NCBI GenBank assembly: GCA_030606485.1
Contig: JAUWGH010000003.1
Coordinates: 390,001 to 422,000 of the forward strand
DNA: 32,000 bases
Source of the DNA: Promethearchaeota archaeon
GTDB taxonomy: Archaea > Asgardarchaeota > Lokiarchaeia > Sigyniarchaeales > SOKP01
Direction: 5' to 3'
Shown here: in pieces, positions 1-32,000 of the stretch
Position numbering within the stretch: position 1 is the stretch's first letter
Layout: each line of letters starts with the position of its first letter
Made by a program: the position numbers and the translations under genes
Notes under the pieces: model-generated
Told to the model about the DNA's origin: nothing
The model's input: only the letters and a program-made list of their open reading frames with translations
Database searches by the model: none

Positions 1-1
1 T

Positions 2-376
2 TTCAGATTTTTCTCTCACGTCAATCTTCTCTGGTTCGACAAACAGAATTTCCACTTTTTTAAAATCAAAAAACTTTAAAATGCAGAGAAGGTCGTTATT
101 TTTTGAGAATAATTTTCTTTTTATTAAAGTCCCTCTACCTTTATTTCCTATACTTTCTTTAAATAAATCTTCAGCACTCAATAAATTACTAGCAGTAGTA
201 AAACTCTTTCCCGAGATTACTTTATTCAGTTGATTTATTACCAACTTGAGTTCATTGACTTCCTCAGTAAGTTTTTGGATTAGTTCTTTTTTATCAAGAT
301 ATTGTTTATTAAGTGTTCTGTGAATATTTACTAATTTTTCAATTTCGTTTTTACCATCTTCTTCCTTGAAATTCAT
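2..376 (-). CDS. Hypothetical protein with N-terminal coiled coil (partial, runs off the window start)
   Basis: Read by hand: ATG at 376, open to position 2 (MNFKEEDGKNEIEKLVNIHRTLNKQYLDKKELIQKLTEEVNELKLVINQLNK...). Divergent from the gene at 450. Not in the ORF track because it is truncated. Confidence 0.7.
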   Translation of the reverse strand, partial: MNFKEEDGKNEIEKLVNIHRTLNKQYLDKKELIQKLTEEVNELKLVINQLNKVISGKSFTTASNLLSAEDLFKESIGNKGRGTLIKRKLFSKNNDLLCILKFFDFKKVEILFVEPEKIDVREKSE

Positions 377-449
377 ATATTTAATTTAAAGTGTTTCTAC
401 TATATTAAATTATTATACTGATTAAATTAAGTGATAAAAGGTAATTAGA

Positions 450-1343
450 ATGAAGACTGCGATTATAACTCCAAATCCATCTGATATGGAGGTTAAAATT
501 ATTACCAAGGAATTTCAAAAGAAAGGATTCGATGTTAAAACAATAATTCCCGGGGAAATAAATGTTTCTGTTGGTTTAAATGTTGAGAATGAACCAAATT
601 CAGAAAAATTTCTATGCAATATTTTTGAAGATATAGAACCAAGAGGAGCCTTAGTAAGAGGTTTTGGGATGAATGTTACACAGAAAATATTTTTCCGATT
701 AGATGTTTTAAGAATTCTAGAAAATATGGATATAAAATTAATAAATTCCCGAGAATCTTTAGAACTTGCCACAGATAAACTATTAACCTCCTTTTTATTT
801 GAAAAGGCAAATATTCCAACGTTAAAAACAATAATATGTGAAAATCCCAATGATGCATTAGAAGCTTTTGAAATATTAGGAGAAGATATTGTTTTGAAAC
901 CTATTTTTGGCTCGAAGGGTATTGGACTCACTAGAATAAATGATAGAGGTTTTGCAGAGAATGTCATTTATAAATTATCACGATTAAATGAGATTTTTTA
1001 TCTCCAAGAATATGTTCGACACAATAACCGAGATATTAGAATTCTAGTTTTAGGGGATGATGCAGTTGCAGGAATGTATCGTATTAGCGATAGTTGGAAA
1101 ACAAATATATATACTGGAGCAAAACCAAAATCAATAGAATTAAATAACGAATTGAAAGAATTAGCAGTTAAGGCAGCTCAAGCAACTAAAACTGAGATCG
1201 CAGGGATTGATATCTTAGAGACAGATAAAGGATTAAAAGTGATAGAGGTAAATTCGATACCAGGATTCACTGCACTTCAAAAAGTTACAGAAATAAATTT
1301 AGCTGAAAAAATAGTTGAATACTATCTAAATCAGATAAAATGA
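450..1343 (+). CDS. RimK-family ATP-grasp alpha-L-glutamate ligase, MptN (tetrahydromethanopterin glutamate ligase)-like
   Basis: ATP-grasp motifs ATDKLLT, VLKPIFGSKGIG, YLQEYV, DIRILV, WKTNIYTG, GIDIL, EVNSIPG. FFRLDVL resembles MptN more than RimK or CofF, from memory; substrate not certain. Confidence 0.85.
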   Translation: MKTAIITPNPSDMEVKIITKEFQKKGFDVKTIIPGEINVSVGLNVENEPNSEKFLCNIFEDIEPRGALVRGFGMNVTQKIFFRLDVLRILENMDIKLINSRESLELATDKLLTSFLFEKANIPTLKTIICENPNDALEAFEILGEDIVLKPIFGSKGIGLTRINDRGFAENVIYKLSRLNEIFYLQEYVRHNNRDIRILVLGDDAVAGMYRISDSWKTNIYTGAKPKSIELNNELKELAVKAAQATKTEIAGIDILETDKGLKVIEVNSIPGFTALQKVTEINLAEKIVEYYLNQIK

Positions 1344-1344
1344 G

Positions 1345-1360
1345 AAAAAAAGAAAAAAAA
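1345..1360 (-). terminator. Poly-T terminator candidate between convergent genes
   Basis: A7-G-A8 on + strand (T-rich on -) just past the stop of the 1372..1698 gene. Confidence 0.4.
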
Positions 1361-1371
1361 TCTTTATTAAT

Positions 1372-1698
1372 TTATAAGACATCAATAAGTGCAACAAGCC
1401 CACCGATAATAACAATAATACCAGCCACTAAACCCCCTGTTAAACTTGGTAAACCCGCAAAGATGGCTATTAATATGCCAAATATAATAAATAGCAGCCA
1501 GTGATAAGGGATCGGATCATCCGGTTTTAAGACTTGAATTAATACAACTACTGAAAATACTAGTCCAAGAAAACCATATAATATACTTTCAAGGTCAAGA
1601 TTAACTATTTTCAATATTGCAAAGACTACTCCAACAAGAGCCCCAATTACGCAAATAAAGCTTATCAGTTTTGAATTTTTATAATCTTTTTTAGCCAT
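1372..1698 (-). CDS. Small integral membrane protein (about 4 TM helices), function unknown
   Basis: 108 aa, four hydrophobic Gly/Ile/Val-rich stretches separated by short polar loops. Confidence 0.75.
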   Translation of the reverse strand: MAKKDYKNSKLISFICVIGALVGVVFAILKIVNLDLESILYGFLGLVFSVVVLIQVLKPDDPIPYHWLLFIIFGILIAIFAGLPSLTGGLVAGIIVIIGGLVALIDVL

Positions 1699-1782
1699 AT
1701 AAATCCATTTTATTCAATTTTTTATTGCATGTATTTTATAAAAAGAAAAAACTTTTTCTAATAAAGTTTAAGAAAATGAAAT

Positions 1783-2397
1783 TCAAATTTTTTTGGATAA
1801 TAAATTATAATTAAATTCATTTTTTAAGATTAAAAACAATTTATGCATAGGAATTCCTATTACATTAGAGGGGGAACCTTCTATTTTATCAATAAATAAC
1901 GATGCCTTATTTCGTATAGAATATGCTCCAGCTCTTTCCTTCCATTCACCGGTTTTAATATATGCTTTAATCTCATCTATAGATAAATCTAAAAATCTAA
2001 CAATTGTAATATCGCAATCTGAAATTATTTTATCATTAAATGTTCTTGTTATAGCAATTGCTGAGATGAGTTTATGGGAATTATTTTTTAATTTTTTAAG
2101 AATTTTTAGTGCGTGGTTTTCATCTACAGCTTTACCGATTATATTCCCTTCAAATTCTACAAGCGTATCAGCAGCGATTATTATTGCATCAATTTCATTT
2201 AATTCCATTTTTTTCTTAACATCTAATGCTTTCCCTTTAGCCAATTCTTTTGCTAATTCAATTGGGGTCAATTCTTTACTTTTTAATTCATCTTCGCTGA
2301 AATCGCTTATGATGATTTCAAAATCAAGTTGAGCTCTCTCAAAACTTTTTGCTCTATCTCTCGAACCAGAGGCAAGAATTATTTTTAGATTTTCCAT
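1783..2397 (-). CDS. maf: Maf-family nucleoside triphosphate pyrophosphatase
   Basis: ILASGS..R N-terminal motif, IAADTLV (catalytic Asp), IGK, AGAYSI, IEGSPSNVIGIP. Confidence 0.92.
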   Translation of the reverse strand: MENLKIILASGSRDRAKSFERAQLDFEIIISDFSEDELKSKELTPIELAKELAKGKALDVKKKMELNEIDAIIIAADTLVEFEGNIIGKAVDENHALKILKKLKNNSHKLISAIAITRTFNDKIISDCDITIVRFLDLSIDEIKAYIKTGEWKERAGAYSIRNKASLFIDKIEGSPSNVIGIPMHKLFLILKNEFNYNLLSKKI

Positions 2398-2483
2398 TTT
2401 AAATCATTTTCTTATTAATTCCTATTACTTGCATTGAAAAAAATATGCTAGAACGAGGATAATTCTTAAGATTACGATCAAAT

Positions 2484-3521
2484 CTAGATCAAAACAAAAA
2501 TTATCCACATGCCTAATCCTATCAAAATTGGATTAAGAATATTATCACTTATATATTTTGAAAAAATATCGATTATTAAAAATAAAAATGCTGCCACAGT
2601 AGCCATAATAAGAATCGTTCCTAAACTTACAGGCATAAAAGAGTGATAAATAATAGTTATTAAAACCACAATCAAAAAAGTTGAGGTAAATCCTGCAATA
2701 TATCCTTCAATAGTTTTATTAGATTGCTCGAAAATCTTATGTTTGCCGTATTTTTTTCCAATTAATGAAGCAGTAGCATCTGATACAGTAGTTATTAGTG
2801 CAACACTTGCAAAAATTGGAAAGGGTGCAAATATAAATGGCACAAAGCAGAGAACTAACGGTGTTGATGATACATATGTTTCCAATTCATCAGCTATCAT
2901 AGATTTCCTATACCACCGTACTGCCCAATTAGGCAATAAATAAGTTTTATTTAATTTTAAAATGTCAGCGATGGCAACCATCAAAACAAAACCAAATCCA
3001 ATTGTAACAATAATCCAATAGCAAAATGAATAAACATCAATATTCCATTGAGTTAATACCCCAAATATATCAATAATGTTCCCAATTGTCCAAATCATAA
3101 ATATGACTCCAATAGGTATTATATGAATTATTTTTCTTTCAATGTCTTTTCGAAAATCATAATTCCAATTTTGGGTAAAAAATTTTTTAAAATTCTCATA
3201 ATCTCTTTCAATTTTTAAAGAAGGATTTTTCTTGCATACCAAAAATTCATGAGAAATAACTAAAGTCCATACAATTTCTTCTATTAAAATGAAAATTGAA
3301 GAGGTTAACCATAGAAAGTTCAGTATATTTGGATCTAAAGTCGGGTTGTGAGATTGGTACATAAAAGGAAAAAGAAGCCCAGCTACAAAAAATAATGTTG
3401 CAACAATTAATTCATTTGTAAAAATTTTCTTTTTTCTTTTCTGTTTATGATTTTTGAGAGTATATATCAATAATACGATAGCGTGCCCAATAAATATTAA
3501 AGTAATAGGCAAATAAAACAT
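2484..3521 (-). CDS. CTP-dependent lipid kinase, SEC59/DGK1/VTE5 (dolichol/diacylglycerol/phytol kinase) family
   Basis: Multi-TM protein with RKIIH, SDATASLIGKKYGK, NKTIEGYIAG and SDNILNP motifs. Confidence 0.8.
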   Translation of the reverse strand: MFYLPITLIFIGHAIVLLIYTLKNHKQKRKKKIFTNELIVATLFFVAGLLFPFMYQSHNPTLDPNILNFLWLTSSIFILIEEIVWTLVISHEFLVCKKNPSLKIERDYENFKKFFTQNWNYDFRKDIERKIIHIIPIGVIFMIWTIGNIIDIFGVLTQWNIDVYSFCYWIIVTIGFGFVLMVAIADILKLNKTYLLPNWAVRWYRKSMIADELETYVSSTPLVLCFVPFIFAPFPIFASVALITTVSDATASLIGKKYGKHKIFEQSNKTIEGYIAGFTSTFLIVVLITIIYHSFMPVSLGTILIMATVAAFLFLIIDIFSKYISDNILNPILIGLGMWIIFVLI

Positions 3522-3625
3522 AATTTTATATTATTTTCTTATCTTAAAAAGATGATTTGAAAGATATCTTTATAGAAAAATGAAAAAATTGAATTTTAAA
3601 TGGAAATAATTACGTTTGGATTATT

Positions 3626-4735
3626 TTAATATAGAAATTGATAATAAATCAAACCAGAAAATCTTAGAAATAAAAATAATAGAGTTGAACAAATGGGAAT
3701 TAAGAGATTGTCAGAAGCATTCAGTGGTTTTTTTATAACAATATCAATTATTAAAAATAAAATGGCAAATAAAAATGCCCAAATAAAGCCAAGAAAAAAG
3801 TAACTCAAGAAGAAACTAACTATTGTTGAACTAATAGTGCCTTCCCAACATTTATTCTTATTCCATTTAATTGGGTAATGTTTTGTTCTCATTCCAACTT
3901 GACTTGCAACTAAATCTCCAATTGAACTCATAGAAATAATTGCAAAAAATGGTAAGGGGGGCAAAAATGTTGCCGCGAATAAATGTCCAATAAAAAAATA
4001 TAAAAAAGTTCCATAGGATTCCTTCTCTTCTTCTTTTAATAAACGCACGGAAATAAAATTAAGTGGAAATGAGAAATTTTTAGACTTTCTGGTAAACTCC
4101 ATAAATAGAGTAATTAGTGCAAAACAATAGAGAACCATAATTAAGAAAAAATAAAACCAACCTAAAGTATACAAATAGAAATGGATATTATTTACATCAG
4201 AATAAATAGACGAGAAGAGAAATAATAGATCAGATTCCATGGGAAACATTCCATACAAATTTCCGGTATGTGAGTAGACTACTGAGCAGCCAATACTCCA
4301 AATTATAAAAAACGAGATAAATACAATAATATGTGGCAATTTCCGAATTATATCTCTATTCACAGGTTTCCATTCCTTAATATTTAATTTTCTTCTTTTT
4401 TTTCTAATTACATTTTCTTTTTTAATATTCCTTCTAGGTTTTTTCTTTAAAATGTAATAAATTTTAATGATAATTGAGAATACAATAACCACGCTTAATA
4501 TGATTGGAAGTGGTGTAAAAAATAGTGAAGGCAGAAAAAATCGCTCCCAAAATGCACCATTATACATTAAAATCATTAAAATTGAGTAATGAAAAAAGAG
4601 AATAAACAAAATTGAGAAACCTAAAAAGGTATCTAACGGATATTTTTTACTTGAATGATGTAGATACAAAAAAAGAATTAATAAATAACATATAATGGTT
4701 AATATATAAATTAAAAAAAAGTCAGTATCTAGCAT
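3626..4735 (-). CDS. CTP-dependent lipid kinase, SEC59/DGK1/VTE5 family (second paralogue)
   Basis: Multi-TM protein with RKLPH, IGDLVASQVG, NKCWEGT and SDNLLIP motifs. Confidence 0.8.
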   Translation of the reverse strand: MLDTDFFLIYILTIICYLLILFLYLHHSSKKYPLDTFLGFSILFILFFHYSILMILMYNGAFWERFFLPSLFFTPLPIILSVVIVFSIIIKIYYILKKKPRRNIKKENVIRKKRRKLNIKEWKPVNRDIIRKLPHIIVFISFFIIWSIGCSVVYSHTGNLYGMFPMESDLLFLFSSIYSDVNNIHFYLYTLGWFYFFLIMVLYCFALITLFMEFTRKSKNFSFPLNFISVRLLKEEEKESYGTFLYFFIGHLFAATFLPPLPFFAIISMSSIGDLVASQVGMRTKHYPIKWNKNKCWEGTISSTIVSFFLSYFFLGFIWAFLFAILFLIIDIVIKKPLNASDNLLIPICSTLLFLFLRFSGLIYYQFLY

Positions 4736-4800
4736 TTTTTAAAAATTGGGTATTTCTTACTTTTAACTTAATCTATAATATACTCTAATGACAAAAGAAT

Positions 4801-5859
4801 TTAAGGAATTACGATAATTTTTAAACCTTTCTTTTCTTTCATAATTTTCATTCCTTCTGAGAGTAAATTTTCCAGAGGAATTTTGTGAGAAATGAGTTTA
4901 TCAGTATCGATTGTATTATTACTAATTAAACTTATAGCATCTAAGTAATCCACACCGCTAGATATATATGAACCGAGAATTGATCTCTGCCAGCGAACAA
5001 TATCATTAGGTTTAATTGTCCCCACCGCTCTTGAATCTTGCCCAAATAAAATTAACCTTCCTCTACTAGCCCATATCTTTTGAGCGATTTTAAAAGTCGA
5101 GGATTTACCTACAGCATCAATAACTACATCTGCCCCATGGTTATTTGTTAATTTTTTTATTTCTTTCTCGACATCATCGGTCTCTGGATTGATTACATAA
5201 TTTGCACCTAATTCAAGAGCTTTTTTTCTTCTAAATTCCATTGGCTCAACAACAAATAATTGATTTATTGGATGTTTTCGAATTACTGACTCAATAATTA
5301 AGCCCATAGGTCCTGCTCCAAGAATTACAATATTATCACATTCTTTCACATCCGCTATATTATGACAATGTACAGCACAAGAAAGAGGTTCTATTAGTGC
5401 TGCTTTTGTTAAATCTATATCTATTGGGAGTTGATAAAGTGCTCTACGTGGAACAACACAATATTTTGTAAATCCTCCATTTTGAAAAATCCCAAATGTT
5501 TGACCAGTTGCGAGAAATTCACACTGATTATCATACCCTCGCCTACAAGCCGGGCAAATCCCGCATTTTAAATTTGGATCAATAACAACTTTATCGCCTT
5601 TTCTTAAATCTTTAACATCTTCCCCTATATTCTCTACAATCCCACAAAATTCATGTCCCAAAATAACATTGTCATTGGCCGGATGGGCTCCTTCCATGAT
5701 TTTTAAATCAGTTCCGCAAATCCCACAAGCTTTTATTTCAATTAAAACATCATCACTTTGTTTTATTTCTGGAATATCTACTTGCTCTAAGATGATTTCT
5801 CCTCCATTTTCACCTTTTTTATGAAAGACTGCAGCTAACATTTTACCCATATAAATCAA
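4801..5859 (-). CDS. Zn-dependent medium-chain dehydrogenase (polyol/threonine dehydrogenase-like)
   Basis: CGICGTD and GHEFCG catalytic-Zn motifs, CGICPACRRGYDNQC structural-Zn motif, EPLSC, GAGPMG Rossmann motif. The track start is TTG at 5859; ATG at 5850 is an alternative. Confidence 0.92.
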   Translation of the reverse strand: MIYMGKMLAAVFHKKGENGGEIILEQVDIPEIKQSDDVLIEIKACGICGTDLKIMEGAHPANDNVILGHEFCGIVENIGEDVKDLRKGDKVVIDPNLKCGICPACRRGYDNQCEFLATGQTFGIFQNGGFTKYCVVPRRALYQLPIDIDLTKAALIEPLSCAVHCHNIADVKECDNIVILGAGPMGLIIESVIRKHPINQLFVVEPMEFRRKKALELGANYVINPETDDVEKEIKKLTNNHGADVVIDAVGKSSTFKIAQKIWASRGRLILFGQDSRAVGTIKPNDIVRWQRSILGSYISSGVDYLDAISLISNNTIDTDKLISHKIPLENLLSEGMKIMKEKKGLKIIVIP

Positions 5860-5925
5860 CTTTAAATTATTTTAATAAATATTATTCAATTTGATGAATT
5901 CTAAATAATTAATCAAAAATAGTTA

Positions 5926-5936
5926 TTACAGTAAGA
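5926..5936 (+). promoter_or_regulatory. Candidate operator TTACAGTAAGA upstream of iolM
   Basis: Palindromic core TTAC-A-GTAA ending 15 nt before the iolM ATG. The identical 11-mer lies on the sense strand upstream of iolN. Confidence 0.4.
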
Positions 5937-5950
5937 AATATATTTTTATT

Positions 5951-7144
5951 ATGGTTAAAATGAAAACAGTTACATTATTTGCAAGATGGGATCCCAAGGA
6001 AGAATTTAAATTGGGATCAAAAGATATTGATGGTAAATTAACTTATTTAGGTTCTCAAGTCTGGCGGAATCCTGAAGTGAAAGTTATCGATAAAGAAAAA
6101 CCGAAAATTAAACCAAATGAAGTCCTGATAAAAGTTAAACGATGTGGTATATGTGGTTCTGATGTTCATATGGCTCAAAAAGATGAAGATGGATATATTT
6201 ATTATCCCGGATTAACAGCTTTTCCATGTACGTTGGGTCATGAATTTTCAGGAGAAATAGTCGAGATTGGAGAGCAAGCAATATCTAAAAGAACTGGAAA
6301 AAAATTTGCTGTTGGAGAACCTGTTACTGTAGAGGAGATGGTATGGTGTGGTGAGTGTAAGCCGTGTTGTGATGGTTATCCAAATCACTGTGAAAGATTG
6401 CAGGAAATTGGATTTTCTATTGATGGAGCATATGCAGAATATATTGCCGTGCCCGCTAAGCTATGTTGGAGTTTGAAAAAATTAGAAGGCAAATATGATG
6501 ATATTTATAAACTAGGTAGTTTGACCGAGCCTACATCGGTTGCTTATAATGCCGTTATAGAAAGAGGAGGGGGAATTCGACCTGGAGAAAACGTGGTTAT
6601 TTTAGGAGCGGGGCCAATTGGAATTGCTGCTGCAAAAATCTTAAAAACTGCGGGAGCAGCAGGTTGTATTGTCTCAGAACCTGAAGAAAGTAGAGCAAAG
6701 TTAGCAAAAAGGATGGGTGCAGACTATATTATTAATCCTTCGAAAGAAAACTTTGTAGAGCGCGTAAAAGAATTAACAGATGGAGAGGGAGCCAAATTAT
6801 ATCTCGAAGCTACAGGTCTTCCACATATTGTAACAGATGATATTCAAAACGCTATTTGGGAATGCAAGGGGGTTAATAGCACGGTTGTAATTGTTGCACG
6901 AGCTGAACAAAGAATGCCTGTTCGTGGAGAATATTTTCAAGTTAAAAGAGCAAGAATAATTGGAAGTCAAGGACACAGTGGGCATAGTACATTTCCAAAT
7001 GTAATAAATTTAATGGCTTCTGGACTATGCGATATGTCTCCAATGATAACCAAAGAAATCTCTCTTAATCAAGTACCAGAAAATTTGAAATTATTGCAAA
7101 CTGATAAAGAGAATTGTAAAATATCAGTAAATATAGACAATTGA
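5951..7144 (+). CDS. iolM: scyllo-inosose 3-dehydrogenase (Zn-MDR family)
   Basis: Distinctive N-terminus ARWDPKEEFKLGSKDIDGKLTYLGSQVWRNP, plus CGSDVHMAQKDEDGYIYYPGLT, EPTSVAYNAVIERGGGIRPG and GSQGHSGHSTFP, all closely matching Thermotoga maritima IolM as recalled. Confidence 0.9.
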   Translation: MVKMKTVTLFARWDPKEEFKLGSKDIDGKLTYLGSQVWRNPEVKVIDKEKPKIKPNEVLIKVKRCGICGSDVHMAQKDEDGYIYYPGLTAFPCTLGHEFSGEIVEIGEQAISKRTGKKFAVGEPVTVEEMVWCGECKPCCDGYPNHCERLQEIGFSIDGAYAEYIAVPAKLCWSLKKLEGKYDDIYKLGSLTEPTSVAYNAVIERGGGIRPGENVVILGAGPIGIAAAKILKTAGAAGCIVSEPEESRAKLAKRMGADYIINPSKENFVERVKELTDGEGAKLYLEATGLPHIVTDDIQNAIWECKGVNSTVVIVARAEQRMPVRGEYFQVKRARIIGSQGHSGHSTFPNVINLMASGLCDMSPMITKEISLNQVPENLKLLQTDKENCKISVNIDN

Positions 7145-7148
7145 TTTA

Positions 7149-7484
7149 TTAAATATTTCTTATTTTATCAATTAATTCCTTACTTTTACTACCAAAAACA
7201 CGTATATAAGTATCTTTTTCTTGTTCCACATCAAATTTAGAAGTAATACCTCTTTTTTTTATTTCTTCAAGAAGATCCCATAGTGAGGCACCCGAAATAT
7301 TTGCTGCTCGCTCTAATGTATCTCCTTTTTGATATAAATTAATAGCAACTTCTATTTTTTGCTGCTCAATCCCAGTATTAATTATTTTTCTAACAATTGT
7401 CGCTCTATCTACCCCGAGTAAATCAGCTAAATGATCGAGTTCATCAATTATCTCCTTCTTCATTCTTACTGAAAGATTAATCAT
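7149..7484 (-). CDS. UPF0175-family protein with N-terminal ribbon-helix-helix (antitoxin/regulator-like)
   Basis: LSVRMKKEIIDELDHLADLLGVDRATIVRKII (RHH), then AINLYQKGDTLERAANISGASLWDLLEEIKKRGI (UPF0175 HTH). Confidence 0.8.
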   Translation of the reverse strand: MINLSVRMKKEIIDELDHLADLLGVDRATIVRKIINTGIEQQKIEVAINLYQKGDTLERAANISGASLWDLLEEIKKRGITSKFDVEQEKDTYIRVFGSKSKELIDKIRNI

Positions 7485-7567
7485 TTTCTATTTTAACATA
7501 TCTTTTATTTTCTTAATAAAATAATTTTATTTTCTTTAATTAATTTAATTATAAAAATTCTTAACTG

Positions 7568-7580
7568 AAAGAAAAAAAAA
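7568..7580 (-). terminator. Poly-T terminator candidate after iolN
   Basis: AAAG-A9 on + strand, about 17 nt past the iolN stop. Confidence 0.4.
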
Positions 7581-7596
7581 GAATAATATAATTAAA

Positions 7597-8577
7597 TTAA
7601 GGTGGATATCGTAGTTCATAGATACTCTTTCCGCCGTTTAATGGTCCTTTTATGTATTCCATTACTTCTTTAGGATCTCTTTGTGTTATACCTTCTATTG
7701 GAGGTAATTTTCCAGGAGGAAAAGTTTTCAATATATCATTTACTAATTTCTCAAGGTAATCTAAAAGCGCTTCAATTCCTGGTTTTCCTTTCTCAAATGT
7801 TCCTTTACTGGGCCAACCAACATTTCCCTCGGGATAAGCAGACACCTCAATTGGACCAAAACCAACCTGACCATACCATTTTATCGGTTTCTGATAAATA
7901 TTACCTGCTTTATCAACATGTCCTTCAGGCATCCATCCAACCGGTTTATTATCAGTTGCATTTTCTAATTTTATCATCTCAGGAAATAAAACCATGGAAA
8001 ATGATGTTTCAGCCTCATCTGCATGAATAAAAGGTGTATCAAATGGTCCGCCGTGTTCTTTATCCATACAATGCTCTGGAATTGCGTGATACCAATTTAC
8101 ATTACAAATAACTGCTGGCAATTGATAATTTTTTGCCCATTCATGAATCGCAGAAGGAATTACATATTCTTGCCCATGTCCATTTAACAAAATCTGTTTT
8201 CTAAAACCCAAGTTCCATAATCCAGCGATTACTGCTCGAATCATCCCCTTAAAATGTACTTCTGGCACAATGATACTACCAGGCATTCCTACATGATGAT
8301 AAGGATGGCTTCCATACCATATTGGTTCAGCTACCGTGCATCCAGTTTTTTCCGCAATCAATTCCGCCATTCGGGTCACAAGAAATGTATCTTCACCAAT
8401 ACATGCAGCGCCTCCATGATTTTCTGTTGATCCAAGAGGTACGATTATAACATCGTTGTTCTTTAATCGTTTCTGAATCTCAGTTATACTCATCGTTTGT
8501 AAATAGATTCCATCGGGTTTATCCATTAAACCTCCTTTTGGAGGTAAATCCCATTTGCTCATATATTTCACATCCAA
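7597..8577 (-). CDS. iolN: 3-dehydro-scyllo-inosose hydrolase (creatininase family)
   Basis: GSTENHG, GEDTFLVTRMAE, EPIWYGSHPYHHVGMPG, KQILLNGHGQE, TPFIHADEAETS and EGHVDKAGN match Thermotoga IolN as recalled. Confidence 0.9.
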   Translation of the reverse strand: MDVKYMSKWDLPPKGGLMDKPDGIYLQTMSITEIQKRLKNNDVIIVPLGSTENHGGAACIGEDTFLVTRMAELIAEKTGCTVAEPIWYGSHPYHHVGMPGSIIVPEVHFKGMIRAVIAGLWNLGFRKQILLNGHGQEYVIPSAIHEWAKNYQLPAVICNVNWYHAIPEHCMDKEHGGPFDTPFIHADEAETSFSMVLFPEMIKLENATDNKPVGWMPEGHVDKAGNIYQKPIKWYGQVGFGPIEVSAYPEGNVGWPSKGTFEKGKPGIEALLDYLEKLVNDILKTFPPGKLPPIEGITQRDPKEVMEYIKGPLNGGKSIYELRYPP

Positions 8578-8662
8578 AATATAATTTTGTTTGATTATAA
8601 AAATGTTTTATAAATGATAAATTTTGTTAGGAAGTTAAAGTAAAGAAATCTCATTTTTTATA

Positions 8663-8673
8663 TCTTACTGTAA
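8663..8673 (-). promoter_or_regulatory. Candidate operator TTACAGTAAGA upstream of iolN
   Basis: + strand TCTTACTGTAA. On the iolN sense strand it abuts a TATAAAAA element. Confidence 0.4.
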
Positions 8674-8840
8674 GCAATAAGAACAAAAAAGTAAATTTAA
8701 TACAAATAGGATTATATTGTTTGAAAAATCTTATCCTATAGAATAGTAAAAAATTATAAATAGAAATAATCAATTATTAATCATTCTTAAAAGTTAATAT
8801 AAGAATTTCAAGGGAGAAAATTAAAAATTATTGATGGTGT

Positions 8841-11800
8841 ATGCTTCAAGGAGAAACCAAAGAGGTTTTATTAGAAAAAGCAAGGTTTGAAGAGAAAAGT
8901 TATAATTGGACGGAAGTTGCTAGGCTTTACGAACAGGTAGTGCAGGTTTATTTAGATAAAAAAGTTGTTGAGAAGGCTGCAGAGTGTTACAAAAAGATTG
9001 GATATGCTTATTCACGTGCTGCTAATAAATCCGATTCGGCAGAAGAATATTTGAAATTAAATAAAAATGCTGTTAAATCTTATAAAAAGGCTGCCGATAT
9101 CTATAAAGAGATCGATAAAAGTGTTGAAGTGTTAGAATGTGAAGCAGAAGCTTTATACTTCAATGGAATTATGGAGGATTCTCTTATAGGAGCATATAAT
9201 TCTCTCAGAAAATCTTATGAACTTTTTATTAAGGCAAGCGAGATTTATTCCAAGAAAAGTGATCAAGAAAGTTTTGCGAGAACTCTGAGCCGAGCAATTA
9301 CGTCTTTGAGTCTATTTTCATCTACTTTTTATGAACATGGTTATTTTAAGCAATTATTTCAAGAAGGAAAGGATTTATCAATTAAATCCTGGAATGCTTC
9401 AATGCAAATTAAAAATACTCAATACATAGCCGAAACTTTACGAGCTAATTTTCTTTTTTTAGGGAATTTAACATTTGTTATAGATTTTAAGTGGGATGAA
9501 AAGTTCAAGGAATGGTGTAATGAAGCTCTTTTAAGATGTGATAAAAGTTTAATGCTTATAGAGGAAAGTGATGATTATGGATTTCTTGGAATAATTTACT
9601 CTACTGTTGGTAGTTTCTATGGGTTCTATGGAGTTCAACTTATTGAAAATGAAATTAAGCAAAGGCAAAATATTAATAAAGGATTAAAATTGCTTGAAAA
9701 GGGTTTGGAATACGCAAGAAAAGCTGAAGACAAGCAAATAATACTTTGGTCAGTATTTTGGTTAGATTGGTGGGCTTGGCTTGGTGGTAGAGTTGATTAT
9801 CTTCAGAAGAGAATATTTGATGACCTTCAAATATATGAGAAAATATCTAAAATATATAAAAATTTATGCAATCCTTTTAATTGGATGGCTACTATTTTTC
9901 CTGCAATCTATTATACAAATTTTGCTCAGAGAAGCTTTTTTACTTCAGCTCAGAGGAAAAGATATGCTGAAAAAGGAATTAAATATGCTAATACATGCAT
10001 AAAAATTTCACCTCTTTCACCTTGGTCTGCATTAGCATATCAGATGTTGACTTGGATATATTCACAATTAACTACTCTTGCTAAAGAAAAGGATGAAAGG
10101 GATAAAAACGCTCAAAAGATGTTAGAATATGCTAAAAAAGCTGAAGAAATTGCTGAAAATTACGAAGGAGGATTAGCTAGATCTGCTCAATATTCATCTA
10201 TGTTCAGAGCCTATAAAACTCTTGCAGATAACGCCGAGAATAAGGAAGATAGAATTAAGATGTTATCGGTTGCTATAGAAGCCTCTAAGAAGTATATAGA
10301 ACATGCCATGGAGTCTCGGACTGGTATTATAACAGCCCAAATGCGGTTAGGTCTTCTCTATGAAGAACTTGGCATCCTAACTGTGGAAACAGACCCATTA
10401 ATGCAGGCAAGGGAGAGCTTCCTAAATGTAATTAAAGAAAGTCTTGAAAAGGGATACTATTCTTATGCAGCAGTTACTCACGAATATATTGCACATATAG
10501 AGGATCGACTAGGAAATCACTCAGCTTCTGCAAAACATTATGAGAAAGCCCAAGAAAGTCATACAAAATCGTTAAAAAACATCGAGTACGAACCATTAAA
10601 AGACAGAGTTAAGGACCAGATAAACTATACTCGTGCTTGGAATTTAATTGAACAAGCTAAAACACATCATAAAAGGGAAAACCACTTAAAAGCGAAGGAA
10701 TGTTACGAAAATTCATGTGAGATTCTAAAAGAACTACCTAGTTACAATTATGAAGCACTCTATTATACTGCATGGATTACTCAAGAGGAAGCAGAGCAAC
10801 TCAGCAAGCAAGAAAAGCACAAAGAAGCAATAGAGAGTTACGAAAAGACTAAAAATATCTTTAATGACGCTATGAAGATGCTGATAAAATCTGCCGACCA
10901 ATCTAAAGATAAAAATGAAAGAGGAAGAATCAAGAAACTCGAGAAAGTGGCTGAAATAAGAATGAATCATTGTTCCGCCAGAGCAGACCTTGAGAAAGCA
11001 AGAATTTTAGGAAAACAGGGAGAACATCTCGCAGCTGCAGAAAAATTTTCATCCGCAGCTTCCCAATTCAGAGATATTTGCACATTCTTCAAAATTAAGC
11101 GAGAACGAGAGGAATTAGAAGCTGTTTATTATCTTTGTAAAGCTTGGGAAAGCATGGAACTTGCGGAGAAATATGAGGACCCTGATAGGTTCGCAGAAGC
11201 GGCAAATCTATTTTCAAAAGCCAGTAAACTCTTTACCGAAAGCAAACTAAAGTTGCTGGCTTCGGGAAATTCCACCTTCTGTCAAGCAATGGAGCATGGT
11301 TGCAAGTTCGACGAGTCAATAGAAATGCAAATTAAAGCGCAATTATATCCAAAGATTAAATTGATACTTAGAAAAGCAGCAATATTATATGGAAAGGGTG
11401 GTTTTGAAAGTGGGGCTGATTGGGCTCTGGCAACATCAGCTTATTTTGATGCAGCGTGGCACTTAATTAGGGCAGACGAGGAATTAGAGCTTGACAAAAG
11501 GAGGGAACTACTAGGGATTGGATCTAAGTATTTGAGATCAGCCGCAGAACTTTTTAATAAAACTGGTTATAAAGATAAGGAAAAGGAAGTTCAAGAGCGT
11601 TTAGAAAGATTGGAGAAAGAAGAGAAGATTTTATTCTCAGCTTTAAGCACTATAAGAGAACCCTCTATCTCAAGAAGTACATTAGGCATCGTTGCCCCTG
11701 CTTGCCCAATAGAAACCAGCCAATCTCCAAGAATAAGCGAAGCACGACAGATCAACGAAGAATCAAGGAGAGTCATGGAAGAAATGGTGGCAAAAAAGAA

Positions 11801-12674
11801 ATACAACCTTATCTATAGAGATTTACTCAAAGAGTATCCTAAAATTCAAAGAAGAGAATGCAGAGTAGGCATCGCCCAAATTGGTTTATCTAATACAGGT
11901 GATATATTAAGTGAATTCTATGAAGAGAACACTTTAGGTCTCTTAGGTTTACGAGAGGATAAAGTTGAAAATGTTAGAAATTTGGTTAAAAACATGATTG
12001 AAATGGCTAATACAAAAGGAGTTAATATCCTACTTTTCCCAGAAATGACCATCGACCTCAATTACGGTGAATTCCTCGAAGATATTTCAAACCTTGCTAG
12101 AGTCTATGAGATGTATATAATTCCAGGATCATATCACGACCAAGAAACAAAGCGAAACCTCAGTGTGGTAATAGGACCAGACGGAATTCTCTGGGAACAA
12201 GAGAAGCATATCCCAGCCATTATACATCTTGAGGGGAAAAGATTCAAGGAAGGAATAGACGTGGGAGACATTCCTCGAAAAACCATCATCTGCAACACGG
12301 AGTTTGGAAGAATCGCAATCGTTATATGCCGAGACTTCCTTGATATGGATCTTAGGGTGGAATTAAAAAACTTTGAGCCACCAGTGGATATAATTCTCAA
12401 CCCAGCCTTCACGCCTGTCACAGCTGACTTCAAAGCAGCCCACTTTGATGCCCGTAGATCTATCTATGCTTACTGTTATTTCGCTAACGTTGCCGAATTT
12501 GGTGACTCTCTCATATACACGCCAGAAAAGGAACGCATTGAAAGAACAATACAACCAAAGAAAGTGGATTTAATCTATAAGGATATAGACCTCTTCAAAC
12601 TGCGTTCAGAACGCAAAAAATGGGAAAAAGAAAAAAGTAAAGAAAGAAGATTTATCCAAAGCACAAGAGAATAG
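8841..12674 (+). CDS. Large TPR/alpha-solenoid protein fused to a C-terminal carbon-nitrogen hydrolase (nitrilase-superfamily) domain
   Basis: About 950 aa of helical repeats rich in A/Y/K/E (e.g. KAAECYKKIG, SASAKHYEKA, LAAAEKFSSAA). From about residue 1008 there is a nitrilase fold with an intact triad: FPE (E1068), EQEKH (K1122), ICRDF (C1163). Confidence 0.85.
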   Translation: MLQGETKEVLLEKARFEEKSYNWTEVARLYEQVVQVYLDKKVVEKAAECYKKIGYAYSRAANKSDSAEEYLKLNKNAVKSYKKAADIYKEIDKSVEVLECEAEALYFNGIMEDSLIGAYNSLRKSYELFIKASEIYSKKSDQESFARTLSRAITSLSLFSSTFYEHGYFKQLFQEGKDLSIKSWNASMQIKNTQYIAETLRANFLFLGNLTFVIDFKWDEKFKEWCNEALLRCDKSLMLIEESDDYGFLGIIYSTVGSFYGFYGVQLIENEIKQRQNINKGLKLLEKGLEYARKAEDKQIILWSVFWLDWWAWLGGRVDYLQKRIFDDLQIYEKISKIYKNLCNPFNWMATIFPAIYYTNFAQRSFFTSAQRKRYAEKGIKYANTCIKISPLSPWSALAYQMLTWIYSQLTTLAKEKDERDKNAQKMLEYAKKAEEIAENYEGGLARSAQYSSMFRAYKTLADNAENKEDRIKMLSVAIEASKKYIEHAMESRTGIITAQMRLGLLYEELGILTVETDPLMQARESFLNVIKESLEKGYYSYAAVTHEYIAHIEDRLGNHSASAKHYEKAQESHTKSLKNIEYEPLKDRVKDQINYTRAWNLIEQAKTHHKRENHLKAKECYENSCEILKELPSYNYEALYYTAWITQEEAEQLSKQEKHKEAIESYEKTKNIFNDAMKMLIKSADQSKDKNERGRIKKLEKVAEIRMNHCSARADLEKARILGKQGEHLAAAEKFSSAASQFRDICTFFKIKREREELEAVYYLCKAWESMELAEKYEDPDRFAEAANLFSKASKLFTESKLKLLASGNSTFCQAMEHGCKFDESIEMQIKAQLYPKIKLILRKAAILYGKGGFESGADWALATSAYFDAAWHLIRADEELELDKRRELLGIGSKYLRSAAELFNKTGYKDKEKEVQERLERLEKEEKILFSALSTIREPSISRSTLGIVAPACPIETSQSPRISEARQINEESRRVMEEMVAKKKYNLIYRDLLKEYPKIQRRECRVGIAQIGLSNTGDILSEFYEENTLGLLGLREDKVENVRNLVKNMIEMANTKGVNILLFPEMTIDLNYGEFLEDISNLARVYEMYIIPGSYHDQETKRNLSVVIGPDGILWEQEKHIPAIIHLEGKRFKEGIDVGDIPRKTIICNTEFGRIAIVICRDFLDMDLRVELKNFEPPVDIILNPAFTPVTADFKAAHFDARRSIYAYCYFANVAEFGDSLIYTPEKERIERTIQPKKVDLIYKDIDLFKLRSERKKWEKEKSKERRFIQSTRE

Positions 12675-12745
12675 AATTCTTGAACACCTTATTCTAAAAA
12701 ATTATAAAAAATAGATAGAAAAAATAAGGGAAATTTAATTATTAT

Positions 12746-13579
12746 TTATTTTCCTTTCCATTTGGGTTTGGTTTTTTGGAGTTTTGCTAAAGCACCTATC
12801 GTAGCATCTTTTGTTTGGAGTAATTGGGAACTTACCAGAGTTTCTAATTCCAATCCAAAAGCCACATCCTTACCATAACAGTCATCAATTAATTTTTTTG
12901 CTAAACCCACTGCTAAAGGAGCGCTATCAATTAATTCATCTGTATATTGTTTAATTATTGAATCTAATTCTTCTGGAGTTTTTGCTACTCGATTTACGAC
13001 TCCTAAGCGATAAGCTTCATTTCCATCAAATTGTCTCCCTGTAAGAACAATATCTTTGGTATTTGGGATACCTATCAGCCGTGTGAGACGAATACTACCC
13101 CCTACATCAGGATTCATTCCAATCTTAGTTTCTAACATGCTAAATATCGCCGAGTCCATAGCAAATCGAAAATCACAGGCAAGAGCTAATTCAAAAGCCA
13201 TTCCAAAACAATATCCATTAATTTTTGCTATTGTGGGCTTTTCCATCTTTTCAATTTTCGTAAATAGTGGTTGAATCCAAGTATTTGCAAAATATCTGAA
13301 ATTTGCAGGTATTCTTAAGTTTGGAATAATTCCTTCTGGATCTGTTTCTTGACCAGTTAAAAATTTCAAATCAATTCCAGCGCTAAAAATATCTTCACCG
13401 CCAGTAATAATGACAACTCTAGTTTTAGAACGTTCAATTTTATCGATTGCTTTTTGAAGTTCTACCATTAAATCAAAATTCATTGCATTTTTTTTCGCTA
13501 AACGGTTCATTTTAATTGTAGTTATTGTTCCATCTTCATTTTCCTCTATTAATATAACATTTTCACTCACTTTTTTCAC
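12746..13579 (-). CDS. Enoyl-CoA hydratase/isomerase (crotonase) family protein
   Basis: FSAGIDL oxyanion motif, GMAFELALACD, MLETKIGMNPDVGG (both catalytic Glu plus PD-x-GG). GTG start. Confidence 0.92.
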   Translation of the reverse strand: MKKVSENVILIEENEDGTITTIKMNRLAKKNAMNFDLMVELQKAIDKIERSKTRVVIITGGEDIFSAGIDLKFLTGQETDPEGIIPNLRIPANFRYFANTWIQPLFTKIEKMEKPTIAKINGYCFGMAFELALACDFRFAMDSAIFSMLETKIGMNPDVGGSIRLTRLIGIPNTKDIVLTGRQFDGNEAYRLGVVNRVAKTPEELDSIIKQYTDELIDSAPLAVGLAKKLIDDCYGKDVAFGLELETLVSSQLLQTKDATIGALAKLQKTKPKWKGK

Positions 13580-13676
13580 CTTTAGATTTTAATTTATCAT
13601 AACATTATTTCTAATAATCAACGATTTATTTTGAATGTTATAAATTATTTAATAAAAAAAAATTTAAAATAATATC

Positions 13677-14495
13677 ATGAAGTTTAGTATTGTTTCCGGA
13701 TTAAATGAGTTAAATAGTTCTGAAAAACAAATTCTCGATCAATATTCCAAATTATGTGAATTGTTAAGTCCTTTAGGTTTTAAAGGAATTGAGTTAGCTA
13801 TTCTAAAGCCAGAAAAAATACCTGTAAAAGAAATAAAGGATATTTCAGATTCATACGAAATGGAGATTCCTGCTTTAGGTACGGGTTCTACTTTTTTAAG
13901 ATTTAGATACTCATTTGGCGATTTGGACTCTAATATTAGAGTTAAAGCTATAGACCGAATTAAAAAATATATTGAATTTTCTACGATTAGCAATTCTAAA
14001 GTGATAATTGGATTAATTAGAGGGCGATTTACATATAAAAATAACCCTGAAACCGAAAAAAGAAATATAATAGATTCACTCAAGAAGTGCTGTAGATTAG
14101 CTGAAGATAGCAATGTCGAATTGATCTTTGAGCCAATAAATCGTTTTGAAATTGATTCTTATAATACAATTAAGGATACATTGGAAATGATCGAAGAAAT
14201 TGGTTCAAAGAACCTCAAACTTATGGTTGATTCGTTTCATACCCATTTAGAAGAAGATCCTATAGCGATTTGGGATTATTTAGATTCTATTGCGAAAAAG
14301 GTTTCCCATCTTCATTTATCAGATGATACTCGCCGAGCTCCGGGCACAGGTCACTTCAATTTTAGGAGATTTCTAAATGTTTTTGAAAAAAATAATTATA
14401 AAGGTTTTGCCTCAGTGGAAACAATAATGAAACCGTCATTTGAAGATGTTGCCAAACAAACTATGACTTATATGAAATCTATCAATATATTATAA
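13677..14495 (+). CDS. iolO: Sugar phosphate isomerase/epimerase (TIM barrel), 5-keto-L-gluconate epimerase IolO-like
   Basis: ALGTG, VIIGLIRG, EPINRFE, DSFH, HLSD..R.APGTGH and SVE metal-binding motifs match Thermotoga IolO as recalled; iolM and iolN are nearby. Confidence 0.75.
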   Translation: MKFSIVSGLNELNSSEKQILDQYSKLCELLSPLGFKGIELAILKPEKIPVKEIKDISDSYEMEIPALGTGSTFLRFRYSFGDLDSNIRVKAIDRIKKYIEFSTISNSKVIIGLIRGRFTYKNNPETEKRNIIDSLKKCCRLAEDSNVELIFEPINRFEIDSYNTIKDTLEMIEEIGSKNLKLMVDSFHTHLEEDPIAIWDYLDSIAKKVSHLHLSDDTRRAPGTGHFNFRRFLNVFEKNNYKGFASVETIMKPSFEDVAKQTMTYMKSINIL

Positions 14496-14545
14496 ATATC
14501 AAATAATATTATCCTAATTTTATAAAAATCAATAGGTTATTTAAT

Positions 14546-15331
14546 ATGAGTAGTGAAAACAAACTTTTATATGAAGTTAAGCAAAATGTTGCGACAATCT
14601 CAATAAATCGACCAGAAAAGGCACATGCGTTTAATTTAGAACTTACGAAGGCGTTATATAATAAACTTGAAGAAGCAGATAAAGATGAATCAGTTAAATG
14701 TATATTAATAAAAAGTATAGGAAATGAAAAAATTTTCAGCGCTGGATATGATTTATCAATTATAGAAGATGAAAACAAAAAAGCAAAATTAATCGAATTT
14801 GGCAGAAAAGTGAATCAAAAGATGCTTCTTATGAAAAAACCAATAGTTACTCAAGTTCATGGAACTGCAGTGGGATTTGGATTTCTGTTAATTATGGGAT
14901 CAGATTTAAGGATATTTGCAGATAAACCAATTGAGAAAATGTTTTTTAGGTTGCCAGAAATTGCAATATCTGCCTATGCACAAACTGGAGCGACTCTCTT
15001 ACCTCTATTGGCGTTCGGATTGAGTTATGCGAAAAACCTTCTTTTCACTTCAGACAGAATTGGATTAGAAGACTTAAAAAATATCAATTTTCCAACTCGA
15101 ATTTTCCCCCCAGATAAATTAGAACTTGAAACAAGAAAATTTCTTAAAATTTTAACCAAGCATTTAACAACTTTTTTGTTCTTAATAAAATCTTCAATTA
15201 CATTAATGAATAAACAATTAATAGAAAAATGGTTTGATTTAGAAGATGCTTGCGGAAAAATTGCTTATGAGAAAAAGACACATGCCGAATTAGAAGCCTA
15301 CATTAGAGATTTATATAAAAAATATTCATAA
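14546..15331 (+). CDS. Enoyl-CoA hydratase/isomerase (crotonase) family protein, divergent
   Basis: INRPEKAHAF, FSAGYDL, KKPIVTQVHGTAVGFG, RLPE. The first catalytic Glu position is Leu (GFLLIMGSD). Confidence 0.85.
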   Translation: MSSENKLLYEVKQNVATISINRPEKAHAFNLELTKALYNKLEEADKDESVKCILIKSIGNEKIFSAGYDLSIIEDENKKAKLIEFGRKVNQKMLLMKKPIVTQVHGTAVGFGFLLIMGSDLRIFADKPIEKMFFRLPEIAISAYAQTGATLLPLLAFGLSYAKNLLFTSDRIGLEDLKNINFPTRIFPPDKLELETRKFLKILTKHLTTFLFLIKSSITLMNKQLIEKWFDLEDACGKIAYEKKTHAELEAYIRDLYKKYS

Positions 15332-15345
15332 TTTTTTCTTTTTTT
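15332..15345 (+). terminator. Poly-T terminator candidate
   Basis: TTTTTTCTTTTTTT immediately after the crotonase stop, between convergent genes. Confidence 0.5.
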
Positions 15346-15436
15346 GATGAAAAATTATTTTATATTGTATGAATGATTTTCCATCGTTAGATGCCTAAAT
15401 TAATATTTTTGGAGAAATGATTAAATTATTTTAGAC

Positions 15437-16366
15437 TTAAAGTAATTTCCAAAAAATTTTATGATCATATAATATTTTTTTTATCTTTTTCTTCGACTCT
15501 AGATTTTCTAATCGTAATAAAATTTCATCTTTATTAAAATTATTAGAAGAAAATGTGTCAAGAATTTGTTCTTGTCTCATAGGATGTCGCTCAATTATAG
15601 ATAATACTTCCTTTTCGAAATCTGAAGAGTAAAAACCGAATTTTCCGATTTCCGGAAAATTAATGTCGTAATATACCCCAAAAATTTCATTTAATAGTGA
15701 AATAATATTTTTGCCAGGAATTTTAACCCATTCTTCAACAGGAGGTCTTATTGGAACATTTATATCGATTCTGTCTGGCTTTATTAAATCAATTTTCTCT
15801 TTAATTTTTAATAATTCTTCTTTAGAATCATTAATTCCCTTCATTATCATTATTTCTATCCAAAACTTACCTTTGAAGTTTTTTTGAAAATCTATGAACC
15901 CTTGAATCATAGCATCAAATTTAATTGATGGGTGTGGTCGATTTATTCTAATAAACGATTTCTCATCTCCTGCATCTAAGCTAGGTAAAACAACATCGGC
16001 ATGCATAAGAATATTTCTAATCTCTAAGTCATATAATAAAGCACCGTTAGTGATTACGCAGACTGGCTTCTTAGAAAACTCTTTTACCTTTAAAATTAGT
16101 ACTCCCAAATCTCTATATAAAGTAGGTTCACCGCTTCCTACAAATGTAATGTAATCTATATTGTTTTCATTTTGTTTAATAGCAGTTTTCATTTCTGCAA
16201 TGATTTCATTTTTTGGAACGTAATTCTTTCGTTCATTGGTAAAATTAGTGGTTCTTCCTAATTGACAATAAATACATTGATAGTTGCAAGTTTTTGAAGG
16301 GAGGGGATCAATTCCCAATGAACTTCCTAATCTCCTGCTGGGAACAGGTCCATATACATACTTCAT
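15437..16366 (-). CDS. Radical SAM protein (COG0731-type, YGPVPSRRLG family)
   Basis: YGPVPSRRLGSSLGID N-terminus, CNYQCIYC cluster motif, GSGEPT, ITNG, PSLDAG. Confidence 0.9.
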   Translation of the reverse strand: MKYVYGPVPSRRLGSSLGIDPLPSKTCNYQCIYCQLGRTTNFTNERKNYVPKNEIIAEMKTAIKQNENNIDYITFVGSGEPTLYRDLGVLILKVKEFSKKPVCVITNGALLYDLEIRNILMHADVVLPSLDAGDEKSFIRINRPHPSIKFDAMIQGFIDFQKNFKGKFWIEIMIMKGINDSKEELLKIKEKIDLIKPDRIDINVPIRPPVEEWVKIPGKNIISLLNEIFGVYYDINFPEIGKFGFYSSDFEKEVLSIIERHPMRQEQILDTFSSNNFNKDEILLRLENLESKKKIKKILYDHKIFWKLL

Positions 16367-16496
16367 TGATATAATCTTTAAAATATATTCTTTAAAATAA
16401 ATTTACGATCATTACAAAATATATTTAAATATGTTTTCTTTACTTGAAAAATGATGCTTTTCTCTTTTTGGCAATTCCATTACATTCACTTTTCTT

Positions 16497-16985
16497 TTAA
16501 TCCTCATTCTTTTTATATTTATGAATTGCACGTTTTAGAGTTCTTACTGCCAATTCTGTGCAATGCTTATGATCTACTGGTAATCCTTTCAAAGCTTTAT
16601 CAATATCTTCAGGACTTAGCTTTTCTGTATAATCTATAGGTTTTCCCTCAATAAGAAGCATTGTTTGGCTTGCTGTTGCAATACAAGCTTTGCATCCATC
16701 TGAAATAAAATTTGCTTTCTCGATTATATTATCTTTAATTTTTAAAAAGAATTGCATTGTATCTCCGCATGGACCTGTATAAGATTGCGAAACTGATATT
16801 TTTTTATCTGGAAGCTTGCCCCAATTTCTTGGGTTTTGAGATAAATCAACAATATACTCATTATATACTTCTATTTCTTTTTTTATAATTTCTTTTTGAA
16901 GCTTATCTATATGTTTATCAAAACTATCTTTAGCCATTTTCTTTTTACTAATTCTTAAATTTAATTTTTTATCTTCATTTTTCAA
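16497..16985 (-). CDS. IscU/NifU-type Fe-S cluster scaffold protein
   Basis: PRNWG, GPCGD, DGC..C and HKHC motifs (three scaffold Cys). Overlaps the mrp stop by 11 nt. Confidence 0.85.
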   Translation of the reverse strand: MKNEDKKLNLRISKKKMAKDSFDKHIDKLQKEIIKKEIEVYNEYIVDLSQNPRNWGKLPDKKISVSQSYTGPCGDTMQFFLKIKDNIIEKANFISDGCKACIATASQTMLLIEGKPIDYTEKLSPEDIDKALKGLPVDHKHCTELAVRTLKRAIHKYKKNED

Positions 16986-17781
16986 TAATTTTTCGAATTT
17001 TATTTACAGTAGCTTTAAAAGCTTTTCCACTTTCAGAATTAGGATATTTTAAAGTAAAAGGTAATCCTTGATCGCCTTGCTGACCTATTTCTGTTTCGAA
17101 AGGAATTTTACCTAGCAATCTGATCCCAAAATCTTTTACAGCTTTTTCTGCGCCTCCACTTCCAAAAATTTCTATAAACTCACCGCATTTTGGACACTTA
17201 AATCCTGACATATTTTCGATAATTCCAAGAACGTTTCTTTTCATTATTTGAGTCATTTTAATCGTTTTTCGAGCATCCATTAACGCCACCTCTTGCGGAG
17301 TTGTTACCACAATTACATTCTCATCTGGAATCAATTGTAAAATATCTAAAATTTCGTCAGAAGTTCCCGGCGGCAAATCACAAACTAAATAATCGAGTTC
17401 ACCCCATATAGCATCTCCTAAAAATTGTCTTAGTGCAATCATTTTCATAGGTCCCCTCCAAATAACTGGTTCATCTGGATTCTGAGTTAGAAAAGCCATA
17501 CTTAAAACTTTTAAGTTTAAAGGTCCATCAATGGGATAAAATTTATTAGATCCTGGATCGATTCTTGGTTTTAATTCTGGATTTATACCTAACATCTTTG
17601 CCACATTAGGACCAGTAATGTCGACATCTAATATTCCTACTCTTAACCCTACGCTAGCTAAACTGATCGCAAGATTAACAGCAACTGTGGTTTTTCCTAC
17701 ACCTCCCTTTCCAGAAATGATGACGATCTTATACTTTATCATTTCCATATTTTCTTTAATATTTATTAATCTCTCATCCAT
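16975..17781 (-). CDS. mrp: Mrp/NBP35 (ApbC) Fe-S cluster carrier ATPase
   Basis: SGKGGVGKTT, DVDITGP, WRGP, DYLVCDLPPGTSD, VTTPQ, ENMS and CPKC motifs. The true start may be upstream (see findings). Confidence 0.93.
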   Translation of the reverse strand: MDERLINIKENMEMIKYKIVIISGKGGVGKTTVAVNLAISLASVGLRVGILDVDITGPNVAKMLGINPELKPRIDPGSNKFYPIDGPLNLKVLSMAFLTQNPDEPVIWRGPMKMIALRQFLGDAIWGELDYLVCDLPPGTSDEILDILQLIPDENVIVVTTPQEVALMDARKTIKMTQIMKRNVLGIIENMSGFKCPKCGEFIEIFGSGGAEKAVKDFGIRLLGKIPFETEIGQQGDQGLPFTLKYPNSESGKAFKATVNKIRKIIEK

Positions 17782-17849
17782 TGCCTTTCTTTTTTGGTCA
17801 ATTTGTTCTTGTGTAATCTCCTCTCATCTTTTTATGATTTTATTAATTT

Positions 17850-17857
17850 TTTTTATA
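17850..17857 (-). promoter_or_regulatory. TATA-box candidate for the mrp-iscU-radical SAM unit
   Basis: TATAAAAA on the - strand, 23-30 nt upstream of an ATG at 17827. Confidence 0.45.
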
Positions 17858-17869
17858 GGCTTTAAGTTG

Positions 17870-17883
17870 TGAATAATTATTCA
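17870..17883. promoter_or_regulatory. Perfect 14-bp palindrome TGAATAATTATTCA (operator candidate, copy 1)
   Basis: Directly read. An identical copy starts at 18049. Confidence 0.65.
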
Positions 17884-18045
17884 TTTCTTTTAATGATATC
17901 CCTTTCATTTTATAAATATGTTGTGAATCATTTTAAATGCCTATTGAATTGAAATATGAACAGAGACTAATTTAAGGTTAAAAACTTATCTAAAATTCTT
18001 AGTTTTTCAAAAAAGTTATAAAATATAATAAATAGATCAAATATT

Positions 18046-18065
18046 TTTTGAATAATTATTCAAAA
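18046..18065. promoter_or_regulatory. Perfect 20-bp palindrome TTTTGAATAATTATTCAAAA (operator candidate, copy 2)
   Basis: Directly read. It lies just upstream of TTTATAAA (18069-18076), facing the DtxR gene. Confidence 0.65.
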
Positions 18066-18221
18066 GCTTTTTATAAAAATTTTTCCTTATTATATACTAG
18101 AAAATTAATAAAATAATAAAAAAGTGTTTAATACCTATTAAGACGGTTATGCTATTGTGCTAATTATTTAATTCTTATGTATGCATAAAGTTTGAAAAGG
18201 GTATAAGGTTGAAGAATAAGT

Positions 18222-18605
18222 ATGGATAAAATAACTGAAAGTTTTGAAAATTATTTAAAAGCTATTTATTTAATTTCGAAAAAAAATAGGGGTGGCTGGG
18301 TTTCCAATTCGGAAATATCCGATTTTTTAGGGGTTAAACCACCATCAGTAACCAGTATACTGCATAAATTAAAACAGAAAGATTTTGTTAATTGGAAGCC
18401 TAGAAAATCGTTAAGATTAACCTCAAAAGGAAAAATAGTTGCTCAAAATATTATTGATAAATATAATCATTTAAAACATTTTTTTAAGGATGTTTTGAAA
18501 TTAAAGGATGCATTATTATTAGAAAATTTGTGCTGTGGGATTGAGCATCACATTACTCCAGAGGTTTCTAAAGCGTTAGAGAATCTTTATATTGATCAAA
18601 TATAA
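18222..18605 (+). CDS. DtxR/MntR-family metal-dependent transcriptional regulator (no C-terminal FeoA/SH3 domain)
   Basis: ENYLKAIY, EISDFLGVKPPSVTSILHKL (wHTH), LTSKG, C-x2-EH dimerisation/metal motif. Confidence 0.9.
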   Translation: MDKITESFENYLKAIYLISKKNRGGWVSNSEISDFLGVKPPSVTSILHKLKQKDFVNWKPRKSLRLTSKGKIVAQNIIDKYNHLKHFFKDVLKLKDALLLENLCCGIEHHITPEVSKALENLYIDQI

Positions 18606-18782
18606 TTTATTATTTTTTAACTATTTTTAAGAGCTTAAAAAACGTCAAAAAATTCTGTATCTTTTATCAATCGATATGCATTAAAAAAGATCCTTAATTT
18701 TTTCTTTTTTTAATGAAAAATCACTTTGTATTAAAACTCTAATAATAAAAATAAAATAATTGAGGTTTTTTATTTAATCATT

Positions 18783-19796
18783 ATGGCAAAAGTAATCTAT
18801 ATTTCAGAACAGAGCATTGGAGAAGCATGGCTTTCCGTCTTAACTGAAGTTTTATGTGAGGGGGATGATATCAAGACTGAATATGATAAACCAGACACAC
18901 CACCTTCTAAAGATGCAACAGTATTAATTGAAGTAAAAAAACCATTAAGTAAACCGATAAAAAGAAAAGATAAAATAATTAAAATCAAGTCAAAATTTGG
19001 AAATTCTTATGAAGTATATGGTGTCATGGCTGATACTTTTCTCATAGGCTCTGTACAAAGTGGATATATTGAAGAAATAATGGAAGGTGTTCATGATCAT
19101 TACCTATGGAACTCATCTAAAAGCTTTCCATATTCATATCATGACCGAATTTATAATTATGCTGCGTTTTCTTTAGAAGATTCTGAAAAGAAGGATTATA
19201 TCGTTAATTTGATTGATAAAAACAAGGTAAAAACTCATGAAAAACTAAAATTCGCTAAAAAAGTAATCACATCTGGAGAAACTGAAATCTGGAAGTTGCC
19301 AAATGGGCTTGAATTAGATCTTGGTAAAGAGATAAGCGAACAGATAGGAATAAATAACATTATTCTAAGTGTATTGGATTTACCAAGGATTAATCAGATA
19401 GATTATATAATAAATAAATTAAAAGATAAACCTTATACCCGGAGAGCGCAAGCAACAACCTGGAGACCCTATATTGATCCTTATTCCGAAGATCCGCCTT
19501 GTCTTCAGAGATTATTTTTTCGCGTAAAGGATGATGAGTTAATATTGCAGACTTGTTGGAGAAGTCGAGATTTATTTAGAGCATGGGAAGCAAACGTGAA
19601 TGGGATGGTTAGAATTCAAAAATATATTGCTGATGAATTAAATGTTGGAATGGGGCATTATTTAGATTTTAGTAATTCATTGCATATCTACGGAGATACA
19701 GTAAAAGACCTGATAGATATATTTAAAATAATGGAAAATCGTAATGAATTACAGCCAAAGATTATCAAAAAGCTTAAAGAGTTTAACTATTTGTAG
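18783..19796 (+). CDS. thyA: Archaeal-type thymidylate synthase with a large internal insertion
   Basis: YSYHDR, NQIDYII, TRRAQATTW, DPPC (catalytic Cys240), RSRD....AN (Asn at the dUMP-specificity position), SLHIY. Confidence 0.8.
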   Translation: MAKVIYISEQSIGEAWLSVLTEVLCEGDDIKTEYDKPDTPPSKDATVLIEVKKPLSKPIKRKDKIIKIKSKFGNSYEVYGVMADTFLIGSVQSGYIEEIMEGVHDHYLWNSSKSFPYSYHDRIYNYAAFSLEDSEKKDYIVNLIDKNKVKTHEKLKFAKKVITSGETEIWKLPNGLELDLGKEISEQIGINNIILSVLDLPRINQIDYIINKLKDKPYTRRAQATTWRPYIDPYSEDPPCLQRLFFRVKDDELILQTCWRSRDLFRAWEANVNGMVRIQKYIADELNVGMGHYLDFSNSLHIYGDTVKDLIDIFKIMENRNELQPKIIKKLKEFNYL

Positions 19797-19826
19797 GAAA
19801 AAAAAACTGCTTTTTTCCTCACAATT

Positions 19827-21443
19827 TTATTTTTTTTTATAGACTGTCTTTCCTCGAATAATAGTTTCCATTACTTTGATTTCTTTTATTTGGTCTTTCG
19901 AAACTTCAAGAGGGTTTTTATCTAAAATCACAAAGTCAGCTAATTTTCCCGGTTCGATAGTTCCTTTTATATTTTCCTCAAAAGCCGCGTATGCACCATT
20001 AATCGTATAGGCTTTAAGTGCTTCTCTCATAGATAAACATTCTTCGGGGATAAAACCATTTCGAGTTACTATCGCATGAAGTCCTAGAATAACATCTGGA
20101 TCCTCAACGGGACAATCAGACCCGGCACAAAAAACAACACCAGAATTAACTACAGATCTCAATGGATAAGTATATTTACAACGCTCTTTACCTAATCTTT
20201 TCTCCAACCAAGTATATTCAGAGTTTATGAAAGGAGGTTGACTAGAACAAATTAAATTCAATTCTTTCATATCTTTTATGACATCAGAAGTTAACATTGA
20301 AGCATGTTCAATTCTATGTCGATGATCTTTCCGTGGAAATTCTTTTAGAAGTCTTTTATATAAATCTACAACAATTTTATTTCCCTTATCACCAATTGCA
20401 TGTATTGCAATTTGGAAACCGAGGTTATGAGCAATTTTCATTCGATTGTAAAGCTCTTCTTCGTCAATAACTAAAAAACCAATCTTATCAGGTTGATCTG
20501 AAAATGGTTCGAACATACAGGCTGTAGCAGCACCAAAGGTACCATCTGCAAATAGTTTAAGGCAATTTATTTTGAATTTTCCATCTTCCTTTCCTTCATC
20601 TAGCGGTGGCTTTTTAATTCTTTTTATTTTTTTAGGGTTAATAGCGGAAATCATAAGGTACCAATTCTGTAGAACTTTATCAATAATAGTTTTTAGAATT
20701 GGTATTTCTACACCTCCTAAATTGCCTAATTCACCACCTTTTTCCATTTGAACAATTCCATGGACGCTAGTAATACCTTTACTTGCTAAAACTTTAAAAA
20801 CTTTCGAAGATGTAGCCTTAATTTCATCAGGATTAGGAAAAGATATTTTAGAGAATATTAAAGGTAAAGTCGTCTCAGATAAAACGCCTGTAAGATCTCC
20901 ATTTTCATTTTTACGAATTTCACCACCTTCGGGAGGGACAGTATCAATGTTAATATTTGCAAATTCTAATGCCATACTATTAGCTATTCCTATATGCCCA
21001 TCATATCTCAATAGAAAAACAGGGTTATCAGGAGAAACCAGATCCAAATCCCATCGAGTTGGTAATTTGGGAATATCAAAATTTTCTTCTTTCAAACTCA
21101 ATCCAAATATCCATTCCCTTGGTTTTTTATTTTCAACTGCTTCTTTTAATAGATCTTGAAGTTCTTTTAAATTTCGGATTTTAGATAGATCAAGATTTAA
21201 GAAGTAAAATAAAAACAAAATTGGATGAATATGTGAATCAATAAATCCTGGAAGTAATGTTTTTCCATTTAAATTAATCAATTCATAATTTTCTCCTACA
21301 TTTTTCTTAACTTCTTCAAGGTCTCCGACTGTGGTGATTTTCTCGTAATTGATTCCAACCGCTTCTGCAATTGGTTGGAAGTCATTCATAGTAATAATAT
21401 TATTTCCGAAAAAGATCTTTTTATTCAAATTCTGATTTACCAT
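19827..21443 (-). CDS. YtcJ-like amidohydrolase (amidohydrolase 3 family)
   Basis: LPGFIDSHIH, DGHIGIANS, KLFADGTFGAATA, HAIGD, RIEHAS, GSDCPV, GTIEPGKLADF. Confidence 0.92.
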   Translation of the reverse strand: MVNQNLNKKIFFGNNIITMNDFQPIAEAVGINYEKITTVGDLEEVKKNVGENYELINLNGKTLLPGFIDSHIHPILFLFYFLNLDLSKIRNLKELQDLLKEAVENKKPREWIFGLSLKEENFDIPKLPTRWDLDLVSPDNPVFLLRYDGHIGIANSMALEFANINIDTVPPEGGEIRKNENGDLTGVLSETTLPLIFSKISFPNPDEIKATSSKVFKVLASKGITSVHGIVQMEKGGELGNLGGVEIPILKTIIDKVLQNWYLMISAINPKKIKRIKKPPLDEGKEDGKFKINCLKLFADGTFGAATACMFEPFSDQPDKIGFLVIDEEELYNRMKIAHNLGFQIAIHAIGDKGNKIVVDLYKRLLKEFPRKDHRHRIEHASMLTSDVIKDMKELNLICSSQPPFINSEYTWLEKRLGKERCKYTYPLRSVVNSGVVFCAGSDCPVEDPDVILGLHAIVTRNGFIPEECLSMREALKAYTINGAYAAFEENIKGTIEPGKLADFVILDKNPLEVSKDQIKEIKVMETIIRGKTVYKKK

Positions 21444-21676
21444 AATAAATTTTATAACTTTTTCCTTTTAAAAATGAATATGAATACTTATTATGAAATA
21501 TTATTTGTATTTTTGTAATTTATAACATATATTTAGAAAGTAGGATATCAAAAAGATCAAAATAATGCAGAATTACAATAAATAAAGCCAGATTCTTAAA
21601 TACTTCACACTCTTAATAATATTATTAGTATTTAAACTTTTATAAATAACGCTGCTGAAAATAGTAATCATAATTT

Positions 21677-21690
21677 TGATTAATTATTCA
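21677..21690. promoter_or_regulatory. Near-perfect copy of the palindrome (TGATTAATTATTCA; operator candidate, copy 3)
   Basis: One mismatch to TGAATAATTATTCA, same TTT left flank as copy 2, and 9 nt before the FAD-oxidoreductase GTG start. Confidence 0.55.
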
Positions 21691-21698
21691 TAATTAAG

Positions 21699-23195
21699 GT
21701 GAAAAAATTAATGGTTGAAATAGAAAAAACTGTTGGCGAAGAGGGTAAAGAACTAGTGATTCACAAAAAGATACCAAATCATGGGGCTGTATTAAAAGAA
21801 TTGATTGATATAGTTGGTGAAGATTATGTAATGGATGGGTCTGCAAGTCTATTTGTCTATTCGGGGGATATGACCGAAAATGTCGCTCATATGCCTGAGT
21901 TTGTAGTGGCACCCATAACCGCTGATGAAGTTCAAAAGATCATTTTACTGGCTAACAGAGAAAAAATACCTGTAGTTCCATTCGTATCAGGTAGCAACTT
22001 AGGAGGTCTTGCAATTCCGCTTGAGGGAGGTATTATTGTTGATCTGAAGAGAATGAATAAAATATTAGAGGTAAATGAGCGGGATCTGTATGCAATTATA
22101 GAAGCAGGTGTTACTTTCGCAGATATAAAAGATTATCTTGATAAGAATCATCCAAATTTAGTTTATACTTATACTTATGCTACACCAGCTGCAGGAGTTG
22201 TTCCTAACGCACTTTTGGAAGGACTTGTTACATTATCTGCAAAATATGGAGCAACTGTTGCATTTATTAATGGTCTTGAGGCAGTACTTCCAACGGGTGA
22301 AATTGTAAAGGTAGGATCTTGTGCCACAAGCAAATATTGGTTTAGTCGCAATCCTCTGCCTGATCTAGTCGGACTTTTTACTTCTTGGCAAGGTATGACT
22401 GGCATTGTTACAAAGCTTGCGATTCAACTCGATCCTAAACCAGCTTACACAGGCATTAAAATGATAATGTCAGATGAGGTACACGAATCTTTTCAATTAA
22501 TGGAAGAATTGGGTAGAGCACAAATTTTAGATAATCTCATCATGTTTAATTGGGGATTGGTTTTGGCGGTAATTCAAATGCCTAGAGAAGTTGCTGGAAG
22601 TGAGAAAGATGAGGCTTCACCAACTATATATTTGGAAATGGATTACTCAGCAATAAATACAATAAAAGAACTTGAAGCAAAAGAAGAAATAATAGAGACA
22701 CTTGCTAAGAAATATGAATGTGGTCTCTGGGATTATAAAGATGTAGGAGATGGGATAACTAAGGTTCTTGATGTCCCGATGACTTTTGCAGGATTATTTA
22801 CTCACGGACCTGGTGGTTTAACTTGGATTGGTGCTTATGGTCCTTGCAGTCAGTATGAAACTGCCTATAATGTTGCAAATGAAGTATTCTCTAGACATCC
22901 AAGATTTACTCCATGGCTTTATGCAAAAACCTTTAAACACGGACACTTTGGAGCGATGAGAACCCTCATTGGCTTTGATAGATCAAATGCAGAAGAAGTG
23001 AGAGAGACCAGAGAACTTATGAGAGAAATGGCAAAAGGGTTAATGGATATTGGATATATACCTTATAAAACACCAGTAGAGATTTCTGAAATGGTACTAA
23101 AGAGGAGTGACCCGAATTTCGCATTATTCATGAAAAAAATCAAGAATGCATTAGACCCTAATCGAATAATGAATCCAGGAAGGTGGGGATTATAA
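21699..23195 (+). CDS. FAD-linked oxidoreductase (VAO/PCMH/GlcD superfamily)
   Basis: PCMH-type FAD-binding domain: VVAP..ADEVQ, GSNLGG, GGIIVDLKRMNKI, EAGVT, GLEAVLPTG, GIVTK. C-terminal ALDPNRIMNPG. GTG start after AAGGT. Confidence 0.9.
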   Translation: MKKLMVEIEKTVGEEGKELVIHKKIPNHGAVLKELIDIVGEDYVMDGSASLFVYSGDMTENVAHMPEFVVAPITADEVQKIILLANREKIPVVPFVSGSNLGGLAIPLEGGIIVDLKRMNKILEVNERDLYAIIEAGVTFADIKDYLDKNHPNLVYTYTYATPAAGVVPNALLEGLVTLSAKYGATVAFINGLEAVLPTGEIVKVGSCATSKYWFSRNPLPDLVGLFTSWQGMTGIVTKLAIQLDPKPAYTGIKMIMSDEVHESFQLMEELGRAQILDNLIMFNWGLVLAVIQMPREVAGSEKDEASPTIYLEMDYSAINTIKELEAKEEIIETLAKKYECGLWDYKDVGDGITKVLDVPMTFAGLFTHGPGGLTWIGAYGPCSQYETAYNVANEVFSRHPRFTPWLYAKTFKHGHFGAMRTLIGFDRSNAEEVRETRELMREMAKGLMDIGYIPYKTPVEISEMVLKRSDPNFALFMKKIKNALDPNRIMNPGRWGL

Positions 23196-24376
23196 CTGAA
23201 ATAGAAAATTGGACACATATGTGTACCAGATGTGGAACTTGCCATAATGTATACAAACTTAAATTATGGGAAAAAAGCATTCCTGATTGGTTAACAATTT
23301 GTCCTGCAGGTGAAAAATATGGGTTTGAACCTTACTTTCCTAGTGGTAAAATGTGGATTGCCAGAGGAATAACTGAAGGAAAGTTGGAATTGGATGATCC
23401 TGAACTTTTAAAGATAATCTATAGTTGTACTTTATGTGGAAACTGCGAAACGCAATGTCAAACAGATATACTTAAGGATCATATAACAGAGATAATTGAA
23501 ACATTAAGAGAGAGGATTGTAGAAGCTGGATTAGGACCTATGCCGAAACAAAAGGAATTTGGAGAATGGACTAAAAAAGAACACAACCCTTATTTGGAAC
23601 CTCACGAAGATAGACTGAATTGGCTCCCATTCGATAAATCCGAATTACCTGAGCAAGCAGATATAATATATTTTGTAGGTTGTACGTCTTCTTATAGACA
23701 GAAGAACATAGCATCAGCCACCGCAAATATTTTAAAAAAATTGGGTGTCAACTTTACAATTTCAAAGGATGAATGGTGTTGTGGCTCCCCACTACAGAGA
23801 ACTGGACAAGTCAAAATTGCAAAGGAGTGCGCAGAGCACAATATTGAGATACTGAAAAAAACCGGTGCCAAACGAGTTGTAACATCATGCGCTGGATGTT
23901 ATAGAATGTTGGTCAAAGATTACAAAGAGAGATACGAGTTGGATTACGATTTTGAAATTATTCATTTCCCTGATTTCCTTTTGGATTTATTAAATAAAGG
24001 AGAATTAAAACTCGAAAAGAGTATCAACAGAACGATAACATACCATGACCCATGCCACATCGGACGACATATGGGAATATATGATTCGCCCCGAGAGATG
24101 TTAGAGAAAATTCCTGGTATTAAGCTGGTTGAAATGGAGCGAATCAAGGAAAACGCTTGGTGCTGTGGATCTGGAGGAGGAGTAAAATCAGGTTTCAGTG
24201 ATTTGGCGATGTTTGCTGCGAAGGAAAGATGTGATGAGGCTATGAAAACAGGTGCTCAAGCTTTAGTATCTACTTGCCCTTTCTGCTGGCGGAATTTAAA
24301 TGACGCAATTGAGGTGAATAACCTTAACCTAAAAATGTACGACCTTGTTGAACTCATTTGGGAAATAATTAAATAA
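23183..24376 (+). CDS. (Fe-S)-binding protein, GlcF/HdrD-like, with two [4Fe-4S] and two CCG domains
   Basis: CTRCGTC...CP, CTLCGNCETQC, YFVGC, WCCG, SCAGC, YHDPC, WCCG, TCPFC. Overlaps the FAD gene by 13 nt (translational coupling). Confidence 0.92.
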   Translation: MGIITEIENWTHMCTRCGTCHNVYKLKLWEKSIPDWLTICPAGEKYGFEPYFPSGKMWIARGITEGKLELDDPELLKIIYSCTLCGNCETQCQTDILKDHITEIIETLRERIVEAGLGPMPKQKEFGEWTKKEHNPYLEPHEDRLNWLPFDKSELPEQADIIYFVGCTSSYRQKNIASATANILKKLGVNFTISKDEWCCGSPLQRTGQVKIAKECAEHNIEILKKTGAKRVVTSCAGCYRMLVKDYKERYELDYDFEIIHFPDFLLDLLNKGELKLEKSINRTITYHDPCHIGRHMGIYDSPREMLEKIPGIKLVEMERIKENAWCCGSGGGVKSGFSDLAMFAAKERCDEAMKTGAQALVSTCPFCWRNLNDAIEVNNLNLKMYDLVELIWEIIK

Positions 24377-24488
24377 AAAGAGTGGATTAAAAAATAAAAA
24401 GGAAATGAGTCATTAAATAAATAATAATAAAAAAATCAATAAATAGTAGTATAAAAAAAATAAATAAATACATAAAAAGGGAAGATAA

Positions 24489-25373
24489 ATGTGTAGAATC
24501 TGTGTACAATATGGAGATGGGAAAAAGTGGTATTTAAACCCAAAGAACTACAGTGATGAAGTAATCTACGGTGAAATGACAAAACTAAAAGTGGATGATA
24601 CAATGGTGGGTCAACTTCTTGACCTAAAGGGCACAATACAGGAAATTTTTAGCACTGCGAAACGCTTCAAATATGACATAGGTTTTGGCGAAAAGGTAGA
24701 TCTTATTTTTCAAGATTTGGATGATGATATAGCGCAAACAATGCGGGAAGGCCTTCCAGATCTCATGGATCAAGCAGTCGGCGGGCAGGTGGTTCCACTC
24801 GAGGATGTCGAGAAAATAATTGATCTAAATGAAGGAGACATTTATATGCATCCATGCATATGCCGGAAATATTACGGTGGAATAGAAAAAGCGTGCTGTA
24901 TGTCACTAAGACCATTGGCTAAAGACTTACAGAAAAATGTTGGATCCTGGGATACTCCAAACAAAATGGTTTCTAAGGAAGAGGCAAAAGAGAAGTTAAG
25001 GGAATTTGACAAGGAAGGCTTGGTTCATGGAATCTTTTGGGCTCCGATCCCAGTTCCTGCTGAAATTTGTAATTGCGAATATCCGTACTGCATAGCACTT
25101 AGAGGAAGGCTCCACTATAATGTAGTGGATGCATATAGAAAAGGAGAATATGTTTCTCTCGTGGATCCCGATAAATGTAATGGGTGTGGTGGCACACCTC
25201 GTTGTCAATCTAAATGCACATTCGGTGCCTTGAAATACTCACCGACTAATGGCAAAGTAAGTGTAAATCAGATGCAGTGCTGGGGTTGCGGTGTATGTAG
25301 AACGGCATGTCCAAACAATGCTATAACACTTGTACCTCGTGAAGAATTTCCCCAATTAAAAAATGTATGGTGA
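24489..25373 (+). CDS. Cys-rich 4Fe-4S dicluster (ferredoxin-domain) protein
   Basis: N-terminal MCRIC, central CICRK..ACC and ICNCEYPYC, C-terminal CNGCGGTPRCQSKC and CWGCGVCRTACP. Confidence 0.85.
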   Translation: MCRICVQYGDGKKWYLNPKNYSDEVIYGEMTKLKVDDTMVGQLLDLKGTIQEIFSTAKRFKYDIGFGEKVDLIFQDLDDDIAQTMREGLPDLMDQAVGGQVVPLEDVEKIIDLNEGDIYMHPCICRKYYGGIEKACCMSLRPLAKDLQKNVGSWDTPNKMVSKEEAKEKLREFDKEGLVHGIFWAPIPVPAEICNCEYPYCIALRGRLHYNVVDAYRKGEYVSLVDPDKCNGCGGTPRCQSKCTFGALKYSPTNGKVSVNQMQCWGCGVCRTACPNNAITLVPREEFPQLKNVW

Positions 25374-25382
25374 TATTAAAAA

Positions 25383-25637
25383 ATGGTAACAATAAGACCT
25401 GTAATAAACTACGACAAGGAGAAATGCGGAGATCCGAGTGCTTGTCTGAAGTGTATAAGGATCTGCCCCTATTGTGTACTAGCTTATATACCATTAGAGA
25501 CTCCGGAACCAGGTAAGCCACCTGAAGACTGGGTCGTTGTTTCAACATGCCGCGTTATGTGTACTTATCCTACATGCAAATTATGTGTTGAGGTCTGTCC
25601 AAATGACGCTCTTAATATCACTATTCCCAGCTGGTAA
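25383..25637 (+). CDS. Small ferredoxin-like protein
   Basis: 84 aa with CGDPSACLKCIRICP and CTYPTCKLCVEVCP. Confidence 0.8.
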   Translation: MVTIRPVINYDKEKCGDPSACLKCIRICPYCVLAYIPLETPEPGKPPEDWVVVSTCRVMCTYPTCKLCVEVCPNDALNITIPSW

Positions 25638-25666
25638 GTTTTTATGAATTTATTATCAAAATATTC

Positions 25667-25674
25667 TTTTTTTT
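25667..25674 (+). terminator. T8 terminator candidate
   Basis: T8 tract about 30 nt after the small ferredoxin stop. Confidence 0.35.
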
Positions 25675-25708
25675 ATTTAAAAGTCATTAAAATAATAAGC
25701 GAATTTTC

Positions 25709-26377
25709 TTGATCAGTTTAATAAGCATGAAAGGCCTTTGTGCTGCTACAGCAGCCTATTTTTCTTCACAAGGCTATTTTACAAGACGGAACTTTGAGAC
25801 ACAAGGATTAAAATCTGTGGATATGGTTTGTATCATGCCTAGACTTTCTGACCTGAAGAAGAGGATTAAAAGTAAATATTTTGTTCCTTCAGGTGTTCTA
25901 TATACCCTAATAGGTCAGGGGTGGAAGACCAGCGAGGAGATAGCAGTGGAAATAGGTTCGGATACTCTATTTGTTAGCTCCATATTGGATGAGATATATA
26001 AGGATGGATGGGTGGAAAAGAAAAATGAGACAGACAAAGTTCACTGGACACTTAAAGATTACAGGATTCCTTCTAAAGATTGTGTAATGGCGCATTGTAG
26101 GTATAAAAAATTCATGGAGTTCTATGAAAAGCTCAGCGACTTTGATGGATGTTATAATAAGATGTATTTTATTTTTCCTTACCCAATAGACGAGGAGTTT
26201 ATGGATTTATGCCATGAAAAAGGAATAGGAATTCTGATTTTCTATGAAAGAGTAGGATTGTTTAAAGAACTACTTCCGCCAGAGTTAAAAACGGTCACTA
26301 ACTTAAAAGTATATGCAAACCTCTGCGAGGTTATCATCAAGGAGAATCTTCTATACAGATCAATAGATAGCATTTAA
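25709..26377 (+). CDS. Hypothetical protein: PD-(D/E)xK-like fold with an inserted winged helix and degenerate catalytic residues
   Basis: SVDMV, then a wHTH-like segment (WKTSEEIAVEIG..VSSILDEIYKDGWV), then MAHCR...KMYFIFP...CHEKGIGIL. TTG start; ATG at 25727 is possible. Confidence 0.6.
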   Translation: MISLISMKGLCAATAAYFSSQGYFTRRNFETQGLKSVDMVCIMPRLSDLKKRIKSKYFVPSGVLYTLIGQGWKTSEEIAVEIGSDTLFVSSILDEIYKDGWVEKKNETDKVHWTLKDYRIPSKDCVMAHCRYKKFMEFYEKLSDFDGCYNKMYFIFPYPIDEEFMDLCHEKGIGILIFYERVGLFKELLPPELKTVTNLKVYANLCEVIIKENLLYRSIDSI

Positions 26378-26400
26378 GGAGATGTAAAGAGGGTATCATC

Positions 26401-27174
26401 ATGGCTTTGAGGAAAGCATTAACATTATCAGTCTCTGGTAAAGGGGGTGCGGGAAAGACAACAATAACTGCATTATTACTGAAAATATTATTGGAATCTG
26501 GTAAACAGGATATCCTTGTGATAGATGCAGACCCCGCTATGAATTTGCCGAATGTTCTTGGGATTGAATTGAAGGGAAAGACCACTTTAGGGATGATTCT
26601 AGATAAGAAGAAAGATGAATTAGAGTTAGGAACGCACTTCTACGGAAAACTTTTAGAGGGGGAAATCTGGGAGAGTATTATCAACCAGAATGGTTTTGAT
26701 ATGCTCATTATGGGACGAACAAAAGGTGAGGGTTGTTATTGCTCCCTTGATAGTTTTGCCGCTATAATAATTGAATCTCTAACCAAGATGTATGATTTTA
26801 TTCTTATTGATTTCTATGCAGGATTTGAACATCTTAGCCGAAGAACCGACAGATTTGCTGATATCCTTTTAATTGTAACAGATCCGTCTAAAATGGGATT
26901 TGGGACATCTCGCCGCATTAAAGAACTAATTGAAGAAGTTAATATATCGTTTAAAGATGTTTTTTTGGTGGGAAATAGATTTAATATAAAATTAGAACGA
27001 CAACTTTCCAATTTTTCTAAAGAGATCGGAGTTAAATATGCAGGAATAATTCCATACGACCAGAATGTTGCAGAATTCAATATGAAAGGTAAATCACTAA
27101 TGCATATACCTAAAGATTCATTGGCATTTATTTTTGCAAAAAGATTTTATGAAATAATATTCAAAAAGTTCTAA
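26401..27174 (+). CDS. CooC/AcsF-type P-loop ATPase (metal-insertion/maturation factor)
   Basis: GKGGAGKTT, IDADP..NL, GEGCYC (CxC metal site), AGFEHLSRR, GNR. Confidence 0.88.
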   Translation: MALRKALTLSVSGKGGAGKTTITALLLKILLESGKQDILVIDADPAMNLPNVLGIELKGKTTLGMILDKKKDELELGTHFYGKLLEGEIWESIINQNGFDMLIMGRTKGEGCYCSLDSFAAIIIESLTKMYDFILIDFYAGFEHLSRRTDRFADILLIVTDPSKMGFGTSRRIKELIEEVNISFKDVFLVGNRFNIKLERQLSNFSKEIGVKYAGIIPYDQNVAEFNMKGKSLMHIPKDSLAFIFAKRFYEIIFKKF

Positions 27175-27397
27175 ATTCTACACGATTATTAAATAACTCG
27201 GAGAATTAATCAATAATTTACTGTTAATTTTTACCATATGAGCTTATTTTACCAACTCATAAAGATATAATGCTTTTTAAAAAAAAATCAATATAAATTT
27301 ATATATAAAAGATGAAATTATTAAATAATTTTAGAATAAAAAAAATAACTATAAAAAAAACTAAAATAAAATAAATAAAGACTTTATTAATGGAGAA

Positions 27398-29269
27398 TTG
27401 AAAATGTATGGATATATGGGAAAGATTTTAAGAATAGATTTATCGAATGGAAAAATAACTGAAGAATTTCCTGATGAAAATACTTTAAAAATGTATTTAG
27501 GTGGGTCTGGACTAGCAACTAAATATCTCTTTGATGAAGTTAAAAAAGGAATAGATCCATTAGGTCCAGAAAACAAGTTAATATTCATGACTGGCCCCTT
27601 GACAGGAACTACATCTCCAAGCACCGGAAGATACAGTGTAGTCGCCAAGTCTCCACTTACTGGTATATGGGGACAGGCAAATTCAGCTGGTTTTTGGGGG
27701 AGAGATTTTAAGAGATCAGGTTTTGATGGAGTTATATTCGAAAATATCTCGCCAAAACCAGTCTATCTTGTTACAGACGAGGGAAAAGCAGAGCTAAGGG
27801 ATGCCAAACATCTTTGGGGTAAAAATACTTCAGAAACCACAAGATTAATTAAAGAGGATCTCGGAAAGAAATTCAATATATCATGTATAGGTATTGCTGG
27901 AGAAAATCAAGTTAAATATGCAGCAGTCATGAATGATTGTGATGAACCAAACTATGGTCGAGCTGCTGGAAGATGTGGTATGGGAGCTGTAATGGGTTCA
28001 AAGAATTTGAAAGCCATTGCTTCAAGAGGGACAATAAAGATCGAAGTGGCTAATCCAGAACAATATAGGGAAGAAGCCAAACAAAGGTATGAGTGGGTTA
28101 ATCAGAGTTTATTGAAAATGACTATTGAAGTATATGGAACAGCTGCTGTGGTTGATATAACGAATAATTTAGGTGGGTTCCCCACAAAAAATTGGCAAAC
28201 TGGTGTCTTTAAAGGTGCAGACAAAATAAATGGAACTACAATTAATGAAACAATTCTTGTCGAGCGAAAACCTTGTTTTGCATGTCCAATCGCCTGTGGA
28301 CGTATTTGTGAAGTTAAAGAAGGACCTTATAAAAGTAAAGGAGAGGGACCTGAATATGAATCATTAGGAGCTTTAGGTAGTATGTGTGAAGTTGATAATT
28401 TAGAGGCGATTACTTTGGCACATTTTCTATGTAATGAGTATGGTCTCGACACGATTTCTACCGGAAATACAATCGGTTTTGCCATGGAGTGTTATGATAA
28501 AGGAATTTTGACCAAAGAAGACACGAGCGGATTAGAATTAAATTGGGGTAATGCAGATCTCATTATTGATCTTGTTCATAAAATAGGTAAAAGGGAAGGT
28601 ATTGGAAATATGTTGGCTGAAGGAACAAAAAGGATGGCAGAAAAACTGGGTAAAAATTCTATAAAATTTGCTATGCAAGTAAAAGGTTTAGAACTTCCAG
28701 CCTACGATAGCAGAGCTGCTAAGATAACTGGGTTAGCATTTGCAACTGCAAATAGAGGTGGAGACCATATTACAGCTTACATAGAAGGTCCGGCTTTCTT
28801 AGCAATGCCCTTTCTAATCGTTGATGAGGCTGATATTGGGGATCCACTCCAAGAGATTCCGGAGACAACTAAAGTTGTCAAAGAATTTGAAGATGCATTT
28901 GGTATTTTTGATGCTATCGGTGGATGTAAATTTATGGGAATGGTTTTAACTGGAGAAGATTGGGCATCATTAATATCGAAACTTATGGGCTATGAATTCA
29001 CTGTAAAAGACTTTAGAAAAACAGGTGAAAGAATCTATAATCTTGCAAGAATTTTTAATATTAGAGAAGGAATAACTCGAGCTGATGATACACTTCCAGC
29101 TCGTTTATTAGAGGAACCAATGCCCGAAGGCCCTGCTGAAGGACATGTAGTAAATTTAGACCCACTCTTAGACGCTTATTACGAATATCGAGGATGGGAC
29201 AAGAATGGTAAACCAACTCCTGAGAAATTAAAAGAACTCGGATTAGATTGGGTTATTAATCAAATTTAA
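27398..29269 (+). CDS. aor: Tungsten-type aldehyde:ferredoxin oxidoreductase
   Basis: YGYMGKILRIDLS, GRCGMGAVMGSKNLKAIA, CFACPIAC (C293/296/300), GPEYES, DTIS, NRGGDH, DAIGGC (C510, fourth cluster ligand), DDTLP, YYEYRGW. Confidence 0.95.
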   Translation: MKMYGYMGKILRIDLSNGKITEEFPDENTLKMYLGGSGLATKYLFDEVKKGIDPLGPENKLIFMTGPLTGTTSPSTGRYSVVAKSPLTGIWGQANSAGFWGRDFKRSGFDGVIFENISPKPVYLVTDEGKAELRDAKHLWGKNTSETTRLIKEDLGKKFNISCIGIAGENQVKYAAVMNDCDEPNYGRAAGRCGMGAVMGSKNLKAIASRGTIKIEVANPEQYREEAKQRYEWVNQSLLKMTIEVYGTAAVVDITNNLGGFPTKNWQTGVFKGADKINGTTINETILVERKPCFACPIACGRICEVKEGPYKSKGEGPEYESLGALGSMCEVDNLEAITLAHFLCNEYGLDTISTGNTIGFAMECYDKGILTKEDTSGLELNWGNADLIIDLVHKIGKREGIGNMLAEGTKRMAEKLGKNSIKFAMQVKGLELPAYDSRAAKITGLAFATANRGGDHITAYIEGPAFLAMPFLIVDEADIGDPLQEIPETTKVVKEFEDAFGIFDAIGGCKFMGMVLTGEDWASLISKLMGYEFTVKDFRKTGERIYNLARIFNIREGITRADDTLPARLLEEPMPEGPAEGHVVNLDPLLDAYYEYRGWDKNGKPTPEKLKELGLDWVINQI

Positions 29270-29303
29270 TAGAGATAAAACTTAAGCATCTAATATAAAA
29301 TAG

Positions 29304-31019
29304 GTGAAACGTTTGGTTGAAGAAAAAAAAATAACATACGCGGATAAACCTTGGTTTAAAAGTTATTTCGTGGGGCCATCCAAACTTCCAAAAACCATGG
29401 AGCCATATCCTAAAATATCTGTTTACCAGTTCCTCGAAGACGCTGCAACTAACTATCCTAGCAATGTTGTATGCGTCTATTTAGATAATGAAATGACTTA
29501 TGAGGATTTAAAGCTCCAAGTAGATAAGTTAGCAACCGCATTTGCGGATTTAGGTGTGAAGAAAGGTGATAGAGTTGCAACAATTCTTCCAAATTGTCCC
29601 CAGTTCATCATATGTGATTATGCAATAATGAGATTAGGGGCAGTGCATGTTCCACTTAGTATATTACACAAAGCTCCCGATGTGTTGTACGAACTAGATG
29701 AATCTGGAACTGAAACAATAATCTGCTCTTATAGGCGTCTCAAGCTGGTTAATGAAATAAAAGATAAAACAAAACTTAAGACAATAATTTATACGCCGAC
29801 AAAATTATTTCCAGATTATTCTTTGCCTGAAATGAAAGAAGTAACTGATGCTTATCTACTAGAAGACTTAATAGAAAAATATGAGCCTAAACCTCCAAAA
29901 GTTGATATAAATCCCATAGAAGATTTGGCACTATTGCCATTTACTGGAGGCACAACTGGAGTCCCTAAAGGCACCATGCAAACTCATTACAACATAACCA
30001 CAAATGTGATTCAGACATTACAGTGGATGATGCATCCTTTAAAATCAGCAGTTATTGGAAAAGCTTCTTTAGTAATATGTGTTCCTATTTTCCATCAATA
30101 TGGACATTGGGCTGTACATGCCTCCATTTCTTGGGGTATTCGCATATTTTTAATGGATCCAAGAGATATTGATAAAATGATTGAAATAATAAAAAAAAAT
30201 CGTCCTTTTATGATCATTGGCGTTCCGACCCATTTTATGTTATTTCTTACTAAAGATATTCAGAGATTGCCAGTTTTTTTCTTTTCTGCTGCTGCTGCTC
30301 TTCCTGAAGAGGTTGCTAAAAAGTTTGAGAAGAAAATTGGAGTTCCAATGGGTGAAGGCTATGGTGCGACAGAAACAACGGGGGGTACTCACTTAAATCT
30401 TACAGCACTTTCAAAAGTTACAGGATTTGTTTCAAAAGTTAAAAGATCTATTGGAATACCAGTTCCTGATACGGAAGTTAAAATTGTAAACCTTGAGACT
30501 GGTGAGGAAGTCCCAATTGGGGAAACCGGTGAAATATGGATTCGTGGTCCGCAAGTAATGAAAGGTTATTGGCCAACGCCAGGTAAAGGTTTAACCGAAG
30601 ATGGGTGGCTTGCTATGGGTGATATTGGAAAAATGGATGAAGATGGCTTTTTCTACATCGTTGACCGTATCAAAGATATGATTAATGTATCAGGGATGAA
30701 AGTTTATTCGAGGGTAGTGGACGATGTTTTATATGAATATCCAGGTGTCAGTGAGGTAGGTGTTATTGGAATTCCAGATCCAGACCGCCCAGGAAGTGAA
30801 AGGGTAAAAGCTTTCATAACATTAAAACCAGAGTTCGAAGGTAAAGTTACTTCTGAAGAAATAATTGAATACTGTAAAGAGAAGCTTCCACCATACGCTA
30901 TACCGAAGTCTGTTGAGTTTAAGAGAGATCTGCCTAAGACCCTTGCTATGAAAATCTTAAAGAGAAAACTAAGAGAAGAAGAAATCGATAAGATGAAAGC
31001 GAGAGGAGAAATTAAATAA
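29304..31019 (+). CDS. Long-chain fatty acid-CoA ligase (AMP-binding family)
   Basis: FTGGTTGVPKG, GEGYGATET, GEIWIRGPQVMKGYW, GDIG, IVDRIKDMINVSG, KILKR. GTG start. Confidence 0.92.
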   Translation: MKRLVEEKKITYADKPWFKSYFVGPSKLPKTMEPYPKISVYQFLEDAATNYPSNVVCVYLDNEMTYEDLKLQVDKLATAFADLGVKKGDRVATILPNCPQFIICDYAIMRLGAVHVPLSILHKAPDVLYELDESGTETIICSYRRLKLVNEIKDKTKLKTIIYTPTKLFPDYSLPEMKEVTDAYLLEDLIEKYEPKPPKVDINPIEDLALLPFTGGTTGVPKGTMQTHYNITTNVIQTLQWMMHPLKSAVIGKASLVICVPIFHQYGHWAVHASISWGIRIFLMDPRDIDKMIEIIKKNRPFMIIGVPTHFMLFLTKDIQRLPVFFFSAAAALPEEVAKKFEKKIGVPMGEGYGATETTGGTHLNLTALSKVTGFVSKVKRSIGIPVPDTEVKIVNLETGEEVPIGETGEIWIRGPQVMKGYWPTPGKGLTEDGWLAMGDIGKMDEDGFFYIVDRIKDMINVSGMKVYSRVVDDVLYEYPGVSEVGVIGIPDPDRPGSERVKAFITLKPEFEGKVTSEEIIEYCKEKLPPYAIPKSVEFKRDLPKTLAMKILKRKLREEEIDKMKARGEIK

Positions 31020-31062
31020 TAATCACGAATTAATTTTCCAATCGTAGTTATCAATTTAAAAA

Positions 31063-31078
31063 TTTCCTTTATTTTTTT
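31063..31078 (+). terminator. T-rich terminator candidate after the acyl-CoA ligase
   Basis: TTTCCTTTATTTTTTT about 45 nt after the stop. Confidence 0.35.
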
Positions 31079-31164
31079 ATATAATTTCTAGTAATGATAA
31101 AAATGATCATAATCTTCAATGTATATGAATCCTGCATCACTTTCAGTTGATGGAAATGAAATAA

Positions 31165-31458
31165 ATGACCGTATATAGGATCAAGGTAATAGTAAAATTC
31201 TTTCTCCAATTTAGAGACTTTTTAAAAAAAAGTAAAATAGAAATTGAACTTAAAGAAGGAGCAGATATTTTCCAGGTTTTGGAGTCCATTTGTAATTTAT
31301 ATAATTTACGAGAGAAAATATTTAACGAGAAAAACGAACTTAGACAATGGATTAGGATATTGAAAAATGGAAGACAAATCAAATTTTTAAATGGCATTAG
31401 AACTAAACTTAGGCATGGAGATGTAATAGCACTGTTCCCACCTACAACTGGTGGATAA
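31165..31458 (+). CDS. MoaD/ThiS/SAMP ubiquitin-like sulfur-carrier protein
   Basis: Beta-grasp pattern, ILKNGR, GDVIALFPP and free C-terminal Gly-Gly (TTGG). Confidence 0.92.
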   Translation: MTVYRIKVIVKFFLQFRDFLKKSKIEIELKEGADIFQVLESICNLYNLREKIFNEKNELRQWIRILKNGRQIKFLNGIRTKLRHGDVIALFPPTTGG

Positions 31459-31486
31459 TATTACTTAGGTAGTTTTATAGATAATA

Positions 31487-31502
31487 TTTTTTTTTATTTT
31501 TT
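31487..31502 (+). terminator. Poly-T terminator candidate after MoaD/SAMP
   Basis: T9-A-T6 about 30 nt after the stop. Confidence 0.45.
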
Positions 31503-31628
31503 ATATAAAAACAAAATTATTTAATAGAATCAAATCTAAAATAAATTTAATAAAATCAAAAAGCTAAGAAATTTAAAGTAAATAAATATTCAAAACTTTT
31601 ACTAAAAAAAATAAAGAGAGTGAATGTT

Positions 31629-32000
31629 ATGGCAAAATTTGCTACAGATGAGTGGGCTGAACAATATGCTAAAGCCCTTAATGAAAACGAGGAATATAGG
31701 GCAGCGGCTGGGCCCAAAGGTTTTCCACCCGACGGGTGGGAAGGAGATTATATTTTTGTAATTGAGCCAAGCGGAAATTTAGATCATAAAATAGAAATGT
31801 GGATAGGACTATACCACGGCGATTGCACGGGAACTAAAATCTTAAAAAAGGAAGATAAATATCAACTTATAAAATCAGGAGAGAAGGCTCCAGAAGGTGT
31901 CATTGGAGTTGAATTTATCTATTCCGCAACCTATGATAACTGGGAAAAGATATTAAAGAAAGAATTGGATGCTGTTAAAGCGTTGTTGAAAGGACAAGCG
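31629..32000 (+). CDS. SCP2 sterol/lipid-binding domain protein (partial, runs off the window end)
   Basis: Read by hand: MAKFATDEWAEQYAKALNENEEYRAAA...WEGDYIFVIEP...GLYHGDC...EFIYSATYDNWEKILKKELDAVKALLKGQ, the archaeal SCP2 pattern. An in-frame GTG at 31620 is an alternative start. Confidence 0.8.
   Translation, partial: MAKFATDEWAEQYAKALNENEEYRAAAGPKGFPPDGWEGDYIFVIEPSGNLDHKIEMWIGLYHGDCTGTKILKKEDKYQLIKSGEKAPEGVIGVEFIYSATYDNWEKILKKELDAVKALLKGQA

Follow-up and report, generated by a model that had tools for sequence, protein, structure and literature searches.

A conserved TPR-like solenoid fused to a defence-type nitrilase in Asgard archaea: a candidate single-chain sensor-effector with interchangeable C-terminal modules

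Results

The window (the whole 32-kb stretch of Promethearchaeota DNA that was analysed) carries on its forward strand an open reading frame that begins with ATG, contains no internal stop codon and encodes a single large fusion protein. Its features are as follows.

8841..12674, + strand: whole open reading frame, protein P0001, 1277 aa plus stop
8841..11630, + strand: TPR-like alpha-solenoid, residues 1-930, 37 helices (AF2 model)
9138..10040, + strand: variable sector, residues about 100-400, candidate specificity region (column identity, dN/dS)
11643..11816, + strand: conserved linker, residues 935-992, motif PSISRST-GI-AP-CP-ETSQSPR, predicted groove plug (alignment, modelling)
11838..12620, + strand: nitrilase-superfamily (CN hydrolase) domain, residues about 1000-1260 (Pfam, PADLOC, Foldseek)
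12042..12044, + strand: codon of catalytic Glu1068 (FPEMT), invariant in 120/120 homologues
12204..12206, + strand: codon of catalytic Lys1122 (EKH), invariant in 120/120 homologues
12327..12329, + strand: codon of catalytic Cys1163 (ICRDF), invariant in 120/120 homologues
12621..12671, + strand: conserved C-terminal tail, residues 1261-1277 (W1261, I1272-Q-S-T1275), kept in at least 98% of homologues

Public data hold a 99% identical cluster and about 750 relatives of the 1277-aa protein, and length within the family is near-constant (1264-1294 aa). A reading made earlier from the sequence alone had proposed helical repeats, a linker and a nitrilase, with no reverse transcriptase (RT), and both points were borne out. 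The AlphaFold2 (AF2) model of residues 1-1000 (mean pLDDT 85.8, pTM 0.78) was all-helical, with 37 helices up to residue 927 arranged as a TPR-like superhelical hairpin array; in the protein the linker and the nitrilase domain follow. Pfam TPR_12 scored 20.4 bits against the solenoid, below the cut-off of 30.1 that homologues exceed. The top Foldseek matches were the long TPR superhelices Ctr9, Ski3 and IFT-A at generic TM values of 0.2-0.4; Foldseek and Atlas searches both returned matches of this generic kind, and no specific structural relative of the solenoid emerged. Domain scans detected neither an RT nor an NTPase in the protein and its neighbours, and RT and CARF domains were missing from the protein and from the whole 32-kb window. 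Pfam gave no NTPase family in the protein at E<=1, residues 1-930 being modelled entirely as helical hairpins, and an NCBIfam scan of the whole protein returned no family at E<=1.

Conservation along the solenoid is uneven. Column identity was 0.26-0.46 in residues about 100-400 compared with 0.7-0.8 in residues 700-950. Relative to the congener G129, residues 101-300 carried 17 non-synonymous and 2 synonymous changes, small counts that nevertheless differed from the rest of the gene (Fisher p 0.005), and relative to G177 dN/dS was about 0.5-0.7 across residues 1-500, again from small counts. For the whole gene dN/dS was 0.34 with a peak in the N-terminal third, compared with 0.11 for the adjacent enoyl-CoA hydratase (ECH) gene, of which only a fragment served as control. 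The variable N-terminal third is likely to be a specificity region.

The C-terminal domain is a nitrilase. Pfam CN_hydrolase PF00795 matched residues 1046-1256 with 25.3 bits at 1.2e-5 (cut-off 23.2 bits) and reached 29.3 bits in the genome-wide search. In the AF2 model of residues 700-1277 the domain adopted the alpha-beta-beta-alpha nitrilase fold with a Foldseek probability of 1.0 for matches to Nit2, beta-ureidopropionase and archaeal amidases; TM by target was 0.5-0.67 for Nit2, the PH0642 amidase and D-carbamoylase. The proposed triad E1068/K1122/C1163 is intact, being invariant in 120 full-length homologues and lying in the triad contexts of the HMM. The best PADLOC model was CARF_nitrilase (CARF_m7--CARF_nitrilase; 2.9e-15, 53.8 bits), RTasNitrilase followed at 5.2e-12, and sister modules matched RT_UG5-nitrilase at 1.2e-13. 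In a profile search of the PDB the module aligned with DRT1 (9yfd; E 3.6e-6) over positions 55-269. This alignment covered nearly the whole domain and extended to the DRT1 C-terminus, whereas metabolic nitrilases aligned over the N-terminal half only. A single-sequence PDB search with the protein gave marginal matches only (E at least 0.02), and DRT1 (9yfd) was absent among the 50 best structural matches listed by Foldseek for the PDB. Next in line come relatives with 25-35% identity, whose fusion partners are LRR, HEAT, nSTAND3 and CARF. Judged by family-model scores, with defence-type PADLOC models, the DRT1 profile match and no NCBIfam family, the nitrilase appears nearer to defence-associated than to metabolic nitrilases, in line with the earlier suggestion of an RT-associated affinity. 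Because the conserved tail aligns with the C-terminus of DRT1, which completes the active site of the neighbouring protomer (PMC13275509), it is a candidate active-site lid acting in trans.

A predicted plug in the solenoid groove

The sequence-only reading had noted a short Pro/Ser linker. The quoted sequence is present at about residues 940-963, but it is no loose spacer: the linker is among the most conserved stretches of the protein. Residues I938, P941, S946, G949, A952, P953, E958 and P963 are each kept in at least 98% of 120 homologues, and mean column identity across the linker is 73% (49 homologues). Paralogues with other end modules retain the linker, with 12 positions invariant across all seven aligned forms.

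Modelled without residues 1-699 the linker was disordered; once the solenoid was included, residues 951-980 reached pLDDT 74-84. Docking of linker and solenoid, which represented this intramolecular contact as two separate chains, scored 0.75 versus 0.40 for the best of 3 controls. In a benchmark, 58/80 solved complexes and 2/110 mismatched pairs attained that mark, counts that apply only roughly here because self-made alignments were used. Contacts agreed to at least 90% between docking runs, with a partner pLDDT of at least 76. Residues conserved at 90% or more made up 52/95 of the predicted contact positions compared with 147/835 elsewhere (odds ratio 5.7, p 3e-14). The linker is thus predicted to thread through the solenoid groove onto invariant groove residues, an arrangement that docking supports but does not establish as binding. 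Instead of acting as a switch, this contact could belong permanently to the structure.

Module exchange, gene turnover and genomic context

A survey for the same solenoid joined to other effectors, which the earlier reading had suggested, yielded TIR, metallophosphoesterase, RING-like and roadblock-like ends. TIR_2 (1e-16 and 4e-13) and a calcineurin-like Metallophos domain (7e-11) both occur as end modules on this solenoid and linker. The RING-like zinc finger and the roadblock-like end, recognized as language-model look-alikes (0.88-0.92) and by a Cys/His pattern, gave no match in Pfam or PADLOC, and these identities are leads. Swapped forms occupied at least four places in the solenoid tree, with TIR and RING each appearing twice. 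One TIR-form solenoid shares 80% identity with the solenoid of a 1274-aa protein that has the length of a nitrilase form and lacks Pfam annotation; with annotated nitrilase forms it shares 73%. Canonical TPR arrays, beta-helix arrays and AAA_16 also appear as fusion partners of the nitrilase module (60-80% identity). The C-terminal end module has been swapped repeatedly on one solenoid family.

Exchange of this kind is similar to the recombination of C-terminal cassettes in polymorphic toxin systems (PMC3482391). A toxin-like protein delivered to competing cells, with recombining C-terminal toxin cassettes, would account for the fixed junction at which the modules swap and for the tandem arrays described below. 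We consider this highly improbable and rejected a secreted polymorphic toxin, as domain scans and reading of the sequence revealed no signal peptide, secretion or trafficking domain, the loci inspected contained no adjacent small immunity genes, and almost the whole length of the protein is a TPR solenoid of cytoplasmic type.

Copy numbers follow birth-and-death dynamics. Of the 71 genomes from this GTDB family with a completeness of at least 90%, 30 had no copy and others up to 14. A 100%-complete congener had 0 copies in a search that included a positive control. Elsewhere in the family we found a tandem array of five copies and fragments with stop codons. A copy number of 0 to 14, with zero in 100%-complete relatives, together with the tandem arrays and pseudogene fragments, marks the gene as dispensable and subject to rapid turnover. 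A single-copy gene syntenic in all relatives, which the earlier reading had set against itself, is not what these genomes contain: flanking genes are common only to two congeners, and synteny stops at the genus. In the congener G040, where the gene is missing, the contig stops inside the upstream dehydrogenase gene, the remaining segment being unassembled or absent.

The neighbours encode dehydrogenases, creatininase, enoyl-CoA hydratases and a xylose-isomerase-like protein. No defence island or mobile element was seen here or at the other loci inspected, where neighbours are metabolic, and this locus has no CRISPR-Cas context. No conserved partner gene emerged: a methyltransferase and UbiA recur at four other loci and neither lies at this one. 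With the query from those loci the methyltransferase was not found in the protein's own genome, and UbiA is on another contig. Metatranscriptome contigs from two runs of one study covered parts of the gene at 97-99% identity, for which DNA carry-over is possible; they did not cover the flanking genes and give no expression level or transcript ends.

This setting, with the gene's position between metabolic genes kept in two congeners and an intact catalytic triad, would suit a metabolic amidase or nitrilase belonging to the catabolic cluster around it, with the solenoid as no more than an appendage for oligomerization or localization. The remaining evidence largely refutes that explanation and leaves it very improbable. 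The context is not conserved beyond the genus, no metabolic NCBIfam family matches, and paralogues replace the enzyme with TIR or a zinc finger on the same scaffold. Elsewhere the genome also encodes two ordinary stand-alone CN hydrolases, in open frames of 265 and 276 aa, which score much higher against Pfam (131 and 86 bits versus 29).

Between GTDB families the protein is 58-62% identical over 1277 aa, compared with 52-56% for the Mrp/NUBPL ATPase, a housekeeping protein, of the same genomes. This level of conservation and the near-fixed length are atypical of pathogen sensors. They are consistent with a cellular regulatory scaffold, in which a conserved Asgard TPR platform would bind a conserved cellular partner and supply it with exchangeable outputs (amidase, TIR, phosphoesterase, RING-like E3 or roadblock/longin-like GTPase regulator). 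Protein quality control, signalling of the ubiquitin-like or small-GTPase kind, and membrane or ESCRT-linked processes are conceivable settings for such a scaffold, with the nitrilase as a protein- or cofactor-directed amidase. The RING-like and roadblock-like leads, Pfam MIT-domain matches at the N-terminus of one solenoid clade and the metabolic neighbourhoods point the same way. The copy-number dynamics argue against it, as do the nearest nitrilase relatives, which sit in defence-type architectures, and the combination of TIR, nitrilase and phosphoesterase, a typical conflict-effector set. On balance we regard the scaffold as a serious but rather unlikely alternative.

Discussion

We favour, with a probability of roughly 0.55, a single-chain, NTPase-free, autoinhibited sensor-effector of conflict type, acting in antiviral defence or in programmed growth arrest or cell death. 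This reading builds on observed properties of the family: the arrangement of its domains, the intact triad, a nitrilase with defence-type affinity, module swapping and copy-number dynamics. Linker docking is a modelling prediction, and we infer a trigger, autoinhibition, oligomerization, a substrate and a biological role. The roughly 930-residue TPR-like superhelix would act as sensor and scaffold, and the conserved C-terminal half of the solenoid would form a groove for the protein's own linker peptide (residues about 940-975). The docked linker would keep the end module tethered and probably inactive. A trigger, which might be a viral protein, an altered self protein or a peptide competing for the groove, would release or rearrange the linker. 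This could allow the C-terminal nitrilase domains to form the oligomer on which nitrilase activity depends, each conserved tail completing the active site of a neighbour, as in DRT1. Growth would stop when the activated enzyme hydrolyses an essential metabolite bearing an amide or nitrile group.

A sensor-effector function had already been put forward in the sequence-only reading. Its architecture stood, and none of the three findings named there as contrary to it (a nitrilase of housekeeping affinity, a single-copy syntenic gene, a solenoid without other effectors) was obtained; an immune role, and control of the effector by the TPR array, are, as before, what we infer. The main reservation about a conflict role is a degree of conservation like that of a housekeeping protein, along with the near-fixed length and the metabolic neighbours. 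In addition, the RING-like and roadblock-like ends, themselves leads, would be regulatory modules and not toxins. Activation without an NTPase switch is unprecedented and unproven. More speculatively, and with doubts that outweigh our confidence, these proteins may constitute lineage-specific NTPase-free immune or cell-death receptors of Asgard archaea, in which a peptide-plugged TPR superhelix gates interchangeable effectors. We found no description of a multi-copy family with this scaffold in the literature on Asgard nitrilase, TIR, TPR or carbon-nitrogen hydrolase proteins, Asgard defence or nitrilase conflict systems.

Few immune effectors are as poorly understood as defence-type nitrilases; not even for DRT1 is the substrate known (PMC13275509). 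Here the module occurs without RT or CARF on a well-predicted, conserved scaffold, with hundreds of natural variants carrying swapped ends, and offers a simpler single-gene system for studying nitrilase switching and substrate. If the linker in the groove is a real switch, it would provide NTPase-free gating of TIR and other effectors, a new activation principle in which release of a peptide plug takes the place of nucleotide exchange. It would then operate in the prokaryotes most closely related to eukaryotes, with TIR, RING and TPR modules that eukaryotic immunity uses too. An Asgard expansion with TIR, RING-like and TPR modules bears on the immune and signalling building blocks available at the origin of eukaryotes.

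Relation to known systems

In structure searches the solenoid matched Ctr9 of the Paf1 complex and Ski3 best (Foldseek E 1e-10 to 2e-11). Extended segments of Paf1 and Cdc73 are enclosed in the groove of Ctr9, much as the linker is predicted to lie in the groove of the Asgard solenoid. Unlike the Asgard protein, Ctr9 and Ski3 lack an enzyme module and enclose a peptide that belongs to a different chain. With TM 0.2-0.4 and 10-14% identity the similarity is that of generic solenoids and is not evidence of homology.

The STAND/NLR-like receptors such as Avs, built from effector, NTPase and TPR/WD40 sensor, likewise combine a repeat-array sensor with interchangeable effectors that include TIR, and share family expansion, varying copy number and, as proposed here, activation by oligomerization. 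In contrast to these receptors, the Asgard protein lacks a P-loop NTPase, carries its effector at the C-terminus and has a highly conserved rather than hypervariable scaffold. CARF-nitrilase, an ancillary effector of type III CRISPR systems, also fuses sensor and nitrilase effector in one chain; the sensor in the Asgard protein is a TPR solenoid instead of a CARF domain for cyclic oligoadenylate, and CRISPR-Cas is missing from its context.

DRT1 (UG1) and UG5, of the class 3 UG/Abi RTs, have a C-terminal nitrilase of the same subtype after an alpha-helical repeat region, and the extreme C-terminus is conserved in both these systems and the Asgard family. The DRT1 nitrilase is the effector and needs oligomerization and its conserved C-terminal lid (PMC13275509). 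Members of class 3 of the UG/Abi RTs bear one of two enzymes, a nitrilase or a phosphohydrolase (PMC13275509), and on the Asgard solenoid the nitrilase alternates with a phosphoesterase. The differences are that the Asgard protein has neither an RT nor regulation by DNA adducts, that it possesses a 930-residue TPR-like solenoid and a linker predicted to dock onto it, and that its family is archaeal, multi-copy and of low identity to the DRT1 nitrilase.

Architecture of the fusion protein

The gene under study is a single open frame encoding P0001, a protein in which a TPR-like solenoid (residues ~1-930) is joined by a linker (935-992) to a nitrilase domain (~1000-1260).

8841-12674, + strand: P0001, uninterrupted within the window, 1277 aa

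In an AlphaFold2 model built with 55 homologues, residues 1-1000 were predicted confidently (mean pLDDT 85.8, pTM 0.78) and formed helical hairpins only, with 37 helices, the last ending at residue 927. Pfam matches to TPR repeats were sub-threshold, and the top structural matches of the solenoid, Ctr9 and Ski3, reached TM scores of 0.2-0.4, a generic likeness. Both of these proteins are TPR superhelices that enclose extended peptides. The Pfam CN_hydrolase model matched residues 1046-1256 barely over its cut-off (25.3 versus 23.2 bits). A model of residues 700-1277 displayed a nitrilase fold, with Foldseek probabilities of 1.0 to Nit2, beta-ureidopropionase, a Pyrococcus amidase and D-carbamoylases, and E1068, K1122 and C1163 were invariant across all 120 full-length homologues aligned. 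The open frame, the helical model, the nitrilase fold and the invariant triad therefore confirm the observation made in the sequence-only reading, a giant helical-repeat solenoid fused to a nitrilase with an intact triad, and the gene is real and intact. No NTPase was found in P0001 or elsewhere in the window and neither was a reverse transcriptase (RT), whose absence had likewise been reported correctly.

Conservation and predicted docking of the linker

The Pro/Ser stretch between the two domains, first described as a short linker, is present but is not a mere spacer. It ranks among the most conserved parts of P0001 in the 120-homologue alignment and is retained in forms with TIR, phosphoesterase, RING-like and roadblock-like ends, divergence starting only past the linker. 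When modelled with residues 700-1277 alone the linker was disordered (pLDDT ~32); with the whole solenoid present, residues 951-980 reached a pLDDT of 74-84, with no secondary structure up to residue 964. To test docking, the solenoid (1-930) and the linker (935-992) were folded as separate chains, each supplied with its alignment; this scored 0.75, compared with 0.40 for the best of three controls. Of 80 solved complexes, 58 attained this mark, as did 2 of 110 mismatched pairs; these counts are approximate because the alignments were our own. Docking runs agreed in at least 90% of contacts, with partner pLDDT of at least 76.

The predicted complex supports, though it does not demonstrate, binding of the linker in the solenoid groove, on a predicted path from approximately residue 870 back to residue 270 that would place S960, E958 and P963 against W600, Y596, Y567, R707, R714, W769, N810, W861 and Y868. 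Conservation of 90% or more was found for 52 of the 95 predicted contact residues versus 147 of 835 others (odds ratio 5.7, p 3e-14), and 27 of the 59 residues that are invariant in the solenoid's C-terminal half are among the contacts. Predicted packing against the linker would thus explain why this half is so conserved.

Exchange of modules at the junction

The same solenoid occurs fused to other effectors, an arrangement that the sequence-only reading had proposed to look for. Paralogues end in TIR_2 (E 1e-16 and 4e-13), a calcineurin-like phosphoesterase (7e-11), a small Cys/His-rich domain resembling a RING finger, or a ~140-aa roadblock/longin look-alike, the last two being leads only. 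The nitrilase was missing in about one sixth of the matches from the copy census, and a search seeded with a TIR form returned many more TIR (~1117 aa), phosphoesterase (~1301 aa) and short forms. The solenoid of this seed was 80% identical to that of a 1274-aa protein, which has the length of a nitrilase form but lacks Pfam annotation; with annotated nitrilase forms the figure was 73%. Non-nitrilase forms are scattered over at least four places on the solenoid tree (TIR twice, RING-like twice), and exchange of the end module at the junction is therefore recurrent.

The nitrilase module, at 60-80% identity, was also found on canonical TPR_12/MalT-type arrays (836-911 aa), on beta-helix arrays and on an AAA_16 protein. 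It forms the C-terminus (57-79% identical) of the giant right-handed beta-helix (NosD/Beta_helix) proteins P0149 (1800 aa) and P0150 (1616 aa); in P0122 (1090 aa) it is flanked by an AAA_16 ATPase on one side and an alpha/beta hydrolase on the other.

Spread and copy number of the family

A word-indexed search returned ~750 relatives of P0001. The best 120 of these shared 55-67% full-length identity and measured 1230-1294 aa (nearly all 1260-1294), their named sources being Loki-, Thor-, Hod-, Hermod- and Odinarchaeota MAGs. Matches were present in 107 of 301 sampled genomes of the phylum and in 6 of 30 GTDB families, a lower bound because a strict filter was applied. As far as seen, the family is large and restricted to Asgard archaea; a literature search found no description of it, and to that extent it is undescribed.

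Among the 71 same-family genomes at least 90% complete, 30 carried no copy, and the highest counts were 14 (G243), 11 (G213) and 8 (G189, G150 and G309). The source genome holds 1 copy and two congeners 2 copies; in a third congener, 100% complete, none was detected by a profile search whose profile did match in positive controls. Tandem arrays exist, including one of five genes downstream of TauE and methyltransferase genes, as do decayed-looking fragments.

G189:C1:154809-173625 and L024:4789-16674: tandem array, four full-length nitrilase forms plus a 1071-aa form ending in a different module
G121:C76:9867-10562: stop-interrupted family fragment
G099:C268:2998-3651: stop-interrupted family fragment
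G309:C1:1984804-1985298: stop-interrupted family fragment
G207:C2:148504-148734: stop-interrupted family fragment

The genes flanking P0001 are common only to the two congeners. With 0-14 copies, tandem arrays and genus-limited flanks, the family is therefore clearly not single-copy and syntenic across relatives, the pattern that had been named as contrary to a conflict role.

Stand-alone proteins of ~343 aa match only solenoid residues ~660-870, at 39-42% identity, and some occur in genomes without a full-length copy.

G201:C17:226958-227545: partial-solenoid protein
G109:C110:21008-21496: partial-solenoid protein
G132:C40:37715-38176: partial-solenoid protein
G249:C173:13290-13727: partial-solenoid protein

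Variation along the gene

Column identity rose from 0.26-0.46 at residues ~100-400 to 0.7-0.8 at 700-950, and reached as much as 0.93 within the nitrilase core. Against a 93%-identical congener, dN/dS was 0.34 for the whole gene, 0.13-0.18 for the nitrilase and 0.11 for a neighbouring ECH fragment. At residues 101-300, non-synonymous changes numbered 17 and synonymous ones 2 (Fisher p 0.005 versus the rest, on small counts). A second congener gave the same gradient, nowhere above 1 and again on small counts. These comparisons show an N-terminal third that appears to be under relaxed or diversifying selection, short of proof of positive selection. GC content steps from 0.31 at 9001-10000 to 0.36-0.38 thereafter; within 9000-12700 the step falls where variable N-terminal sequence gives way to the strongly conserved half, and protein constraint would be a simpler account of it than a recombination seam.

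On a DNA-run contig from a ~96%-identical strain, 1022 extra bases lie directly 3' of the stop codon (window 12668-12678) and, in the intergenic region upstream, 182 other bases stand in place of 180 (8564-8745), so both gene borders differ between strains.

Genomic neighbourhood and a possible cellular role

In one study, two metatranscriptome runs gave contigs that match 9177-9649 and 11119-12070 at 97-99% identity, only a hint of transcription because DNA can occur in such libraries. An antitoxin-like gene with no obvious toxin partner listed lies between dehydrogenase and creatininase genes.

7149-7484, - strand: 111-aa antitoxin-like protein, RHH_1 and UPF0175 matches

In several genera, family members have two recurrent neighbours, a class I methyltransferase of ~367 aa and a UbiA prenyltransferase of 271 aa (flanks of loci L015, L017, L019 and L024). 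They may mark hotspots of copy accumulation or be partners; both are absent from the window's locus.

Neighbours at the P0001 locus and the other inspected loci are metabolic (dehydrogenases, creatininase, enoyl-CoA hydratases, methyltransferase, UbiA, B12-binding protein and RACo), which counts against an immune function. So does the 58-62% identity of P0001 to copies in other GTDB families, higher than the 52-56% seen for the Mrp/NUBPL ATPase when those genomes are compared. Both points favour the main rival, in which P0001 would be a regulatory scaffold of the cell and its outputs exchangeable. The RING-like and roadblock-like ends would also fit cellular signalling, as would MIT-domain (PF04212) matches at the extreme N-terminus of one solenoid clade (L017:4634-7882, residues 11-35, E 6e-7, just under cut-off; also P0287, P0291, P0294, P0303, P0315, P0328, P0329 and P0333), which hint at possible ESCRT-III binding in that clade. 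P0001 itself had no Pfam MIT match. We regard the scaffold role as rather unlikely, and as less probable than the sensor-effector reading given below.

A probable defence-type nitrilase

With PADLOC models the P0001 nitrilase matched CARF_nitrilase (2.9e-15) and RT-associated nitrilase (5.2e-12), both better than the general Pfam model; sister modules also matched RT_UG5-nitrilase. Scanning P0001 against NCBIfam, which holds curated metabolic families, gave no match at E<=1. With a profile of 39 nitrilase-module sequences, the structure of the defence RT DRT1 (9yfd) was matched at E 3.6e-6. The alignment spanned positions 55-269, taking in the C-terminal tail as well as the region past the catalytic Cys, whereas for Nit2 and other metabolic enzymes the alignment was confined to the N-terminal half. 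The proposal that the domain is closer to the RT-associated than to the metabolic type is supported by the PADLOC, 9yfd and NCBIfam results. The two ordinary stand-alone CN hydrolases of the source genome, with 265-aa and 276-aa open frames, scored 131 and 86 bits with Pfam, compared with 29 for the P0001 domain. We consider a role of P0001 as a metabolic amidase very improbable.

Searched exhaustively, 1.84 billion representatives yielded a tight module family of ~45 clusters (>200 bits, 43-81% identity), beyond which scores fell steeply to <70 bits; these distant relatives are mostly fusions to LRR, HEAT, nSTAND3 or CARF domains. The source genome also encodes a probable defence gene of another architecture, near a contig end and adjoining an integrase-like gene. 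Its product matched AriA (1e-18), Old, GajA and PtuA in PADLOC, and a C-terminal stretch weakly resembles P0001 residues 1096-1242 (E 6.8e-5).

L026:4208-7597 (G000:C3:74207-77596), + strand: 1129-aa ABC-type ATPase (AAA_21/AAA_15) protein, LRRs at the N-terminus

The best-supported reading, with a probability of roughly 0.55, makes P0001 a conflict-type sensor-effector that is autoinhibited and NTPase-free. In this reading the defence-type nitrilase would act as the effector, and freeing of the linker plug together with oligomerization would probably switch it on. The DRT1 nitrilase is an effector that is active only as an oligomer, a conserved C-terminal end completing the active site of the adjoining protomer (PMC13275509). 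Like the conserved C-terminus of DRT1, the C-terminal end of P0001 (W1261, I1272-Q-S-T1275) is near-invariant in the 120 homologues.

Follow-up and report, generated by a model that had tools for sequence, protein, structure and literature searches.

In eukaryotes, fatty alcohols and phytol are degraded by an alcohol dehydrogenase, a fatty aldehyde dehydrogenase, an acyl-CoA synthetase and the SCP2/SCPx thiolase. Individual parts of the locus described here resemble other systems, namely the aldehyde:ferredoxin oxidoreductase (AOR) of P. furiosus, flavoproteins paired with CCG-type iron-sulfur subunits, p-cresol methylhydroxylase (PCMH) and the metallochaperone CooC1. The AOR operon of Aromatoleum aromaticum additionally carries the MoaD-like genes aorD/aorE (PMC6365974). 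The locus belongs to Promethearchaeota archaeon (Lokiarchaeia; Sigyniarchaeales; SOKP01; assembly GCA_030606485.1, estimated completeness 100%). The window, i.e. the whole stretch of DNA analyzed, comprises 32,000 nt (contig JAUWGH010000003.1, 390,001-422,000, forward strand), and the genes studied occupy positions 21699-32000, counted from its first letter. Judged from gene families and neighbors, they probably serve to convert a greasy alcohol, ether or aldehyde to acyl-CoA.

Gene content and module structure

All ten consecutive plus-strand genes reported in a first-pass annotation were confirmed as open reading frames (Table 1). Its family assignments mostly held, except for the winged-helix character of the 222-aa protein and the chain-length specificity of the ligase. 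The plus-strand run stops at the SCP2 gene because the strand switches for the following genes, which encode a 138-aa protein, TatD and URO-D. Module A consists of a VAO/PCMH-type flavoprotein, an HdrD-like CCG protein, FeS294, Fd84, the 222-aa protein and a CooC-type ATPase. Module B comprises the AOR, a FadD-like ligase (ACS), SCP2 and, optionally, MoaD. Tracts of at least five T occur after Fd84, CooC, ACS and MoaD; the CCG-FeS294 and AOR-ACS junctions have none. The spacer between CooC and AOR measures 223 nt and contains T-tracts and TATA-like boxes; the gap between AOR and ligase is 34 nt. At 12-22% GC, such tracts are weak evidence for the proposed division of the genes into several transcription units.

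Table 1. Features of the block, with positions relative to the window.
Feature	Position	Strand	Basis
VAO/PCMH-superfamily FAD flavoprotein, uncharacterised subfamily	21699..23195	+	Pfam FAD_binding_4 E 1.9e-27; weak FAD-oxidase_C match
HdrD/GlcF/TfrB-like iron-sulfur subunit (CCG)	23183..24376	+	N-terminal 2x[4Fe-4S] and two CCG domains; Pfam CCG 130 bits in 2 stretches, Fer4_8
FeS294, 294 aa	24489..25373	+	Ferredoxin domain (2x[4Fe-4S]) only at residues 225-281; 16 invariant Cys
Fd84, 84-aa ferredoxin	25383..25637	+	Weak Pfam matches (Fer4, Fer4_6); atypical spacing in its two Cys motifs
222-aa protein, possibly wHTH regulator	25709..26377	+	MarR match E 0.14 only
CooC-type P-loop metallochaperone ATPase (CbiA/CooC)	26401..27174	+	Best PDB match CooC1 3kje, 2.4e-22, full length
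Tungsten-type AOR, archaeal single-subunit clade	27398..29269	+	AFOR_N 3e-78, AFOR_C 6e-145
AMP-forming acyl-CoA synthetase, FadD-like (ACS)	29304..31019	+	AMP-binding 1e-84 and C-terminal domain
MoaD/SAMP-type ubiquitin-like sulfur carrier, optional	31165..31458	+	TIGR01687 77 bits (cut-off 49.5); SAMP1 66.6 bits (cut-off 60)
SCP2-like lipid-carrier protein, 158 aa	31620..32000, continuing to 32093 past the window	+	Pfam SCP2 E 4.6e-4, 20.9 bits (cut-off 21.3)

The flavoprotein gene likely starts at ATG 21711, which is preceded by AGGTGA at a distance of 8 nt, and is overlapped by the CCG gene by 13 nt. The best PDB match of the protein is PCMH (1dii, 6e-34), covering the FAD domain and the C-terminal 74 residues. 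Among solved structures, PCMH, VAO and eugenol oxidase are closest to it (6e-34 to 1e-21), with D-lactate dehydrogenase behind (1e-20). Its scores with the NCBIfam GlcD models are 111 bits (cut-off 568) and 85 bits (cut-off 897), and these matches are confined to the FAD domain. An identity as GlcD, lactate or glycerol-3-phosphate dehydrogenase was rejected on account of these low scores and the closer PCMH, VAO and eugenol oxidase relatives; the first-pass annotation had named a lactate, glycolate or glycerol-3-phosphate dehydrogenase as one outcome that would speak against its reading. A complete 4-phenol oxidase was also rejected, as the phenolate-binding triad is incomplete: Tyr473-Arg474 of PCMH align with Tyr456-Lys457, replacing the arginine of the triad with lysine, and PCMH Tyr95 lies opposite a gap. 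The cap domain has no alignable counterpart among characterised enzymes, and thus the oxidation of an alcohol or ether is only a family-level expectation. Orthologues with 81-92% identity occur at five loci (L022, L028, L033, L037 and L040), each followed by the CCG gene, and the family comprises only 161 clusters at E<1e-30 among 1.8 billion representatives. The source genome harbors 12 FAD paralogues, nine of which are paired with a CCG protein of their own in unrelated surroundings; only the one in the block is near an AOR. In the CCG subunit, all Cys motifs are invariant across eight orthologues and paralogues. Its closest named relative is TfrB of thiol:fumarate reductase (242 bits, below the cut-off of 385), and it may therefore have a thiol/disulfide partner or act reductively.

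The invariant Cys residues of FeS294 were identified in an alignment of 56 homologues. Eight Cys lie in the N-terminal domain (residues 1-218), which has no match among solved structures (best Foldseek E 0.24, best VIA Z 3.5); the AF2 model of the protein has a pLDDT of 93. FeS294 has 708 homologues in Asgard archaea, Chloroflexota and Thermodesulfobacteriota, and Fd84 follows it directly in every locus examined, including those of Dehalococcoidales and Helarchaeota. No Pfam or NCBIfam match was obtained for the 222-aa protein. Its family is confined to Asgard archaea and consists of 37 clusters, all with identities to the query of 63% or more. It is present in three of the 154 genomes of the order, and the gene invariably has Fd84 on one side and CooC on the other. 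In the alignment of the CooC-type ATPase with 3kje, Walker A (GKGGAGKTT) and the Cys-x-Cys metal motif (GCYC) are both matched.

The AOR gene likely begins at ATG 27404. Its product matches P. furiosus AOR (1aor) at E 2.7e-160 and contains the CxxCxxxC cluster motif; orthologues are 79-96% identical, with the ligase next in every case. The ligase is most similar to A. fulgidus FadD-1 (3g7s, 2.6e-62). Its top NCBIfam matches are long-chain-fatty-acid CoA ligases, all of which fall below their cut-offs, and the long-chain specificity is therefore not established. SCP2 orthologues (52-92%) lie behind the ligase in G014, G020, L025, L028, L037 and L038. AOR, ligase and SCP2 form a conserved unit, and module B is an ordinary aldehyde to acid to acyl-CoA unit. 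MoaD ends in GG; L022, L037 and L038 have the gene, and L028, L042, G014 and G020 lack it.

Distribution of the block in Asgard archaea

Of the 154 genomes of the order, only two carry the whole block. Several diverged Asgard assemblies have it as well, at 65-96% identity, with L038 showing the order of the window. A genome of the same genus (G002) shares the flanking genes at 82-99% identity, but its amidohydrolase and TatD genes are only 67 bp apart, which means that everything from FAD through SCP2 and the 138-aa gene is missing. In a different genus (G142) the order is kept at 67-81% identity between different flanks; there, CooC and AOR are separated by an unrelated LRR gene. L037 shows a permuted order with an iron alcohol dehydrogenase inside, AOR-ACS-MoaD-SCP2-(82 aa)-FeADH-FAD-CCG-FeS294-Fd84-FeS294'-Fd84'-222aa-CooC (66-87% identity). 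Gene order, which the first-pass annotation had proposed as a test, is thus conserved in diverged lineages and once rearranged, an outcome that speaks for its reading.

Both modules also occur alone. Module B by itself is found in four related genomes (G014, G020, G004 and G023; AOR 79-82%). In G014 and G020 a complete ligase gene (68%) and SCP2 (52-68%) come after the AOR, with DUF1512 upstream of the block and HAD/PPDK genes on its other side. The contig of G004 breaks off within the ligase gene and that of G023 within the AOR gene, where DUF1512 again lies upstream of the AOR. The four-gene unit FeS294-Fd84-222aa-CooC is found in Jordarchaeaceae, G020 and L039, either on its own or following a PALP/ACT gene. 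This contradicts an indivisible, complete route as first proposed. The view of the four middle genes as no more than carriers of electrons and providers of cofactor support to the AOR is likewise not upheld. In L033 and L040, FAD (84-86%)-CCG-FeS294-Fd-222aa-CooC are followed by thiolase and DUF35 genes, with SCP2 nearby. Paralogous clusters are FeS294'-Fd84'-SCP2-FAD' (G002) and CooC'...FeS294'-Fd84'...FAD'-CCG' (G020), a Helarchaeota FeS277-Fd85 pair is flanked by two AMP-ligases, and an iron alcohol dehydrogenase adjoins the AOR block in G020 and L037. The recurrence of SCP2, thiolase/DUF35, ligases and alcohol dehydrogenases beside module A and its paralogues suggests a hydrophobic substrate.

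Possible functions and relation to known systems

Our preferred explanation, to which we assign a probability of roughly 45%, is that the ten genes and the 138-aa gene beyond the window form one accessory Asgard block (11 genes, about 11.5 kb), which is gained or lost as one unit and built of two modules, each able to stand alone, with A supplying an aldehyde to B. The flavoprotein on its HdrD-like CCG subunit would act as a flavo-iron-sulfur dehydrogenase attacking a C-H or C-OH bond of a probably hydrophobic substrate. Electrons would pass to a dedicated carrier pair, FeS294 (about four predicted clusters) and Fd84 (two). The CooC-type ATPase may serve to mature a metal centre among these proteins, with the 222-aa protein as a possible regulator of the set. 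The aldehyde, formed out of an alcohol or through oxidative cleavage of an ether, would be oxidized by the tungsten AOR with reduction of ferredoxin, and the acid would be activated to acyl-CoA by the AMP-forming ligase. The SCP2-like protein may carry the hydrophobic ligand, and MoaD, where present, may serve tungstopterin synthesis. The acyl-CoA could enter beta-oxidation, as anticipated by the first-pass annotation; the genome encodes 13 acyl-CoA dehydrogenases and 6-7 3-hydroxyacyl-CoA dehydrogenases for it. Among the substrate classes considered (fatty, isoprenoid, ether and aromatic), which include the long-chain and aromatic compounds proposed earlier, no assignment is possible. The flavoprotein's part as the alcohol-oxidizing step is expected from its superfamily only, and the iron alcohol dehydrogenase that neighbors module B in G020 and L037 could make the aldehyde available independently of module A. 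The data themselves establish the gene families, the modular build, the joint inheritance and the repeated lipid-type neighbors, whereas all catalytic steps, electron transfer from CCG to FeS294/Fd84, the coupling of A to B and the functions of CooC and the 222-aa protein are deduced.

A somewhat less probable explanation is that two or three separate units are merely co-inherited after one ancestral juxtaposition that spread by descent or transfer. AOR, ligase and SCP2 would then detoxify or use aldehydes of any source, e.g. from catabolism of amino acids or of alcohols via the iron alcohol dehydrogenase, and the genes from FAD to CooC would be an independent dehydrogenase/electron-transfer system with its own substrate. 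The solitary modules, the LRR gene inserted in G142 and the spacer between CooC and AOR are consistent with this. Chance neighbors are not rare in a genome with 12 FAD, 10 AOR and about 16-19 ligase paralogues. Furthermore, all loci combining A and B are 65-96% identical and may count as few independent events; as the modules are separable, their adjacency could reflect descent from one recent ancestor and not selection. However, the permuted L037 arrangement still keeps A and B adjacent, and within one genus the block comes or goes in its entirety, while in another it lies between different flanks. Where the AOR is missing, module A is accompanied by other acyl-CoA genes (thiolase/DUF35 and SCP2), and SCP2 or ligases likewise turn up in the clusters of FAD paralogues.

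Two further alternatives are improbable. In an upper pathway of the p-cresol type, the flavoprotein would oxidize a 4-alkylphenol or benzyl alcohol to the aldehyde, and AOR and ligase would yield the acid and aryl-CoA. This is in line with the nearest relatives of the flavoprotein and the aligned Tyr-Lys pair, and aromatic aldehydes are oxidized well by AORs (PMC6365974). The altered triad and unaligned cap domain argue against it, as do the lack of a cytochrome c subunit gene in the block and a ligase that matches benzoate-CoA ligase at only 1e-41. Neither BamA/Oah (107 bits, cut-off 464) nor BcrB (136 bits, cut-off 487) reaches its cut-off in the genome, and the SCP2 and thiolase/DUF35 neighbors suit lipids at least equally. 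Marginally less probable still is electron flow in the opposite direction, in which the AOR would reduce acids to aldehydes and an alcohol dehydrogenase would form alcohols as electron sink, or FAD-CCG would be a terminal reductase re-oxidizing AOR-reduced ferredoxins via Fd84/FeS294. AORs reportedly reduce non-activated acids with low-potential donors (PMC9295118), the iron alcohol dehydrogenase adjoins the AOR block in two loci, and TfrB is part of a reductase. But the AMP-forming ligase, conserved 34 nt behind the AOR without an intervening T-tract, has no role in acid reduction, and SCP2, thiolases and the large beta-oxidation set point to catabolism.

Compared with P. furiosus AOR, both AOR domains are full length and the [4Fe-4S] Cys motif is kept. 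A MoaD-like gene is nearby as in aorABCDE of Aromatoleum aromaticum, but the block lacks genes for AorA and AorC; unlike in both systems, a conserved AMP-ligase and an SCP2-like gene follow the AOR, and MoaD is dispensable in close relatives. The translationally coupled pairing of FAD_binding_4 with 2x[4Fe-4S] and two CCG domains is shared with GlcDEF glycolate oxidase, Dld-II/LdhAB-type D-lactate dehydrogenases and E. coli YdiJ. The flavoprotein nevertheless stays below all GlcD, GlcE and YdiJ equivalog cut-offs, with matches confined to the FAD domain; at its C-terminus it has a VAO/PCMH-like motif (GY..YK), and two extra Fe-S proteins and the CooC ATPase accompany the pair. The 4-phenol-oxidizing VAO/PCMH group provides the nearest solved relatives, and the sequence of flavoprotein, aldehyde oxidation and CoA ligase is like that of the anaerobic p-cresol upper pathway. 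The block differs from these in its incomplete triad, unalignable cap, missing cytochrome c subunit, a W-AOR in place of an NAD-dependent aldehyde dehydrogenase and the absence of ring-reduction markers from the genome. The CooC-type ATPase shares its length, the deviant Walker A and the aligned Cys-x-Cys with CooC1, the Ni insertase of CO dehydrogenase (CODH) in Carboxydothermus hydrogenoformans. Since neither CODH nor another known CooC client is encoded in the block and the constant neighbors are the 222-aa protein and FeS294/Fd84, its client is probably a different one. By analogy only, the block parallels the eukaryotic phytol route in the order of chemical steps and the lipid carrier, with SCP2 and thiolase/DUF35 recurring here. 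The enzymes are unrelated and oxygen-independent: a W-AOR stands in for the aldehyde dehydrogenase, and a flavo-iron-sulfur enzyme would replace or supplement the alcohol dehydrogenase.

Genes of the block and their protein families

All ten plus-strand ORFs reported by the first-pass annotation are present in the source genome (G000; 3.75 Mb, 13 contigs), in which the window covers C8:390001-422000. They can be divided into module A, comprising the flavoprotein, the CCG protein, FeS294, Fd84, the 222-aa protein and the CooC-type ATPase, and module B, comprising the AOR, the ligase, SCP2 and, optionally, MoaD. After the SCP2 gene the strand switches to a 138-aa gene of no known family, followed by TatD and URO-D. 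The 138-aa protein was considered as a relative of SCP2 and rejected, with a Pfam E value of 0.047 and no BLASTP similarity to the window SCP2 or to the 135-aa SCP2 of metagenome locus L040. Oligo-T tracts occur 3' of Fd84, CooC, the ligase gene (ACS) and MoaD, and none were found in the CCG-FeS294 and AOR-ACS spacers. At 12-22% GC the tracts are only a hint of the several transcription units proposed by the first-pass annotation.

Features of the block and its surroundings, and loci used for comparison (window positions unless a locus or contig is named)
Feature	Strand	Position	Remark
FAD_binding_4 flavoprotein (FAD)	+		Pfam assignment
CCG/2x[4Fe-4S] protein (CCG)	+		13-nt overlap with flavoprotein gene
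FeS294, 294-aa Fe-S protein	+		sole recognised part is the C-terminal dicluster ferredoxin domain
FeS294 residues 1-218 (N-domain)		24489-25142	AF2 model
Fd84, 84-aa ferredoxin	+		
222-aa protein	+		no family match
CbiA/CooC-type ATPase (CooC)	+		
AOR	+		
AMP-forming ligase (ACS)	+		
MoaD/SAMP protein	+		
SCP2-like protein	+		extends 93 nt beyond window end
FeS294-Fd84-222aa		24489-26377	counterpart L028:10001-11860
Radical-SAM, NifU, Mrp/NBP35, DtxR genes		15437-18605	
TGAATAATTATTCA, perfect copies		17870-17883, 18049-18062	near DtxR gene
TGAATAATTATTCA, one mismatch		21677-21690	9 nt before FAD ORF
Stretch missing in G002 (same genus)		from near 21476	~11.5 kb
G142 (another genus)			FAD-CCG-FeS294-Fd84-222aa-CooC-[LRR protein]-AOR-ACS-MoaD-SCP2-138aa; 67-81% identity, flanks differ
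L028, L029, L030, L042 (metagenome contigs)			synteny complete, also in the flanks; MoaD missing
L038			same order as window
L037			AOR-ACS-MoaD-SCP2-(82 aa)-FeADH-FAD-CCG-FeS294-Fd84-FeS294'-Fd84'-222aa-CooC (permuted)
L037, tandem FeS294-Fd84 pairs		L037:10001-12459	
L033, L040			six-gene module (FAD 84-86%), then thiolase and DUF35; SCP2 gene nearby
L041 (Freyarchaeial; Freyrarchaeum guaymaensis JAUQZD020000031)			FAD/CCG remnants, FeS-Fd-222aa-CooC (split), thiolase/DUF35, paralogous AOR with Fe-ADH, ligase
L041, FAD/CCG remnants		L041:5449-8647	
L031 (Jordarchaeaceae), G020, L039			four-gene unit FeS294-Fd84-222aa-CooC only
G014, G020, AOR context			DUF1512, AOR, ligase, SCP2, HAD, PPDK (complete context)
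367-aa FeS294-like gene		L013:5666-6769	just downstream
Second AOR locus of G000		G000:C12:77833-85073 (L014:3833-11073)	
Paralogous module A locus of G020 (L027)	-	G020:C27:12000-26000	

The flavoprotein contains a PCMH-type FAD-binding domain (PF01565, 96 bits against a cut-off of 26.4, residues 66-206). Among solved structures it is closest to p-cresol methylhydroxylase (6e-34), eugenol oxidase and VAO (range 6e-34 to 1e-21), with D-lactate dehydrogenase and LctD ranking behind (about 1e-20); alignment to the solved relatives covers the FAD domain and the C-terminal 74 residues only. By the terms of the first-pass annotation, its proposal would fail if the FAD/Fe-S pair were a lactate, glycolate or glycerol-3-phosphate dehydrogenase. 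The scores speak against such an identity, as the flavoprotein falls far short of the GlcD, GlcE and YdiJ cut-offs (TIGR00387, 111 bits against 568; NF008408, 85 against 897; YdiJ model, 32 against 1350; GlcE model, far under its cut-off). Matches to NCBIfam models of the GlcD, D-lactate and D-2-hydroxyglutarate type are confined to residues 29-283 and do not reach a full-length equivalog match. In p-cresol methylhydroxylase (PCMH), phenolate is bound by the triad Tyr95, Tyr473 and Arg474 (Tyr-Tyr-Arg). In the HMMER alignment to 1dii, Tyr473 corresponds to Tyr456 of the flavoprotein and Arg474 to Lys457, and a gap in the flavoprotein sequence lies opposite Tyr95, leaving the triad incomplete. 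No cytochrome domain was found among the ten genes or their flanks; the partner of the flavoprotein is the CCG Fe-S protein. The GlcD-type failures and the gap at Tyr95 argue that the flavoprotein is neither a GlcD-type 2-hydroxyacid dehydrogenase nor a complete 4-phenol oxidase. Its subfamily is small, since only 161 clusters (50% identity) with E<1e-30 were found among 1.8 billion representatives.

The CCG protein harbors two CCG stretches (PF02754, 130 bits) and an N-terminal 2x[4Fe-4S] domain (Fer4_8, 39.5 bits), and its Cys motifs are invariant in the eight sequences compared. It is thereby of the HdrD/GlcF/TfrB type and is closest to TfrB at 242 bits, under the equivalog cut-off of 385. 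Structure prediction of a complex with FeS294 scored 0.00, a result without verdict that speaks neither for nor against binding.

FeS294 contains 16 Cys residues that are invariant across 56 homologues, eight of them within the N-terminal 218 residues (C2, C5, C123, C125, C137, C194, C196 and C201). The AF2 models are confident (pLDDT 93; N-domain 93.6). The full model was matched in fold searches solely via its ferredoxin domain, and the N-domain reached at best a Foldseek E of 0.24 and a VIA Z of 3.5 against solved structures in the PDB, a result that falls short of proving a new fold. At least 708 homologues exist, distributed over Asgard archaea, Chloroflexota and Thermodesulfobacteriota, and in every locus examined the gene next after FeS294 encodes a small ferredoxin (about 80 aa). 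The pair occurs without the rest of module A in Dehalococcoidales, and in Helarchaeota a pair of this type sits between two ligase genes. A search of G000 returned 55 first-look candidates, many of them about 360-390 aa long and matching FeS294 residues 100-290, among them the 367-aa gene just downstream. FeS294-like proteins form a strongly expanded, unnamed Fe-S family in the order. Protein atlas searches with FeS294 and the 222-aa protein returned only clusters that were unnamed or called 'ferredoxin'.

The 222-aa family is confined to Asgard assemblies and numbers just 37 clusters, with identities of 63% or more throughout. The CooC-type ATPase can be aligned from end to end with CooC1 (3kje, E 2.4e-22), including the deviant Walker A motif GKGGAGKTT and the Cys-x-Cys metal motif GCYC. 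A paralogous CooC' in G020 (contig C27) adjoins a CdhC-like gene; the 222-aa protein was compared with the CdhC-like protein upstream of CooC' as a possible relative and showed no similarity.

In module B, the AOR (AFOR_N 262 bits, AFOR_C 483 bits) aligns with the P. furiosus AOR structure 1aor over residues 3-616 (2.7e-160), and its translation shows the [4Fe-4S] Cys motifs CFACPIAC and GGCKF. It is a typical archaeal single-subunit enzyme, for which a tungsten cofactor and an aldehyde substrate are predicted. The ligase has the AMP-binding fold (PF00501 285 bits, PF13193 61.6 bits) and Archaeoglobus (A. fulgidus) FadD-1 as its nearest PDB entry; among NCBIfam models it is closest to those for long-chain ligases, yet all matches lie under their cut-offs, the best being PRK08314 (378 against 705 bits) and PRK06187 (373 against 476). 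The MoaD/SAMP protein, a ubiquitin-like sulfur carrier of the ThiS fold, ends in TTGG and exceeds the cut-offs of TIGR01687 (77 against 49.5 bits) and NF041918 (66.6 against 60); in A. aromaticum, too, MoaD-like genes lie next to AOR (PMC6365974). The SCP2-like protein matches Pfam SCP2 at 20.9 bits, just under the cut-off of 21.3, and over residues 98-142 only. Module B is an ordinary, internally consistent predicted aldehyde-to-acid-to-acyl-CoA unit, with or without MoaD.

Distribution of the two modules

Adjacency alone means little here, because G000 is rich in paralogues of these families: 12 VAO-type FAD proteins, of which nine are encoded beside a CCG gene, as well as 10 AORs and about 16-19 ligases. 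Among 40 relatives, no FAD orthologue above 42% identity was found. AOR orthologues of 79-82% identity occur in four of them (G014, G020, G004 and G023) in a context other than that of the window; the contigs of G004 and G023 end inside the AOR-ligase block. In G020 the FeS294-Fd84-222aa-CooC unit lies on a separate contig from the AOR block. A first reading from these 40 relatives, that three unrelated modules are juxtaposed only in G000, was overturned by the metagenome loci. Order-wide, the FAD orthologue is present in two of 154 genomes and the 222-aa gene in three. Wherever the FAD orthologue exists, in the order or on metagenome contigs, its neighbourhood is kept, so that the gene order on which the first-pass annotation had made its proposal depend is indeed conserved. 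In G002, where the flanking genes are 82-99% identical, only 67 bp separate the amidohydrolase and TatD genes, and thus the FAD-to-SCP2 stretch and the 138-aa gene are absent. The block is an accessory unit gained or lost whole, made of two modules each able to stand alone.

Several loci differ in detail. At the Freyarchaeial locus, FAD residues 3-129 and CCG residues 329-397 remain on either side of a gene for a 693-aa amine-oxidase/DAO-type flavoprotein, and the CooC orthologue is split into ORFs of 73 and 159 aa; either the module is decaying or these are assembly errors. Against L028, the window proteins FeS294, Fd84 and 222-aa share 79%, 86% and 79% identity, and the rest of the contig is 91-96% identical, which suggests either recombinational replacement or faster evolution of the three middle genes. 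In L037 the tandem copies share 79% and 76% identity with window FeS294, and 83% and 81% with Fd84.

G002 also lacks the radical-SAM, NifU, Mrp/NBP35 and DtxR genes, about 1 kb lying between ECH and ThyA-like genes at its syntenic site (L043); L028 and L042 carry both this set and the FAD-to-SCP2 block. The Fe-S biogenesis/iron-regulator set co-varies with the Fe-S-rich island in three comparisons. Five sites of the palindrome TGAATAATTATTCA with at most two mismatches occur in the window against 1.1 expected, a count reached in two of 100 shuffles. The site was not found upstream of the orthologous FAD gene of G142 (L022:1020-1340), and its interpretation as a DtxR operator was not adopted.

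Paralogous loci combine similar parts. The second AOR locus of G000 encodes a 921-aa protein in which ferredoxin, GltD-like NAD(P)H flavoprotein and CCG domains are fused, an AOR and a 165-aa AorA-like Fer4_11 protein; the convergent ligase there is, at 40%, the nearest paralogue to that of the window, and the locus adjoins a branched-chain amino-acid ABC transporter. L027 encodes a CdhC-like 261-aa protein, CooC', FeS294', Fd84', a radical SAM/SPASM protein, an arginase-family protein, FAD' and CCG', with two HGD-D (2-hydroxyacyl-CoA dehydratase-like) genes divergent from the cluster.

Proposed joint action of the modules and relation to known systems

We favor, at a probability of about 0.45, the reading that both modules act on one hydrophobic substrate stream, with module A making the aldehyde used by module B. 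The main arguments are the recurrent lipid-type neighbours of module A and its paralogues (thiolase/DUF35 pairs, AMP-ligases, Fe-ADH and SCP2, the SCP2-family neighbours belonging to three unrelated sequence types) and the permuted yet adjacent arrangement in L037. Beta-oxidation enzymes able to use the acyl-CoA product are encoded in G000. The less probable reading, that the modules are independent, is supported by their separability, by the unrelated gene that can sit between them and by Fe-ADH, which could replace module A as aldehyde source. In addition, all loci with both modules are 65-96% identical and may therefore go back to a small number of independent events. Against an aromatic, p-cresol-like route speak the incomplete phenolate triad, the FadD-like ligase, the missing cytochrome c subunit and the absence of BamA/Oah and BcrB above cut-offs. 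Reversed electron flow, the reductive direction, would leave the conserved ligase unexplained.

The boldest reading, in which module A is a novel oxygen-independent lipid-oxidising system feeding predicted ether-lipid or isoprenoid-alcohol oxidation via aldehyde into acyl-CoA, is improbable. SCP2 would deliver a hydrophobic lipid, for which alkylglycerols, archaeal isoprenoid glycerol ethers, phytol and phytanol are candidates, to the VAO-type flavoprotein. This would dehydrogenate the carbon beside an ether or hydroxyl oxygen and release an aldehyde, fatty or isoprenoid, for conversion to acyl-CoA by AOR and ligase. Electrons would exit via the CCG subunit and the four-cluster protein with its putative novel fold, whose special metal centre the CooC-type ATPase might install.

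The attack of anaerobic sediment archaea on hydrophobic alcohols, ether lipids and isoprenoids is poorly understood, and Asgard archaea are abundant there. The block is a compact, transferable and testable candidate for such an attack, in which a well-understood aldehyde-to-acyl-CoA unit is inherited jointly with an uncharacterised flavo-iron-sulfur module. Even if the modules are independent, the FeS294-Fd84 pair, whose archaeal and bacterial homologues number in the hundreds, and the 222-aa/CooC pair found only in Asgard archaea are conserved units meriting biochemistry.

No papers describing this cluster were found in searches for Asgard AOR and ligase, CooC and AOR maturation, VAO and HdrD, SCP2 and AOR, or Loki ether-lipid/phytol degradation, and a 2026 paper on WOR classification is silent on acyl-CoA, MoaD and Asgard neighbours. 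The AOR-ligase-SCP2 part belongs to a known kind of unit. The ATPase shares its motifs with the nickel-insertion ATPase CooC, but lacks the genomic link to CODH, as no CODH/ACS (CO dehydrogenase complex) gene occurs in the block or any orthologous locus. Module A joins known families to a Cys-rich domain that has no structural match and to a CooC without a CODH client. As a whole, the block combines a flavo-Fe-S dehydrogenase with aldehyde oxidation and activation and is a variant of a known system type.
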